From: Chlamydiales bacterium
Lineage (GTDB): Bacteria > Chlamydiota > Chlamydiia > Chlamydiales > JAJFMA01
NCBI GenBank assembly: GCA_030679955.1
Contig: JAUXSF010000012.1
Location: forward strand, 22,498-86,497
Length of the DNA stretch: 64,000 nt
Direction of reading: 5' to 3'
Shown: positions 1 to 64,000 of the stretch, one piece after another
Numbering within the stretch: the stretch's first letter is position 1
Layout: the number at the start of each line of letters is the position of its first letter
Position numbers and translations under genes: made by a program
Notes under the pieces: model-generated
Databases searched by the model: none
What the model was told of the DNA's origin: nothing
The model's input: only the letters and a program-made list of their open reading frames with translations

Positions 1-462
1 GTCTTTTCTGCTTTCGAGATGCTGAACATTCATAGCCGTGTAGACATTGATGCCAGCATCTAAAAGCTCGATAACATCTTGCCAGCGCTTTGGATGGCGT
101 GAACCAGGAACATTCGTATGTGCTAGTTCGTCCACTAAAACCAGCTGCGGCTTTCTTTCCAGGATCGAGTCGATATCAAGCTCTTCAAAAGCGACATCTT
201 TATAGGTCACCCATTTCTCTGGAAATCGTGGAAGTCCTTCGATGAGTTTCTCCGTTTCGACTCTGCCATGGCTGTTAACAATTCCAATCCATACATCAAC
301 GCCCTCTTTCTTGCATTGGTGAGCATCCTCTAGCATAGCAAAGGTCTTACCCACCCCAGCAGCCATGCCAAAGAAGATCTTAAGCTCACCAAACTTCTTC
401 TTGCTCTCATCTTTCTGAATAGCTTTCAGAAGTTCGTCTGGATCTAATTGATACTCAGTCAT
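1..462 (-). CDS. kdpD: Sensor histidine kinase KdpD, N-terminal part (gene runs off the window start)
   Basis: My translation from ATG at 462 gives [44 protein letters not shown]...DELAHTNVPGSRHPKRWQDVIELLDAGINVYTAMNVQHLES. These are the characteristic KdpD N-terminal blocks. The start overlaps the kdpC stop (ATGACTGA). Confidence 0.93.
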   Translation of the reverse strand, partial: MTEYQLDPDELLKAIQKDESKKKFGELKIFFGMAAGVGKTFAMLEDAHQCKKEGVDVWIGIVNSHGRVETEKLIEGLPRFPEKWVTYKDVAFEELDIDSILERKPQLVLVDELAHTNVPGSRHPKRWQDVIELLDAGINVYTAMNVQHLESRKD

Positions 463-958
463 GAACCTTGTCCAGCTCAATATTTAGCAAAAGGACGTTC
501 ACATATCCTTTAGTGCCTGCTTGCTTCAAAACAATATTTTGTATGGCAGTTCTATCAACAACTCGCGCCTTCGCAACGCGGTCGGTTTGAAAGAGAGCCG
601 CTTCAGTGCTTATGTGGGGGTCTATACCGCTTCCCGACGCATATAGCAAATCAGCAGGTGCATCCTTTCCGTACTTTCCTAAACGCTCGCTAACCAAGTC
701 GTGTAAGCGTTGACTTGTAGGGCCCAGATTGCTCCCCCCTGATGGTCTAATAGGATTATAGTCCACCGCTGAAGGCCTTGGCCAAAAGTAGTTGTCGTGG
801 GTAAAGCGCTGCGCAATTAACTCTGATCCTGCCTTTGTCATGCTTCCATTCGCTTGGTACGGCATTGCAAGCTGTGCTACGAGGGTTATTAACAATGGAT
901 ACAAGATACCGCATAATACTGTCAGCTGCAGGAAAACTAGCAAAGCCTTACGTATCAT
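455..958 (-). CDS. kdpC: Potassium-transporting ATPase subunit KdpC
   Basis: 167 aa with one N-terminal TM helix, then '[20 protein letters not shown]' and '[11 protein letters not shown]' KdpC blocks. ATGA overlap with the kdpB stop. Confidence 0.92.
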
Positions 959-3033
959 ACCAACCCCATCGCTGTCACCAAAAGATCGAGCAGCTTTATA
1001 CCAATAAATGGCGCGATGAGACCCCCAAGACCATAAACAAAAATATGGTGGCGAAGCAGCTGCGCGGCGGGCTGTGGCCGATAGGCCACGCCACGTAAAG
1101 CCAATGGTATCAAACCCATAATAACCAGAGCATTGAAGATAACAGCACTGATGATTGCGCTTTGGGGCGAATGAAGAGCCATAACATTCAACATCCCCAG
1201 CGGTCCCGGCTGACCGTCTGTAGCATAAAGAGTGCCAAAGAGCGCTGGAATGATAGCAAAGTACTTTGCCACGTCGTTGGCTATGCTAAAGGTTGTTAAG
1301 GCCCCACGAGTCATCAAAAGTTGCTTACCGATTTCGATGATATCTATCAATTTGGTGGGGCTGCTGTCCAAGTCCACCATATTACCAGCTTCACGCGATG
1401 CCTGCGTTCCTGTATTCATCGTCACGCCAACGTCCGCCTGAGCGAGTGCCGGAGCGTCGTTGGTGCCGTCACCAGTCATAGCGACCAAGCGGCCGCTCTT
1501 CTGCTCTTGGCGAATGCGTTCAAGCTTAAGCTCAGGGGTTGCTTCGGCAACAAAATCGTCCACACCAGCTTCAGCAGCAATGGCACCTGCTGTCAAGGGG
1601 TTGTCGCCGGTGACCATCAATGTTCGCACTCCCATGCGACGCATTTCGGCAAAACGCTCTTTAATACCACCTTTAATGATGTCCTTAAGATGAACCACTC
1701 CCATGCATCGGCTATCATCAGTTACTAGCAATGGTGTCCCTCCGCTTTGGGCAATAACGCTAACAGCTTCCAAGAGCTCTGGAGGAACAGTCCCTCCTCT
1801 CTGCTCGATGTGCACCCTAATGGCATCAACGGCGCCTTTGCGGATAATACGCTCAACCGATCCGTCATCGGCCAAGATGTCAACGCCACTCATGCGTGTC
1901 TGAGCAGAAAAGGGCATAAAGCGTGCTTGGGTGGCGTTGACAGTATCAGCGCGCAACTCGAACATATTTTTCGCGAGAACGACGATTGAGCGACCCTCCG
2001 GAGTTTCATCCGATAGCGATGCTAGCTGGGCGATTTGAGCAAAATCGCGTTCAGAAATGTCATGGGCTGGAGTGAATGCTGTCGCCATCCGATTGCCAAG
2101 GGTAATGGTCCCTGTCTTATCTAATATCAACAGATCTATATCACCTGCCGCTTCCACAGCACGACCGCTCTTGGCGATCACATTGCGCTGAATCAAGCGG
2201 TCCATGCCAGCGATTCCTATGGCACTAAGCAGCGCGCTGATCGTCGTAGGAATCAAGCAGACCAGCAAAGCGACCAAAACAGGCACCGTAATAATGCCTG
2301 AAGCTGCTTGCCCCGAAGCTCTAACGCTATAGTCTTCAAATGTCTTTATGGACACCACTGTCAAAATGAAGACGATGGTTAAGGCTGATAGCACAATGCT
2401 CAGTGCTATCTCATTAGGCGTCTTCTTCCTCTGCGCACCTTCAATCAAACCTATCATGCGGTCCAGAAAGCTGTGTCCCCTTTCAGATGTAATTTGCACG
2501 ACAATGCTATCGCTTACAACGCGAGTGCCAGCAGTCACAGCACTTCTGTCGCCGCCACTCTCACGTATCACCGGTGCGGACTCGCCAGTAATGGCCGATT
2601 CATCGATGGTGGCGATGCCTTCCACAACTTCGCCATCAGCTGGAATGATATCATTAATGGCACAGACGATACGATCACCGCGTTTAAGATCATCAGCTGG
2701 TGTGAGCACTTCGCGCCCATTAACTAGCTTCCTGGCTAGTGTCTCAGTTCGCGTTTTGCGCAAACTTGCCGCCTGAGCTTTGCCGCGGCTCTCAGCAATA
2801 GCACTAGCAAAATTGGCAAAGAGAACCGTAAACCATAGCCACATACTGATCTGTAAATTGAAGAATGAGTATTGGCCGGTGAATAATAGCCAGGTCGTTA
2901 TGATGGCGCCAATATAGGCCACAAACATCACAGGATTTCTATACTGTATCCTAGGATCTAGTTTGACAAACGAATCTAGTATTGCCTCCTGAACGACACT
3001 CCAACTCCAAATGCTTCGTCTGTGACTCGACAT
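955..3033 (-). CDS. kdpB: Potassium-transporting P-type ATPase subunit KdpB
   Basis: 692 aa with P-type ATPase motifs [18 protein letters not shown] and [16 protein letters not shown]. Lies between kdpA and kdpC. Confidence 0.97.
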
Positions 3034-3035
3034 AT

Positions 3036-4640
3036 CTAAAACGTCCTACCTTTAAGCATTAACAATTGCTCGACGATAGGCCCCAAAGACAGCGCAGGGA
3101 AAAATGTGAGCGCTGCGACTATAAAAATAACGCATAGCAGCAATGACGCAAATAAGGGTGTATCAGTTGTGAAGGTCCCTAGAGTTGGCGCTACCTTTTG
3201 CTTACCAGCCAGGCTACCAGCAATGGCTAGACTAGGAATCAATATTGCCAGACGCGTCAAGAGCATAATTAGCCCTAGCGTTACATTGAAGAAGGTCGTG
3301 TTAGCATTTAAGCCAGCGAAGGAACTGCCATTGTTAGCTGCTGCGGAGGTAAAGGCATATAGCATCTCCGACAAGCCATGTGGCCCAGCATTGGTCAAAC
3401 TAGCCAACGCTGTCGGAAGAGACACCGCCACGGCTGATCCCAACAAAATGCACGCGGCTGGAGCAAGCAACGCTAGCATCGTCCATTGCATCTCCCTCTT
3501 TTCGATCTTTTTGCCTAAATACTCAGGAGTCCTTCCTACCATAAGCCCAGACAGAAAAACAGTGAGCAATACGAACATAAGCATACCGCACAACCCTACG
3601 CCAACACCGCCAAAAACGACTTCGCCAATCATCATATTGAACATAGAAACGCCACCAGCCACCGGAGAAAGGCTATCGGACATCGCATTGACGGAGCCAT
3701 TTGATGTAGCTGTGGTCGATGCACTCCAAAGAACACTATCGTATACTCCTAAGCGCACCTCTTTACCTTCCATAGCGGCGACGTTGGAGGCCTCGAAATA
3801 CTCACCAAGGCCCACCCCAGCAAGCCACAGTACAGCCATCACAATAAAAAGCACTATGCCCTGCCTACGAGCTCCAATCATCACGCCATACATATAGGTA
3901 GTGGCGGTAGGAATTAGCAAGATGGCAAAAAGCTCTAGAAAATTCGTCAGCGGGGTCGGATTCTCAAAAGGATGCGAACTGTTAGCATTAAAGTACCCGC
4001 CACCATTGGTCCCAAGCTGTTTAATAGCTACTTGAGAAGCAACCATCCCCATTGGAATCACCTGCTTCTCTCCTTCTAAAGTGACTGCCTCTATATACGG
4101 ACTAGCACTTTGAATGACGCCCTGACTTGCTAACACCACGGCGAAGAGTATCGATAGGGGCAGTAGAACATAAATAACCATGCGCGATAAATCTATCCAA
4201 AAATTGCCAATAGTCTCGGCTCTTTCCTGCCGCAAACCGCGTATCAACGCCAATAAAATAGCATTTCCTGTGGCGGCGCTGACAAAATTCTGCACTCCCA
4301 ATCCGAGAGTTTGGGTAAGGTAGCTCATGGTGGTCTCGCCACCGTAGGCCTGCCAGTTGGTATTAGTTACAAAACTGATCGCTGTGTTGAAGGCCAAAGA
4401 AGGCCCGACACCAGGCAACCCTTGCGGGTTTAAGGGAAGCCAACCCTGAAGTAACTGCAAAACAAATAAAAACAACAACCCAATGCCATTGAAGCATAGC
4501 ATAGCCCTCGCATAGGCACTCCAACCCATACCGGGGGCTGAGCTAGGTTTGTCGAAAACCTTGGCCATGTACGACCCCACTAGAGGTACGCATACCAATA
4601 GAAGAAGAACTAGTAATGCAAATTCGATTCCTCCCTGCAT
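3036..4640 (-). CDS. kdpA: Potassium-transporting ATPase channel subunit KdpA
   Basis: 534 aa polytopic protein with '[24 protein letters not shown]' and '[22 protein letters not shown]' selectivity-filter-like blocks. Sits 2 nt upstream of kdpB. Confidence 0.95.
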
Positions 4641-4642
4641 GC

Positions 4643-4732
4643 TCAGAATTTCTCCGGATGCAGGATTGTGTAGCTAAGATAGATCAGCAAAGCCAATGAT
4701 ATTAGGCCAGCTATTTGGAAGTCCACTTGCAT
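4643..4732 (-). CDS. kdpF: Small hydrophobic subunit KdpF (29 aa; below the ORF-track length cut-off)
   Basis: My translation gives MQVDFQIAGLISLALLIYLSYTILHPEKF. It is a single TM helix ending in the KdpF-like 'L..PE.F' motif, and its stop lies 2 nt before the kdpA ATG. Confidence 0.7.
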   Translation of the reverse strand: MQVDFQIAGLISLALLIYLSYTILHPEKF

Positions 4733-4805
4733 AGCAGTCCCCATAGGTAGAAACTGCTTATGTCATGGCCTGGCTAACCATGCAATAATTTTATTTAAGA
4801 AAAGA

Positions 4806-4886
4806 GACGAGAGGGACATTAGAGACGAAAGGGACATACTGACTACTGTCGCTATGGTCCCTATTGTCTCTAATGTCCCTTTTCCC
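4806..4886. repeat. Intergenic inverted repeat with 9-bp periodic arms (GGGACAT type)
   Basis: Left arm 'gagggacattagagacgaaagggacatac' pairs with right arm 'gctatggtccctattgtctctaatgtccctttt'. Lies between the kdp promoter region and the 3' end of the next gene. Confidence 0.8.
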
Positions 4887-5485
4887 TACGACCGGTAATG
4901 CGCTAATCGGCGCGCAAGGTCATAATTACGAGCTACCTGCTCGGAATGACCAGCCCATTGTTGCATCTGGAAGTGCTTCTCGAAGTTAGGGTAGGTCGGC
5001 AATCTTGCATCTTTAGGAAACAGACCGCAGTCAATACCCTTTTGTGCCATCGCAGCAGCATTTATCGAGTTATGGTACTCGACACGCTCGGCTTCACGCA
5101 CATAATTGGATCTATTGATCTGTCCTGTCGCTGCAAGGTGATCCAAATGATCATACTTGGCCGATACATAAGCATTCTGAAGCTCAAATAGAATAGAGCC
5201 AATCATTGCTCCAGTGCTTTCGTGAAAATCGGGGTTAACGAAAATGATACGGCGATCACAATCCCAGCAAGCTCCAAACTCGCGCGCTGGACCCTCAGCA
5301 TCAGCAGAGAACTTTATAGGGCCCTGCTTCTTTATTTCGTTAATGAACTCACGCGCCTCAGTAAGCTGTTCGATAGTCTTTAAAGATTTCTCCAACCGAG
5401 GTGGACAGTGAATCCCACAAACAGTCGCACTGGATGCCCAGCTAACATGTAATAAACAAATTAACGTTAAGACTGTTTTACGCAT
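4886..5485 (-). CDS. Hypothetical exported protein
   Basis: ORF 4886..5545. I prefer the start at ATG 5485 (MRKTVLTLICLLHVSWASSA, signal-peptide-like), which has a GGAGG 6 nt upstream. No family recognised. Confidence 0.6.
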   Translation of the reverse strand: MRKTVLTLICLLHVSWASSATVCGIHCPPRLEKSLKTIEQLTEAREFINEIKKQGPIKFSADAEGPAREFGACWDCDRRIIFVNPDFHESTGAMIGSILFELQNAYVSAKYDHLDHLAATGQINRSNYVREAERVEYHNSINAAAMAQKGIDCGLFPKDARLPTYPNFEKHFQMQQWAGHSEQVARNYDLARRLAHYRS

Positions 5486-5635
5486 TGTATCCTCCGCTAG
5501 TTGGAATAAGGCTACTAGCATATACCCATATGAATGATTAAGCAATCTTAAAGAGTTTTCTGGAGAGTCCTTGACGTAACGAGTTTATTTCAATTAGAGT
5601 GCGATTTACCTACAAATAACACCGAGACGATCACG

Positions 5636-7078
5636 ATGCGGTTTAAGAGCGCTCTTTCTTTGCTGGCTTTATTTTATATCTTGTCATGCGCATCGTCGAC
5701 GACGAGCCAGATAGTGATACCCGTTACAGCAGAGGAAGTGGCTACCTTCGCTAACTCAACACAGAAAGAAGTGCTCTTCGCGGTAAAATCAGTGGTGTCA
5801 GTGCCTGACAATGAACGAACGTTTTCCAACACAATGAAACCGTGGAATTGCCTCGCTAATGCTCTGTTGGCCTCTTTGAGCACCCTTTATTTTACGGCGG
5901 AAAATAAACTACCATCAGCGGTACAGGCAAAAGAAGCGCTAAATGGTTTGATCGGGTTCCTCTATGGATCCATAGCCCTCAATAAAGATGTGCATCGCGC
6001 ATTTTTGTCTTACGCCGATAAGGCACTAAGTAACCCAGCGTCCATTGATAGCTACCAGATGTATGAACTCAATACTGTCTTGGCAACAGCGCAGGGCTTG
6101 CAGCCAATGCTCTCTAAGGAGCAAAAAGCTACACTGGAACGCTTGGTCACGCTGGCGAGTAAGCAACCCGCCACCCCCTACCTATATAAGAAGGGGCTGG
6201 CCGAGGAAAAAGAACCCGACGGCCCACTGACTGTTCTCAATCTCAACACCTGTTTTCTACCGGGAAAAAACCCTTACTTCCGCGGCGGAGCCAAACCTTG
6301 GGAAGACCGTGTACATCCATTAGCTAACACCATCATTGAACATGACCCTGATATTGTTTGCCTGCAGGAGGTCTTTGCCGAAGATGCCAATGAAGAACTC
6401 TATCAGGCGCTCAAGAACCACTACAGTCACTTCTATATTTCAATCGGAACAAGACCACTAGGTTTTGCCCTTGAGCAACTGGGCCTTCCCAGCGGCCTAT
6501 TGGTCGCTAGTAAATATCCCGTTGAGGCGCCGCGCTTCGCCGTTTTTACCGTCACCGGCACAGCTATGAACTATGGCGTTTTTGACTTTGTTGTTTTAGG
6601 GAGCGAAAAAACACACATCTATACCACACACATGAAATCGCTCGACGAACCTGAATCGCCAGAAACCAGAGCGCTGCAGCTGCAGGAGATCATCGACAAA
6701 GCAGAGGCGGATTTCAGCGTCAGCAATGAAACCACTCCCGCCTTTGTCTGTGGTGACTTTAACATACCTTGGGGAAGGGGCGAGCCAGGAGAAACTCTCA
6801 TCCGCGAAAATTTCACGGACGACTACAACAAAGATCGCAAGGTAGCCGATGCCGATGCTTGTACATGCACAGACTACTATACGGACTACTTCTTTCAGAC
6901 CAATGGCATTCCATTGCGCGTTAACTATAACTTCCAAATTATCGACTATGCACTGCTACTAAAGGCCGATAAGAAACACAAGCTACATACAGAGTTAATC
7001 AGGATGAACCACCTATCCGATCCTACGGAAATCATCACCGACCACAATGCTCTCTTCACCATCATCAGCGAAAACTAA
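5636..7078 (+). CDS. Endonuclease/exonuclease/phosphatase (EEP) family protein, sphingomyelinase-like, with signal/lipoprotein-like N-terminus
   Basis: 480 aa. The N-terminus is 'LLALFYILSCASS'. The C-terminal half carries EEP motifs 'DIVCLQEVF', 'CGDFNIP' and 'ITDHNALF'. The first ~190 aa form a helical domain of unknown family. Confidence 0.75.
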   Translation: MRFKSALSLLALFYILSCASSTTSQIVIPVTAEEVATFANSTQKEVLFAVKSVVSVPDNERTFSNTMKPWNCLANALLASLSTLYFTAENKLPSAVQAKEALNGLIGFLYGSIALNKDVHRAFLSYADKALSNPASIDSYQMYELNTVLATAQGLQPMLSKEQKATLERLVTLASKQPATPYLYKKGLAEEKEPDGPLTVLNLNTCFLPGKNPYFRGGAKPWEDRVHPLANTIIEHDPDIVCLQEVFAEDANEELYQALKNHYSHFYISIGTRPLGFALEQLGLPSGLLVASKYPVEAPRFAVFTVTGTAMNYGVFDFVVLGSEKTHIYTTHMKSLDEPESPETRALQLQEIIDKAEADFSVSNETTPAFVCGDFNIPWGRGEPGETLIRENFTDDYNKDRKVADADACTCTDYYTDYFFQTNGIPLRVNYNFQIIDYALLLKADKKHKLHTELIRMNHLSDPTEIITDHNALFTIISEN

Positions 7079-7081
7079 ATA

Positions 7082-7310
7082 GGATTGAGGATTTTTTTTA
7101 ACCACAGAGGCACAGAGACACAGGGGGAGGGAGAGAGGAAAGATATTTTGCTGAGGCAAAACATCTTAAATCTCAAAATACTCTACCTATGTGCAGCTAG
7201 CAGCATGGAGAAATGCGAAGCTAGATTTAAGGTATTTTGCCTCAGCAAAATATCTTTCCTCTCTCCCTCCCCCTCTGTGTCTCTGTGCCTCTGTGGTCAA
7301 AAAATCCTAG
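7082..7310. repeat. About 230 bp near-perfect long hairpin element
   Basis: Left arm 7082-7160 ('ggattgaggattttttttaaccacagaggcacagagacacagggggagggagagaggaaagatattttgctgaggcaaaa') is almost exactly complementary to 7234-7310. The loop holds a further inverted repeat, 'cttaaatct'/'agatttaag'. Confidence 0.9.
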
Positions 7311-7334
7311 TTCCTAAACCCTAGTTCTTAAGTC

Positions 7335-8330
7335 CTAAACAAGAACTTCTTGCTTGGAACGTGCTGACAGATAAGCTGCATCGACGACCTTCTGATTTTC
7401 TACGCCGTTAGACCCATCTAGACAGGAATGTGCGCCATTAACAATGCACTCAGCCAAATGCTTTAACTCATCTACAAATATATTGTGGGCCTTAATGGGA
7501 AAGCTAACCACAGTACCATCCGCCTGGAGATGTTCCAGCGTCTCAATAGCGTCAAAAGTCTGCCGCAAGGAGTTCCTGCTGATTAAGCGTGACTCAGACC
7601 CAACCAGCTCGAATCCACTGTAGAAAGGATGCTCAAAAGAGCTCTCAAAAGACATCGTAGCGCCTCCAGATAAGCGCCCAACAGCTGTGACTGTCCTGTC
7701 GACTTCTTCGCCATCGACCACTGCAAAAACACTTTGGATAGACTGACCAGTGACAAAGCGGATAAGATCGATCAAGTGAACCCCAAGATCCTGCATGGAC
7801 CCGCCACCACATTCTTTTTGAAAACGCCAGTTTGCTTTGGGCAATGAGATGGTAAAGTGTGCATGAATTTTCAAGAGCTTTCCCAAAGCACCTTCCTGAA
7901 GCATCTTCTGCGCCAACAAGACGGATGGCTTAAAACGCATGGCGTGTCCCACAAACAAAGGTACATTAGCTTTGCGGAACGCCTCTACAATGCGCAATGC
8001 AGCCTCTCCTGTCGGCGCTAGAGGCTTCTCGCAAAGCGTCGGCTTACCTGCAGCCGCGCAAGCTATTGCATCATTTTCATGCATGTGATTGGGAGTACCA
8101 ATAAAAACGGCTTCGACATCAGGATGCGAAAGCAACTCCTCTCGTGTCGAAACCGCATGCGGAACGCGATACTTCTTCGCGACCTGTTCCGCTTCGCCAA
8201 TATCGCGCTTTTGCAGACAAGTAATTTTGACAGTATCGATCTCGTCCAGATAAGGTAAAATGCGTCTCTGAATAAAGCTGCCGCAGCCCAATATACCCAG
8301 TCTAAGAGGATCTCGCTGTAAATCCCTCAT
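7335..8330 (-). CDS. Gfo/Idh/MocA family NAD(P)-dependent oxidoreductase
   Basis: 331 aa with N-terminal Rossmann motif 'LRLGILGCGSFIQRRILP', an 'EKP' motif, and a typical C-terminal alpha/beta domain. Confidence 0.85.
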   Translation of the reverse strand: MRDLQRDPLRLGILGCGSFIQRRILPYLDEIDTVKITCLQKRDIGEAEQVAKKYRVPHAVSTREELLSHPDVEAVFIGTPNHMHENDAIACAAAGKPTLCEKPLAPTGEAALRIVEAFRKANVPLFVGHAMRFKPSVLLAQKMLQEGALGKLLKIHAHFTISLPKANWRFQKECGGGSMQDLGVHLIDLIRFVTGQSIQSVFAVVDGEEVDRTVTAVGRLSGGATMSFESSFEHPFYSGFELVGSESRLISRNSLRQTFDAIETLEHLQADGTVVSFPIKAHNIFVDELKHLAECIVNGAHSCLDGSNGVENQKVVDAAYLSARSKQEVLV

Positions 8331-8340
8331 GCCATACCCA

Positions 8341-9234
8341 TTAGCGCGTAGTTATTATCACAGTGCCGTCGTCATCCACCAAGACAGAGTTCTCTGCCTG
8401 GGCAACCATGCCCCGATCTTTCTCCAGAAGCGGACCGTAGCCAGTAATCGTCTCGGTCTTAAGAAGCTCCCCTAAACCTTTGCGAACCTTATCTAAGGGC
8501 ATTTCTGCGCTAATGAGATCATGAATAGCAAAGGGCAGCCCAGCAAACTCCTTGATGCGAGTTAGCAGCTTCTTAGCATTGTCTGTGCGGAGCGGTTGGT
8601 TCTTCACAAAAGCGAAAATGGTGGGCTCATCGACTTCATAGATTAGTCCAGCGCCATCTGTTACAAAGGGTTCGATGGCGAAAGTCATACCAGGCTTGAT
8701 CTCTACCTTGCTACGATTGTCGTAGTTTGGAATCATCGGTGGCGTATGAATCTTGTAAACGCCCAATCCGTGACCCGAAAGGTTTTGGATAGGCTTTAGG
8801 CCATAGCTACGCGCTGTTTCGTCGATAATGCGTCCGACCTCACGCAATGGCTGACCTACCTTAATACTCTTCTCCGCTGCCAATAGCGCGGCTTCAGCCG
8901 CCTCAATTAGCTTCTGATGCTGACCAGAAAGGTCTATGCTCACTGCACAGTCACCTATAGCTCCCTGAAAACAGACTCCCACGTCTAATTTGACAACTTC
9001 GACCGAAAAAATAATGTCTTCATCCGGATAAGGCAAGTAATGCGCGGCAACGTCATTCATAGCAATCTGTGGTGGAAATGCGGGTCGTGCTCCCAACTCA
9101 TGAATTTTGGCGTTGATCTGGTTGATCACGGCATTGTAAGAAGCGCCTGGCACAATAAGGCTCTTACCGTACGCACGAACCTCTTTGGCTATTGCTCCGG
9201 CACGAATGAAATTACGTTTGTAGCTCTGATCCAT
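8341..9234 (-). CDS. map: Methionine aminopeptidase, type 2 (archaeal-like, about 295 aa form)
   Basis: 297 aa, collinear with archaeal MetAP2 as I recall it: 'AGAIAKEVR', 'PAFPPQIAMNDVAAHY', 'KLDVGV..G.IGD.A', 'NLSGHGLG.YKIH', 'FAIEPF.T.GAG' and the inserted helical subdomain 'LPFA...L'. Confidence 0.85.
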   Translation of the reverse strand: MDQSYKRNFIRAGAIAKEVRAYGKSLIVPGASYNAVINQINAKIHELGARPAFPPQIAMNDVAAHYLPYPDEDIIFSVEVVKLDVGVCFQGAIGDCAVSIDLSGQHQKLIEAAEAALLAAEKSIKVGQPLREVGRIIDETARSYGLKPIQNLSGHGLGVYKIHTPPMIPNYDNRSKVEIKPGMTFAIEPFVTDGAGLIYEVDEPTIFAFVKNQPLRTDNAKKLLTRIKEFAGLPFAIHDLISAEMPLDKVRKGLGELLKTETITGYGPLLEKDRGMVAQAENSVLVDDDGTVIITTR

Positions 9235-9427
9235 TGCTTCCCTTTTTATTGAGTGAACAATTCTATCACGAGGCAGAAATTCAACGCAAAGGAAGGCAGT
9301 GCATTCCTAATAGCATACCTATAACATTTTTTCTGTTGCCAAATTGAAGTTTTAATGCACATAATCTCGCGCCAACAGATCCGTGCAATTTTTATGGGCT
9401 TTACGCACACAAAACAGGAGATTTGTC

Positions 9428-10186
9428 ATGCAGAGCGTATTTAGGGGGTTATTTAATCCGCCATCAAAACTCTTTTCCTCTATTCCCACAACTTCACAAA
9501 CTTCCAAAATGAATTTTAGGAACGCTGCGATTCAATTTAACGATTTCCACCCTCCAAAGCCCACTTGGGGCAAGGGCCTGAATCTTCGTACCACAATCGC
9601 TCTAGAACTCGATCGCCTAGGAATGAATTATAGCAAAGCCGCTCTTGAATTCATTAACGGCGGCGCTACGGCTATTGTTGTTGATACCAAGGACCCTGGC
9701 CAAGCTGTCGAGATAGCTAACTTCCTTCATAGCCAATCTCTAAATGAATCACCTCACGTCATCATCGATGGCCACCTTGGTGTCGCCATAGATACTAAAG
9801 CAACTGGCTACCTGGCTAATTCGATAAAAGATCTGGCGGATGCCAAGGAACAACTAGGCGATGGGACAACGATAGGCTTAAAAGCTGTTAACAGTTCTGA
9901 CCTAAAGGCAGAAGCAGCTTATAAGTTCATTGGATGGATATTCGACGGCAAGCCCGTGGACTACGAAACTGTAAAACAACTAAAGCGTGAACACCCAGAC
10001 ACTCGTCTTGTGGTAACTTTGCCTGAAGGGCACGGGTATGGGAAATTCGGCATATTTGCCAAACTGCTCGGCCCAAATGATGGCCTAGCAGTAGCTCATC
10101 ATCCTTTTCCTGAAGAAGATGGTCCAGAGGGTATTGCAAGAATGTTAACAGAAGCGCATCTACACGGAACCAGAGATCACCATTAG
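9428..10186 (+). CDS. Hypothetical protein
   Basis: ORF 9383..10186. I prefer ATG 9428, which has AGGAG 7 nt upstream. There is weak, unverified resemblance to a TIM-barrel (ThiE/TenI-like) layout. Confidence 0.55.
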   Translation: MQSVFRGLFNPPSKLFSSIPTTSQTSKMNFRNAAIQFNDFHPPKPTWGKGLNLRTTIALELDRLGMNYSKAALEFINGGATAIVVDTKDPGQAVEIANFLHSQSLNESPHVIIDGHLGVAIDTKATGYLANSIKDLADAKEQLGDGTTIGLKAVNSSDLKAEAAYKFIGWIFDGKPVDYETVKQLKREHPDTRLVVTLPEGHGYGKFGIFAKLLGPNDGLAVAHHPFPEEDGPEGIARMLTEAHLHGTRDHH

Positions 10187-10221
10187 TTAGATAGCAGCCT
10201 ACACTTTAGTGTGGGCTGCCT

Positions 10222-11187
10222 TTACCGACCATCTCCCCAGTCAGCTTTTTTCGCCCACTGATAAGCTTCGCCTTGCTTTTTGGAAATAATGGTTTGTTTT
10301 AAACCGTCCAACGAGCACAACTCCATATGCACATGTCCGGACTTCCTCAAAGGATGCCGCACCACCCTGTCATGAACGCGTTCGCCACTGCCCTTTGTGA
10401 AGACAACATAAGAAAATTTTTCATCTTCGTGTCCCAACGTAGCGTTCTTAACCTGTCTGTGCGTGGATGTTCTCGGAACGCGACATGGAAAATGACACCA
10501 ATCGGTTGTGCCTTGCATAGGACAGCAGTCCATATGTGGACATGGAGCTACTAGATTTCCTCCCAATGCTATCAGAGCCTTTCGGACCTGCAGAATTGTT
10601 TCGTAACCTCGTGGCGTTCCCGGCTCGATGACTATAAGAGCTTGTTGTGCTGCTTCCCAACATTGCTTCAAAATATTCTCTCGCTTGTCTGCACCAAGCT
10701 CACCAATCGAATAAGATAGAAGCACCAGATCGCTCGGTAGGAGGGACTCCATGCTACTCATATCTGCCTGTAGCCATTCAGCGTTAGATAATAGAGTACT
10801 ATCACTTGCTAATGTGCGTCCCATGGCTATGAAAGAGCTATCCTGCTCCACAAGAGTGATCTTTTGCAGTGACTCGAAAGCATCTGAAACTGCCCACATA
10901 CCTGTTCCAGGGCCTGCTCCGACATCCAAAAGACTACCCGGCCTCAAGTCAGGGGCTCTCATCGATAACTCCCTAACAACAGCATAAACAGCTTCGTACG
11001 TTGCCGGTAAACGCATCGTTAAATACGCCAAGCGATGAGCATCATTTGAAAGCAATGGACCACCAAAACACTGCCCTTGGTTGCGATAGCGATCCGATAG
11101 GTCTTGTGTAGCACGCGTTAGTGCTGTCAGCGACTGTGAGGAAGTAAGCTCTTCTATAGCTAGCTGTAAAGCTTGTGGCAAGGTCAT
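10222..11187 (-). CDS. Rsm22-like SAM-dependent methyltransferase
   Basis: SAM motif 'LLDVGAGPGTGMWA' plus the C-terminal Cys cluster 'CPHMDCCPMQGTTDWCHFPCRV' typical of bacterial Rsm22/COG5459 proteins. Start chosen at MTLPQALQ. Confidence 0.75.
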   Translation of the reverse strand: MTLPQALQLAIEELTSSQSLTALTRATQDLSDRYRNQGQCFGGPLLSNDAHRLAYLTMRLPATYEAVYAVVRELSMRAPDLRPGSLLDVGAGPGTGMWAVSDAFESLQKITLVEQDSSFIAMGRTLASDSTLLSNAEWLQADMSSMESLLPSDLVLLSYSIGELGADKRENILKQCWEAAQQALIVIEPGTPRGYETILQVRKALIALGGNLVAPCPHMDCCPMQGTTDWCHFPCRVPRTSTHRQVKNATLGHEDEKFSYVVFTKGSGERVHDRVVRHPLRKSGHVHMELCSLDGLKQTIISKKQGEAYQWAKKADWGDGR

Positions 11188-11332
11188 CTTTTCCCTTTTT
11201 TTCGCAATAGCATATCGAAAAAAGAATTTCGCCACCATATGAGGAGGTAATTCTCAAATGACGACCTGACACGTGGTTGTATTGGTATCGTGCGCATTAA
11301 GTTTAAAAGGTTAGAGAAAACATTTGAACTTT

Positions 11333-11447
11333 GCAGGATAAGCAGGATCGCTGCGCGGCAGGATAGGCAAGATTTTTGGAAAAAAAGTTAGAATTGATCT
11401 TTTACAAAGCGTAAAAAACTAAGAATCAGTCCCCATCCTGCCTATTC
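11333..11447. repeat. 9-bp periodic palindromic block (CAGGATARG type)
   Basis: Left arm 'gcaggataagcaggatcgctgcgcggcaggataggcaag' faces 'ccccatcctgcctattcc' about 60 nt downstream. The same block forms the insertion target at 61741-62000. Confidence 0.6.
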
Positions 11448-11880
11448 CATCCGCATCAACCTAATTCTGAAAAATGCGTCGTAGAGCTCTTTACTTCAAC
11501 ATACTAATGTAAGCAACATTGAAACGTACTCTGCAGCTAATGCTGCGAAGTAGCAATTCTTATCTTAGCCCCTAGCCATACCCGAAGAATGAGGGTGGCT
11601 AGGGGTAAGATCAAAAAGCCGTTCGCGTTGCGGAGCACCGCGTCTTGGGTAACGTATTATCGTGCAATAAGATGGTTTCCAACTAGACGCGATGCTCCGC
11701 AGCGCGATGATATTACTATTCCACCCCTAGCCAACCCTCATTCTTCGGGTATGGCTAGGGGCTAAGATAAGAATTGCTGCCTCGCAGCATTAGCTGCAGA
11801 ATACACTTCAACCAATGTGACATGCATAATTTTAAAGTAGAACTATTTGCAATGAATTTTCCTGTAAAAATACTCCACAT
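11448..11880. mobile_element. MITE-like element copy 1 (left TIR present, right end missing) carrying a ~270 nt long-hairpin cargo
   Basis: Left TIR 'catccgcatcaacctaatt' at 11448-11466 has one mismatch to the copy at 61758. The cargo palindrome 11531-11800 runs from 'ctgcagctaatgctgcgaag...' to '...ctcgcagcattagctgcag'. No right TIR was found. Confidence 0.65.
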
Positions 11881-11884
11881 AAGT

Positions 11885-11955
11885 TGGACGAAGTGAGCCT
11901 TTTTGGACGTGATAAACCTTGTCCACATCGTCCACACCAGCCCACTTCGTCCACT
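11885..11955. repeat. 9-bp periodic inverted repeat (GGACG/GTCCA type)
   Basis: Sequence 'ggacgaagtgagcctttttggacgtgataaaccttgtccacatcgtccacaccagcccacttcgtcc', with outer arms ggacgaagtg.gc / gc.cacttcgtcc. Confidence 0.7.
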
Positions 11956-11960
11956 ATCCG

Positions 11961-12767
11961 CTATCTACGAGATGAATATTGCATTATTAAGTCCTGAATA
12001 TGAGTATTGCTACATTCTTCCTTCCACTTTTGAAGCAGGCTGCACACATGACGATGGGGGACCTGAAATGTATGACTCAGTAATCCACGTATTTCGGCTT
12101 TGGATTCATTAGGATACTTACCTAGCAAGATTTGAAACTCTACAAGTCTGTCATGCTCTAAACGGAGACTCAAATCCTTTAATAACGTATCTATCTTGGG
12201 ATCCCTTAATTTTCTGAATTCCGCTAGCTGACTGATAACTTCGCTCTTTTTAATGCGCCATTGCAAACCTAATCTCCTAATAGTTTCCGAGTAAGTGTTT
12301 GGATGTTCGCGAAGCTCCTTCTCTAAACTGTTCAATCGGTTGGCTCCTATAGATGTCCTTTTTCTTTTAAACTCTAGCTTCGACACCTCCAGTGATATGG
12401 GTGACTCTTGCTTCCTGTGAGCCATAATTTCTTCTATGTCCTGATCCACACTCGTCGACGTTTCTTGCAAAAGCTGCTTCTCTAGTTCATCTGCGAAGCT
12501 AAGGGAAGGCAAAGGCTGCATAGTAACATCGTCTGCCTGAGGAGAATCCAACCGTAGAGCGCCTTGTTGCGTTACGAGATTTTCGATAGAGGAAAGAACA
12601 TTCGACTGTGAAATATCTAAAACCACTCGATTGTCTACAGAGTCTACGCATGGCGCAGCTATGGGCAACACATATCTGTTTTGAGTGGTAATGTCCGCCG
12701 CCTGCGCTTGATCGACAGGTAGACTTTGTCTAACAGGAGAACTATTACCAATTTCACCAAAATTCAT
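11961..12767 (-). CDS. Hypothetical protein with two homeodomain-like helical segments in the C-terminal half
   Basis: 268 aa with no signal peptide, in AT-richer DNA. Residues 134-250 carry 'KRKRTSIGANRLNSLEKEL...' and '...GKYPNESKAEIRGLLSHTFQVPHRHVCSLLQKWKEE' (see finding). Confidence 0.6.
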   Translation of the reverse strand: MNFGEIGNSSPVRQSLPVDQAQAADITTQNRYVLPIAAPCVDSVDNRVVLDISQSNVLSSIENLVTQQGALRLDSPQADDVTMQPLPSLSFADELEKQLLQETSTSVDQDIEEIMAHRKQESPISLEVSKLEFKRKRTSIGANRLNSLEKELREHPNTYSETIRRLGLQWRIKKSEVISQLAEFRKLRDPKIDTLLKDLSLRLEHDRLVEFQILLGKYPNESKAEIRGLLSHTFQVPHRHVCSLLQKWKEECSNTHIQDLIMQYSSRR

Positions 12768-12900
12768 TGTTTATTCCTTTTTTTATTTATGAATGATTAT
12801 TTTACCGCGTTCAAATATATAATTAATTCGAATTAAAGTAAACAATTATCATATAGATTTATCAGGAATGGGACGACCCACAGAACTTTAAAGAACTACA

Positions 12901-13782
12901 TTAACTATTAACTCTAGACTTTGCTTTTGCGGCGGAGCCGCTACGAATAATGATGACACCAGCAATGACGACCAGGACAACGCCCACTAAGTCTATCCAG
13001 GCTGGGATGATCCCCCAGAACATCCAGTCGATCAAACCAACAAACACTACCGATGTATATTGATAGACGCCTACTTGAGAAGCCTCGGCATAGGCGTAGG
13101 CTCTGACCAGCGACATTTGTGCGACCATCAGCGATGCACCGGCTAGCACAGCGAACATAAAGTCGTGCGTGCTTAAGACCGGTCCAGCCACCGACAAGAA
13201 AGGCAACTGTATTAACGCTGCAATAAAAACAAAGTAAAACGCGATACGATTATGCGACTCCGTCTCGGTAAGCACTTTGACCATCAAGTAAGCGCCCGCT
13301 AGCGCGATACCAGACCCCAGGCCGTAGAAATCTCCAATATGATCAAATATCGATAATGTAGGCTTGATGATGAATGTAATACCTATAAAACCCAACGCAA
13401 TCGCCAACCATGTTCTAAGTTCAACATGTACCTTCAAAAACATTGTCGCCATAATCGGAATAAACAACGGCGATGAATTAAACAATAACGTCGCATTGAC
13501 GATAGGTATTTTTTGCATCGATAGCAGATAAAGTGATGTTGCCGATAGGCCTATAGCGGCACGGAAAAAGTGTTTAAATGGATGCTTAGTCTTAAAAGAT
13601 TCCACACCCTCACGAAGCATAAAGGGCAACATCAGCAAGGTGGCAGTAATATACATCACCACACTTGTCCAGATCTCATGCCCATCCCTAGTCGCCATTT
13701 TGGTGAAGACACCGAGCAGAGCCATGCTAAAGAAGCATAGAACAGCGTACAGGCTTCCCTTGACGAGGGTGGAATGAGCCAT
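12901..13782 (-). CDS. DMT superfamily (EamA-like) transporter
   Basis: 293 aa with about 10 predicted TM helices in a two-EamA-repeat layout. Its start shares a 1-nt overlap (13782) with the stop of the upstream bicupin gene. Confidence 0.8.
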   Translation of the reverse strand: MAHSTLVKGSLYAVLCFFSMALLGVFTKMATRDGHEIWTSVVMYITATLLMLPFMLREGVESFKTKHPFKHFFRAAIGLSATSLYLLSMQKIPIVNATLLFNSSPLFIPIMATMFLKVHVELRTWLAIALGFIGITFIIKPTLSIFDHIGDFYGLGSGIALAGAYLMVKVLTETESHNRIAFYFVFIAALIQLPFLSVAGPVLSTHDFMFAVLAGASLMVAQMSLVRAYAYAEASQVGVYQYTSVVFVGLIDWMFWGIIPAWIDLVGVVLVVIAGVIIIRSGSAAKAKSRVNS

Positions 13783-14795
13783 TAGCCCCCTCCGGATATC
13801 ACCAACACATCGCGTTGATGCCTAGGCATATCCGCCAGCAAGCTTGGGTCGATGTTGAAGCTTGAAGCGATTACTTCGTCCGAATAGGCTCCAAAACATC
13901 CCGAAAGCCCGATGTCCGACGGTGCTGTATTGCTAAAAAATATAGCAAAGTGCGCTTCGTCTGGTCCTGTGTTTTCGATGTAGTGGATATATCCTTGCGG
14001 CAAAAAGCTCATATCGCCAGCTTTCATGTCAAAAGTCTCCACAGCACCATTAGGAGACAACAACGTAATCCTAGCTGTGCCACGAGTTAGATAGTTCAGT
14101 TCGTTAGCATTAGGGTGCCAATGCGGCTCTCTGGCCCCTTTGGGCTTTAACAAAACAGCATAAACGGCAAGCTCGTCTAAAGTAGACATAAGAAAGCGGT
14201 TGCTCATCTTTACCCAGCCACCCAGGGTGCTCACCTGAGGCGAAGAGTCTTCCAGGCTTAGCTTGTAACGGTTTGTCATGAAGGGCAGCGTTGGCGCTAG
14301 TTTAGCTTTTACTTCACCGATGAAGGTGTCCGCATGGTTTTTTGTATTCTTGTCGTAAAAGAGCTTGGAGTTACCTGCCGTCTCCGCCAATATGTGCGAC
14401 GGCATAACAGCGACGCTGCGACTAAGATCTAAATCCTCTGGATCCTCATGACTAAAGCATAGGACCATTTTTAGAGGTACATCGCCGGTATTTTCAATGT
14501 GATGCATGTATCCGATCGGTACAAAGGCTATAGCTCCAGGCTCAATAGTGAAAGTATCATGATTATTGCCATGACCAAAGATAGTCATGAGCCCGCGACC
14601 CTCTGTACAGTAGCTCAGCTCGTGCGCATTCGGATGCCAATGCGGCTCCCGAACGGCTCTAGGGTTGAGCTCTAAGAGCGACAATGACATGCCTTTCAGG
14701 GAGGGAAGCTGCTCGACACGAGCGTCAATACGCTGACCTCCCCCACGAACGACCTTAGGCGCTTGTGAACCGATTGGATAATAATGCTGCATCAT
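13782..14795 (-). CDS. Bicupin protein (oxalate decarboxylase/oxidase-like)
   Basis: 337 aa with two cupin motifs: 'REPHWHPNAHELSYCTEGRG...IGYMHHIEN' and 'REPHWHPNANELNYLTRGTA...QGYIHYIEN'. Confidence 0.8.
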   Translation of the reverse strand: MMQHYYPIGSQAPKVVRGGGQRIDARVEQLPSLKGMSLSLLELNPRAVREPHWHPNAHELSYCTEGRGLMTIFGHGNNHDTFTIEPGAIAFVPIGYMHHIENTGDVPLKMVLCFSHEDPEDLDLSRSVAVMPSHILAETAGNSKLFYDKNTKNHADTFIGEVKAKLAPTLPFMTNRYKLSLEDSSPQVSTLGGWVKMSNRFLMSTLDELAVYAVLLKPKGAREPHWHPNANELNYLTRGTARITLLSPNGAVETFDMKAGDMSFLPQGYIHYIENTGPDEAHFAIFFSNTAPSDIGLSGCFGAYSDEVIASSFNIDPSLLADMPRHQRDVLVISGGG

Positions 14796-15220
14796 TTCTT
14801 CCCCGGAATAGGAGTTAAATTAGCATGGGCCGCCCACTTCCATGTATCGCCTACCTTCTGCCATACGCTTTGACGATAGGTTGGGCTGCCCTTAACAATT
14901 CTTTGATTATCAATCGTTTCCGCAACGATGATTTTGTAGGAAACAGTCAATAAGCCAGGACCTTCTGTTGATCTAAAATCAGATAATTCGTAGCTACTAA
15001 CATTCAATGTTTTAAGTAGCATGATCTCTTGACCACGTGTCCTAGGGCCATCTGTATGTATTGATTGAAAGGACTGGGCCATTTTCTGCTGCACCATTGG
15101 CCAATTGCGATCCTTGAAATTAGCCCATAGCTCTTTCTCAAGTCTCTCACCCTCTGCAGGATCGGCTGAAAGAGTCAGCGGTAAACACGCTAACAGCGCC
15201 ACGAGAATGATCTTAAACAT
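14792..15220 (-). CDS. Exported NTF2-like (SnoaL/DUF4440-like) protein
   Basis: 142 aa with signal peptide 'MFKIILVALLACLPLTLSA'. Size and pattern fit an NTF2-like fold. 4-nt overlap with the bicupin gene. Confidence 0.5.
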   Translation of the reverse strand: MFKIILVALLACLPLTLSADPAEGERLEKELWANFKDRNWPMVQQKMAQSFQSIHTDGPRTRGQEIMLLKTLNVSSYELSDFRSTEGPGLLTVSYKIIVAETIDNQRIVKGSPTYRQSVWQKVGDTWKWAAHANLTPIPGKK

Positions 15221-15328
15221 AGCCTTACTCCATCTATCTGAATCTTAAACTCAACCTAAGGCGACTTCGATGTAGTGTCAAGCATGTTTTTTTGATACAA
15301 TGCCCTTCCATTTCACAAGGAGACTCTT

Positions 15329-16114
15329 ATGCGCTTAAAACTCTTATTCGTTTTGGTTCTTCACTGCCTTACTCTACATGCATCTACCAATGAATACCTA
15401 GACCTTATGCACCGCTACCCACAAACATTGGGTCCGCTGGGAGATGCCTCCAAAGGGGAGATAGAAATCACGCTAGATCTGAACGAAATTCGCGACATAC
15501 AGCTAGCCACAGGTCGCCAGGTAGGCATCGTCGCTCAAGACAACTACTGGATTTGGATCAACGACGCTTGCCACTTCCCCAATGGCAGAAAAGGTGTCTA
15601 TGGACGCATCGCATGGAAAAGAAGACTCTCCGACTTTGTTGGCGCCGCAGCCATGCCCATGCTGCCGGACGGACGCATCGTTATGAATTTAATGTTCCGC
15701 CATTCGACTCGCTGTTGGGAAGTGGAGCTTCCACGTGGCATGGCTGAAGCTGGCGAAACAGTCGCCGAAGCAGCAGCTCGCGAAGCACGTGAAGAAACAG
15801 GAATGGTTGTTAGTAATCTAGTACGCTTGGGCGATATAGCCTCTGACACTGGCATCAGCGGCACCACGGTCCCTATCTTCCTAGCTCAAGTCACAGACCA
15901 AGTAACTACAGAAAGAGACGATGCAGAAGCCATCGAAGATGTTTTTGCCATGAGCATCCCAGAAATAAAGGCAGCCTTCGTAAAGGGCTACTACGAAACG
16001 GAAATCAATGGCAAAAAGATCACCGCACGCTTCCGCGACCCTTTCCTAGCTTATGGAGTCTTGCTCTATGAGGCTATTAATGGGCAAAACGATGAAATGG
16101 ACCTAAAGAGGTAA
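15329..16114 (+). CDS. Nudix hydrolase with N-terminal signal peptide
   Basis: Nudix box 'GMAEAGETVAEAAAREAREETG' (Gx5Ex7REUxEExGU). The N-terminus 'MRLKLLFVLVLHCLTLHAS' looks like a Sec signal. Confidence 0.8.
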   Translation: MRLKLLFVLVLHCLTLHASTNEYLDLMHRYPQTLGPLGDASKGEIEITLDLNEIRDIQLATGRQVGIVAQDNYWIWINDACHFPNGRKGVYGRIAWKRRLSDFVGAAAMPMLPDGRIVMNLMFRHSTRCWEVELPRGMAEAGETVAEAAAREAREETGMVVSNLVRLGDIASDTGISGTTVPIFLAQVTDQVTTERDDAEAIEDVFAMSIPEIKAAFVKGYYETEINGKKITARFRDPFLAYGVLLYEAINGQNDEMDLKR

Positions 16115-16152
16115 CATAGGCATTTCTGGCAGCCACTCCACATCCCCATTGC

Positions 16153-16190
16153 GGAATATTCCTCATTTGGAATATACATTGAAAGGAATA
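16153..16190. promoter_or_regulatory. Candidate operator upstream of the ArsR-family gene: three GGAATA hexamers at exact 16-bp spacing
   Basis: GGAATA occurs at 16153, 16169 and 16185. The first is part of the perfect palindrome GGAATATTCC. The site lies 27-64 nt upstream of the ATG at 16217. Confidence 0.3.
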
Positions 16191-16216
16191 CACTACAACC
16201 GCTTTGGGGACTCGTC

Positions 16217-16582
16217 ATGAAACTCATCCAAATATACGAATGCCTGTGCGATGAAACCCGCCTGCGCATTCTAAACTTATTGCAGATCACGCCACTGTGC
16301 GTTTCACATCTGCAAAAGATTCTAGAAATCCCTCAGGTAAAGGTCACAAAGCACTTAGCCTACATGAGAGAACGCGGAATGGTAGAAGCTACTCGTCACG
16401 AGAATTGGATGCTCTACACATTATGCAGAAGCGCTTCTAGTGAACTTGATACCAACCTAAAATGCCTCCAGGATTGCAGTAAAGACTATGCAATCTTCAA
16501 TAGCGACATGAAACGGTTGAAAAACATGCACCAAGAAATAGCTGAAGTAATTCAAAATGCTCAAATAAAGGTAAAAAAATGA
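16217..16582 (+). CDS. ArsR/SmtB family transcriptional regulator
   Basis: 121 aa with 'IYECLCDETRLRILNLLQITPLCVSHLQKIL', a winged-HTH layout. Cysteines occur at 'CLC' (N-terminal), 'LCV' (alpha3 region) and 'KCLQDC' (C-terminal). Confidence 0.85.
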   Translation: MKLIQIYECLCDETRLRILNLLQITPLCVSHLQKILEIPQVKVTKHLAYMRERGMVEATRHENWMLYTLCRSASSELDTNLKCLQDCSKDYAIFNSDMKRLKNMHQEIAEVIQNAQIKVKK

Positions 16583-17292
16583 AGTGGATGCCAATCCTCG
16601 CGCTAATGTGCGCTTTCATGATGTGCGGAGACCTATCCGCCGACAATGAAAGATACCAATATCTGCTATTTTACAAAGAGCAGGACGAAAGCACATCCCA
16701 AATGCAGCAAACGCTTAAGCATGCTTTAGCTAAACTAGGAGACAAAGCCTCCTCCGTAGAAATTGACGTCAGCGACCCCTCTAATGACGATATTGTGAAA
16801 GCCTACAATCTCAGAAGATCCCCCATGCCTCTCATACTAGTCATAGCGCCCAATGGCGCCATCGCCAGCGGCTTTCCATTGAAAGTAACAGAGGAAAATC
16901 TGTTAAGCGCAGTGATGACGGAAGCTATGGCAGACACCCTCAAGGCACTGCAAAACCGTCGCTTGGTGCTTTTAAGCGTACAGAACCATCGCACAAGCAA
17001 GAATAGCGAAGCTATCGCAAGTGCTAAAGCGTTTCAAACTGACCCACGCTTCTCAGCCGCCACCGAAACGATATTCATTGATTCATCGAACCACGAAGAG
17101 CAAGCATTCCTAAAGCAACTTGGAGTCGATCCCACTACACCGGTAGCGATGACAGTGGTGATAGCTCCCCCGTCCAAAGTAGTTGGCAAGTACGAAGGTA
17201 GTTTTGATAAGGACGCTCTAATTTCTGATCTAAAAAAGGCATCGACAGGCTGCTGTCCTGGCGGCTGCTGCAACGGCTGCTGCTGCCATTAG
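16579..17292 (+). CDS. Exported protein: two thioredoxin-like repeats (no CxxC) plus a C-terminal poly-cysteine tail
   Basis: Signal peptide 'MKWMPILALMCAFMMCGDLSA'. Internal duplication: 'IDVSDPSNDDIVKAYNL..P..LVIAPNG' versus 'IDSSNHEEQAFLKQLGV..P..VVIAPPS'. Ends in 'GCCPGGCCNGCCCH'. ATGA overlap with the arsR-family gene. Confidence 0.75.
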   Translation: MKWMPILALMCAFMMCGDLSADNERYQYLLFYKEQDESTSQMQQTLKHALAKLGDKASSVEIDVSDPSNDDIVKAYNLRRSPMPLILVIAPNGAIASGFPLKVTEENLLSAVMTEAMADTLKALQNRRLVLLSVQNHRTSKNSEAIASAKAFQTDPRFSAATETIFIDSSNHEEQAFLKQLGVDPTTPVAMTVVIAPPSKVVGKYEGSFDKDALISDLKKASTGCCPGGCCNGCCCH

Positions 17293-17302
17293 GAGGCATT
17301 AA

Positions 17303-18523
17303 ATGAAGTGGACACAATTAGTTTTTAGCGAATTGCTACAACGAAAAAACAAGCTGATAACCAGTGCTTTGGCTATCACCCTTGGCGTGGCAGTCATCGT
17401 GATGATTAACAGCATCACAACGTACTCCGAAAAAGCCATTTCTAAGGAATTGGATGCCCTCGGGGCCAATATCTTGATCCTACCCCAAGGCACAGCCCTT
17501 GTGGATTATTATAGTGCAGATTTACAGGACTCCGAGATACCAGAGGAGTATGTCACCCTATTGGCAACTTCCGATCTGGAAGGATTGGACAACCTTTCAC
17601 CCAAGCTGTCTGTGCCTGTCGTGGTCAATGGCGAAAGTTTAACCCTCACCGGCATACTGCCCAAGAATGAGTTCCAAAGTAAAACCTGTTGGCAAGGAGC
17701 TGGCATCTTCTCGCGCCCAAAAACCTGCGGCGATGTGGATGACATCTTCGGCTTTAGCAAGAAGACTCCGGAAGCGGTCCTGGCGCGTAAACGCGTCATC
17801 GAAACGTTAGAGTCCAACGAAGTGCTAATTGGCTCAGAAGTAGCCTCTGCACTCAATTTGATCGAGGGAAGTCAACTTACTCTTTTGACCAAAGTTTTCA
17901 ATGTGTCAGCTGTTCTGCCCCAGACCGGCACCATCGATGACTCACGTATCTTTGCCCACCTTCACAGCGTGCAAGCCTTGACGGGCAAGGAATCCGTGGT
18001 AAATGCCATAGAGGTTGTAGGATGCTGTGAACAAATCTCCAAAGGCCTCGTAGGTAAAATTGGCACACTATTGCCTGGCACTAAAATCGTCACCATCACC
18101 CAAGTAGTAGACACGCAAGTGCGCACGAATGAGCTCATGAGAAACCTCTCGAAGCTCTTCCTCGTGATCATCTTGGTTGTCGGCGGAGCGAGCATAGCCA
18201 ACGATATGTACAACAATGTGTACGAACGGCGGAGAGAGGTAGGAACTTTAGTAGCTTTGGGAGCTAGTTCAAATACAGTCCTTAAGGTGTTTCTCACCAA
18301 AGCATTGATTCTAGGGCTAGTGGGAGGAATTGCTGGCTTCGTTCTAGGTACTCTGATTGCTGTTATCTGCGGCCCCCTACTAGCTGGTGTGCCGGTACTA
18401 CCGATTCCACAGCTCTTAGTATCTTCTGTAGCGTTGTCTGTAGCCATTACTCTATTGGCAAGCTATTTTCCAGCTCGTTATGCAACGCGCTTAGACCCTA
18501 GTATTGTTCTTCAGGAGGTTTAG
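17303..18523 (+). CDS. ABC transporter permease, FtsX/MacB type
   Basis: 406 aa. TM1 is followed by a large (~240 aa) extracytoplasmic domain and three C-terminal TMs (FtsX domain). AGGAGG lies 6 nt upstream of the start. Confidence 0.85.
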   Translation: MKWTQLVFSELLQRKNKLITSALAITLGVAVIVMINSITTYSEKAISKELDALGANILILPQGTALVDYYSADLQDSEIPEEYVTLLATSDLEGLDNLSPKLSVPVVVNGESLTLTGILPKNEFQSKTCWQGAGIFSRPKTCGDVDDIFGFSKKTPEAVLARKRVIETLESNEVLIGSEVASALNLIEGSQLTLLTKVFNVSAVLPQTGTIDDSRIFAHLHSVQALTGKESVVNAIEVVGCCEQISKGLVGKIGTLLPGTKIVTITQVVDTQVRTNELMRNLSKLFLVIILVVGGASIANDMYNNVYERRREVGTLVALGASSNTVLKVFLTKALILGLVGGIAGFVLGTLIAVICGPLLAGVPVLPIPQLLVSSVALSVAITLLASYFPARYATRLDPSIVLQEV

Positions 18524-18525
18524 AT

Positions 18526-19185
18526 ATGCTTACAGTAAAAAATCTTAGCAAAGTTTACCAAAAGCGCGGTCAAGAAGTGATAGCGCTTAACAATGTATCG
18601 CTAGATATTCCTCAGGGAGACTTTGTAGCGATCATAGGTCCCAGTGGCAGTGGTAAAAGTTCCCTCTTGCTAATGCTAGGGGGTATGCTCTCACCATCCA
18701 GTGGGTACGTCCGTATAGACAACGAATCGGTATACGACCTGAACAATAATGCCCGTGCTACTTTACGTCGTCAGAAGATGGGTTTTGTCTTTCAAACTTT
18801 TAACCTTATTCCCTACCTGACCGCGCTTCAAAATGTGCAAGTACCTTTACTCCTTTGTGGTCTTGATAAACAGGAACAGGATGAACGTTCTAGGGCACTA
18901 TTGAAAAAGGTGGGTCTAGAAGATCGCCTAGATCATAAACCTGCTGAACTTAGCGTGGGACAGCAACAACGTATCGCGTTGGCTCGTATGATGGCTAATG
19001 ATCCTGACATTATCCTGGCCGATGAACCAACTGGAAATTTAGACCCAACAATGGGACAAATCGTCATGGATTTTCTATGTGAGCTTAATGAAGCGGGTAA
19101 GACAGTTGTGATGGTGACACATGACATGAAGATTGCTGGTCGTGCTAAACGCACTGTAGTTATTTCCAAAGGTGGCACGCTCTAA
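18526..19185 (+). CDS. ABC transporter ATP-binding protein (MacB/LolD-like)
   Basis: Walker A 'GPSGSGKSS', signature 'LSVGQQQR', Walker B 'IILADEPTGNLD', H-loop 'VTHD'. Confidence 0.93.
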   Translation: MLTVKNLSKVYQKRGQEVIALNNVSLDIPQGDFVAIIGPSGSGKSSLLLMLGGMLSPSSGYVRIDNESVYDLNNNARATLRRQKMGFVFQTFNLIPYLTALQNVQVPLLLCGLDKQEQDERSRALLKKVGLEDRLDHKPAELSVGQQQRIALARMMANDPDIILADEPTGNLDPTMGQIVMDFLCELNEAGKTVVMVTHDMKIAGRAKRTVVISKGGTL

Positions 19186-19189
19186 TAAG

Positions 19190-19222
19190 AGAGACACAGG
19201 GCGCCTTGGCGCCTCTGCGTCT
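19190..19222. terminator. Hairpin between convergent genes (short member of the CGCAAAG palindrome family)
   Basis: 'agacacagggcgcc tt ggcgcctctgcgtct', followed by 'ttgcgttaaaat', which matches the arm consensus of the elements at 21391, 24389 and 44907. Confidence 0.5.
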
Positions 19223-19237
19223 TTGCGTTAAAATACC

Positions 19238-19630
19238 CTACTTGTTTTCGCAGCTACCCTTATCACAGCAGCTTTGCTCGAAGAAGTGGGCTACCTTAGC
19301 TTTGAAATCATCGCACTGCTTATGTTGGCCAAGCTTATGCTTCCAACGGTCAGCATTAGCATCCGCTACAATAGCAGCTAGCTCGTCCAAGCGTCCGCCA
19401 CTTTTAGCAATAATGCGTTCTTTAATTTTTTCGTGAAGCACTTCCATCCAAGCTTCATCAGCCATTTCAATGAGCTCATCAGTAAAATGGCACTCTTCGT
19501 GTTCCGAACCACAACTCTTAGAATGACACTGGCAGTTACAACAGCCACCACAACAACCTGACTTATCATGGTGATGATGCTCTCCACCGCCTGAACCGCA
19601 TCCTTGTGTACCACAATGATCGTGTCCCAT
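19238..19630 (-). CDS. Cytosolic His/Cys-rich putative metal-binding protein
   Basis: 130 aa. N-terminus 'MGHDHCGTQGCGSGGGEHHHHDKSGCCGGCCNCQCHSKSCGSEHEECH', then a helical domain, then the C-terminal 'SCCDKGSCENK'. No signal peptide. Confidence 0.75.
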   Translation of the reverse strand: MGHDHCGTQGCGSGGGEHHHHDKSGCCGGCCNCQCHSKSCGSEHEECHFTDELIEMADEAWMEVLHEKIKERIIAKSGGRLDELAAIVADANADRWKHKLGQHKQCDDFKAKVAHFFEQSCCDKGSCENK

Positions 19631-19796
19631 AACGCCCTCCTTTCAAAAAAAAAATATTTAAATGCCTACTCCAATACATGACAGAGACCACAGAAAAAGG
19701 CAAGAAAAGCAACGATTTTATCGAAAGTCTCCCCTTCCTTTTATTAATTATCTGGGGTATATTAACTGTTTAAAAACCAAAAAGTGAATTAACAGA

Positions 19797-21386
19797 ATGC
19801 AATCGATTCAAGAAGCCTGTCAAAACCGACGAACCTTCGCTATTATCAGCCACCCGGATGCCGGTAAGACAACGTTAACTGAAAAGCTACTCCTTTACTC
19901 CGGCATGCTACGCACTGCTGGTATGGTCAGAGGTAGTAAGGGACGTCGCGCAGCTGTGTCAGACTGGATGTCTATGGAGCAAGAACGCGGAATCTCTATT
20001 ACTTCGTCTGCTATGCAATTCACTTACAAAGATGTGATTATTAACGTTCTGGATACCCCTGGTCACGAAGACTTCTCGGAAGATACCTACCGAACGCTAA
20101 CAGCAGCAGACTGCGCCATCATGGTAATCGATGCTGCCAAAGGCGTGGAAAAACAAACACGCAAGCTGTTCGAAGTTTGCCGCCTTAAAAAAATCCCCGT
20201 TCTGACATTCGTCAACAAGATGGATATGCCGGGAAGAGATCCCCTCGACCTTATGACAGAAGTCGAAGAAGTCCTACAAATACGCTCCAGTGCTGTTAAC
20301 TGGCCCATTGGCTCTGGCAGAGACTTCTGCGGCGTGGTCGATCTAACGACAAACGAATGTCTGTTCTTCAAAAAAACGTCTACTGGTGGTGCCCTCAGAG
20401 CCGAAATAGATCGTCTGCCACTACAGAGCGATGCCGCTCGCGATGTAATAGGTCAGAGCGAATATGACAAGTTACTTCAAGAACTAGAGCTCGTACAAGC
20501 TGCTGGTAACCCCTATGTTCACGAAGACTTTCTTAAAGGCGAGCTAACTCCTGTATTCTTTGCCTCTGCCCTAACTAACTTTGGTGTAGAACCTTTCTTC
20601 GATGCCTTTATCCACCTTGCTCCAGCTCCACACTCACGCCTAGCAGACGCGAATAATGGAAGCGAAGTAACTGTTGACCCTGTTGAGACACCTTTCAGCG
20701 GCTATGTTTTTAAGCTACAAGCTAACATGGACAAACGCCACCGCGATAGCATGGCTTTTCTACGCATATGCTCCGGACGCTTTGAGCGCGACCTAGTGGT
20801 CAAGCACCACCGTTTAGGACGCGATATCCGCCTTTCACGTCCGCATGGCATGGTTGCTGGAGAGCGCATGACAGTTGACTATGCCTATCCTGGTGATATC
20901 ATCGGCGTCATTAACCCCGGCGTTTTTGCTATAGGCGACACCGTATCGATGACAGGCGGCTTTAACTTTAAGCCATTACCACAATTCCAGCCGGAAATCT
21001 TCGCTCGTGTATACCCCAAGGATGTTGGCAAGCGTAAAGCCTTCGACAAGGGTGTAACACAACTGACCGACGAGGGAGCCATTCAGCTACTTCGCCAGTA
21101 TAACATGGGATCAGAGTGCATCTTCGGTGCGGTCGGCAAACTGCAGTTCGAGGTCATGCAACACAGACTCAAGGATGAGTATGGTGTCGAAACAGTTTTG
21201 ACCCCCCTTTCATACCAATGCAGCGCTTGGCTTGTTGGCGATCTCGACAGCTTTAAAAAAATGACCAACTCGCTGCTAGTCCACGATCGACAAGAACGTC
21301 CCATCGTGCTATTCACAAGCCAATGGGAAAAGCAATACACCATTGAGCAGAATCCCAAACATGAGTTAGTGGACATCATGTCCTAG
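19797..21386 (+). CDS. prfC: Peptide chain release factor 3
   Basis: 529 aa translational GTPase with 'ISHPDAGKTTLTEKLL', 'DTPGHEDF' and 'NKMD'. Full-length RF3 architecture. Confidence 0.95.
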   Translation: MQSIQEACQNRRTFAIISHPDAGKTTLTEKLLLYSGMLRTAGMVRGSKGRRAAVSDWMSMEQERGISITSSAMQFTYKDVIINVLDTPGHEDFSEDTYRTLTAADCAIMVIDAAKGVEKQTRKLFEVCRLKKIPVLTFVNKMDMPGRDPLDLMTEVEEVLQIRSSAVNWPIGSGRDFCGVVDLTTNECLFFKKTSTGGALRAEIDRLPLQSDAARDVIGQSEYDKLLQELELVQAAGNPYVHEDFLKGELTPVFFASALTNFGVEPFFDAFIHLAPAPHSRLADANNGSEVTVDPVETPFSGYVFKLQANMDKRHRDSMAFLRICSGRFERDLVVKHHRLGRDIRLSRPHGMVAGERMTVDYAYPGDIIGVINPGVFAIGDTVSMTGGFNFKPLPQFQPEIFARVYPKDVGKRKAFDKGVTQLTDEGAIQLLRQYNMGSECIFGAVGKLQFEVMQHRLKDEYGVETVLTPLSYQCSAWLVGDLDSFKKMTNSLLVHDRQERPIVLFTSQWEKQYTIEQNPKHELVDIMS

Positions 21387-21390
21387 AACA

Positions 21391-21493
21391 GGGAAGTTAA
21401 ACGCAAAGGCGCAGAGGCGCCGAGGCGCAAAGAAGAAAGTGTTTTTTGTTCTCTTCGCTTTCTTAGCGTCTTTGCGACTTTGCATTTAATTCC
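21391..21493. repeat. CGCAAAG-family palindromic element
   Basis: Left arm 'gggaagttaaacgcaaaggcgcagaggcgccgaggcgcaaagaag' faces right arm 'cttagcgtctttgcgactttgcatttaattcc'. The arms are imperfect. Confidence 0.8.
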
Positions 21494-21513
21494 TAGATAG
21501 AAGCGAGAGTGAA

Positions 21514-22266
21514 ATGCTGTTGGCACTGTTAGGCGCTTTAGCTGTCGGTCTATGCTTAGGGCTATTAGGCTCTGGGGGGTCCATTCTAACCCTTCCGGTC
21601 CTGCTATACCTTGTTCAAAGACCAGACAAGCTCGCCATTGCGGAATCGCTGGCGATTGTGGGAAGCATCGCTCTATTCGGCGCTGCTAGTTACGCGGTCA
21701 AACGACAGGTAGATTGGAAGAGCGTCACCTTCTTCGGCCTTACAGGTATGGTCGGAGCCAATTGCGGAGCTTTCTGCGCATGCTACGTCAGCGGCACGAC
21801 CCAAATCACACTCTTTGCCTGTGTCATGATTGTTGCTGGATATATGATGCTCTCCGACAAAACACCGACGTTCAACAGAGAAATGCCGCCGCGCTCAACA
21901 AAATTGCTGATGGTCAATGGCTTTCTGGTTGGCACGCTGACTGGCCTTGTGGGGGTCGGTGGTGGCTTCTTAATCGTACCAGCGCTTGTACTTGTCAGCG
22001 CTCTGCCTATGCATATTGCTGTGGGAACTAGCCTGGTTATTATAGCCATGAATGCCCTTAGCGGCTTCTTTGCACACTTACCAGATCTTTCGACGCGTCA
22101 AATGGAAATCGATTGGCAGATAATAGCGCTCTTCGCCTCAATCGGCATCGTCGGAACGCTTATAGGAAGCGCTATGAGCGGTAAAATTCCACAGCAACGT
22201 CTGAAGCAAGGCTTCGCCCTGTTCATCATTCCAGTAGCTCTTTACACGCTCATCCGCGGCGTCTGA
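21514..22266 (+). CDS. TauE/SafE family sulfite exporter-like membrane protein
   Basis: 250 aa with about 8 TMs. Duplicated 'G..G(S/V)GGG(S/F)(I/L)..P.L' motifs typical of TauE/SafE. Confidence 0.85.
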   Translation: MLLALLGALAVGLCLGLLGSGGSILTLPVLLYLVQRPDKLAIAESLAIVGSIALFGAASYAVKRQVDWKSVTFFGLTGMVGANCGAFCACYVSGTTQITLFACVMIVAGYMMLSDKTPTFNREMPPRSTKLLMVNGFLVGTLTGLVGVGGGFLIVPALVLVSALPMHIAVGTSLVIIAMNALSGFFAHLPDLSTRQMEIDWQIIALFASIGIVGTLIGSAMSGKIPQQRLKQGFALFIIPVALYTLIRGV

Positions 22267-22268
22267 TC

Positions 22269-22919
22269 TTATGGTTGCGGTGTGATGCGTAAATAAGGCT
22301 TCACTTCCTTAAAGCCTTTTGGAAACCGCTCAGCAAGCTCTTTGGGGTCTGTAATACTTGGAAGAATAATGCAATCCTCCCCCTTAGCCCAATTCACAGG
22401 TGTCGCCACTTTGTGCTTATCTGTCAGCTGCATGGAATCTAACACACGCAGTACTTCTTCAAAATTACGTCCTGTCGATGCCGGATAGATCATCATCAAA
22501 CGTATTTTCTTGTTCGGATCGATGATGAATACTGAACGAACGGTGGCAGTGTCGCTAGCCTGAGGGTGAATCATGCCGTACAGATTCGCTATGGCCTTAT
22601 TGGGATCAGCAATCATTGGGAAAGCCACCTGACAATTCTGTGTTTCGTCGATGTCTTTCTTCCATTTTTGGTGGTCATCGAGTGAGCTGACACTAAGCGC
22701 AATCGTCTTCACACCGCGTTTATCAAACTCCGACGTAACCCTTGCGGCATATCCCAATTCTGTTGTACATACTGGTGTAAAATCCTTTGGATGCGAAAAA
22801 AAGACGCACCAAGATTGACCCAACCACTCGTGGAAGCGGATGGGACCCCAAGTAGTCTCCGCTTCAAAGTCTGGCGCAATATCACCAAGTCGTAGATGTG
22901 CTGTAGCTGAGCTTTGCAT
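22269..22919 (-). CDS. Peroxiredoxin, 1-Cys (Prx6-like)
   Basis: 216 aa with 'FSHPKDFTPVCTTEL' peroxidatic Cys motif and the Prx6-type C-terminal extension. Confidence 0.9.
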   Translation of the reverse strand: MQSSATAHLRLGDIAPDFEAETTWGPIRFHEWLGQSWCVFFSHPKDFTPVCTTELGYAARVTSEFDKRGVKTIALSVSSLDDHQKWKKDIDETQNCQVAFPMIADPNKAIANLYGMIHPQASDTATVRSVFIIDPNKKIRLMMIYPASTGRNFEEVLRVLDSMQLTDKHKVATPVNWAKGEDCIILPSITDPKELAERFPKGFKEVKPYLRITPQP

Positions 22920-22931
22920 ACTTTCTCCGGT

Positions 22932-24317
22932 TTAAGATTTTACAACAGGAAGATGGGCGTCTCTCCACTCGTTAATGCCACCATGCAAGTGGGACACGTT
23001 CTTAAAGCCTTTATTAAGCAATATGGAGGCAGCAATAGACGAACGCATACCGCTGCGACACATCGTCACGATCTTCGCGTTACGCGGAATCTCATCTAAC
23101 GCCGCGGAATCGGCTAATTTGAACAGTTCAATGTGCATAGCATTTTCCAAATGTCCCTCTTCCCACTCCTGTGGAGTTCTCACGTCGACAATAAACACAT
23201 TCGCACCAGCATTTTGCACTAATCCATGGAGATCGTTGGGTTTTAGAGCAGGTAGCGTACTTAGAGGATTAACTTCCTTTGAGTGGTCCCATACATTAAA
23301 GGTGACCTCAAGATTACCAGCTAAGACGGAAAATAGATTACGAACAAATTCTTTATCCTCAACGCTGGGGATTATAGCAGTTATAGCATTTTCCCCTCTG
23401 TATACTCCTGCTAGCCAAGAGCCTGTTGAAGGAGAACCTAACGGCACGTTTATTGCTCCTGTGCGGTGAGCTTCACCAAAATCGATAGGGCTTCGAAAAT
23501 CATATATCGTATTAGCCATCTGATTATCTCCTACGCTTTCAGGATCTGCTGTAGACAGTTCGTCTATCAAGCAAGCCCCTTCTATGTTGATTTTTTTATT
23601 TCGTGTAAAGGTTTCGGGTTTGGCAGGCACATCTTTTTGTAACTCCCTTGCCCAAAGATCCTTGTCATGCCATTGAAAGGCTGGATTAGTTTGGCGTTCC
23701 GTCCCCAGTGTAGAGCTATCGCCAGAGGCTATACTCTTGCTGCAAAGGGAGCCTGGCCCATGCGCTGGGTAAATCGTTAAACTGTCTGGCAAATGAGAGA
23801 TGCGTTCAAAAAGGCTGCGGTGAAGCTCTGATAGCAAGGTCTCCGTCATCTCATCACCTAACAGGTCAGGCCTGCCAACGCCGCCAATTAGCAAAAAATC
23901 ACCTGTGAATGCGGCTATAAGCGCCTCGCCTTCATAGCATAGCCAGGTCAGATGCTCGGGCGTATGACCTGGAGTATGTAGTGCCTTTAGCTTTACCTGT
24001 CCGATGGATATGTCATCGCCATTGTGCACTGCCACATCAGCATATTTCGGTAACCAGGCTTTGCCACCTTCAACAGAGCAGTAGATCTTCGGTTGTCCTT
24101 GAAAGAGATGCTTGAGCTCTTTAGCGCCGGAAACAAAGTCGGCATGTACATGTGTCTCTAAGACAGCTTTCAAAGTCAAGTTTTGGGATTTTATATAATC
24201 CGCAACGGGAGCAGCCACTCGAACAGGATCAATCACCGCACATTCCTGTGTCGTTGGATCTATCACCAAATAAGTACGAACAGATAACGGCTGATACACG
24301 AAGGTCTTAAGACGCAT
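22932..24317 (-). CDS. Persulfide dioxygenase (MBL fold) fused to rhodanese domains (CstB/PRF-like)
   Basis: MBL motifs 'THVHADFVSG', 'HTPGHTPEH', 'GDFLLIGGVGRPDL' and 'PAHGPGS'. C-terminal rhodanese with active-site loop 'MCRSGMRSS'. ATG 24317 is preferred over GTG 24326. Confidence 0.88.
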   Translation of the reverse strand: MRLKTFVYQPLSVRTYLVIDPTTQECAVIDPVRVAAPVADYIKSQNLTLKAVLETHVHADFVSGAKELKHLFQGQPKIYCSVEGGKAWLPKYADVAVHNGDDISIGQVKLKALHTPGHTPEHLTWLCYEGEALIAAFTGDFLLIGGVGRPDLLGDEMTETLLSELHRSLFERISHLPDSLTIYPAHGPGSLCSKSIASGDSSTLGTERQTNPAFQWHDKDLWARELQKDVPAKPETFTRNKKINIEGACLIDELSTADPESVGDNQMANTIYDFRSPIDFGEAHRTGAINVPLGSPSTGSWLAGVYRGENAITAIIPSVEDKEFVRNLFSVLAGNLEVTFNVWDHSKEVNPLSTLPALKPNDLHGLVQNAGANVFIVDVRTPQEWEEGHLENAMHIELFKLADSAALDEIPRNAKIVTMCRSGMRSSIAASILLNKGFKNVSHLHGGINEWRDAHLPVVKS

Positions 24318-24388
24318 GTAGCACACTTCCTATGATCACCAATATTGTTGTGATCATGGCACACGGAAAGAAAACTTAACAAGAATAA

Positions 24389-24527
24389 GGAAGGGAATTA
24401 AACGCAGAGGCGCAGAGGCGCGAAGAAGCAAAGGAAATAAAATCTTAAAACGCTTAAATTAAGCAATTTAGACTTTTCTTTTCTTTGCCTCTTCGCGCCT
24501 CTGCGCCTTTGCGTTTAATTCCTTTTC
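24389..24527. repeat. CGCAAAG-family palindromic element (best-preserved copy)
   Basis: Left arm 'ggaagggaattaaacgcagaggcgcagaggcgcgaagaagcaaaggaaa' faces right arm 'ttctttgcctcttcgcgcctctgcgcctttgcgtttaattcctttcc'. The arms are built of roughly 9-bp units. Confidence 0.9.
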
Positions 24528-24561
24528 CATACATACTAGTTACAAAAATTTGGAGGAAAAC

Positions 24562-25086
24562 ATGACTGCACCGCAACCTGGAATCTTTGCTTCTATCGAC
24601 ACCTTCCTAATGTCCTGGGAAGAAGAGCGGAAAAACAATGTTACTTTATTTGAAGCAATCCCAGATCGTCTGTGGCATGAAGAACTCATACCAGGCTACC
24701 GCTCACTAGCGCGTTTGGCGTGGCATATCATCTTAACGCCTAGCGAAGCGTTAGCACGCACAGGTCTTAAAATTGAAAGCCCCTCTGAACATGATCCAGT
24801 GCCGAGCGACCCACAGGAAATTATTCGCGACTATGAAATGGTTGCTAAATCAGTCGCTGAACAAGTAAAGAAAAACTGGAATGATGAGACGCTTCAACAG
24901 TCTGATGACATGTACGGTCAAACATGGACTCGCAGCGCCAGCCTGACCATGCTCATCCACCATATGATCCATCATCGTGGACAAATGACTGCTCTCCTAC
25001 GTCTCGGCAACGCCAAAGTGCCAGGCCTTTACGGCCCAGCACTAGAAGAATGGGCACAGTTCGGTATGACCGCTCCCGAAGTCTAA
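24562..25086 (+). CDS. DinB family protein
   Basis: 174 aa from ATG 24562 (GGAGG 7 nt upstream). Four-helix DinB pattern with 'WH', 'HHMIHHRGQM'. Confidence 0.8.
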   Translation: MTAPQPGIFASIDTFLMSWEEERKNNVTLFEAIPDRLWHEELIPGYRSLARLAWHIILTPSEALARTGLKIESPSEHDPVPSDPQEIIRDYEMVAKSVAEQVKKNWNDETLQQSDDMYGQTWTRSASLTMLIHHMIHHRGQMTALLRLGNAKVPGLYGPALEEWAQFGMTAPEV

Positions 25087-25730
25087 ACCAACTTTCTTTT
25101 GCGTTGGTATGCGTAGAACAGCCCCAGAGCTAATAAAGAGGCCAACACCAGGTAAGTGGCGGGCTCTGGAAGCACTAAGGTAACACGTGTCGGCCCATCA
25201 CTGGGTAGCCACGTGGCACCTCCATCTAGTGATAGCTCTGTGAACACATCAAAAAAACTATCAATGCGAAACAGACCTCCACCAATATTTGTAACTTCGG
25301 TCTGACCTAATGATGCTAAAATTGGGCTCTCCCTTATTAGAATGCCGCCACCAACTAGGTTCAGCGACAACACCTCTGTAGCAAAAAGTCCAGTGACGTT
25401 GCCAACCTTGTTGAGAACTAACACCTCAACAGGTCCTGACATTTCTACTGGTATACTCCCCGGTTGAATCGTTGCGTGGAGCAATGAATCAAATTGCTCC
25501 AGCTCGTTAGGTCCTAATGGAGTGCGTACAATATTAGTGAAATCGTAGTGGCTGATATTATTCACTGTGAAAAGTAAGGGTGGATATTCTACGTGAACGT
25601 CGTTAGCGGTGCGATAATGTCCGGTGACAGGTGGTAAACTTGGGTCATTAGTAATGATAAAAGCCTGCGCAAGAGAGAAAATTCCTATACTAAATACAGA
25701 TGAAGACACAAAAAATTTATAAAAACTCAT
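25083..25730 (-). CDS. PEP-CTERM sorting-domain protein
   Basis: Signal peptide, then the C-terminal 'LPEPATYLVLASLLALGLFYAYQRKRK' (PEP motif, TM helix, basic tail). Confidence 0.85.
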   Translation of the reverse strand: MSFYKFFVSSSVFSIGIFSLAQAFIITNDPSLPPVTGHYRTANDVHVEYPPLLFTVNNISHYDFTNIVRTPLGPNELEQFDSLLHATIQPGSIPVEMSGPVEVLVLNKVGNVTGLFATEVLSLNLVGGGILIRESPILASLGQTEVTNIGGGLFRIDSFFDVFTELSLDGGATWLPSDGPTRVTLVLPEPATYLVLASLLALGLFYAYQRKRKLV

Positions 25731-25865
25731 ACTCTGACCTCCTTTGTATTAAAAAGATCATTGCAGCAAATTATTCTTATAATTTACAACGTAAGCTTTT
25801 ATTTTACAATGCTTATAGTTAACGACTTACGTCAAATTAATAGTTCAAGGAGTATCAAGAGAAAT

Positions 25866-26834
25866 TTAATCTAGGCAGATACGGGGCGTATAACAGCAGG
25901 GCTGATAACAACGCGTCCTCTGGCCCTTACAGCTGTCATCAAGGTAAGGCGCGATACATTCTTTAATGCACGCCATTTTGTCCCTTGCAGCAGACTTTCC
26001 AGCCTCGTAGATTTGTGCCTTCATTTCATCGTTAAAGCACCCTACGCCGCACGTCTTGGGCCGGATGACGACTGTAGCTCCTCGTGTGCATCCTTCGTTC
26101 TGCCACATAAAGGCGATCTCAGCGCTACGCTTGGCTACTTGGAATAAGTTGGTGGGAAAAGTGCTCGGAAGCATCTCGCATAAATCCACTGCAATAATTA
26201 CCTCTGCGCCAAGATCTCGCGCAACTTTGACGGGTACAGGGTTGATCACTCCACCATCCACAAGGATCCTGCCCAGATGTTCGCAGGGAACGAACACAAA
26301 GGGAATCGAGCACGATGCTTGAACAGCCTTAAGTAAACAACCGGATCCCATTGGTACTAATTCAGCAGTATGCAGGTCACTAGCTACAATAACTAATGGT
26401 ATTTTCAGATCCTCAAAGGTATCTGCACACAAGTGTTTCCTCAATACTCTGTACATTGACCTATCTTGAGAGAGTCCAAAGCGACAGTTCCAAACATCCA
26501 AGTCAAACATCGACTGCGATCGAATGCCCCACACCGCATGCTTGATGCTTGAAATATCAGGGTTGTCTGCATATAGTGCACCCACAATACTACCCGCGCT
26601 GCACCCCACAATCAAATCAATGGGAATGCCCGCATTTTCTAACTCCTCCAAAACCCCTACATGCGCCATGCCTCGAACGCCGCCACTGCCCAAAACCAGT
26701 GCAACTCGGATTCTCTCTGGAACCTCAAAAGCCTCAGGCTGTTCCGGGCAATCAGCAGGATGGTAGAGATGCGGGCAACACCCCGTACAGGCTACCAAAA
26801 GAAGTAAAATGGTGTGAAAAAAACTCTTTAACAT
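25866..26834 (-). CDS. Patatin-like phospholipase with signal/lipoprotein-like N-terminus
   Basis: 'GSGGVRGMAHVGVLEEL' oxyanion motif, 'GCSAGS' (GxSxG) and 'VDGGV' catalytic Asp motif. N-terminus 'LLLLVACTGCC'. The C-terminal tail is Cys-rich. Confidence 0.88.
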   Translation of the reverse strand: MLKSFFHTILLLLVACTGCCPHLYHPADCPEQPEAFEVPERIRVALVLGSGGVRGMAHVGVLEELENAGIPIDLIVGCSAGSIVGALYADNPDISSIKHAVWGIRSQSMFDLDVWNCRFGLSQDRSMYRVLRKHLCADTFEDLKIPLVIVASDLHTAELVPMGSGCLLKAVQASCSIPFVFVPCEHLGRILVDGGVINPVPVKVARDLGAEVIIAVDLCEMLPSTFPTNLFQVAKRSAEIAFMWQNEGCTRGATVVIRPKTCGVGCFNDEMKAQIYEAGKSAARDKMACIKECIAPYLDDSCKGQRTRCYQPCCYTPRICLD

Positions 26835-26998
26835 AAGAGCTGCAATAAAACATACTTACCGCTCTGTGTCAAGTGCTTGCGAAAGTGACCTCTCCTCGAA
26901 AGAAAAATGTTTATTTTTTTACTCCAACCTCATAGTTTGAAATTAATGGGAACAGAGGCTTTCTCCCTAGAGAGAGCCTCCAACTAAGGGAGTCAAAC

Positions 26999-27364
26999 AT
27001 GAGCAAATCATTTATCACGCTAGCTTCTGCCTGCGTCTTTCTAATGGCCTGCAATCAGGAAAAACCTGCGAATGGCCAAAATGCTGGTAATACGAGACAA
27101 CAGGTTTCCCTAGCTGACGAAGCGCCAGGAGTTACCGAAGCTGATCGTCGCATTACCCAAGACATCAGAAAAGCTTTGGCCGATAGAAAAACGCTCTCCG
27201 ACCATGCTAAAAACGTCCGCGTGGTGACAACACAAAGTGTTGTAGAGCTGTCGGGTCCTGTGGACACTGAAGCAGAGAAAAAAGAAGTCGGTGTGATAGC
27301 AGAAACGATTCCTGGTGTTTCAAAAGTAAACAACCAGCTTGAAGTGACATCTAAAGGTTATTAA
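26999..27364 (+). CDS. BON domain lipoprotein
   Basis: 121 aa with lipobox-like 'VFLMACNQ' and the BON pattern 'VRVVTTQSVVELSGPVDTEAEKKEVGVIAETIPGVSKVNNQLEV'. Confidence 0.8.
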   Translation: MSKSFITLASACVFLMACNQEKPANGQNAGNTRQQVSLADEAPGVTEADRRITQDIRKALADRKTLSDHAKNVRVVTTQSVVELSGPVDTEAEKKEVGVIAETIPGVSKVNNQLEVTSKGY

Positions 27365-27416
27365 TCCAAACAGGGCACACCGCTAAGTGGTCGTGTCCTT
27401 TACTTGTGAGGTTGCT

Positions 27417-27497
27417 ATGGGAAGGATGCTAATTCTTTGGCTATTGGGAGTGCCAATCAGCTTATTAATCATTCTCAAATTAATGGGAGTGATATAA
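27417..27497 (+). CDS. Possible 26-aa single-TM micropeptide
   Basis: My translation gives MGRMLILWLLGVPISLLIILKLMGVI. It lies between the BON gene and the CPBP protease gene. There is no clear SD, so this is tentative. Confidence 0.3.
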   Translation: MGRMLILWLLGVPISLLIILKLMGVI

Positions 27498-27508
27498 GCT
27501 CCTAGGGC

Positions 27509-28279
27509 ATGAAAACATTATACGCCATCATTATCACCACAGCAATAACCTGGGCCTGGATTGGCGCATACTTTTGGTGGGGCGGAGAAGTTAACTCGCC
27601 CCTATTTCCTTTCTTTGGCGCAACGCTGATGTGGATACCAGGCATCTGTGCGCTTGTGATCGCGCGACGTGAAGGTTTTAAACTGCCCATTATTAAGAAA
27701 CCTGGAATGATTGAACTGGTGGCGGTTTTGCTCTGCAGCTTCCTGGTCTCCATGAGCATTATTTTGAGCTTCCCCTTCGCCACTTTCGCCCCCATGGCTT
27801 TAGGCTGGGATTCGCTATCCGCTATTTTGATTACTACCATTTTCTTGGGAGCCACCATCAATGGCATAGCAGCATTAGGCGAAGAGCTCTTCTGGCGTGG
27901 ATATCTTCATGAAAAACTCAAGTACTTGGGAATCGTCCGCGCCTCGCTAATTATCGGTACGGCTTGGGGCATTTGGCACGCTCCCATTATCTTAATGGGC
28001 TACAACTACCCCACACATGAGTGGCTGGGCGTTGTGATGATGACCCTTATCACGATATCAATCAGCCCTATTCAGTTTTTTCTGCGTGAAGAAAGCGGAG
28101 CCATCATGGCTCCTGCAATCTTTCACGGCGTGTTCAATGCAATGGCAGGGCTAGCATTCTTGGTTTACACCAAGCCGGACACCCTGTTTGTTGGCGCCAC
28201 AGGAATCGTTGGATTTGTATTCTTCAGCATCGCCTCATGGGTGATCCTGAAGTATTATGCCAAAAAAATCGCTACTTAA
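27509..28279 (+). CDS. CPBP family intramembrane glutamic endopeptidase (CAAX protease-like)
   Basis: 256 aa polytopic protein with motifs 'EELFWRGYL', 'WGIWHA' and 'FHGVFN'. Confidence 0.88.
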   Translation: MKTLYAIIITTAITWAWIGAYFWWGGEVNSPLFPFFGATLMWIPGICALVIARREGFKLPIIKKPGMIELVAVLLCSFLVSMSIILSFPFATFAPMALGWDSLSAILITTIFLGATINGIAALGEELFWRGYLHEKLKYLGIVRASLIIGTAWGIWHAPIILMGYNYPTHEWLGVVMMTLITISISPIQFFLREESGAIMAPAIFHGVFNAMAGLAFLVYTKPDTLFVGATGIVGFVFFSIASWVILKYYAKKIAT

Positions 28280-28724
28280 TAGCGATGTACAAATTGACGA
28301 CGGGTGGCTGTTCAGCGAACTGGCTGCCGTAAACTTCGTAGTCACTCATAAAAGTACGGTCCAGCCCGGAACTCCACACTTCCATCCATGTACTGACCAA
28401 TGCCATCGGATGCGGACCGGCTGCTACAAAATGCGCAAATTTGGCAGCTGAGACATTTTTGATGGCAAAGCCAGCAGGAATTTCTTCTACTTTATCTACA
28501 GCGCAGCCAACCACCAACGTATATAAGCCGTTGTGATCGCTTTCATAATCGGTATAAAGCCCAAAAACCTCTTCTGATGATTTGTGAGGGATTTTTGTTG
28601 TCGCTTTTTCCTCTTTAAACCGCTGCCAAAGACCGCCAATATTCTCCTGCGCGTGCGCATTATCGGTTCTGACGGCAATCCCCATTACTTGAAATGCTGG
28701 GCGTTCAATAATTGTATAAGCCAT
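28272..28724 (-). CDS. GyrI-like small-molecule-binding domain protein
   Basis: 150 aa with 'ERPAFQVMGIAVRT...IGGLWQRF...YTDYE' pattern typical of AraC-effector-binding/GyrI-like domains. Confidence 0.65.
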   Translation of the reverse strand: MAYTIIERPAFQVMGIAVRTDNAHAQENIGGLWQRFKEEKATTKIPHKSSEEVFGLYTDYESDHNGLYTLVVGCAVDKVEEIPAGFAIKNVSAAKFAHFVAAGPHPMALVSTWMEVWSSGLDRTFMSDYEVYGSQFAEQPPVVNLYIAIK

Positions 28725-28856
28725 GACACTCCCTCCTTTTGATGCCTATGGTACCATGCCAGGGCTCTTATCCGCACCGTTTAACATTTTATTTTACATA
28801 AACTCCCAAAAAATGGGATAGCTCAGAACTATTTTATTTACCAAAAGGAAAGTCTC

Positions 28857-30749
28857 ATGGACGCATTAAAAGAAACCTTCGCCAGCCACCACATCTTGGA
28901 GCCCGCTAAGAAAGTTAAACACCAAAAGTCCTCATGGCATGTGATCAAAAACACAGCACAAAAAACTATCGGTCACGTCGGCACCACAATCGGCAGCATC
29001 AAGTACCTCTTCGTCAATTCCGCTGCAGATGCACAAACTGTTAGGGAATCGCAAGACTATATTAGAACGGGCCAGAAACTATCAAATTTTGGCATTGAAC
29101 AATACACCGGCGGCATCCTTCCCGAAAATACTCCGTTCCAAGCGTTTGCTCAATATGCAGAAGTTCCACCTCCACAAATGGTACCTCAAGCAGCATTAAG
29201 CTTTGAGCTCAACAATCATATGGAGAGGCTCTCAGCTAGCACCGGCGCTAAGATGACTGCTGTAAAAGTTACTCCCGACGTATTTGATCCAGAGGCTCTG
29301 CTTGTGATGCTAAATGCTATCAATAGCCAGACCCTCCGCGACTTTGCAAACGGCCCGAACTTGGTCAACGCCATCATCCGTGAATCCAAATATGGAAAAA
29401 TAACCATTCGTTGTGGCATCTACGACGATCCGGTAAAGGCTGCACAGTTTCTTGCAATCGTAAAGCAGGCATTGCAAAAGGGAGAAACGGTGCCCGAGAA
29501 CGTACGTATCGCTGCCCATAATCTTTGTTCATATGGTGTTGCCAAAGAAAGCAGTCAAAAAGGAAAGTCCGACACGAAAGTTACTAAACTCATGGGCGAA
29601 GCTGACCTTATTGTTGGTCAGCAAACACAAATACACCATTTAGAGGTTGAGATAGATGCTTGGCTTAAAAAACAAATATCTCCGCAGATAGGCATTCATT
29701 TCACTAGCTTTGAACCTACTGGAAAAATCCTTGGTGACTCCACTGACTCCCATGAGCGAAATATAGACGGTACAGCAACCTATATTAGATGGCTCCAAAA
29801 GTCCTTCTACTCAGAAAATCCACCCGCTTTCTTAACAACAAAAAAAGGGCAACCGCTCTATGTGGCAAGACAACTCGATCACGAACGCAATCGATTAATC
29901 CGTGCAGAGAAAAAGCTCTTAGCTTGTCTAAAGCGCGACAAGAGGAAAATGCGTATCCCTGAGTTGGAAGCTCAAGTAGAGCGACACAAACAGACAATTA
30001 GGGATAAAACAGACGAACTAAAAAACTCTCTGCACATGCTTACAACTATGCTACAAGAGCTATCGCAGGTGAGCGATGAAGAAGATCCACAAAAGGTTAT
30101 AGCTACTAAGTTAGTAGCACACTACTTAACCATCCAATTGGGTCAATACGATGAAAGCTGGCCTGCTATGACACGTGCACAGGAGCTTGCTCTATCTTTC
30201 CTTATTGATTACGTCCTCGACGTCATCACCCAGCTTAATTGCAAAAGTGGCGTCGACCGCACTGGTTTAGCTGCCGCTATTTTCTATGCTCTGGAACAAA
30301 TGATCGAACGCGACCTAGACGCAGGCAAAACAAGAGCCCAAGCATTAGAGCATGCCTACAACTTCCTACTTAGCTTCTTAGATAACGTGCACGCAATGGA
30401 CGTCGCCATAAAACAAGATCATGGAAGTGATAAAGCCATCGACCTAGATGCTTGGCTCGAATCCGAAGTTGGTCAGCCCTTTAAGGAAACTGTTAATTTC
30501 CAACGAGATATCTTTGCCTATGTTATGGGAATATCGGAACCATTGGAATTTCACTCATCCGGATTCAGAGGCCTAAAGTGGAAGCTAAACCGCATGATGT
30601 TTGATTGGTTACCAAGTTTTATCCATGACACCGCATCAGGGAACTGGATAAGATTAACAACGCCGAGCACGTCAACTCCAAATCAGCGCAAGCTAACCAA
30701 TGAGGGCCATCAATTGTTCATCGGACCAGCTTACGAGCGCAATGGCTAG
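28857..30749 (+). CDS. Putative CX5R phosphoinositide phosphatase (SopB/IpgD / inositol 4-phosphatase-like P-loop)
   Basis: 630 aa with no signal peptide. The catalytic-loop-like 'NCKSGVDRTGLAA' (Cys codon at 30240) matches the 'CKSGKDRTG' loop of SopB/IpgD as I recall it. The rest of the protein was not recognised. Confidence 0.6.
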   Translation: MDALKETFASHHILEPAKKVKHQKSSWHVIKNTAQKTIGHVGTTIGSIKYLFVNSAADAQTVRESQDYIRTGQKLSNFGIEQYTGGILPENTPFQAFAQYAEVPPPQMVPQAALSFELNNHMERLSASTGAKMTAVKVTPDVFDPEALLVMLNAINSQTLRDFANGPNLVNAIIRESKYGKITIRCGIYDDPVKAAQFLAIVKQALQKGETVPENVRIAAHNLCSYGVAKESSQKGKSDTKVTKLMGEADLIVGQQTQIHHLEVEIDAWLKKQISPQIGIHFTSFEPTGKILGDSTDSHERNIDGTATYIRWLQKSFYSENPPAFLTTKKGQPLYVARQLDHERNRLIRAEKKLLACLKRDKRKMRIPELEAQVERHKQTIRDKTDELKNSLHMLTTMLQELSQVSDEEDPQKVIATKLVAHYLTIQLGQYDESWPAMTRAQELALSFLIDYVLDVITQLNCKSGVDRTGLAAAIFYALEQMIERDLDAGKTRAQALEHAYNFLLSFLDNVHAMDVAIKQDHGSDKAIDLDAWLESEVGQPFKETVNFQRDIFAYVMGISEPLEFHSSGFRGLKWKLNRMMFDWLPSFIHDTASGNWIRLTTPSTSTPNQRKLTNEGHQLFIGPAYERNG

Positions 30750-30771
30750 ACCGTTCGTTCCGCAATGAGAA

Positions 30772-30845
30772 CATGGACAATATGGACCTTATGGACAAAA
30801 AACTACGTCCATAAGGTCCATAGGGTCCATAAGGTCCATATCGTC
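30772..30845. repeat. TATGGACCT-family 9-bp periodic palindromic element
   Basis: Left arm 'catggacaatatggaccttatggac' faces right arm 'gtccataaggtccatagggtccataaggtccatatcgtc'. Confidence 0.85.
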
Positions 30846-30871
30846 TATCAATGTACATAAAAAAACAGAAT

Positions 30872-30988
30872 GCTGCGCTCACATGGCTGGGGGCTAGAAC
30901 GAGTCTACTGCTAACGCAGTTGGGACATCACTACTGTCTACTGCGGCAGCAGTTTCCTCTTCCTAGCCCCCAGCCGCGTGAGCGCAGC
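30872..30988. repeat. Palindromic element with 26-bp arms
   Basis: 'gctgcgctcacatggctgggggctag' (30872-30897) pairs with 'ctagcccccagccgcgtgagcgcagc' (30963-30988) at 24/26. Lies between convergent genes. Confidence 0.85.
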
Positions 30989-31000
30989 CAAGAAACCTCG

Positions 31001-31183
31001 TTACGTCTTTGGCGGCTTGTTTCTTTTCAAGAAGATGCCAAGCGCCATTACGAGGAATAACACAATGAAGATAAAGAACAAAATTTTTGCTATTTCTACT
31101 GCTCCAGCAGCGATGCCGCCAAACCCAAAAAGAGCTGCTACAATAGCTATGAGCAAGAAAACAATAGCCCAGCGTATCAACAT
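31001..31183 (-). CDS. DUF1328 family small membrane protein
   Basis: 60 aa with '[39 protein letters not shown]', the typical YtjA/DUF1328 sequence. Confidence 0.8.
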
Positions 31184-31300
31184 AATTTTCTCCTCTTCTT
31201 CTGAAACTATTTCTTTACCATATAGCGCAAATTACTCGCTATATGTTCTAACCAAAAAAAATCTTCATATTAAAGCGACGGATACAGTACACATTGCGGC

Positions 31301-32737
31301 ATGGGAATTTGGGATAGAAAAAGTGTAGAATTATTACGTGAAAGCGATCAAGCCGGTGTGCATCAGCTAAAGCGTACTCTTGGAGCTGGTGACCTTGTCC
31401 TACTTGGCATTGGAGCTATCATTGGCGCTGGTCTTTTTTCTATTACAGGAATCGCCGCTGCTGATAATGCTGGACCCGCCATCATCATTTCCTTCCTGAT
31501 CGCTGCACTTGGTTGTTCGTTCGCTGCTCTTTGCTATAGCGAGATGGCAGCCATGATCCCGGTCTCCGGCAGTGCCTACACCTATGCCTATGCCACCCTG
31601 GGAGAGCTTTTGGCCTGGATCATCGGGTGGGACTTAATTCTGGAATATGCTGTTGGCGCAGCGACGGTATCCATCAGCTGGTCAGCCTATGCCACCTCGC
31701 TCATGCATGATCTTAATATACATCTACCCATGCAATGGTTAGCATCGCCTTGGCAACCAGTGCACCTGAACGACGGCACTATGGCCTTTGGCCATGCCAA
31801 TCTGCCCGCTGTATTTATTGTGGTAGTCCTGTCGCTTGTACTAATCTGGGGTATTAAACAATCCGCCTTTATCAATGCGATAATCGTTGTCCTAAAGGTA
31901 TCGGTTGTCATCATCTTCATCGCTATTGGCGTCCAATACATCAACCCCGCAAACTACCATCCTTTTATCCCTGAGAACCAAGGTAACTTCGGACGCTTTG
32001 GCTGGAGCGGCGTCATGCGCGCCGCGGGCATTATCTTCTTCGCCTATATAGGATTCGATGCGATATCTACCGCGGCCCAGGAAACAAAAGACCCACAAAA
32101 GAATGTTCCTAGAGGCATATTGGGATCCTTGGCTATTTGCACTGTTCTCTATGTCGCTTTTGCTGCGGTGCTGGTTGGTCTAGTCAATTACAAAAGATTG
32201 GGCGTAGCGGCTCCGATCGCATTAGCCATCGATCAGACGCCTTATGTGTGGCTAAATATTGCTGTTAAGATTGCCATCCTTGCGGGCTTTACCTCTGTCA
32301 TCTTGGTGATGATGCTGGGTCAGTCACGCATCTTCTTTAGCATGGCTAAAGATGGCCTGTTACCGCCGCTGTTTGCTGAATTGCATCCGCGCTTTGACAC
32401 TCCCTGGCGCGCTAATATCGTCCTAATGCTCCTAGTCTCCCTTTTTGGAGCCTTTGCACCGATACACCTTGTTGGCGAAATGACTAGCATTGGCACACTA
32501 TTAGCCTTTACCATCGTCTGCGCTTCGGTGCTGATCCTTCGCTACCAACACCCCGAAATACCACGAGATTTTCGAACTCCTTGGGTTCCTGTTATTCCCC
32601 TGCTTGGCATATTGCTTTGCGTTTCAATGATGATAAGTTTGGGTTGGGAAAACTGGGCACGCCTGCTAGGATGGCTATTGATCGGCTTAGTCGTCTATTG
32701 GATATATGGATCTCGCCACAGCAACTTAAAACGATAG
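31301..32737 (+). CDS. APC family amino acid permease
   Basis: 478 aa with about 12 TMs. 'LGAGDLVLLGIGAIIGAGLFSITG' and 'FFAYIGFDAISTAAQETKDPQKNVPRGI' blocks of cationic amino acid transporter-like permeases. Confidence 0.88.
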   Translation: MGIWDRKSVELLRESDQAGVHQLKRTLGAGDLVLLGIGAIIGAGLFSITGIAAADNAGPAIIISFLIAALGCSFAALCYSEMAAMIPVSGSAYTYAYATLGELLAWIIGWDLILEYAVGAATVSISWSAYATSLMHDLNIHLPMQWLASPWQPVHLNDGTMAFGHANLPAVFIVVVLSLVLIWGIKQSAFINAIIVVLKVSVVIIFIAIGVQYINPANYHPFIPENQGNFGRFGWSGVMRAAGIIFFAYIGFDAISTAAQETKDPQKNVPRGILGSLAICTVLYVAFAAVLVGLVNYKRLGVAAPIALAIDQTPYVWLNIAVKIAILAGFTSVILVMMLGQSRIFFSMAKDGLLPPLFAELHPRFDTPWRANIVLMLLVSLFGAFAPIHLVGEMTSIGTLLAFTIVCASVLILRYQHPEIPRDFRTPWVPVIPLLGILLCVSMMISLGWENWARLLGWLLIGLVVYWIYGSRHSNLKR

Positions 32738-32741
32738 TATC

Positions 32742-33587
32742 ATGAAAAAACTACTCCTATTTCTTTTGATCGCCATTGCCATCATCGCCATCACAGCGGC
32801 CTATCTAGATCGTGGCCATAAGCAAAACACTGACGAACTGGTGCTTTATGGTAATGTTGATGTTCGCCAAGTGGAGCTGGGCTTTCGCGTTGCAGGACGA
32901 GTCGTCTTTATGCCTTTCCAGGAAGGCGACCAAGTTGAGGTTGGTCAGCTAATGGCCCGCCTTGACCAGCAACCTTTCTGGGATCAAGTTCGCCAAGCCG
33001 AAGCAAACCTAGAATCGGTTAAAACCTCCCTTGACAATGCTGAAAAGGTCTACGCACGACGAAAGATCTTGGTGGAGACCGGTGGCGTTTCCACAGAAGA
33101 TTTTGATAACTCCCTATCTTCACGAAATGTCTTTCAGTCGAACCAAAAGCAATCCAATGCTGCTCTGGGTGTTGCCCTGACCGATTTAAGAGATACGGAA
33201 GTGTATGCGCCAGCCAGTGGTGTCATCCTAACACGCATTCGTGAACCAGGAACGGTTGTTAAACCGAGCGATCCTGTCTACACACTTTCTCTATCCGATC
33301 CCATTTGGGTGCGTGCTTTTGTCACAGAGCCACAGCTAGGTTTGATCTATCAAGGCATGCCTGCAGAGGTCTACACCGACACTCCCGATGGCAAAGTATA
33401 CACTGGACATATCGGCTTCATCAGCCCAGTCGCAGAATTTACGCCAAAAACCGTAGAGACATCGCAACTGCGCACTGATCTTGTTTATCGCCTGCGCGTT
33501 ATCGCGGACAATCCAGACAAGTTCCTGAAGCAGGGTATGCCTGTCACAGTAAAGTTCAAATTAGATCAGAATAAGGATGCTCGGTGA
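32742..33587 (+). CDS. HlyD-family periplasmic adaptor (YbhG-like)
   Basis: 281 aa with an N-terminal TM, then a 'GNVDVRQVELGFRVAGRV' barrel-sandwich start and a coiled-coil hairpin. Precedes a fused double ABC ATPase and two ABC-2 permeases. Confidence 0.85.
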   Translation: MKKLLLFLLIAIAIIAITAAYLDRGHKQNTDELVLYGNVDVRQVELGFRVAGRVVFMPFQEGDQVEVGQLMARLDQQPFWDQVRQAEANLESVKTSLDNAEKVYARRKILVETGGVSTEDFDNSLSSRNVFQSNQKQSNAALGVALTDLRDTEVYAPASGVILTRIREPGTVVKPSDPVYTLSLSDPIWVRAFVTEPQLGLIYQGMPAEVYTDTPDGKVYTGHIGFISPVAEFTPKTVETSQLRTDLVYRLRVIADNPDKFLKQGMPVTVKFKLDQNKDAR

Positions 33588-35326
33588 AAGAGCCTCTGGT
33601 CGATATCCATGATATCTCAAAACACTTTGAAGGCTCCCCACATCTAGCCTTGAAAGATATCAATGCAACAATCCCTCGTGGAGAGATTGTCGGCCTGGCT
33701 GGCCCCGACGGTGCCGGCAAAACAACGCTCATTCGTCTTATAGCAGGCCTGTTAAAACCCACCACCGGAAAAATCACGGTTGATGGCCTAGATACTATTC
33801 AAGACGCCTCTGCCATCCGTCACATCATCGGCTACATGCCTCAAAAGTTCGGTCTCTACGAAGATCTAACGGTACAGCAAAACCTACAACTCTACGCCGA
33901 TCTGCGTGGCGTGACCGGAGACCAACGCCAAGAGATTTTTGCGAATTTGCTGTCGTTCACAGCTTTAAAGCCATTCGTCGACAGACTAGCCAAAGCGCTA
34001 TCCGGAGGTATGAAACAAAAACTAGGGCTTGCTTGCGCACTAATTAGGAAACCCACATTACTTCTTTTGGATGAGCCTAGCGTCGGAGTCGATCCGGTCT
34101 CGCGCCGTGAACTTTGGAAAATGGTTAATAACCTGCTCGACGATGGCATCTCGGTCGTTTGGAGCACTGCGTATCTAGACGAAGCAGAAAAATGCAATAC
34201 GGTCCTCCTTCTGAATGAAGGTCAGCTGGTTTTTTACGGAAAACCAGACAAGCTGGCACAACGTGTCGATGGCCGTGTCTTTCGCCTTTCACCCGTCACC
34301 ACCAACGCGCGCGAAGTCTTGATGCATGCGCTCCAACAGCCTGATGTCATTGATGGCGTGATCCAAGGCGATGATGTGCGCATTGTCACCAAAGATAAAG
34401 ACGCCAAAATTGATGTAGCTGCTCTACAAGGCGGTCCTGATGCACGTTTGATTCCAACATCCCCGCGCTTTGAGGATGCCTTCATCGATATCCTTGGTGG
34501 CGCACCAAAAGGTCCTTCGCCATTAGCTGAAAAGACTCCTGAAGTGAAAACCACACGCACTGTGATGATCGAGGCACAAGCGCTAACCAAACGCTTCGGC
34601 ACCTTCACCGCAGCCAGCCATATCAACTTAAGTGTTCGTACAGGCGAGATCTTTGGCCTCCTAGGACCAAATGGCGCGGGCAAAACAACCACATTTAAAA
34701 TGATGTGTGGATTGCTAAAGCCCACCGAAGGCAAGTCTTCCGTCAATGGCATTGATTTACAAGATGCTCCTGGCAAAGCTCGAGCGCAAATAGGCTATAT
34801 GGCGCAAAAGTTCTCGCTCTATGGAGATCTGAGTGTCCGCGAAAATCTCGAGTTCTTTTCAGGCGTGTATGGCCTATGGGGAAATAAGCAACTGGATGCC
34901 ATCCAAGAAATGGTAGAAACATTTCACCTTAAAGACTATCTAAAAGAACCTGCAGATCGCTTGCCGCTTGGCTACAAGCAACGACTAGCCCTCTCCTGCG
35001 CTCTTATGCATAATCCGTTAGTCCTCTTTCTAGACGAACCTACATCGGGCGTAGATCCCATAACACGAAGAGAGTTCTGGAGCCATATCAACAGTCTGGT
35101 ACAAAAGAATGTCACCGTTATCGTCACCACACACTTTATGGACGAAGCAGAATACTGCGACCGCATCGCACTCGTTTATCGCAGTAAACTGATTCGCATG
35201 GGAACGCCAGAGGATCTTAAGGAAACGGCCAAAACGGAGCAAAATCCTTGCCCTACTTTAGAAGATGCCTTTATTCGTGCTATTGAAGTTTACGACATGG
35301 AAAATGGCAAAGATGACAAACGTTAG
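33584..35326 (+). CDS. ABC transporter ATP-binding protein with duplicated ATPase domains (YbhF-like)
   Basis: 580 aa with two Walker A sites ('GPDGAGKTT', 'GPNGAGKTT') and two signature/Walker B sets. Confidence 0.92.
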   Translation: MKEPLVDIHDISKHFEGSPHLALKDINATIPRGEIVGLAGPDGAGKTTLIRLIAGLLKPTTGKITVDGLDTIQDASAIRHIIGYMPQKFGLYEDLTVQQNLQLYADLRGVTGDQRQEIFANLLSFTALKPFVDRLAKALSGGMKQKLGLACALIRKPTLLLLDEPSVGVDPVSRRELWKMVNNLLDDGISVVWSTAYLDEAEKCNTVLLLNEGQLVFYGKPDKLAQRVDGRVFRLSPVTTNAREVLMHALQQPDVIDGVIQGDDVRIVTKDKDAKIDVAALQGGPDARLIPTSPRFEDAFIDILGGAPKGPSPLAEKTPEVKTTRTVMIEAQALTKRFGTFTAASHINLSVRTGEIFGLLGPNGAGKTTTFKMMCGLLKPTEGKSSVNGIDLQDAPGKARAQIGYMAQKFSLYGDLSVRENLEFFSGVYGLWGNKQLDAIQEMVETFHLKDYLKEPADRLPLGYKQRLALSCALMHNPLVLFLDEPTSGVDPITRREFWSHINSLVQKNVTVIVTTHFMDEAEYCDRIALVYRSKLIRMGTPEDLKETAKTEQNPCPTLEDAFIRAIEVYDMENGKDDKR

Positions 35327-36452
35327 CGATACTGGACACTTCCGACGCCTAAAAGCTTTGATCGTGAAGGAATTCTACCAGATCATTCGCGACCCCAGCA
35401 GCATCCTCATCAGCGGTTTGCTGCCGCTTCTTTTGCTATTCATCTATGGCTCTGGAGTCTCTCTCGATGTCGATCATCTTAATGTGGGGCTAGTCCTAGA
35501 AGATACCTCCCCTGATGCCACCAGCTTTGCACAAGCATTAACCGATTCCCGATATTTTAATATCAAGCTGGCTCGTGATCGTCGTGAACTTGACTACGAC
35601 CTAATGCGTGGTGCACTGCGAGGTATTGTGATAGTACCCAGCTACTTTTCTGCCTTCAGAGAAAAACCTGATCAGCCAGCACCGATTATGGTCATAGCCG
35701 ATGGCAGCGAACCAAATACGGCAAAGTTCGTGACAAACTATGTCCAAGGCGCCTGGCAACTATGGCTGCGGCAAGAAAAAATCACCAGCGACATCCGTGG
35801 TCTACCGCTCATAGGTATTCAGCCTCGCTTCTGGTTTAACGAGGAGCTAGAAAGCCGCAACTACCTCATCCCAGGATCCCTTGCCATCATCATGACACTG
35901 ATTGGAACATTGCTAACCGCCCTGGTCGTAGCGCGCGAATGGGAGCGTGGCACCATGGAGGCCATGATGTCGACACCAGTCAGCATCCTAGAGCTATTAG
36001 TTGGCAAACTGATCCCCTACTACTTTCTAGCCATGGGAACATTGGTGCTGGTTGTAGGATTAGCGCTGCTGTTCTACGAGATTCCCTTCCGAGGATCGTG
36101 GTTTGCGCTCTTTGTTATATCCGGAGCTTTCCTCTTTCCCGCGTTAGGCCTCGGCCTGCTTATTTCTACAGTAGCTCGCACGCAGCTTGTCGCCGCACAA
36201 ATGGCGCTGGTATCCGCTTTTCTTCCAGCATTCATTTTGTCCGGTTTTATATTCGAAATCTCCAGCATGCCAGCCGTTATTCAAGCGATCACCTATGTAA
36301 TACCAGCGCGCTATTATGTTTCATGCCTACAAACGCTGTTTTTGGTGGGAGATGACTGGAGCCTCTTTGCAGGTAATTTAATTCCTATGCTGTTGGTTGG
36401 AACCTTCTTCTTCGGCATCACTGCACGTAAAACCGTGAAGAGGCTCGACTAA
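35304..36452 (+). CDS. ABC-2 type transporter permease (YbhS-like)
   Basis: Start at ATG 35304 or 35313, overlapping the upstream stop. 'RRLKALIVKEFYQIIRDPSS' N-terminus and six TMs. Confidence 0.88.
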   Translation: MAKMTNVSDTGHFRRLKALIVKEFYQIIRDPSSILISGLLPLLLLFIYGSGVSLDVDHLNVGLVLEDTSPDATSFAQALTDSRYFNIKLARDRRELDYDLMRGALRGIVIVPSYFSAFREKPDQPAPIMVIADGSEPNTAKFVTNYVQGAWQLWLRQEKITSDIRGLPLIGIQPRFWFNEELESRNYLIPGSLAIIMTLIGTLLTALVVAREWERGTMEAMMSTPVSILELLVGKLIPYYFLAMGTLVLVVGLALLFYEIPFRGSWFALFVISGAFLFPALGLGLLISTVARTQLVAAQMALVSAFLPAFILSGFIFEISSMPAVIQAITYVIPARYYVSCLQTLFLVGDDWSLFAGNLIPMLLVGTFFFGITARKTVKRLD

Positions 36453-36453
36453 C

Positions 36454-37563
36454 ATGTGGCATCGCATATTCGCACTCGTAGTAAAAGAAATCATGGCGGC
36501 CCTCAAAGACAAGAAGGCGCGCTTAGTATTAATAGTCCCTCCTATCACGCAGCTTTGCATCTTTACTTTTGCCGCAACCTTGGACGTGCAGAACGTTCCT
36601 ATCGGCATCCTAAACCGAGATAATGGTGAGAAGGCGTTTGAACTCGTCCAACGCTTCCATGGCTCGCCAATGTTTCAGCATATTGTCTACCTAGATTCCG
36701 TTGAGGAAATAACTCCCTTCATCGATGATCAGAAGGGAATCATGGTGCTTTCGATAGATGAGCAGTTCTCACGTAACATCGATGCTGAACGTCCCGCCAA
36801 TATCCAGATGATCCTCGATGGTAGAAAATCAAACACCGCACAGATCGTCGCAGGATACTCCAGCGAGATTATCGATTTATATAATCGCGAAACCATGAAG
36901 CGACTTGGCGTTAAACAACAACCCACCTACTTGATCCCGCGCTATTGGTTTAACCCTAACCTTTACTACTACTGGTACAATGTACCCAGTCTGGTCGGCG
37001 TTCTGACAATGCTGGTGGCTTTGGTAGTAACGGCTATGTCGGTCGCGCGCGAGCGTGAAATGGGAACTTTCGACCAATTACTAGTGTCGCCCCTGTCTCC
37101 TATTGAAATTATGATAGGAAAGCTCATTCCCGCCATGATCATCGGCATCGCGGAGGGATCTATTATCATATTCGTTGGAATCTTCCTCTTTCAAGTGCCC
37201 TTCATGGGAGAGCTGTGGCTGCTCTACGCAGGCTTGTTAGTCTTCGTCGCGGCGGTTGTAGGAATAGGTCTGTTTATTTCGTCATTATGTTCAACACAAC
37301 AGCAAGCAATCTTGGGATCGTTTGTATTTACCTCTCCGGCAGTATTATTGTCAGGATTCGCCACGCCAATTGAAAATATGCCGCAGTTTTTGCAGTACAT
37401 CACTTACGCCAATCCACTGCGCTACATGCTAGTCATTAGTAAAGGTCTATTTTTGAAAGCTATTCCGGCCGATATTGTGTTCAGCAATATGTGGCCCATG
37501 GCCATCATCGCCTGCTTCACTTTGACCGCTGCAACTCTAATGTTCCGCAGCAAACTCGAGTAA
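36454..37563 (+). CDS. ABC-2 type transporter permease (YbhR-like)
   Basis: 369 aa with 'IFALVVKEIMAALKDKKA' N-terminus and six TMs. Paralogous to the preceding permease. Confidence 0.88.
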   Translation: MWHRIFALVVKEIMAALKDKKARLVLIVPPITQLCIFTFAATLDVQNVPIGILNRDNGEKAFELVQRFHGSPMFQHIVYLDSVEEITPFIDDQKGIMVLSIDEQFSRNIDAERPANIQMILDGRKSNTAQIVAGYSSEIIDLYNRETMKRLGVKQQPTYLIPRYWFNPNLYYYWYNVPSLVGVLTMLVALVVTAMSVAREREMGTFDQLLVSPLSPIEIMIGKLIPAMIIGIAEGSIIIFVGIFLFQVPFMGELWLLYAGLLVFVAAVVGIGLFISSLCSTQQQAILGSFVFTSPAVLLSGFATPIENMPQFLQYITYANPLRYMLVISKGLFLKAIPADIVFSNMWPMAIIACFTLTAATLMFRSKLE

Positions 37564-37572
37564 TCTTTTTTT

Positions 37573-46199: not shown

Positions 46200-49100
46200 A
46201 TGATTTCTGCCTTTTTTATCGAACGTCCAGTTTTTGCAGCGGTTATTTCTATTCTGATAACATTGGCGGGCATCGCTAGCTTCATAAAGCTGCCTGTCGA
46301 GCAGTACCCCAATATTACTCCTCCGCTTGTTATGGTAACGGCAAACTATATGGGTGCTGATGCCACCACGGTAGCTAACCTCGTTGCTGCTCCGATTGAG
46401 CAGCAGGTAAACGGCGTGGAAAACATGATCTACATGTACTCACAGAATGCCTCTTCCGGCACTATGGCACTTTCGGTTTACTTTGACATTGGCACCAATC
46501 CCGACCAAGCGCAGATTAACGTGCAAAACCGCGTGAGCTTGGCGCTTCCACAGCTACCTCAAGAAGTGCAAAAAGTCGGCGTGACGGTTCAGAAGCAATC
46601 TCCAAACATTCTACTGATTGTAGCGCTACAATCAACCGATCCGCGCTTCGATGAGATCTTCTTAAGTAACTATGCCACGTTGAATATTCAAGACGAGTTG
46701 TTACGCGTAAATGGCGTTAGCGAAGCCAACATTATTGGCGATCGAACCTATGCGATGCGCCTATGGCTTAAGCCCGATCGTATGGCTCAGCTCGAACTAA
46801 CCACGCAAGATCTCTCCAATGCAATCAGAGAGCAAAATGCTCAATTTGCTGTCGGCCAGATTGGCCAAGCGCCCACTCCAAAGCCCGTAACGATGAACTT
46901 CCCAGTCACCACGTTGGGACGCCTAACCGATCCCTCACAGTTTGATGAGATCATTCTTCGCGCCAATCTTGATGGCTCAGAAGTCTTAATGCAAGATGTC
47001 GCTCGTGCAGAACTAGGTGCTCAGGATTATAGTGTAGTCGGCACCTTAGATGGTAAAACTGCCACCCTAGTCGCTGTGTACTTGCAGTATGGCGCTAACG
47101 CTCTAGAAGTGGCAGAAGCTGTGAAAAAGTCTATGGAGAAGATGGCCGAGAACTTCCCTGCGGGCATTGAGTATTCCATTCCTTACGACACTACAAAATT
47201 TATCAAAATATCCATCGCCGAAGTCGAACGCACGATCTTAGAAGCCGCTGTATTAGTCGTGATTGTTGTGTTGGTCTTTTTGCAGAACCTTAGAGCCACG
47301 ATCGTTCCCGTAGTAGCCATGACCGTATCGATCATAGGCACTTTTGCCGGCATGTACATGCTGGACTTTTCTCTCAACATGCTAACCTTGTTCGGGCTGG
47401 TTCTAGCCATAGGTACGGTTGTTGACGACGCCATTGTTGTTGTAGAAAATATTGAACGTAATATGCGTGAGCACGCCCTTCCGCCTATTGAGGCAGCTAA
47501 GTTAGCGATGGAAGAAGTAACAGGCCCAGTCATCGCCATCGTCTTCGTCTTATGCGCTGTCTTTATCCCTGTAGCATTCCTAGGAGGTATTGCGGGACAG
47601 CTTTATCAGCAGTTCGCTATCACCATCGCTATCTCTGTCATGATCTCGGGCATTGTTGCTATTACATTCAGCCCAGCGCTATCCGCCTTGTTGCTAAAGC
47701 TACGAGATAGGCCATCGCGCTTTACTCTCATGTTTAATAGTGTTTTTGATGTCATCACCAATCATTACATTCGCTACGCCAGATGGTTGATTCATCATCC
47801 TAAATTAGGAATGTTAAGCTTCGCTGGTGTTTTAGCAGCCATTTACGCTCTCTTTCAGGTCGTGCCGGGCAGCTTTGTACCGGACGAAGACCAAGGCTAC
47901 ATTATTGCCATGAGCATCATGCCCGATGCCTCAAGTGTGGATAGAACCTACCAAGTCGACCAAGAAATCCTAAGAATTGCTAATGAAGATCCAAGTATCG
48001 ATCATCTGGTCTCGTTCAGTGGCTTTAGCTTTATCGACGGTGTTAACCGTTCAACGTATGGTAGCGACTTCATCGTCCTTAAAGACTGGGCTAAACGCGA
48101 AAAACCCTCTGAATTTGCCGATGCTATTCGGCAACGCTTAACCAAGCAGTTCTCCGCCATCCCACAGGGTGTTGTTGTAGGCTTTAATCCTCCGGCTATC
48201 CAAGGCTTAGGTACAGTGGGCGGATTCGAGTTTTGGATACAAAACCGTAGCGAACGCACCGTGGCAGAGATGGAAGCAATTGTACAGGACTTTATCGCCA
48301 AGGCTAGCAAAAGACCGGAGTTGGCAGGCCTGACAACCTCCTTCCAAGCTAATAACATGCAGCTATACATCGATCTAGACAGGAATAAGGCACGCAGCCT
48401 CGGTCTAAATATATCTGATGTCTATGAAACGCTACAAGTTCAGCTGGGCGCCTTGTACGTTAACGACTTTAACAAGTTTGGACGCGTGTACCAAGTGATC
48501 ATGCAGGCAGAACCTAGCTATAGAAGTTCCCTACAAGGTATTGGTGAGATGTATGTTAAAGGCAAAGAAGGTAACATGATCCCCCTTACCTCCGTTGTCT
48601 CTACCAAATTCATCACCGGCCCAACGCTTCTAAGCCGCTTCAATGGATTCATTGCAGCCAAAATTAACGGTAACTCAGGCGCTGGCTATAGCTCCGGTGA
48701 AGCTATGAACGCTCTCGAACATGTGGCTCGAGAAGTCCTGCCCGATGATATGACCTTCGCATGGAGCGGACAAAGCTACCAAGAAAGAGCTTCAAGCGGT
48801 GCTGCAACAATAATTCTTCTAGCTGGTTTAGTTGTGGTATTTTTGATATTGGCTGCTCTTTACGAACGATGGTCACTACCTGTAGCTATCCTGTTAGCGG
48901 TGCCATTTGGTATTTTGGGCGCCTTGCTGGCCACATGGTTCCGCGGACTTGCCAATGACATCTACTTCCAGGTCGGTTTGGTCACTCTAATCGGCCTATC
49001 GGCCAAAAATGCTATCTTAATCGTGGAATTTGCACTGATTAAAGAACAAGAGGGGCTATCTAGCATCGATGCAGCCCTAGAGGCAGCGCGCCTGCGCTTC

Positions 49101-49301
49101 CGAGCCATCCTAATGACTTCATTAACCTTTATCTTTGGTGTAATCCCTCTTGTTATCAGCACCGGAGCAGGTGCTGCTAGCCGTCACGCCGTTGGCACAG
49201 GCGTTTTAGGCGGAATGATAGGCGCCACTGCCCTTGCCATTTTCTTTGTGCCATTGTTCTATGTTTTAATTCAGGGTTGGACACAAAGGAAGCAGTCATG
49301 A
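46200..49301 (+). CDS. RND efflux permease (AcrB/MexB-like)
   Basis: 1033 aa with 'FFIERPVFAAVISILI' N-terminus and a 12-TM HAE1 architecture. Confidence 0.95.
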   Translation: MISAFFIERPVFAAVISILITLAGIASFIKLPVEQYPNITPPLVMVTANYMGADATTVANLVAAPIEQQVNGVENMIYMYSQNASSGTMALSVYFDIGTNPDQAQINVQNRVSLALPQLPQEVQKVGVTVQKQSPNILLIVALQSTDPRFDEIFLSNYATLNIQDELLRVNGVSEANIIGDRTYAMRLWLKPDRMAQLELTTQDLSNAIREQNAQFAVGQIGQAPTPKPVTMNFPVTTLGRLTDPSQFDEIILRANLDGSEVLMQDVARAELGAQDYSVVGTLDGKTATLVAVYLQYGANALEVAEAVKKSMEKMAENFPAGIEYSIPYDTTKFIKISIAEVERTILEAAVLVVIVVLVFLQNLRATIVPVVAMTVSIIGTFAGMYMLDFSLNMLTLFGLVLAIGTVVDDAIVVVENIERNMREHALPPIEAAKLAMEEVTGPVIAIVFVLCAVFIPVAFLGGIAGQLYQQFAITIAISVMISGIVAITFSPALSALLLKLRDRPSRFTLMFNSVFDVITNHYIRYARWLIHHPKLGMLSFAGVLAAIYALFQVVPGSFVPDEDQGYIIAMSIMPDASSVDRTYQVDQEILRIANEDPSIDHLVSFSGFSFIDGVNRSTYGSDFIVLKDWAKREKPSEFADAIRQRLTKQFSAIPQGVVVGFNPPAIQGLGTVGGFEFWIQNRSERTVAEMEAIVQDFIAKASKRPELAGLTTSFQANNMQLYIDLDRNKARSLGLNISDVYETLQVQLGALYVNDFNKFGRVYQVIMQAEPSYRSSLQGIGEMYVKGKEGNMIPLTSVVSTKFITGPTLLSRFNGFIAAKINGNSGAGYSSGEAMNALEHVAREVLPDDMTFAWSGQSYQERASSGAATIILLAGLVVVFLILAALYERWSLPVAILLAVPFGILGALLATWFRGLANDIYFQVGLVTLIGLSAKNAILIVEFALIKEQEGLSSIDAALEAARLRFRAILMTSLTFIFGVIPLVISTGAGAASRHAVGTGVLGGMIGATALAIFFVPLFYVLIQGWTQRKQS

Positions 49302-50725
49302 TCGGAAAGATTGGACGCCTATGCTTCTCCATTGTTCTACTCTCCACAACATGCTGTAACCTGGCACCACGCTATTTCCGCCCTCATATTGATTTCCCAG
49401 AACAATGGTATCGCGACCATTGTATCAATGTGAGCGATTATAACATCCGCTGGTGGGAAGATTTTGGTGATCCCGTTCTTACATGCCTAATCAAAGAGGC
49501 TTTAAGCTATAATCCAGACCTCTATCTCGCTACTGAACGTCTATGTGAGTTCTATGCTAAGTTTCGCATCACTGTTGCAGACCGCCTGCCATATATCACA
49601 GGCAATTTCAACGTTGTGAAGCAACAGCTCTCAGCCTCCATAGCCCCTCTAGAAGGTCAGTCGCGGATTCAAGATACTTTTATGCTGTTTTCCGCGGCAA
49701 CCTGGGAGATGGACCTGTGGGGTCAACTAGAAAATCGATCCGTAGCTGCTTGGAACCAATGGCTAGCGCAGTCTCATGCACGCCGATCAGTCATTCTAAC
49801 TTTAGTCTCCACAGTAGCTATAGAATACCTGCGTCTGCGAGAATTTGATAGACAGCTAGAAATCGCCATAGAAACTCTTACCTCGCGGGAAGAATCCCTT
49901 GAGCTGGCACAGCTTCGCTATGAAGGAGGACTCACCAGCGAACTTGAAGTGCGACAAGCAGAATCAGAAGTAGGCACTGCGGCGGCGGCTGTAGTGCGTT
50001 TTAAGCTATTTATTGCGCACTCAGAGGATCTTATTAGCGTGCTAACCGGAAGCTCGCCACACGCCATTGAACGAGGTCTCACGTTAGAACAGTTAGCGAC
50101 AGACCAACCGATACCCGCAGGCATCCCAGCTAGAATCGTTTATCAACGACCCGATATCCAGAAAGCTGATGCCGAGTTAGTAGCAGCAGGAGCTCTCGTC
50201 GGTAGTGCCAAAGCTAACCTATTTCCAAACATTCAGCTGACTGGCAATATCGGACAACAGAGTCAGCAGCTTAAAAACCTGTTCACAGATCCTTCCACAG
50301 CATGGGCCATCGGCGCCAACATCATGCAGATTTTTTATGATGGAGGCAAAACTTGCGCCGAAATCCAGGCAGCAAGCTCCATACGCATGCAAGCTGTTTA
50401 TAACTTCCAATCGGTGGTACTTAATGCCCTCAGAGAAGTAGAAGATGCTTTAGTCGCCCATCAGCTAGCCATTGAACTTGTTGGTGTACAAGCCGACCGT
50501 GTTGTCGCTCTACAGTCATACCTGCAGCTTGCCACCCTGCAATATGACAACGGACAAACAGACTACTTAAACGTCTTGGACGCCGAACGACAGCTCTTTG
50601 CAGCGGAACTTGATCTAGCCTCAGCCCAGTCCAACGTGCTGCTAACTAGAGTAAGAATCTACAAAGCCCTCGGTGGCGATTGGGTCGATCTGACCGAAGA
50701 TGAACTCGACTGCTATTACGATTAG
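49298..50725 (+). CDS. Outer membrane factor lipoprotein (NodT/OprM family)
   Basis: ATG 49298 overlaps the pump stop (ATGA). Lipobox-like 'LLSTTCC' and duplicated alpha-helical/beta-barrel OEP repeats. Confidence 0.88.
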   Translation: MIGKIGRLCFSIVLLSTTCCNLAPRYFRPHIDFPEQWYRDHCINVSDYNIRWWEDFGDPVLTCLIKEALSYNPDLYLATERLCEFYAKFRITVADRLPYITGNFNVVKQQLSASIAPLEGQSRIQDTFMLFSAATWEMDLWGQLENRSVAAWNQWLAQSHARRSVILTLVSTVAIEYLRLREFDRQLEIAIETLTSREESLELAQLRYEGGLTSELEVRQAESEVGTAAAAVVRFKLFIAHSEDLISVLTGSSPHAIERGLTLEQLATDQPIPAGIPARIVYQRPDIQKADAELVAAGALVGSAKANLFPNIQLTGNIGQQSQQLKNLFTDPSTAWAIGANIMQIFYDGGKTCAEIQAASSIRMQAVYNFQSVVLNALREVEDALVAHQLAIELVGVQADRVVALQSYLQLATLQYDNGQTDYLNVLDAERQLFAAELDLASAQSNVLLTRVRIYKALGGDWVDLTEDELDCYYD

Positions 50726-50770
50726 TCATTTCTTGCACGAGATGCAGCCTCTTGCATTGTGGAAAGAAGC

Positions 50771-50817
50771 TGAGAGAACAAAAAACACTACCACTTTAGG
50801 CAGTAGTGTTTCTCTCA
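50771..50817. repeat. Hairpin downstream of the OMF gene, related to the one at 53222
   Basis: 'tgagaga..aacactac' pairs with 'gtagtgtt tctctca'. Shares the 'aaaaacactacc...ttctctca' string with 53243-53281. There is no U-tract. Confidence 0.45.
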
Positions 50818-50880
50818 CCGCCGTTTCCTATTAAGCATGCGGCTTAGGCAGCGCTTATCGCGCATGGCAGGCTACACAGG

Positions 50881-51313
50881 CATACGCATCATAACCAACT
50901 AGATCCCATATGTTTGCATGGCATAAAACCTTCTCTATAGCGGTTTGAACAAGATTTTGAGCTAATGCTGCGAAGCAGCAATTCTTATCTTAGCCCCTAG
51001 CCATACCCGAAGAATGAGGGTTGGCTAGGGGTGGAAATATCAATATCATCGCGCTGCGAAGCATCGCGTCTACGCGTCTAGTGGAAGCCATCTTTGCAGA
51101 ATAATACGTTACCAAGACGCGGTGCTCCGCAACGCGAACGTTTTTTGATCTTACCCACAGCCAATCCTCCTGCGTCGGGTATGGCAATGGGCTAAGGTAA
51201 GAATTGCTGCTTCGCAGCATTAGCTGCAGAAGACACTCCAACCTATAAAATATGCGTAACCTGTTGAAGTACAATATTTGCAATGCATACTTATAATTAG
51301 GTTGATGCGCATG
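50881..51313. mobile_element. MITE-like element copy 2 (both TIRs, long-hairpin cargo in inverted orientation relative to copy 1)
   Basis: Left TIR 'catacgcatcataaccaac' (degenerate) and right TIR 'aattaggttgatgcgcatg' (51295-51313). The 11-bp direct repeat 'ggctacacagg' occurs at 50870-50880 and 51317-51327. The cargo spans 50960-51230. Confidence 0.7.
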
Positions 51314-51330
51314 CCGGGCTACACAGGAGC

Positions 51331-53115
51331 CTAGCGCGAATATCTGTTGAAACGTCCTGATGCGTTTACTTTCATGTTCCATTTATCATCGCGGCGATAT
51401 TTTTCATGAGGAGCGGGGCTGTAGCCGATTACCATGTCCAACAGATGCTCCCTAGCCCACTTCAAACCTTCCGGGATTGGTGGGTTGTAACCCACCGGCA
51501 CTATCCATTCCCGAAGATTTCGCAGATCTAATCCCTCGGGGAGTAGCTGATCATAACCGAACGGCATTATCCACTCCCTAAGGTTACGCAGATCTAAGCC
51601 CGCTGGGAGTGGGTGGTTATAGTTAAGGTGCATATGCCAGCTCCGCAGACTCTTCAAATTCAAACCTGCCGGAAGTGGGTGGTTATAGTGGCCTATTGCC
51701 CAGGTTCGAGCGTCCATATTCATACCACGATCTAGGGGAAATAAACTGAAATGGCGCCAACCCATTGTCCAGTTTGGGCGAATTCCAGGAGGAGTTAGAG
51801 TGTTATGACTACAACCCATTATCCACACCTGAAGATTACTCAGATCTAATCCTGCAGGAAGTGGGTGGCTATAGCTGTGTTCCATTACCCAGGTCTTCAA
51901 GCTACTTAAATCCAAGTCAGCAGGAAGTGGCTGGTTATAAAGAAAGCTCATGTGCCATGTACAAAGATTACCCAGATCTAAGCCCTCGTGAAGTGGGTGG
52001 TTATACGTGCGGCTCATTCCCCAGGTCCGAAGGCTGCTCAATTTCAAGCCTACAGGGAGTGGATCGTCATAGAATTCACCCATAACCCAGTTTTGAAGGT
52101 TACCTAGATCTAAGCCCGCAGGAAGTGGGTGACGATAGGCTTTACTCATAACCCATTCCTCAAGGTTGCTTAGATCTGAGTCTGCAGGGAGCGGGTGACT
52201 ATAGGCTTTACCCATATACCAAGTCTTTAGCCTTGCAAGTACTTCATTTGGAATAGGAGTATTGAAGTATTTCGGCAAAATTAACTCTCTTACACTGGAA
52301 CCAATAGTAATCTGTAAAATTTCTTGATCACTTAAAGTCGAATCTTTAAAATTTAAATGTTTCAGATTGGGTAAAATTTCGGATTTAAAATTAGGCAAAT
52401 TTATTATGTTGGCAGAGAGAGGCAGTTTTCTTCTATTGACTATCTGAGCGATTTGATAGCCGGAAATAATGGGATCATCAATCAACGCTAATTTATCTAT
52501 TAAAGTTTCACCACCTGAACTTGTATAAGTGGTTATGTGGCTTAGTAGTTCAGGGGAAAGATCTATGGGTAACAGCCGTTCAATGAGCTCCTGAATGACA
52601 AAATCTTGCGTCTTTTTTTCAGCACAGGATTCGCGGATACTATGTTTCAGCAAATGAACCGTCGACTTCAAATTTGATAGAGAATGAAATTCATTATTCG
52701 TGAGTACACTTATCCGCTTTTCGGTAAATAAAGATCGATTCTTCCACAACAACCTACCAATTTGCTTAACGTCATCTTCGTTTAACTTATTATCATGGTC
52801 TATTATGTTACCTTCATTTAACGAATTCAAGGCCTTATTAGTAAGGGGAAGGAGTTGATCATGTAGCCTGTCAAAGAAATTAGGAAGATTAGTCAACATC
52901 GTTATATACTGTGCGCAGCATTCCAGAAGAATATGGCGATCCTCATCTTGATAACTCTCGTTTAGTTGCTTTGAAATGATGCGCATCCTAGCTGTTAAGG
53001 CTGCGGGTGTATGGTTTAAACTTAGATTGTCTGAAGAGTTCTTACCTATAGCTTGCTCGTACTTTTGAACATCGTTACATGCTTGGAAAAAATGATTAAT
53101 AATATTGACTGCCAC
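51331..53115 (-). CDS. Repeat protein with about 13 tandem 20-aa FNIP/LRR-like repeats
   Basis: 594 aa. Residues ~296-556 are 20-aa units of consensus 'L.NL..W.M...YNHPLPAGLD'. Residues ~232-295 are looser LRR-like units. The N-terminal 230 aa were not recognised. Confidence 0.75.
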   Translation of the reverse strand: MAVNIINHFFQACNDVQKYEQAIGKNSSDNLSLNHTPAALTARMRIISKQLNESYQDEDRHILLECCAQYITMLTNLPNFFDRLHDQLLPLTNKALNSLNEGNIIDHDNKLNEDDVKQIGRLLWKNRSLFTEKRISVLTNNEFHSLSNLKSTVHLLKHSIRESCAEKKTQDFVIQELIERLLPIDLSPELLSHITTYTSSGGETLIDKLALIDDPIISGYQIAQIVNRRKLPLSANIINLPNFKSEILPNLKHLNFKDSTLSDQEILQITIGSSVRELILPKYFNTPIPNEVLARLKTWYMGKAYSHPLPADSDLSNLEEWVMSKAYRHPLPAGLDLGNLQNWVMGEFYDDPLPVGLKLSSLRTWGMSRTYNHPLHEGLDLGNLCTWHMSFLYNQPLPADLDLSSLKTWVMEHSYSHPLPAGLDLSNLQVWIMGCSHNTLTPPGIRPNWTMGWRHFSLFPLDRGMNMDARTWAIGHYNHPLPAGLNLKSLRSWHMHLNYNHPLPAGLDLRNLREWIMPFGYDQLLPEGLDLRNLREWIVPVGYNPPIPEGLKWAREHLLDMVIGYSPAPHEKYRRDDKWNMKVNASGRFNRYSR

Positions 53116-53221
53116 TTAGAAATCTCCGAATTTAAATGAAATTAATGACTAAGTGTAACAGATCTAATTATATTCTTCATACTAAATAATATCTGATAAA
53201 CAAAAAAAAGAGTCCTTCTCT

Positions 53222-53300
53222 AGTTCGGAAACAAGGATGATGAAAAAAACACTACCGCTGTAAGCGGTAGGCTTCTCTCAGCATCGCTTTTTTCCGAACT
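53222..53300. repeat. Imperfect palindrome in the divergent promoter region
   Basis: Outer arms 'agttcggaaa' and 'tttccgaact' are perfect over 10 bp. The inner stem is 'ctaccgct'/'agcggtag'. Confidence 0.6.
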
Positions 53301-53364
53301 AGAGATACTACAATGTCCATTTCTGTCCTTGAACATATTGTCTATTAGTCGTATCCTGCTAAGT

Positions 53365-54078
53365 ATGAACGGAAAAACTATTTTAATTACCGGTGCGGGT
53401 CGCGGCTTAGGCCGTGCTACTGCCATCGCCCTATCCAAACTAGGCGCTCGACTAATCCTCCTAGCGCGCACTGCGGAACAGCTGCAACAAACCCAGTCCA
53501 TGCTGCACAGCCAGGACGCTATTCTAATTCCGACAGATATCTCTTCTGCAGTCCAAGTTCAGGAAATGGCTAACCAGCTCTCTAACTCGGTAGGTCAAAT
53601 CGATGTTTTGGTTAATAATGCCGCCGGTTGGTACCAAGGTGGCTTACATGATATCGATCCAGTAAACCTTGGCGACCTTATCTCCACGACCATTACCGGC
53701 ACCATTTTGATAACTAAATATTTGATGCCGCTTCTGGAAAAGGGTTCCTCGCCACACATCGTCAACATTGTATCTATTGCAGGCCTTCCATGCCGTAATA
53801 TGGACCCAAGCACATCCTCCACCGCATACCATGCAGCAAAATTCGGTCAGGCGGGTTTTAGTGAATCCTTGCGTGCAGAGGTCAAAGATAAAGGCATCAG
53901 AGTATCTACCCTTTATCCCGGAGCTTTTGCCTCCGATTCAACGCTAGATGACACCGATGCAGATATTATTTCACGATATGGAATGGGAGTGATGGGAGTC
54001 CGGGATGTTGTCGAATCCATCCTTTTCACGCTGTCGCGTTCGTCCGTGGCGACAATACAATCACTCGTTATCGCTTAG
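53365..54078 (+). CDS. SDR family oxidoreductase
   Basis: 'KTILITGAGRGLGRA' (TGxxxGxG), 'NNAA' and 'YHAAK' (YxxxK). Start at ATG 53365 rather than TTG 53329. Confidence 0.88.
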   Translation: MNGKTILITGAGRGLGRATAIALSKLGARLILLARTAEQLQQTQSMLHSQDAILIPTDISSAVQVQEMANQLSNSVGQIDVLVNNAAGWYQGGLHDIDPVNLGDLISTTITGTILITKYLMPLLEKGSSPHIVNIVSIAGLPCRNMDPSTSSTAYHAAKFGQAGFSESLRAEVKDKGIRVSTLYPGAFASDSTLDDTDADIISRYGMGVMGVRDVVESILFTLSRSSVATIQSLVIA

Positions 54079-54487
54079 ATGGCGAACGCAAGTTTAGCAT
54101 TCCTCCAAACCAGGCATAGGCCTGTCCGGCCTCCGCAAAGAACGCAGTTTCTAAACGCTTGTTATCATACTTCTTGATAACGCGTTGTACCGACATCAGA
54201 GTCACAGGCAGGGTGGGCTTCAAAAACGCTAGCTTGCGGATACCCACTAAAAGCATACGCGGGTAGAAGGTGGTTTCAATCCACTTTTGATCTTCTATAG
54301 AAATGATATGCATATCTCGCAAATCGCTTAGCCATCTTTTAGCATGCACTTTGATTCCTAGCTCAATACCTTTGAGCAGGCCCTTTCGAAACTCGGCACT
54401 GGGAACATAGCCATGCCAAACAGTGTGGATGCACTGCTGACTTTCCTGCCAAGACACAGTAACGTACTTAGACTCGAAGTATTTCAT
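54068..54487 (-). CDS. Hypothetical protein
   Basis: 139 aa ORF with SD-like 'GGGGG' upstream. Its 3' end overlaps the convergent SDR gene by 11 nt. No family recognised. Confidence 0.5.
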   Translation of the reverse strand: MKYFESKYVTVSWQESQQCIHTVWHGYVPSAEFRKGLLKGIELGIKVHAKRWLSDLRDMHIISIEDQKWIETTFYPRMLLVGIRKLAFLKPTLPVTLMSVQRVIKKYDNKRLETAFFAEAGQAYAWFGGMLNLRSPSKR

Positions 54488-54620
54488 ATGCGCCCCCTGA
54501 TGTCATCATAACATTATTTGACAAAACAACCTAAATTGCTACAATTTAACTGATTACGTCTCCTGTATCTCCATAATTATAATTTAACTTATATAGAACA
54601 CTTCAGTCGAAAGGAAATCG

Positions 54621-55994
54621 ATGCGTATTGGTTTGCTCTTGCTTCTATCAATTTTTTCAGTGCCAGTAGGAGTGCAGGGATCCTGCTGTGGGCTACCTTT
54701 ATGCCCAGATTCAAAATGGGTCGGGCGCCCTAATGTTAAACCCTTTCAGCCCACAGATTGCACCAAAGATGATCAGGGTCCGTTAAACGCTGTTGACCTC
54801 TTGGATATTGCTCTCACCAATAACCCGTTAACGGAGAAAACGTGGAGAGATGCCCGCGCAGCATGTTGGAATGTCGGCATTGCTAAAAGCGCCTATTACC
54901 CAACGGTAACGGGATCCCAAATTCTGGATGCACAGGCTATCTACGGCCAAGCCGGCGCGGCGCTAGCTCGTGGCCGCACACAATCCCTGCTCAGTGAAAT
55001 CACTATCACATATCTCCTGTTAGATTGGGGAGGACGCGATGCAACCGTCGCCACAGCATCCCACGCGCTAAGATCTGCCAATTGGACACACAATCGCAAT
55101 CTTCAAGATGTGATGATTACCACCCTTCGCGCCTACTATGACTATGTTTATGCCAATGGCTTAGTTAAGGCGCGCGAATCTGATGTGGAAGATGCTGAAA
55201 AGTCCTTCATGGCCGCGGATCAGCAATATCAAGTTGGAGTTTCCTCTCGCGTAGATTCTCTGCAAGCTCGCTCAAACCTTGCTAGCGCACATATCAACCT
55301 GGCAGTAGCTCAAGGACGTGAAAGAGGGACGCACGGCCAAATGGCTGCAGCACTAGGCTGGCCAATAGATGCGTGCTTTGAGGTAAGCATGTATCCCGAA
55401 AATTTACCCATGGACCGCATAGAGGAACAGGTTCATTGCCTTCTCGATGCCGCTAGAGACCTACGTCCTGACCTTGATGCTGCCTACAGTGACTATTTGG
55501 CAGCGCGAGCGAAAATTCAAACCGAAGTCTCAGCCGCCATGCCCACGCTAACGTTAGCGGGCTTCGCTCAACGCACCACCTTTTTTGATGATGTACAGTT
55601 CAGCGGATCGACTCAGGAAGGTCAGCTCCAGCTAAACATGCCAATTTTTGCCGGAGGGTTATATGTCAGCAGGATTAATAAATCTAGAGAGGTCGCTAGC
55701 AGTATTAAAGCAGCATGGCGAGTAAAAGAGATCAACGCACAGCTAGAAGTCTGGCAAGCCTACTATACCTACACAACAGCTGTTGAAACACTGCGCTATA
55801 CCGCGGATTTCTTAAAGTTCGCTCAGGAAGCCTATGACGCGGCGATGGAAGGCTACCAAGTTGGCGCTAACTCGATCCTAGATGTCCTGACAGCACAAAC
55901 AAACCTATCTATAGCCCGTGCACAATACTTACAAGCCAGGACCACACTAATGGTTTCAATCGCAAATATCGCCTACGCTGTGGGTACACTATGA
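54621..55994 (+). CDS. TolC family outer membrane efflux protein
   Basis: 457 aa with a signal peptide and two OEP repeats. First gene of an OMF-adaptor-pump operon with 4-nt overlaps. Confidence 0.85.
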   Translation: MRIGLLLLLSIFSVPVGVQGSCCGLPLCPDSKWVGRPNVKPFQPTDCTKDDQGPLNAVDLLDIALTNNPLTEKTWRDARAACWNVGIAKSAYYPTVTGSQILDAQAIYGQAGAALARGRTQSLLSEITITYLLLDWGGRDATVATASHALRSANWTHNRNLQDVMITTLRAYYDYVYANGLVKARESDVEDAEKSFMAADQQYQVGVSSRVDSLQARSNLASAHINLAVAQGRERGTHGQMAAALGWPIDACFEVSMYPENLPMDRIEEQVHCLLDAARDLRPDLDAAYSDYLAARAKIQTEVSAAMPTLTLAGFAQRTTFFDDVQFSGSTQEGQLQLNMPIFAGGLYVSRINKSREVASSIKAAWRVKEINAQLEVWQAYYTYTTAVETLRYTADFLKFAQEAYDAAMEGYQVGANSILDVLTAQTNLSIARAQYLQARTTLMVSIANIAYAVGTL

Positions 55995-57094
55995 AGAAAC
56001 CCTATCTCATAGCCTTAGCCATCTCGTTAGCTTCGTGCTATGCATGCTCCAAGGGCCCGCAGATGCCTCCTCGTGTGTTTCCTGTCGTTACCGATGAAGT
56101 GATACAAAGAGACGTACCTATCTATCTAAATGCCATAGGAAACATCTCATCCCCATGGTTAGTAGAGGTCCGCCCCCAAATAACCGGCCAACTCCTTGAA
56201 ACACATGCTAGGGAAGGTCGTGAAGTTGAGGTTGGCGAGTTACTTTACGTTATCGATCCCGCTCCCTTTCAAGCAGAGCTAGACAAGGCCAAAGCAACCC
56301 TGGAAAAGGATGAAGCGCAGCTGGAGTTTGCCAAGAAAAAACTAGAACGCTACGAACAGCTAGCCAAAAAGGACTTCGTGGCAGCACTAACCTACGACCA
56401 GTTTCAGACGGATGTGAAGTCGTTCGCAGCCCAAGTCGAGCTTGACAGAGCAACTGTAAAAGCCGCCGCCATCAACCTTGGATACACACAAATTACCTCT
56501 CCAGTAGTAGGTAGGATCGGAGCCATGCCAGTAGACAACGGCAACATAGTGTCACCCAATGACACTATCCCATTGACATATGTTCGTAAGATGGATCCCA
56601 TCAATGTTAAGTTCACTCTGGCGCAAAAGGACTTCCAAAAACTCCAAGATCTAGGCTTAAGTAGACATTTACCGCTTGAAGTACTGTTATCCGACGCCAC
56701 CACGCCCATCACGGGCGGTACGCTGACATTTGTGGACAACACCTTCGACACTACCACCGGCACTGTCATGCTAAAGGGATCCTTCCCTAATCGCGAAAGG
56801 CTCCTATGGCCAGGTGAGTTTGTGCGTGTACGCGTATTAATTGAAACTAGGCGTGATGCTATTCTGGTACCATCAGCAGCCATCCAGTATGGACAGCCTG
56901 GCTCTTACATCTATGTGCTAAAGCCCGACAACACCGTTGAACTACGCGTGGTGAAACTGGGTGAAGAGCTAGATGGGCACTTTGTTGTCCTCGATGGTGT
57001 ACAGCCAAAGGAAACGGTCATCACGGATGGACAGATCAACCTGCGCAATGGCGCAGCGGTAATCGTCACCAAAAAGGAACCACAAGCGACATGA
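55991..57094 (+). CDS. RND efflux periplasmic adaptor
   Basis: 367 aa with lipobox 'SLASCYAC', 'VRPQITGQLLETHAREG', a hairpin and 'LWPGEFVRVRV'. Confidence 0.9.
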   Translation: MKKPYLIALAISLASCYACSKGPQMPPRVFPVVTDEVIQRDVPIYLNAIGNISSPWLVEVRPQITGQLLETHAREGREVEVGELLYVIDPAPFQAELDKAKATLEKDEAQLEFAKKKLERYEQLAKKDFVAALTYDQFQTDVKSFAAQVELDRATVKAAAINLGYTQITSPVVGRIGAMPVDNGNIVSPNDTIPLTYVRKMDPINVKFTLAQKDFQKLQDLGLSRHLPLEVLLSDATTPITGGTLTFVDNTFDTTTGTVMLKGSFPNRERLLWPGEFVRVRVLIETRRDAILVPSAAIQYGQPGSYIYVLKPDNTVELRVVKLGEELDGHFVVLDGVQPKETVITDGQINLRNGAAVIVTKKEPQAT

Positions 57095-60000
57095 ATCTCT
57101 CTGAGCCATTCATTCGCCGTCCTGTAATGACGACCTTGGTGATGGTCACGGTGATGCTGCTTGGCTTGATGAGCTACGTCAATTTGCCTATCAGCAACCT
57201 TCCAGACGTAAACTACCCAAGTATTCAAGTGACCGCCGCGCTTCCTGGTGCCAACCCTGAAACGATGGCCAATACAGTCGCGACACCGATGGAAAAGGAG
57301 TTCATGACAATACAAGGGGTTACCTCTGTAACTTCTACCAGCACCCTCGGAAATACTACCCTGGTGCTGCAGTTTGATGTTAACAAAGACATCGATGCTG
57401 CCGCACAAGACGTTCAGGCTGCCATCACGCGATCGAAGACAAAGCTACCGCCAAACCTCCCCAACGACCCTACCTATCGCAAGGTTAATCCATCTGACTC
57501 TCCGATCATCTACATCGCTGTGACGTCCGACACCATCAGTCTTGCTGACCTCTACAACTATGCATCGATCCTGATTGGTCAACATATCTCCATGATCGAT
57601 GGCGTAGCACAAGTAACAACCTATGGCACGCCGTTTGCCATACGTGTTCAGGTAGATCCAGGCGAACTGGCCTATCGCAATATATCCTTACGCGAGGTCG
57701 CAAACGCTGCAATAAGCGCCAACCCAATACTAGCCACAGGACAACTAGATGGCAATGTACGCTCCTCGCCCATACTAGCAAGCGGACAGCTAACCAAAGG
57801 TGAACAATATCAGTCCGTAGTCATCTCTTACCAAAACAACTCACCTGTACGGGTGAAGGATGTAGGCAAGGCTATTGATAGCTTGCAGAACGATCGGCAA
57901 AAGCTGCGATATCACTCTGCAGGCAAAGACACAACAGGGGTCGTCATCGCGGTTCAACGACAACCACGCGCTAACACGGTTCAGGTGGCTGACCGTATTC
58001 ATGCCTTTCTACCAACATTAACAGATCAGCTACCGGCTTCCGTTGACTTAGAGGTTGTTTTTGATCGTTCCGATTCCATCCGTGAGTCAATAGCTGAAGT
58101 CAAGGTCACGTTATTCGTGGCATTTATCCTAGTTGTATGCGTGATCTTTCTTTACTTAGGACAAGTCGCAGACACCATCATTCCTACATTGGCCATGCCG
58201 ATGTCCCTTCTAGCGACCTTTATCGCCATGTGGTACTTCAATTTCAGCTTGGATAACCTCTCCCTTTTGGGCCTGACACTGGCTGTGGGATTCATCATCG
58301 ATGATGCTATCGTCGTACAAGAAAACATCGTTCGGCGCGTAGAAAAGGGTGAAAGTCCTTGGGAAGCTTCCATACTCGGCTCTCAGCAGATCAGCAGCAC
58401 CGTTGTCTCCATGACCCTTTCTCTAATGGCTATCTTTATCCCTATGCTTTTTATGGGTGGGTTGATAGGTAAGATCTTTCAGGAATTCTCCATCACGTTA
58501 GCAGTTGTTACTCTTGCCTCAGGCATCATAGCCCTTACGCTTACCCCCATGCTATGCAGCCGCTTCGTGCGCGCCCGCGATGAAGACCACCGCGGCCCCT
58601 TCGCTCGCTTTGCCCATAACATGCATCTACGCATGCTGAATGCCTATCAGCCTGTGCTGATATGGATGCTAGCGCGCCCTAAGATACCCTTAGCTGTCGG
58701 CATCTTAAGCGTACTCCTGTCAGCTTTTATGTTCTGGGTAATGCCTACCGACTTTATCCCGGATGAAGATATCGGTTTCATCATCGGCTATGCTGAAGCT
58801 GAGCAAGGAACCTCCTCAGACCGCATGAAGGGTTACCAACAACGTATCATGGAGGTGCTTGAGAAGAACAAGGACATCAAGACAGTTGTCTCCATAGTAG
58901 CCCAACAGCAGTTCCGGCAAGGGATCAACTTCATACGTCTACAACCTAAAGACCAACGCAAATCGTCCACGCAGATTATTCAAGAACTCTATCCGCAACT
59001 TGGCATGATCCCTGGCGTCAACGTTTACCTCAAAAACGTGCCACTAATCGACCTAGCAGTTGGTGGCACTGCCAAAGGTGCTTATCAATATACCATGCAG
59101 GGTCAGGAGCTGGATGAACTCTACGATGCCGCGGAAATACTTATCGAAAAAATGCGTAATGACAAATCCTTTCAAGGGATCACGAGCGATCTTGAAAGAC
59201 GGCAACCCCAGCTACAAATGGAAATTCTGCGCGATCGCGCTTACGCGTTGGGTGTGACTCCTGAAGATATTGAGACAGCACTCTTCTACGCCTATTCAGG
59301 AAACCGAGTGGACAAAATCCAAACTTCCATCGATCAATTTGATGTGATTGTAGAGCTAGAGCGCAAATACCAAAAGGAAGCCTCTACACTCTCTACTGTT
59401 TGGGTACGCTCCTCAAACACCAACAAGTTGGTTCCTTTAAGCGCGGTGGCGGACTGGAAGGAAGCTGTAGGCATCGGAGCAATCAGCCATATCTCACAGT
59501 TTCCAGCTGTCACTATCTCCTTCAACGTTACCCCAGGAATCCCATTAGGTAATGCACTGCAACGCCTTAAAGAACTAGCTACCGATACTTTGCCTCCAGA
59601 GGTTCAAGGGAGTGTGAAGGGCGCCGCCGAGACCTTCGAGACTGCTATCCAAAGTACAGGAATCCTCTTCGTCTTCGCTGTCATCGCTATCTACATCACT
59701 CTTGGTATTCTCTATGAGAGCTTTATCCACCCCCTTACAGTTCTGACAACCTTACCACCTGCGGTACTTGGAGGGTTACTCACCCTAGCTTTATTCGGCC
59801 GACCACTTTCCCTCTACGCCTACCTAGGTCTAATCCTACTGATCGGTATCGTTAAGAAAAACGGTATCATGATGGTCGACTACGCTATCGACTTTCAACG
59901 CGAACAAGGTAAGTCGCCGTACAACGCGATTCTCGACGCTTGCCTAGAGCGCTTCAGACCGATCATGATGACAACAGTAGCAGCCATTGCCGGCGCTATC

Positions 60001-60168
60001 CCCATTATCATGGGATCCGGGGCAGGCTCCGAATCACGGCGCCCTCTAGGTATGGTGATCATTGGGGGGTTACTGTTCTCCCAGCTAATCACCCTATTTT
60101 TAACGCCCGTCATGTACCTCTACCTAGATAGATTCACCAAAGAAGGCACAAAAGCCGATAAAGTCTAA
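57091..60168 (+). CDS. RND efflux permease (MdtB/C-like)
   Basis: 1025 aa with 'FIRRPVMTTLVMV' N-terminus and a 12-TM RND architecture. Confidence 0.95.
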   Translation: MNLSEPFIRRPVMTTLVMVTVMLLGLMSYVNLPISNLPDVNYPSIQVTAALPGANPETMANTVATPMEKEFMTIQGVTSVTSTSTLGNTTLVLQFDVNKDIDAAAQDVQAAITRSKTKLPPNLPNDPTYRKVNPSDSPIIYIAVTSDTISLADLYNYASILIGQHISMIDGVAQVTTYGTPFAIRVQVDPGELAYRNISLREVANAAISANPILATGQLDGNVRSSPILASGQLTKGEQYQSVVISYQNNSPVRVKDVGKAIDSLQNDRQKLRYHSAGKDTTGVVIAVQRQPRANTVQVADRIHAFLPTLTDQLPASVDLEVVFDRSDSIRESIAEVKVTLFVAFILVVCVIFLYLGQVADTIIPTLAMPMSLLATFIAMWYFNFSLDNLSLLGLTLAVGFIIDDAIVVQENIVRRVEKGESPWEASILGSQQISSTVVSMTLSLMAIFIPMLFMGGLIGKIFQEFSITLAVVTLASGIIALTLTPMLCSRFVRARDEDHRGPFARFAHNMHLRMLNAYQPVLIWMLARPKIPLAVGILSVLLSAFMFWVMPTDFIPDEDIGFIIGYAEAEQGTSSDRMKGYQQRIMEVLEKNKDIKTVVSIVAQQQFRQGINFIRLQPKDQRKSSTQIIQELYPQLGMIPGVNVYLKNVPLIDLAVGGTAKGAYQYTMQGQELDELYDAAEILIEKMRNDKSFQGITSDLERRQPQLQMEILRDRAYALGVTPEDIETALFYAYSGNRVDKIQTSIDQFDVIVELERKYQKEASTLSTVWVRSSNTNKLVPLSAVADWKEAVGIGAISHISQFPAVTISFNVTPGIPLGNALQRLKELATDTLPPEVQGSVKGAAETFETAIQSTGILFVFAVIAIYITLGILYESFIHPLTVLTTLPPAVLGGLLTLALFGRPLSLYAYLGLILLIGIVKKNGIMMVDYAIDFQREQGKSPYNAILDACLERFRPIMMTTVAAIAGAIPIIMGSGAGSESRRPLGMVIIGGLLFSQLITLFLTPVMYLYLDRFTKEGTKADKV

Positions 60169-60249
60169 ATTAATTTATTGTCGCAGTTGCACCGAATGCC
60201 TTGCCTGGGCAATATGCGGTTATAGGAACCAAATAGAAAGGAGCTTTCT

Positions 60250-60828
60250 ATGGCCGAGAAATACAGTTTAGAACCTTACTTTTCCTCTATTGATTCTGTC
60301 CAAAAGAATTGGAAAACATTCCTAGCTTTAGGGATCGTTCTGGTAGTCGTCGGCTTCTTAGCAATCGGCGCGGCTACAGTTACTAGTTTTGTGACGTTGC
60401 TGTTTGTGGCGATCACTTTGATCATAGCTGGTATCACCAAGCTTGTTTATTCGTTCTGGGCACGACAATGGAGCGGGTTCTTCATCTCGCTACTGAGCGG
60501 ATTGCTTTACACAGTGATCGGCGTTCTGTTTCTTGCTAAACCAATCACCGGCCTAGCAGCTCTCACACTAATGATCGGATGCCTCTTCGTTGTCAGCGGT
60601 GTGTTTAAAATCGCTGTAGCCTTTGGCTCGCGCATTCAACAGTGGGGTTGGATTCTAGCCTCCGGCGTCATCAGCCTGCTCCTAGGTATTATGGTTCTCG
60701 CAGAATGGCCAGAAGCTAGCTTATGGGTCATCGGCCTCTTCGTTGGCATCGACTTAATCTTCTACGGCTGGACCTGGATCCTTTTAGCTTTGGCAGCCAA
60801 AGAACCTAAACAACCTAAGGCTAGCTAG
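60250..60828 (+). CDS. HdeD/DUF308 family membrane protein
   Basis: 192 aa with six TMs made of repeated ~30-aa 'G...G(I/V).....G' units typical of DUF308. AAGGAG lies upstream. Confidence 0.75.
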   Translation: MAEKYSLEPYFSSIDSVQKNWKTFLALGIVLVVVGFLAIGAATVTSFVTLLFVAITLIIAGITKLVYSFWARQWSGFFISLLSGLLYTVIGVLFLAKPITGLAALTLMIGCLFVVSGVFKIAVAFGSRIQQWGWILASGVISLLLGIMVLAEWPEASLWVIGLFVGIDLIFYGWTWILLALAAKEPKQPKAS

Positions 60829-60840
60829 CTAGGAAGGTTT

Positions 60841-61629
60841 ATGAATATTGCCACTACGTGGACCGCAGAACACATGCTGGATGAATGCATCGTGGCTGTC
60901 TACGAACGCGTAACGGCAATGCACACATTTATGGGATGCTCGTACATGGTTACGGGCATCCCGCAACCTCTCCTCAACGGTGTCATCAATGCTAAGATCT
61001 CTGAGGAGGATTGCAAACACGCTGTTCCAGAGATCATCAAACAACTCGATAGTGCCGATATCCCCTACAGCTGGTGGGCAAACAACTTAACTGCACCTCC
61101 AAGTCTTTGGGAAACATTAAAAGCCAATGGGCTAAAACCTTTGATTGTCCTTCCCGGCATGTCTATCGAACTGTCTACTGAATCCACACATTCGCTACCC
61201 GATGGCGTAAGCATTCAGCGAGTAAGTGATGTGGAGTCATTACGCATCTGGGCACAGATTATCTGCACAGTCTACGACATGCGCAGCATAACAGATGATA
61301 TCGTCCGCCTTTATATGCGGGACGCTTTCTCGGACAATCTCGTCCATTTTATCGGTCAATACCTTGGAAATAGTGCTGTAGCCGGGACAATCATCTTTCG
61401 TCCAGAAGGTTTTTACATCTTTAACGTCGCAACCTTACCAGCCTTTCAGCGCTTAGGCTTGGCTCGCTCGCTCTGCAAGCATATGATAGGAAAAGCATGG
61501 GATAAAGGTTACCGCCGTGGTGTATTGCAAACTTCGTCGATGGGCGCCTCTTTCTATGAAACATTAGGCTTCAGGCCCCTTTCCGACTGCCGAGTTTTCG
61601 TCAAAACGGCCTCATGGACCAGGACCTAA
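60841..61629 (+). CDS. GNAT family N-acetyltransferase
   Basis: 262 aa. The C-terminal acetyl-CoA motif is 'VATLPAFQRLGLARSL'. Confidence 0.75.
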   Translation: MNIATTWTAEHMLDECIVAVYERVTAMHTFMGCSYMVTGIPQPLLNGVINAKISEEDCKHAVPEIIKQLDSADIPYSWWANNLTAPPSLWETLKANGLKPLIVLPGMSIELSTESTHSLPDGVSIQRVSDVESLRIWAQIICTVYDMRSITDDIVRLYMRDAFSDNLVHFIGQYLGNSAVAGTIIFRPEGFYIFNVATLPAFQRLGLARSLCKHMIGKAWDKGYRRGVLQTSSMGASFYETLGFRPLSDCRVFVKTASWTRT

Positions 61630-61690
61630 ACGACGAAAAGGACTAAATAGGTAAACTTCTGCAACTGCTTAGGTCCCCTTGTCCATCAAT
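61612..61690. repeat. TATGGACCT-family-related palindromic element
   Basis: 'catggaccaggacc...aacttctgcaa...ggtccccttgtccat'. It shares the internal 'acttctgcaa' string with the reverse complement of 37620-37680. Confidence 0.6.
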
Positions 61691-61757
61691 TAAGAAAGCT
61701 AGATCTCTTATTGTAAAGTTGTTAGAGAACAATAACCAATCCCCATCCTGCTTATCC

Positions 61758-61963
61758 CATACGCATCAACCTAATTACGGAAAATTAGTCATAAGCACAT
61801 CATTATAAATTAACTACTGATCGCAGTATATGTGAAAGCTCTTTGCAGCTAATCGCTTCGCGATTAGCTGCAGAATACTCTTAAACAAACTATACATACA
61901 TACATAATTTATTGAATTACAGTTATTTACGACTAAACTCTCAGAATTAGGTTGATGCGTATG
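61758..61963. mobile_element. MITE-like element copy 3 (206 bp, perfect 19-bp TIRs, 11-bp target-site duplication)
   Basis: Left TIR 'catacgcatcaacctaatt' (61758-61776) and right TIR 'aattaggttgatgcgtatg' (61945-61963). 'cctgcttatcc' abuts both ends directly (61747-61757 and 61964-61974). Confidence 0.85.
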
Positions 61964-62101
61964 CCTGCTTATCCTGCCGTGCAGCGATCCTGCCTATCTT
62001 GAAAAAATATTCTCCTGATTTATTTGACTAAAAACAACAAAATAAATTACGATAACAACTATTCATTTTGAAAATCATAAAAAACAAGGTAAAGTTAAAA
62101 A

Positions 62102-62383
62102 ATGGTTCATTTAGATTTATCAGTTAAAAAACCTGAAATAGGACAAGTGTCATTGGGAGAAGCAGAACAAGTGTCAGTGGAAAGAGTAAACAACACACGT
62201 ATATTACAAAGATCTCTCTTTATCGCTACGACCACGGCAGCCTCTTTAGCGTTATCGTACTTTTCTAACAATTTGCCGGAAATTGTGCTGACAGATGAAC
62301 AAAAAACAGCAATGAAAGTTTGTGTTGCACTTGTAGGACTTGTTGCTTTTTTCTCCGAAATTGGTTGCTTTGCAAGAAGATAA
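62102..62383 (+). CDS. Hypothetical small membrane protein
   Basis: 93 aa with two hydrophobic segments ('LFIATTTAASLALSYF', 'VCVALVGLVAFFSEIGCF'). Lies in an AT-rich context. Confidence 0.45.
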   Translation: MVHLDLSVKKPEIGQVSLGEAEQVSVERVNNTRILQRSLFIATTTAASLALSYFSNNLPEIVLTDEQKTAMKVCVALVGLVAFFSEIGCFARR

Positions 62384-62437
62384 AAAAAAAGGCGCGCAGT
62401 CTCTCGACCACACGCCTTCCTATTATTATGACTTAGC

Positions 62438-63157
62438 TTAGACTCGTGCCGGAAGGTGCTTACGACGCACGAAGGCTACGAGGGTTAAACCCGAAAGCAT
62501 CAACAACATGGTTGCTGGCTCAGGTACTGCCACTGCGGCGCTGCCATCAACCGCTGACATGTACAATAGCTCGTGGGTTTCACGAATCTTGATCGCTGAT
62601 ACATCGAAGTTCGAAAGTCCTAGCAACGCAAGGTTCAACTGCCCTGTAGTTGGACCAATCATGCTAAAAGCTGCTCCCCATGTGGTTTCATTAAAAACGT
62701 CCCACAACGATGGGTTCGATGCATGCTGTATATACAAGAACGGGTCATCACCAAAGTCCAAACCTTTGCTCAAGTTCACATTATTCAGGTCTATCTTAAT
62801 AGAGGTCAGATCAACTGGTGAGTTGAAGGTCGCTATAAGTTCTTCATCCCCGTCTGGAGGAGAACCCTGCATAGATTTAGAGCCCATTCCGATTGCACTC
62901 TGAACGCCAGCTCCCAAAGCATCAATCCATACTGTACCGCCCGTTCCTAACGCATTGGCGTTAAAACGGTCCGCAGTGTTGACCTGGGTACGCGCTGTTA
63001 ATTGAAAATTGGCACCTACAGGAAAAAATAAAAACCCCTTGTTTCCAACAGTTTGCGGCGGCGCCTTTAATGAGGCCGCTGATGCTGATGCACTAAATCC
63101 AAATATAGCAATAGCTAACGCTACATAGCGTCCGACTTTCTTAGTAAATAAATTCAT
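62438..63157 (-). CDS. PEP-CTERM sorting-domain protein
   Basis: Signal peptide 'AIAIFGFSASASAA'. The C-terminus is 'VPEPATMLLMLSGLTLVAFVRRKH'. Confidence 0.88.
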   Translation of the reverse strand: MNLFTKKVGRYVALAIAIFGFSASASAASLKAPPQTVGNKGFLFFPVGANFQLTARTQVNTADRFNANALGTGGTVWIDALGAGVQSAIGMGSKSMQGSPPDGDEELIATFNSPVDLTSIKIDLNNVNLSKGLDFGDDPFLYIQHASNPSLWDVFNETTWGAAFSMIGPTTGQLNLALLGLSNFDVSAIKIRETHELLYMSAVDGSAAVAVPEPATMLLMLSGLTLVAFVRRKHLPARV

Positions 63158-63469
63158 AGTTACAACCTCTGCTTTTTTTTGATAATTCTATCAAAACACC
63201 CCAATTAACTACTCAACTACTGAACTGCCTATTAACTTGCCTATACCTAATGACTATTACCTAACTAAGTTTAGTTTATGTTTATTCATTTAATTTGTCA
63301 ACTAACCCAAACTAAACATTATCGTTCTAGGATATGCTACAAGCCGCTAGCAACTGAAAATTAGAATGTTATGACACAACAAAAAAATATTATTCCGCAC
63401 TCAATATTTATAAAATATTTGTTTTAACATTATAATAGAAGAAAACCACTTAATATAAATGAGGTTTCT

Positions 63470-64000
63470 ATGAGTGATTTTAACCCCACCTTTCCATCTT
63501 CGGAATATAATTCTCCTCTGGACCAATTCAAGTCAGAGAGCGCTGATAAGCTTAAGACTAATAAAGAAACCATTAAAGATAATAAAGCTAAAATAACATC
63601 GTTAAATCAAAAGCTATCGAGAAAAAACTTCGCCATTGATAGTATAGGCAGTACAATTACTAATAAATCAGAGATGGTAAAAGTTTTTGATAAAAAACTA
63701 GAAAAAACTAAATTTTATCAAATTAACAAGAAATCTGCATATAAAATTCAGCAAAAAATACTTACATCTAATATTAATCAGTTATCAACCGATTGGAGAA
63801 CAGCAGCGGTTGAAGCAAGTAAGGCTAGTAAAAAAATACAGACTTTTGAGTCCGAAAGTCAGATGCTAAAGACTGAGTCAAAGCTGATTAAGGAAGAACT
63901 CCCACAAATCGAACAGATCGTCGAGCGCAAATTGAACATGCTTGAATCGCAACTAAAAGAGGTTGAAGATCTTTGTGCAAAAACCGCCACTTCAAGTTCA
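63470..64000 (+). CDS. Hypothetical Lys/Ser/Glu-rich coiled-coil protein (5' part; runs off the window end)
   Basis: ATG 63470 with GAGG 6 nt upstream. The frame stays open for 177 codons to the window edge (MSDFNPTFPSSEYNSPLDQFKSESADKLKTNKETIKDNKAKITSLNQKL...). The DNA is very AT-rich. Confidence 0.6.
   Translation, partial: MSDFNPTFPSSEYNSPLDQFKSESADKLKTNKETIKDNKAKITSLNQKLSRKNFAIDSIGSTITNKSEMVKVFDKKLEKTKFYQINKKSAYKIQQKILTSNINQLSTDWRTAAVEASKASKKIQTFESESQMLKTESKLIKEELPQIEQIVERKLNMLESQLKEVEDLCAKTATSSS

Follow-up and report, generated by a model that had tools for sequence, protein, structure and literature searches.

Four co-directional genes in the 64-kb window analysed here (the whole stretch of DNA, from a Chlamydiales MAG) form an uncharacterised unit that recurs in many other genomes and is probably a new bacterial way to handle arsenic-like toxicants outside the cytoplasm. 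They encode an ArsR/SmtB-family repressor, an exported double-thioredoxin protein with a poly-Cys tail (TrxL), a type VII ABC permease and an ABC ATPase. The reading that we favour, with a probability of roughly 0.5, is an autoregulated, metalloid-inducible envelope detoxification module. The observations behind it are gene content, folds, conservation as a unit, conserved Cys in the three non-ATPase components, linkage to ars and hgcAB genes, and an operator-like repeat.

Gene layout

Open reading frames were called by crude six-frame translation. Features are listed by window position and strand.

16155..16176, no strand: candidate ArsR operator, inverted repeat AATATTCC-N6-GGAATATA, 41-62 nt upstream of the arsR start codon
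16217..16582, +: ArsR/SmtB-family repressor, 121 aa (HTH_5, NF033788), Cys at 9, 11, 28, 70, 83 and 87
16579..17292, +: TrxL, exported double thioredoxin-fold protein, 237 aa (AF2, Foldseek, Thioredoxin_6)
16579-16641, +: TrxL Sec-type leader, N-terminal and hydrophobic, about aa 1-21
17248..17289, +: TrxL C-terminal poly-Cys tail TGCCPGGCCNGCCCH, 7 Cys in 14 residues, predicted disordered
17303..18523, +: type VII (MacB/LolC-like) ABC permease, 406 aa, FtsX + MacB_PCD, 4 TM helices
17423-18127, +: permease periplasmic domain, about aa 41-275, between TM1 and TM2
17726..17728, +: permease C142 codon, motif FSRPxxCG, conserved periplasmic loop
18023..18028, +: permease vicinal pair C241-C242 codons, periplasmic motif IEVVGCC
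18526..19185, +: ABC ATPase, 219 aa, LolD/MacB-NBD/FtsE type (ABC_tran 124.7 bits)
19238..19630, -: His/Cys-rich small protein, 130 aa, with a conserved helical C-terminal domain, judged outside the cassette

The arsR and trxL genes share a 4-nt ATGA overlap, gaps of 10 nt (trxL-permease) and 2 nt (permease-ATPase) follow, and the His/Cys-rich gene converges on the four. An earlier note on this DNA had described the same five genes and the same spacing, and all the peptide strings it quoted are found in the translations (YECLCDE, PLCVSH, KCLQDC, GCCPGGCCNGCCCH and the 48-residue His/Cys N-terminus). Upstream of the cassette lie NUDIX, DUF4440, bicupin and EamA genes, and downstream the His/Cys gene, prfC and TauE; the TauE exporter, an MBL-rhodanese fusion and a 1-Cys peroxiredoxin are 2-5 kb away on that side. 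Among these window neighbours no HlyD or outer-membrane-factor gene was found, as the earlier note had also said.

Conservation of the cassette

The gene order TrxL-FtsX-ABC is the same in nearly all of 60 related loci (those with enough DNA), with an ArsR gene directly upstream or downstream. The loci cover about 10 phylum-level groups: Planctomycetota, Chlamydiota, Sumerlaeota, Eisenbacteria, Krumholzibacteriia, Desulfobacteraceae, Gammaproteobacteria, Nitrospirales, Armatimonadetes and Bacteroidetes. A reverse search starting from three permease homologues found both TrxL and ArsR in all three cases. Because the same order recurs in ~55 independent loci, the arrangement is far beyond chance, with the reservation that the loci are mostly MAGs of one phylum, so that counts are not phylogenetically independent. 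The earlier note had staked its proposal on the four genes being conserved as a unit in other genomes, which the 60 loci and the reverse search bear out. It had not recognised the pairing of ArsR, a MacB-type ABC system and a poly-Cys protein, and we too found no curated family, source name or paper that describes the cassette or this pairing.

The convergent 130-aa protein, proposed earlier as a member of the system, was rejected as a cassette part: a homologue occurs in 0/60 cassette loci, and its relatives sit in unrelated chlamydial contexts. Its family has only 17 homologues, three of which (on contigs of 18-43 kb) adjoin the nuo operon, BON-domain genes and an oligopeptide ABC transporter. 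The conserved part of the family is ELIEMADEAWMEVLHEKIK..., the His/Cys N-terminus being variable in sequence, and the likeness to the TrxL tail is at the peptide level only.

TrxL

TrxL matches Thioredoxin_6 weakly (29.4 bits; cut-off 27). Its AF2 model (pLDDT 89.3, pTM 0.82) shows one thioredoxin fold at about residues 26-110 and a second at about 129-223, followed by the Cys tail, which is disordered (pLDDT <50 at residues 232-237). The best Foldseek matches are double-Trx proteins, namely PfPDO (1a8l), PDI bb' (4ju5) and the AhpF N-terminal domain. The tandem Trx-fold architecture is common to all of these, and both TrxL domains are without CxxC, as are b and b' of the substrate-binding PDI bb'; however, identity is only 10-18%, TrxL is bacterial and periplasmic, and a (C)CPGG-repeat tail is found in TrxL only. 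Cys residues are confined to the leader (two) and the tail (seven).

Homologues number at least 120 by word search, and 993 representatives at 50% clustering by profile search. Both Trx-like domains have invariant APNG and APPG loops, and some homologues keep an uncleaved N-terminal membrane anchor. Counting a tail as kept when at least three Cys fall in the last 32 residues, we found it in 78 of 91 homologous ORFs, as repeats of (C)CPGG or CGPGG with the minimal form CGPGGCGPGGC (three Cys). The optimised biarsenical-binding tag is CCPGCC (PMC3665623). With the tail present in orthologues, and with no characterised non-metal family for the 237-aa protein in Pfam, NCBIfam or Foldseek searches, the two points on which the earlier note had thought its view of this protein could fall have both gone in its favour.

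Permease and ATPase

The permease exceeds the Pfam cut-offs for FtsX (64.6 bits) and MacB_PCD (41.9 bits). A PDB profile search matched it to MacB, Spr0694-5, LolF, LolE, LolC and YtrF, and its best Foldseek matches are LolE, MacB and HrtB. Relatives form at least 2189 clusters at E<=1e-60 (60-75% identity), all with generic names. Three periplasmic Cys stand out. In 45 orthologues from cassette loci, C142 is Cys in 93% and C241-C242 in 96%, and all three are invariant in the alignment of database orthologues (31 for C142). The loop that holds C142 (126-165) is modelled at low confidence (pLDDT <50 in the AF2 monomer), so a cluster of C142, C241 and C242 is hypothetical.

The ATPase translation has intact Walker A (GPSGSGKS), signature (LSVGQQQR), Walker B (ILADEPT) and H-loop (VTHD) motifs. 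Its best NCBIfam matches, LolD (228.7 bits; cut-off 307.75) and MacB (220; cut-off 966), are all sub-equivalog.

ArsR regulator and candidate operator

The repressor exceeds the cut-offs for HTH_5 (41 bits; cut-off 22) and the NF033788 ArsR/SmtB metalloregulator (59.8 bits; cut-off 55). We aligned it with 43 cassette-adjacent ArsRs. The Cys of its PLCVSH string, C28, falls at the first Cys of ELCVC, which corresponds to R773 ArsR Cys32, and this position is Cys in 44/44 sequences. The C83 and C87 positions are Cys in 59%; that of R773 Cys34 is Cys in 41%, and is S30 in the window ArsR. The canonical ELCVC arsenite motif is found in 41% of partner ArsRs, and many orthologous partners have ELCVC, a C-terminal GGCCP or both.

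In known As(III) sensors the site consists of three Cys, often with a vicinal pair among them (PMC11868830). Compared with R773 (type 1), AfArsR (type 2), CgArsR (type 3) and ArArsR (PMC11868830), the window ArsR has the common winged-helix ArsR/SmtB fold and keeps the Cys32 equivalent, but Ser stands in place of Cys34, and both a counterpart of Cys37 and the C-terminal CC are missing. Its set of Cys (9, 11, 28, 83, 87) is an exact fit to none of the four described As(III) site types; a full type 1, 2 or 3 site is absent from it, and no characterised sensor is closely similar.

The TATATTCC-N6-GGAATATA element recurs before the arsR gene of three further chlamydial loci (L034, L056 and L042), where the flanking DNA is otherwise unconserved, and the GGAATATA arm is invariant in the 4-way alignment of upstream regions. 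This pattern suggests that the repeat may act as the ArsR operator.

Arsenic and mercury-methylation neighbourhood

At least one canonical ars gene (acr3, arsC, arsM, arsA or arsD) lies within 8 kb in 30 of the 60 loci. By family, ACR3 is found in 19 loci, ArsM and ArsC in 11 each, ArsA and ArsD in 4 each, and ArsF- and ArsG-family genes in 12 and 7. Representative members exceed NCBIfam cut-offs, the exceptions being ArsC and ArsD (sub-equivalog) and the DUF318-type permease. In five loci (L034, L030, L044, L005 and L068), acr3, arsR or arsC runs on the same strand as the cassette genes and overlaps or adjoins them. Bona fide hgcA occurs in six of the 60 loci: five full-length genes score 413-460 bits and one partial match 327 (cut-off 275). 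In four Planctomycetota loci it stands immediately before TrxL in the same orientation, and hgcAB is also near the cassette in one Bacteroidetes locus. That hgcAB and ars genes are linked has been documented before (PMC7438021; bioRxiv 10.1101/2022.10.17.512643).

In the clustering of genes neighbouring the cassette, none of the mer, cad, czc or cop families reached the recurrence threshold, and no sulfide:quinone reductase, persulfide dioxygenase or rhodanese family was recurrent in the 60 loci. The 64-kb window itself has no ars genes (acr3, arsC, arsM, arsA, arsD, arsF or arsG) and no hgcAB, so the arsenic link for this organism rests wholly on orthologues elsewhere. The earlier note had suggested a soft-metal, metalloid or reactive-sulfur module. 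Context strongly suggests the metal or metalloid part and narrows it, with ars islands in half of the loci and hgcAB beside six, while the reactive-sulfur part has less support than arsenic.

Proposed mechanism and alternatives

In the arsenic reading, ArsR would bind TATATTCC-N6-GGAATATA upstream of its own gene and leave the DNA when a thiophilic trivalent species occupies its cysteines, at a site presumably made of the invariant C28 with C9/C11 or C83/C87. As(III) or methylarsenite would be the most likely inducer, with Sb(III), Hg(II) and MeHg possible. Derepression would yield TrxL, permease and ATPase. TrxL would be a Sec-exported, redox-inactive double-thioredoxin scaffold whose flexible (C)CPGG tail may serve as a periplasmic thiolate trap or chaperone, and the permease a homodimeric type VII protein with a three-Cys site (C142, C241-C242) in each periplasmic domain. 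The ligand of this periplasmic relay, trivalent arsenicals or similar thiophilic species, would move by thiol exchange between tail and triad, and ATP-driven mechanotransmission, as in MacB, LolCDE or HrtBA, would force its release. As(III) that arrives by Acr3 efflux or from outside would thus be removed from the periplasm and from the inner membrane's outer leaflet. The ligand, the contact between TrxL and permease, the direction of transfer (tail to permease or the reverse) and the final destination of the toxicant are parts of the scheme that we infer.

Several points count against this scheme, beside the lack of ars genes in the window and the ArsR Cys set that fits no As(III) site type. 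Periplasmic Cys may be oxidised, so that the triad or the tail could be structural disulfides; the cassette encodes no outer-membrane exit route; and no type VII ABC system is known to handle a metal or metalloid.

The same architecture might instead serve MeHg or one of the soft metal cations Hg(II), Cd(II), Cu(I), Zn(II) and Pb(II), TrxL being a periplasmic metallothionein-like buffer that the ABC system resets or empties. Hg, Cd and Cu share with As an affinity for poly-Cys tails and vicinal Cys pairs, hgcAB is next to the cassette in the Planctomycetota loci and near it in the Bacteroidetes locus noted above, the window is without ars genes, and its ArsR, without a canonical As(III) site, has an N-terminal CxC and an alpha3 Cys, similar to the Cd/Pb/Zn-sensing sites of CadC-type sensors. 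Yet the recurrent neighbours are arsenic-specific (ACR3, ArsM, ArsC, ArsA/ArsD and ArsE/F/G-family genes), the mer, cad, czc and cop families all stay under threshold, and 41% of partner regulators have the arsenite motif, so we consider this reading unlikely. We think it still more improbable that the cassette is a reactive-sulfur or thiol-redox module, in which ArsR would be a BigR/SqrR-like two-Cys persulfide sensor and the tail would be a carrier or buffer of sulfane sulfur, or a periplasmic reductant pool, with the ABC system to service it. Conservation among the ArsR Cys is indeed highest at the ELCV position (C28) and at one or two places in the C-terminal helix (C83/C87), a geometry like that of two-Cys persulfide sensors; the BigR model gives weak matches (24-47 bits), and TauE, the MBL-rhodanese fusion and the peroxiredoxin are near in the window. 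But prfC separates that cluster from the cassette, with which it is not conserved, none of the sulfur-related families named above recurs, and the BigR matches are far under the model's cut-off of 155 and always below those to generic ArsR models.

Equally hard to credit is a machine that handles proteins in the manner of Lol or FtsEX and takes no direct part in metal binding. Its ABC motor would act on TrxL, or on a client of this PDI-bb'-like chaperone, to extract, release or activate it; the Cys would form structural disulfides or tag a protein for sorting or anchoring, and the link to ArsR would be only general envelope-stress regulation. It fits the nearest structures (LolE/LolC and MacB), the usual action of type VII systems on periplasmic or membrane-anchored proteins or lipids, the role of CxxC-less Trx domains as classic client-binding modules, and the membrane-anchored TrxL homologues. 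Against it, equivalog scores are far under cut-offs (lolCE 56 versus 362, LolD 229 versus 308), the odd number of conserved periplasmic Cys speaks against a purely disulfide role, and the co-occurrence of a tail of at least three Cys, a Cys triad, a Cys-bearing ArsR and ars islands over about 10 phyla is left unexplained.

Comparison with known systems

LolE and LolC are the best structural matches to the permease (Foldseek E about 5e-18, TM about 0.6). LolCDE-LolA and the cassette have in common an FtsX permease of 4 TM helices whose periplasmic domain joins TM1 to TM2, a separate LolD-like ATPase, and a dedicated soluble periplasmic partner, encoded or required. The cassette differs in its sub-equivalog lolCE and LolD scores, its single permease gene (implying a homodimer), its invariant periplasmic Cys triad, and a partner that is a double-Trx protein with a Cys tail rather than the LolA beta-barrel; it is an ArsR-regulated, ars-island-linked accessory, whereas LolCDE is essential housekeeping.

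By sequence, the transmembrane domain is most similar to that of MacB (5lil, E 3e-23), which shares the MacB_PCD periplasmic domain and captures substrates in the periplasm, among them a small Cys-rich peptide toxin. Unlike in MacB, the cassette NBD is a separate polypeptide, and a HlyD-type adaptor or TolC-like gene is absent from the window and not consistent in the 60 loci; where an MFP gene does occur in a cassette locus, it belongs to a second FtsX/ABC pair. HrtBA (Foldseek matches 7w7a and 7w78) is an adaptor-less type VII system that removes a toxic, membrane-partitioning small molecule, but HrtB is without the Cys triad and a periplasmic partner protein, and its regulators are HssRS or HrtR rather than ArsR.

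MerP-MerT and ArsD-ArsA embody the same concept, in which a small Cys-bearing carrier hands a thiophilic ion by ligand exchange to Cys pairs of a partner in the membrane or of an ATPase, and MerT and ArsD use vicinal Cys-Cys. The cassette has no sequence or fold kinship to MerP, MerT or ArsD, and its relay would differ in working in the periplasm with a type VII ABC motor coupled to it; ArsD and ArsA genes adjoin it in 4 loci.

Cassette genes and protein families

The cassette comprises four genes on the + strand (16217-19185), encoding an ArsR regulator, an exported double-thioredoxin protein with a C-terminal poly-Cys tail (TrxL), an FtsX-type permease and an ABC ATPase. ORF calls in the window place these genes and a convergent one as follows.

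16217-16582, + strand: arsR
16579-17292, + strand: TrxL gene (237 aa), with an ATGA overlap with arsR
17303-18523, + strand: permease gene, 10 nt after the TrxL gene
18526-19185, + strand: ATPase gene, 2 nt after the permease gene
19238-19630, - strand: convergent gene for a 130-aa His/Cys-rich protein

Translation of the window reproduced the coordinates and spacing that the earlier note had reported for these five ORFs, along with every peptide motif it had quoted, and its family assignments for the regulator, permease and ATPase were upheld by Pfam and NCBIfam. The window TrxL is identical to the NCBI entry 'MAG: hypothetical protein Q8K75_03405 [Chlamydiales bacterium]'. The stretch that separates the ATPase gene from the convergent gene contains a weak bidirectional hairpin.

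The permease has the FtsX domain PF02687 (64.6 bits; cut-off, 25.5) with the 4-TM arrangement of FtsX-type proteins, and MacB_PCD (PF12704; 41.9 bits; cut-off, 27) over residues 20-229. Its AF2 model shows a beta-rich domain (56-264) between long TM1/TM2 stalk helices, that is, the large periplasmic domain between TM1 and TM2 that marks type VII proteins. A PDB profile search matched the TM domains of MacB, LolE, LolC and FtsX, with MacB nearest by sequence; by fold (Foldseek) the nearest was LolE, then MacB, then Spr0694-5 and HrtB, and LolE and MacB were matched at full length. The ATPase has an ABC_tran domain (124.7 bits), with LolD, MacB and FtsE as its best NCBIfam models, all below their equivalog cut-offs; Walker A, signature, Walker B and H-loop are intact in the window translation, as expected of the cognate NBD. 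Profiles and predicted fold place the permease among the type VII ABC proteins (MacB/FtsX superfamily). In MacAB-TolC-type systems an HlyD adaptor and an outer-membrane factor would be adjacent, and neither was found among the window neighbour genes, as the earlier note had stated.

TrxL gave only a marginal Thioredoxin_6 match in Pfam. Its AF2 model, built from an input of 34 homologues, is confident (pLDDT 89.3, pTM 0.82); a hydrophobic leader is followed by two thioredoxin folds, and the C-terminus is a disordered tail. Foldseek matched it at probability 1.0 to Pyrococcus PDO (PfPDO), PDI bb' and the N-terminal domain of AhpF, which have this double-Trx fold in common with TrxL. The fold is thus that of the thioredoxin/PDI-like oxidoreductases, but both domains lack the CxxC or CxxS at the N-terminus of helix 1 that redox-active membership requires; the Trx domains of the window TrxL have no Cys at all, and the family alignment has none at the CxxC position.

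Conservation of the unit

One genome per GTDB species was scanned, seeded with a 14-sequence TrxL alignment via the APNGAITGG motif; because of that seed, the set found is biased towards TrxL sequences that keep the motif. The scan returned 60 loci, to be counted as non-independent events because they are mostly MAGs and mostly from one phylum. The majority are from Planctomycetota (Gemmataceae, Pirellulales, Planctomycetaceae, Isosphaeraceae, Thermoguttaceae, Phycisphaerae and Brocadiaceae) and the remainder from Chlamydiota, Sumerlaeaceae, Eisenbacteria, Krumholzibacteriia, Desulfobacteraceae, Gammaproteobacteria, Nitrospirales, Armatimonadetes and Bacteroidetes. Genes were identified by phmmer with the window proteins against mechanically called six-frame ORFs.

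Across these 60 loci the order TrxL-FtsX-ABC is constant wherever there is enough DNA, with permease E-values of 1e-110 to 1e-195. The ArsR gene lies directly upstream of the cassette in Chlamydiota and some others, and directly downstream of the ATPase gene in most Planctomycetota. Tandem duplication of TrxL is found in 28 of 59 loci. Reverse look-ups from three permease homologues found TrxL and ArsR adjoining in each. The permease family is large yet compact: it numbers at least 2189 clusters (90% identity) at E<=1e-60, the best 120 listed being 61-75% identical to the query. Its members are named only generically, for example 'ABC transporter permease'. At least 120 TrxL homologues were found by a word-based search, and a profile search of 1.84 billion representatives gave 993 clusters (50%) at E<=1e-3 and 750 at E<=1e-10.

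The folds are known; what is without a described counterpart in the libraries and literature searched is their combination, in which a type VII ABC motor that has a periplasmic Cys triad goes with a dedicated poly-Cys double-Trx partner, control by ArsR and residence in ars and hgcAB islands. Full-text literature, hgcAB and ars papers included, yielded no mention of the cassette, the tail motif or an FtsX/MacB-type ars transporter.

Some loci have a second system nearby. An MFP family occurs in 6 of the 60 loci and abuts a second, different FtsX/ABC pair in three (L010, L043 and L048). MacAB-like systems with their own different FtsX permease, their own ATPase and an HlyD-type adaptor lie right beside the cassette in four loci (L010, ~3500-6450; L043, 870-2805; L048, 3417-7704; L004, 245-3000); the adjacency could be chance, or could provide a route across the outer membrane.

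As to mobility, the permease has no match in PLSDB at E<=1e-40. In one locus (L069, 1-15221) a cassette copy with a divergent arsC-arsR pair and an ArsM-like methyltransferase lies amid an ISL3 transposase gene, a Bro-N gene and TraG-like genes; this setting suggests that the cassette is able to travel on mobile elements.

Conserved cysteines

Three conserved permease cysteines, here called the Cys triad, fall in the periplasmic domain (Pfam, AF2). Of 45 permease orthologues from the loci, 93% have Cys at C142 (FSRPxxCG) and 96% at the vicinal pair C241-C242 (IEVVGCC), and all three are invariant in 31 database orthologues. The AF2 model is moderate, with pLDDT 73.6 overall and below 50 in the loop 126-165 that bears C142.

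This loop (17678-17797) is highly conserved, with W130, G134, F136, P139, C142 and G143 invariant, and is the sole long stretch left unplaced by the AF2 monomer model, a pattern that would fit ordering only upon binding of a ligand or partner, or upon dimerisation. Equating it with the LolC 'Hook' was considered and dropped because the HMM register aligns query residue 171 to about LolE 145, putting the Hook position nearer residues 190-205.

The only cysteines of mature TrxL are the seven in TGCCPGGCCNGCCCH. Nearly all homologues end in (C)CPGG or CGPGG repeats, and 78 of 91 TrxL ORFs have at least three Cys in the last 32 residues, most of the others being incomplete. The commonest form in Planctomycetota is CGPGGCGPGGC, with three Cys; chlamydial tails have doubled Cys, as in CCPGGCCPGGCC. 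CCPGCC is the standard biarsenical-binding tag (PMC3665623).

The window ArsR has the winged helix of ArsR-type regulators (HTH_5 PF01022, 41.2 bits vs 22; NF033788, 59.8 vs 55), and its PDB matches are HlyU, CzrA and ArsR-family proteins. In known As(III)-responsive ArsRs the metalloid is bound at three-coordinate Cys sites, which evolved more than once and at differing positions (type 1, C32/C34/C37; type 2, C95/C96/C102; type 3, C15/C16/C55); those of AfArsR and CgArsR include vicinal Cys pairs (PMC11868830). None of these described sites is complete in the window ArsR, which has only the Cys32 equivalent and no C-terminal CC. This equivalent, C28 (PLCVSH), aligns with the first Cys of ELCVC (R773 Cys32) and is Cys in 44 of 44 aligned ArsRs; the second ELCVC Cys, at the Cys34 position, is found in 41% of the 44 and is S30 here. 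C83 and C87 are common to 59%, and a further C-terminal Cys, often within GGCCP, is present in 91% and absent from the window protein. An alternative S3 site made of C9/C11 and C28, or of C28 and C83/C87, is possible.

Upstream of arsR the window has GGAATATTCC-tcattt-GGAATATA at 16153-16176. The element TATATTCC-N6-GGAATATA (window 16155-16176) also occurs upstream of arsR in three other chlamydial loci, where the flanking DNA is otherwise unalignable, and so gives a phylogenetic footprint of a probable operator. A consensus promoter scan upstream of arsR was uninformative.

Arsenic and mercury-methylation neighbourhood

Neighbour ORFs of the loci were clustered and representatives scored against NCBIfam.

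Recurrent neighbour families of the cassette loci (family: number of loci; best model, bits, with cut-off where given)
ACR3 arsenite efflux: 19; TIGR00832, 450
ArsM: 11; NF008823, 278 vs 263
LMW-PTP-type ArsC: 11; best TIGR02689, 85, under the cut-off of 158; Pfam LMWPc
ArsF-family proteins: 12; NF040494, 96 vs 60
ArsG-family permeases: 7; NF040495, 232 vs 200
ArsA: 4; TIGR04291, 779
ArsD-AhpD fusions: 4; weak partial ArsD match, NF033727, 27 vs 90
DUF318/SO_0444-type permeases: 4; under cut-offs (110 vs 300)
ArsE/MTH895 thioredoxins: not counted; TIGR00412

Although many of the 60 loci are incomplete, 30 of them have one or more of acr3, arsM, arsC, arsA and arsD within 8 kb of the cassette. 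In several the linkage looks operonic: ABC is followed by ACR3 with overlapping genes in two chlamydial loci (L034 and L068), ABC, ArsR and ACR3 run in series with overlaps in L030 and L044, and L005 has ABC, ArsR, ArsC and ACR3 in series. The 64-kb window has no ars or hgc genes by tblastn with all neighbour families.

Bona fide hgcA was found in six loci, five with full-length matches (413-460 bits) and one, L003, with a partial match (327 bits), the cut-off being 275; where hgcB was detected, it was together with hgcA. Proximity of hgcAB to arsR, acr3, arsC and arsM has already been published (PMC7438021; PMC10349881; bioRxiv 10.1101/2022.10.17.512643). Here hgcA(B), scoring over the NCBIfam equivalog cut-offs, is directly upstream of, and co-oriented with, TrxL-TrxL-FtsX-ABC(-ArsR) in four Planctomycetota MAGs (L007, 4297-11151; L008, 4703-10595; L009, 4457-10627; L040, 5780-11895), and in a Bacteroidetes MAG (L058, 7842-13677) hgcA(B) and cassette are within 4 kb.

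The HgcA of L008 has an N-terminal ArsE/MTH895 thioredoxin-like domain, to which the longer HgcA ORF of L040 has no match. Upstream of hgcA or the cassette a gene set recurs in four loci (L008, 209-4645; L009, 1391-4428; L026, ~1500-5500; L040, 3134-5360). It encodes an ArsG-family permease and two thioredoxin-like proteins of the ArsF family, together with a Tat-signal C_GCAxxG_C_C protein bearing CxxCH haem motifs, and a Cys-rich protein (c25; about 150 aa) that has no family assignment. The set may represent another organo-metalloid module, likewise uncharacterised.

The 130-aa His/Cys-rich protein

The earlier note's reading of a conserved, uncharacterised soft-metalloid module largely stands, narrowed now towards arsenic; its inclusion of the convergent 130-aa protein as a fifth component does not. 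By phmmer this protein has no homologue in the 60 cassette loci, and it has no Pfam or NCBIfam assignment. Its family has 17 homologues overall, seemingly from chlamydial metagenomes only; their C-terminal domain (ELIEMADEAWMEVLHEKIK...RWKHK) is helical and conserved, and their His/Cys N-terminus is hypervariable. Three of the homologues were placed on contigs of 18-43 kb, in unrelated chlamydial contexts: one precedes nuo, another has BON-domain genes around it, and the third is next to an oligopeptide ABC transporter. The 'GCCGGCCNC' stretch resembles the TrxL tail as peptide only, with TGT vs TGC codons; its DNA alignment with the tail scores 12, the best of 500 shuffles being 13. We regard the protein as a neighbour, perhaps a cytosolic metal buffer or chaperone.

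Proposed mechanism and alternatives

Acr3, ArsB and ArsP move As(III) or MAs(III) only into the diderm periplasm. To our knowledge nothing has been described that protects or empties the periplasm downstream of arsenic efflux; known resistance stops at the inner membrane. Type VII ABC proteins (MacB, LolCDE, HrtBA) carry no substrate across that membrane; ATP-driven movement of their periplasmic domains removes substrates from the periplasm or outer leaflet, by extraction or expulsion. Each of three cassette proteins has three recurrent thiolates, the ligand set preferred by As(III). Because the cassette has no adaptor or outer-membrane channel gene and has TrxL as its constant partner instead, a periplasmic thiol relay is the best-supported model. 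A trivalent species would be captured by the flexible TrxL tail, exchanged with the permease Cys triad and released with power from ATP hydrolysis; the data would fit the opposite direction, from permease to TrxL as from LolCDE to LolA, just as well. Such a relay would complement Acr3, which brings As(III) only as far as the periplasm. We put the probability of this class of explanation, a periplasmic thiol relay for trivalent arsenicals or similar, at about one half.

The cassette thiolates would also accept Hg(II), Cd(II) or Cu(I). Neighbouring genes point to arsenic, and those of some genomes to mercury methylation as well; that the ligand is a soft metal or MeHg rather than arsenic seems to us unlikely. 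Still less credence goes to a reactive-sulfur or thiol-redox module, since ArsR failed the curated BigR-type sulfur sensor model, and just as little to Lol/FtsEX-like protein handling in which the cysteines would be structural: permease and ATPase are under the cut-offs of the curated LolCDE models (lolCE, TIGR02212, 56.3 vs 362; LolD, TIGR02211, 228.7 vs 307.75), and LolCDE has two paralogous permeases whereas the cassette has one permease gene. A bolder form of the thiol relay, which we think less likely than not, is that the cassette would be the first dedicated periplasmic chaperone and motor for arsenic or thiophilic metalloids, its (C)CPGG-tailed carrier and Cys-triad type VII ABC protein making an ATP-driven relay that finishes detoxification beyond the inner membrane in diderms. 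In Planctomycetota/Bacteroidota it would then be the envelope partner of HgcAB, handling the methylated product (MeHg or methylarsenicals), and the native role of HgcAB, for which we know of no explanation, would be tied to an arsenic-type detoxification pathway.

If true, the relay would bring a new mechanistic class to the type VII ABC family as well as to the ars repertoire, and a widespread one (at least 2189 permease clusters, about 750-990 TrxL clusters, about 10 phyla). The repeated place of the cassette directly downstream of hgcAB makes it a candidate for product handling in methylators, or for HgcAB's native purpose. The cassette genes would also be usable as markers in metagenomic surveys of how arsenic and mercury cycle, and the natural (C)CPGG-repeat thiol tag may serve biosensing or bioremediation.

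Other window neighbours

Past prfC, at 2-5 kb downstream of the cassette, is a sulfur/oxidative-stress-looking cluster (21514-24326) that is not kept with the cassette in other loci. Further genes lie upstream.

21514-22266, + strand: TauE/SafE exporter
22269-22919, - strand: 1-Cys peroxiredoxin
22932-24326, - strand: metallo-beta-lactamase-fold and rhodanese fusion, persulfide dioxygenase-like
13782-14795, - strand: bicupin, its stop overlapping the start of the next gene
14792-15220, - strand: signal-peptide DUF4440 protein
15329-16114, + strand: 261-aa NUDIX hydrolase

The NUDIX hydrolase has an N-terminal signal-like hydrophobic leader, which is unusual among NUDIX enzymes.

Follow-up and report, generated by a model that had tools for sequence, protein, structure and literature searches.

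The analysed window is a 64,000-nucleotide stretch (C33:22498-86497) of G000, a 3.17-Mb, 41-contig metagenome-assembled genome from an uncultured environmental chlamydia. Between a GNAT-like gene that ends at 61629 and a 93-aa open reading frame (ORF) that starts at 62102 lies an intergenic 206-bp element (61758-61963), bounded on the left by the 19-bp terminal inverted repeat (TIR) CATACGCATCAACCTAATT (61758-61776, plus strand) and on the right by its exact reverse complement (61945-61963, minus strand). The two ends match exactly over 19 bp, with an imperfect extension to 37 nt at 81%. Both TIRs are directly abutted on the outside, with no gap, by identical copies of the 11-mer CCTGCTTATCC (61747-61757 and 61964-61974), and re-reading the sequence bears out the exact TIRs and abutting 11-bp repeats described in the original prediction. 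The left copy follows CCCAT, the inner flank of a host repeat, while the right copy runs into the remainder of that repeat, a 14-nt spacer TGCCGTGCAGCGAT and a second 11-mer CCTGCCTATCT (61975-61999). The element is non-coding: no ORF of at least 50 aa overlaps 61747-61974, and the 206 bp contain no terminator-like site and have no match in Rfam.

As a single strand, the element folds into a long hairpin that has a 12-bp stem at its centre, with an energy of -38.3 kcal/mol (z = -7.8). The central hairpin itself, GCAGCTAATCGC-TTC-GCGATTAGCTGC (61845-61871), is the stump of a long inner palindrome found in relatives of about 380 bp. Compared with such members (e.g. C34:96898-97280), the 206-bp copy is without about 166 bp of the inner palindrome and keeps only this 27-nt stump; it descends from them by internal deletion. 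Between its arms and those of the longer copies identity is 82-95% and, since even the nearest relatives' arms show only this level of identity, a recent insertion is not demonstrable. Nothing indicates that this copy is currently active or that its insertion affects the neighbouring genes.

The repeat family and its landing site

The 19-bp TIR occurs four times in the window at up to 3 mismatches, where 0.02 occurrences are expected, and the copy count across the genome that had been proposed as a check returns 79 copies in G000 at the same threshold and 52 at up to 1 mismatch. About 16 of the elements are paired and complete (120-463 bp), the remainder being solo or decayed ends, and for many TIR copies a contig end is 100-400 bp away. 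The interiors of the family are mosaic. A second window member of 433 bp (50881-51313) carries a long hairpin as cargo, has an internally deleted left TIR and occupies a non-repeat site, with GGCTACACAGG on both sides (50870/51317) and 3 extra nucleotides on the right. A third (11448 to approximately 11866) has an intact left TIR (1 mismatch) that abuts CCTGCCTATTC, and its right TIR is deleted. In these longer copies the cargo is a near-perfect palindrome of about 270 nt (11533-11800 and 50960-51230; arms e.g. GCTGCGAAG.AGCAATTCTTATCTTAGCCCCTAGCCATACCCGAAGAATGAGGG), and the equivalent region is lost from the 206-bp copy. Elsewhere in the genome some elements stand back to back and share a single 11-mer (C41:1563/1575, C32:10799/10835 and C34:97280/97330).

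The 206-bp element is thus short and non-coding, has TIRs flanked by repeats of fixed length, is one of many dispersed copies and shares its TIRs with an insertion sequence (IS) described below, as expected of a miniature inverted-repeat transposable element (MITE). Among 40 related genomes examined, the 19-mer (at up to 1 mismatch) occurs only twice, both times in one distant genome, and is absent from three of the same genus, so the expansion of the family is lineage-specific. The two occurrences in the distant genome, which belongs to the same order, are isolated TIR-like 19-mers with 1 mismatch and no 11-mer flank (L001 1501-1519, on G026:C21). Together, the IS and the MITE family explain a large part of the short intergenic repeats in G000 and of its contig breaks, and their description tells annotators where one IS and the members of its MITE family begin and end.

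In its own right, the flanking 11-mer is a repeat dispersed through the genome, where 63 exact copies stand against 1.5 expected. It usually occurs in a unit that reads CCCAT-CCTGCCTATCC-TGCCGCGCAGCGAT-CCTGCCTATCC-TGTAAAAAT or ends instead in -TGTTAAGTCC. G000 has 54 such units: 38 stand empty, and in 15 a TIR directly adjoins the first 11-mer, as at 61747. The canonical unit has two 11-mers whereas the 206-bp locus holds three, and deleting the element together with one 11-mer in silico leaves exactly the canonical arrangement of 11-mer, 14-nt spacer and 11-mer. The restored site is the reverse complement of the repeat at 11336-11372, and the element is therefore nested in another repeat, as had been proposed. 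That repeat was originally called a 9-bp periodic block; a 9-bp period does exist as the spacing of CAGGAT hexamers within it, but the block is better described as two 11-mers around a 14-nt spacer. We also considered the spacer as an excision footprint and rejected the idea, since it does not resemble the termini of the element and is conserved in the 54 copies and across genomes.

The unoccupied unit at 11336-11372, in the opposite orientation, is one arm of a further non-coding repeat that we call element B. It is approximately 110-230 bp long (about 110 bp in the window) and carries the 11-14-11 units as inverted arms, with outer flanks, TGTAAAAATGTTCC or TGTTAAGTCCCC, that are also inverted; examples lie at 11336-11447 of the window, at C21:28831-28960 of G000 and in a complete genome of the same genus, G003 (L036 1340-1570). 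The other arm of the window copy (11437-11447) carries the third MITE family member. Arms of element B number 54 in G000, 29 in G003 and 7 in the distant G026. In G003 the 29 units take the form of arms of about 50 nt within an element of about 230 bp, and neither the CATACGC-type 19-mer TIR (up to 1 mismatch) nor any match to the transposase of the resident IS was found there, which shows that the landing-pad repeat is independent of the MITE. Unoccupied units exist in both G000 and G003; the search for empty sites suggested earlier found no empty allele of this locus. A DNA search with 60250-63200 against four genomes of the same genus or family gave repeat matches only, with no orthologous intergenic region among them, and contigs of the source groundwater metagenome (run X1) contain the occupied junctions and no empty allele. 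In a second public run (X2), which contains related repeats, matches over window positions 61451-62012 comprise a fragment of the end of the GNAT-like gene at 92% identity, which stops before the element, and MITE arms of about 98% identity; the repeat family is therefore also present in a related organism elsewhere.

A resident IS4-family element and its kinship with IS231

No transposase is encoded in the window, and the reading of the element as a MITE is upheld by a complete 1563-bp IS of the IS4 family on another contig (C41:1-1563), whose gene, on the minus strand, encodes a 474-aa transposase (P0001). The gene starts with GTG, has AAGGA 8 nt upstream and forms a single ORF without a frameshift. 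The protein scores 214 bits against the NCBIfam model NF033592 'IS4 family transposase' (cut-off 115) and 78 bits against Pfam DDE_Tnp_1, and it contains the YREK motif (Y-(2)-R-(3)-E-(6)-K) as YRLRWQIELLYKSWK. A DDE transposase with YREK, a single ORF and a duplication of about one helical turn (7-13 bp), here given by the 11-bp repeats at its relatives, place the IS in the IS4 family. In X1 it assembles as a unitig of exactly 1563 bp at a depth of 52, against 14 for adjacent single-copy DNA, indicating about four identical copies; the flanks of this IS at contig ends are again the 11-mer, and left and right flanks form compatible duplication pairs in C1+C23 and C9+C41.

This IS answers the earlier call for an autonomous parent, with the caveat that its TIR, CATACGCATCAGGCTAACT, is a variant that shares 16 of 19 positions with the MITE TIR; beyond the 19 bp there is no subterminal similarity between the two. 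No autonomous IS with the exact MITE-type TIR and no other IS4-type gene of the same clade was found in the G000 assembly. Two TIR types, ACCTAATT and GGCTAACT, can be distinguished. A transposase of the P0079 type, the cognate of the MITE-type TIR, was sought in G000 with tblastn, which finds the C41 gene alone. A 451-aa DDE_Tnp_1 transposase at C17:70-1422 was likewise tried as the parent with the exact TIR and set aside, since it belongs to a different IS (C17:1-1468) that has its own TIRs, GCCCAATGGTGTTAAGTTAA (C17:1-20 and 1449-1468), and has itself landed in a MITE of the family; contig C17 begins exactly at the end of this IS. A third IS-like unit lies at the start of contig C1 (C1:1-1180), where a 283-aa DDE_Tnp_1 ORF (191-1039) stands between inverted copies of AACCCGGTTGGCTACCTATC.

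A search of genome contigs with the C41 transposase returned only a decayed copy in G006. Metagenomes contain more than 100 homologues of 466-487 aa, mostly on contigs of about 1.6 kb, and one of these is annotated as Chlamydiales. Four full-length relatives in other assemblies are flanked by perfect 11-bp direct repeats: L037, in G006 and thus from a different genus (68% aa identity), with GGATTAACAGG; L045 and L052, each with GGATATGCAGG; and L049, from another metagenome (46% aa identity), with CCTGTTTATCC. The last of these has the MITE-type TIR CATACGCATCAACCTAAG (17 of 18 positions match), so that an autonomous IS with MITE-type ends does exist, but not in G000.

The IS231 subgroup has ends of the form CAT-------AA--TAA--- and direct repeats of 10-12 bp (PMC2266710 Table 1), and is described as almost exclusive to the Bacillus cereus group (PMC2266710). 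The MITE TIR agrees with this consensus at all 8 specified positions and the TIR of the C41 IS at 7 of 8 (it has AG at positions 11-12), and the 11-bp repeats fall within the range of the subgroup. The best annotated or plasmid-borne matches of the C41 transposase are IS4 elements of the Bacillus cereus group (25-29% identity, E ~1e-35), and one IS231-like copy from Bacillus has the TIR CATGCCCATCAACTTAAG, identical to the MITE TIR at 14 of 18 positions, and an 11-bp duplication, TATGGTGACCC. The published end consensus and repeat length, this Bacillus copy and the four relatives with 11-bp duplications together vindicate the original guess of an IS4/IS231-like parent, and near-identical IS231-type ends with an 11-bp duplication reach far beyond the Bacillus cereus group. 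As transposase identity to IS231 elements is only 25-29%, the ISH8 subgroup (ends CAT-----------T-----, direct repeats of 10 bp) may offer an alternative placement.

Origin of the flanking 11-mers

Sixty-seven of 87 TIR ends directly abut an 11-mer that differs from CCTGCCTATCC or its complement at no more than 3 positions, against a genomic background of 0.24%, and this in-register precision is beyond what selection against genic insertions could produce. Direct 11-mer flanks occur at 10 paired elements, of which 5 are exact, and the exact pairs include minority variants of the 11-mer: CCTGCATATCC twice and CCTGCTTATCC, a form found in 23 of 197 copies genome-wide, once. When the right flanks were shuffled among the 10 elements, P was 0.029. 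At sites outside the repeat family the direct repeats duplicate local sequence, GGCTACACAGG at 50870/51317 and CTCGCAGG at C34:56397-56783.

Comparison of the flanks across copies, as originally proposed, thus yields direct 11-bp repeats with co-varying minority variants, but about five paired MITEs (C2:32207, C34:52381, C25:78680, C34:111327 and C5:74283) have 11-mers in inverted orientation. In such elements up to 25 nt of flank are inverted (e.g. C34:52381-52539), and the full-length relatives L042 and L043 also have inverted 11-mers. The orientations of single ends are likewise uneven: GGATAGGCAGG abuts the TIR in 44 cases and CCTGCCTATCC in 23, where a model of pure target-site duplication (TSD) predicts 1:1, and right junctions at the outer 11-mer number about 17 against 1-3 matching left junctions, an imbalance that single-11-mer target sites explain in part only. 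These anomalies may have arisen through recombination or deletion between elements in both arms of one host repeat, through the decay of partner ends, or through chimeric contigs built from short reads.

Taken with the resident transposase and the IS231-type ends, the 206-bp element is very probably a MITE of an IS4-family, IS231-like IS that generated an 11-bp TSD and is nested in another repeat. An improbable alternative is that both 11-mers were already present in a composite repeat, in which the segment bounded by the TIRs is an alternative centre shuffled by recombination. The dispersal of the 11-mer in its own right (63 exact copies), the roughly five elements in which inverted 11-mers, together with as much as 25 nt of flank, resemble extended TIRs, the 44:23 excess in flank orientation and the mosaic internal modules would all fit such a repeat. 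However, it does not account for the three 11-mers found here in place of two, or for the exact canonical unit that deletion restores; the element adds a third 11-mer to that unit, and the 11-mer is consequently not just part of a longer duplicated block, the outcome that would have spoken against the original prediction. Minority variants of the 11-mer also match across the element, elements that lie outside the repeat family have direct repeats too, and transposase-bearing relatives in four other assemblies are flanked by perfect 11-bp direct repeats.

It is considerably less probable still that a short-read assembler joined unrelated junctions through the repeated element. G000 is a MAG of 41 contigs that often break at these elements, the Logan unitigs break inside the element, and short-read IS copies that span both flanks may be chimeric, which could explain the inverted or imperfect flanks of L039-L043. 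Against this, unitigs from X1 span both junctions of the 206-bp element, running from the flank through the 11-mer and TIR to 61775 and resuming from 61908 on; these unitigs of 10.6 kb and 17.2 kb match without a mismatch and are equally deep (14.9 and 14.4), both sides show one and the same minority variant of the 11-mer, and the two flanks together make up a complete canonical unit. Site-specific recombination, in which the 11-mer would serve as an att core common to element and target and which strict site preference and the direct repeats of conserved sequence around the insert might suggest, is the least credible explanation given the perfect IS231-type TIRs, the DDE transposase, with no recombinase, encoded by related autonomous elements, and the duplication of local sequence (GGCTACACAGG, GGATTAACAGG) in place of a fixed core at non-canonical sites.

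Insertion as an IS231-like MITE would begin with a DDE transposase, acting in trans, that binds both 19-bp TIRs and excises the element by cut-and-paste, a chemistry we infer from IS231A, Tn5 and Tn10. The ends would then be joined to the target at cuts staggered by 11 bp, with gap repair duplicating the 11 bp between them. The resident IS, although its TIR differs at 3 of 19 positions, is the presumed source of the transposase for this mobilisation. Target choice would be strongly sequence-directed, at CA-GGATANNCAGG-AT within the tandem CAGGAT hexamers in the arms of the other dispersed repeat, and presumably it is the transposase itself that directly reads this sequence. On this course of events the 206-bp element would have entered the inner 11-mer of one unit between the GNAT-like gene and the 93-aa ORF.

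Target choice and comparison with known systems

All nine sites with a perfect TSD read CA-GGAT(A/T)NNCAGG-AT, that is CA-GGATANNCAGG-AT (the hyphens mark the edges of the duplicated 11-mer; the motif is also written CAGGATNNNCAGGAT and CAGGATAGGCAGGAT). The motif consists of two direct CAGGAT hexamers 9 bp apart and has no dyad symmetry. At the window's non-repeat site the motif is retained as CA-GGCTACACAGG-AG. Nearly all sites lie in one repeat family, so that the target consensus can be separated only in part from the conservation of the repeat itself. We tentatively suggest, with some doubt, that this clade of the IS4 family may read a long and fully non-palindromic target, the direct CAGGAT pair, cut at CA-GGATANNCAGG-AT. 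A palindromic-target rule holds for IS231A, Tn5, Tn10 and most DDE transposons, and a non-palindromic reading, if true, would depart from it; it would imply either asymmetric target capture or a factor, encoded by the host or the element, that is bound to the CAGGAT array. In several chlamydial lineages the IS and the landing-pad repeat occur together, which could be a stable 'safe-harbour' relation between two selfish repeats. With about 80 ends here and the metagenome relatives, the family offers a natural data set on asymmetric target choice in the IS4 family.

The closest known parallel is IS231 with its MIC231 derivatives. Shared with the former are an IS4-family DDE transposase with YREK, the end consensus, the 11-bp TSD and a marked target specificity; IS231A makes an 11-bp TSD at GGGNNNNNCCC (PMC2577343 Table 1). 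MIC231 cassettes, which carry no transposase, are mobilised in trans by the IS231 transposase (PMC6199540), and the MITEs described here are similarly transposase-less derivatives bounded by inverted repeats of the parent type. The systems differ in several respects. The host here is an environmental chlamydia, with a transposase that reaches no more than 25-29% identity to the Bacillus elements, and the target CA-GGATANNCAGG-AT is non-palindromic where GGGNNNNNCCC is a palindrome. MIC231 cassettes carry genes, whereas the MITEs here are non-coding, 120-460 bp long and have hairpin cargo, and neither a CA region nor any other subterminal sequence is common to them and the resident IS. Hallet et al. 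are said to have found, in 1991 and 1994, that IS231A favours the terminal repeats of the transposon Tn4430; the landing site here is also in the arms of another repeat.

Insertion into intergenic repeats has other precedents. IS1397, ISKpn1 and ISPpu9/10 insert specifically into REP/BIME-type intergenic repeats, and as in the present case a short motif in a dispersed intergenic repeat serves as the landing pad, with insertions that are intergenic and nested. Those elements are of the IS3 or IS110 type, with duplications of 3-4 bp or none and palindromic REP targets, in contrast to the IS4 family, the 11-bp duplication and the direct-repeat (CAGGAT x2) target seen here. Among the classical bacterial MITEs, namely Correia/NEMIS (Neisseria), RUP (Streptococcus pneumoniae) and ERIC, the TSD is TA for Correia and RUP. 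The present family resembles them in being short, non-coding, TIR-bounded and intergenic, with tens of copies, long hairpins and both full-length and internally deleted size classes, but they belong to other parent families and have other TSDs. We know of no classical bacterial MITE reported to have an 11-bp sequence-specific target. The family is thus mildly unusual in its chlamydial host, in the strong conservation of IS231-type ends across phyla and in its asymmetric, highly preferred target; in other respects it is a textbook MITE.

A more distant relative of the IS, with 34% aa identity (L021 1319-2908, on G029:C144), has the TIR CATACGCATCAAGTTAAG and flanks GGGCAACGCCC and GGGCGCTGCCC. 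Its insertion site is a GGG-N5-CCC target of the IS231A type that lies inside a local palindrome.
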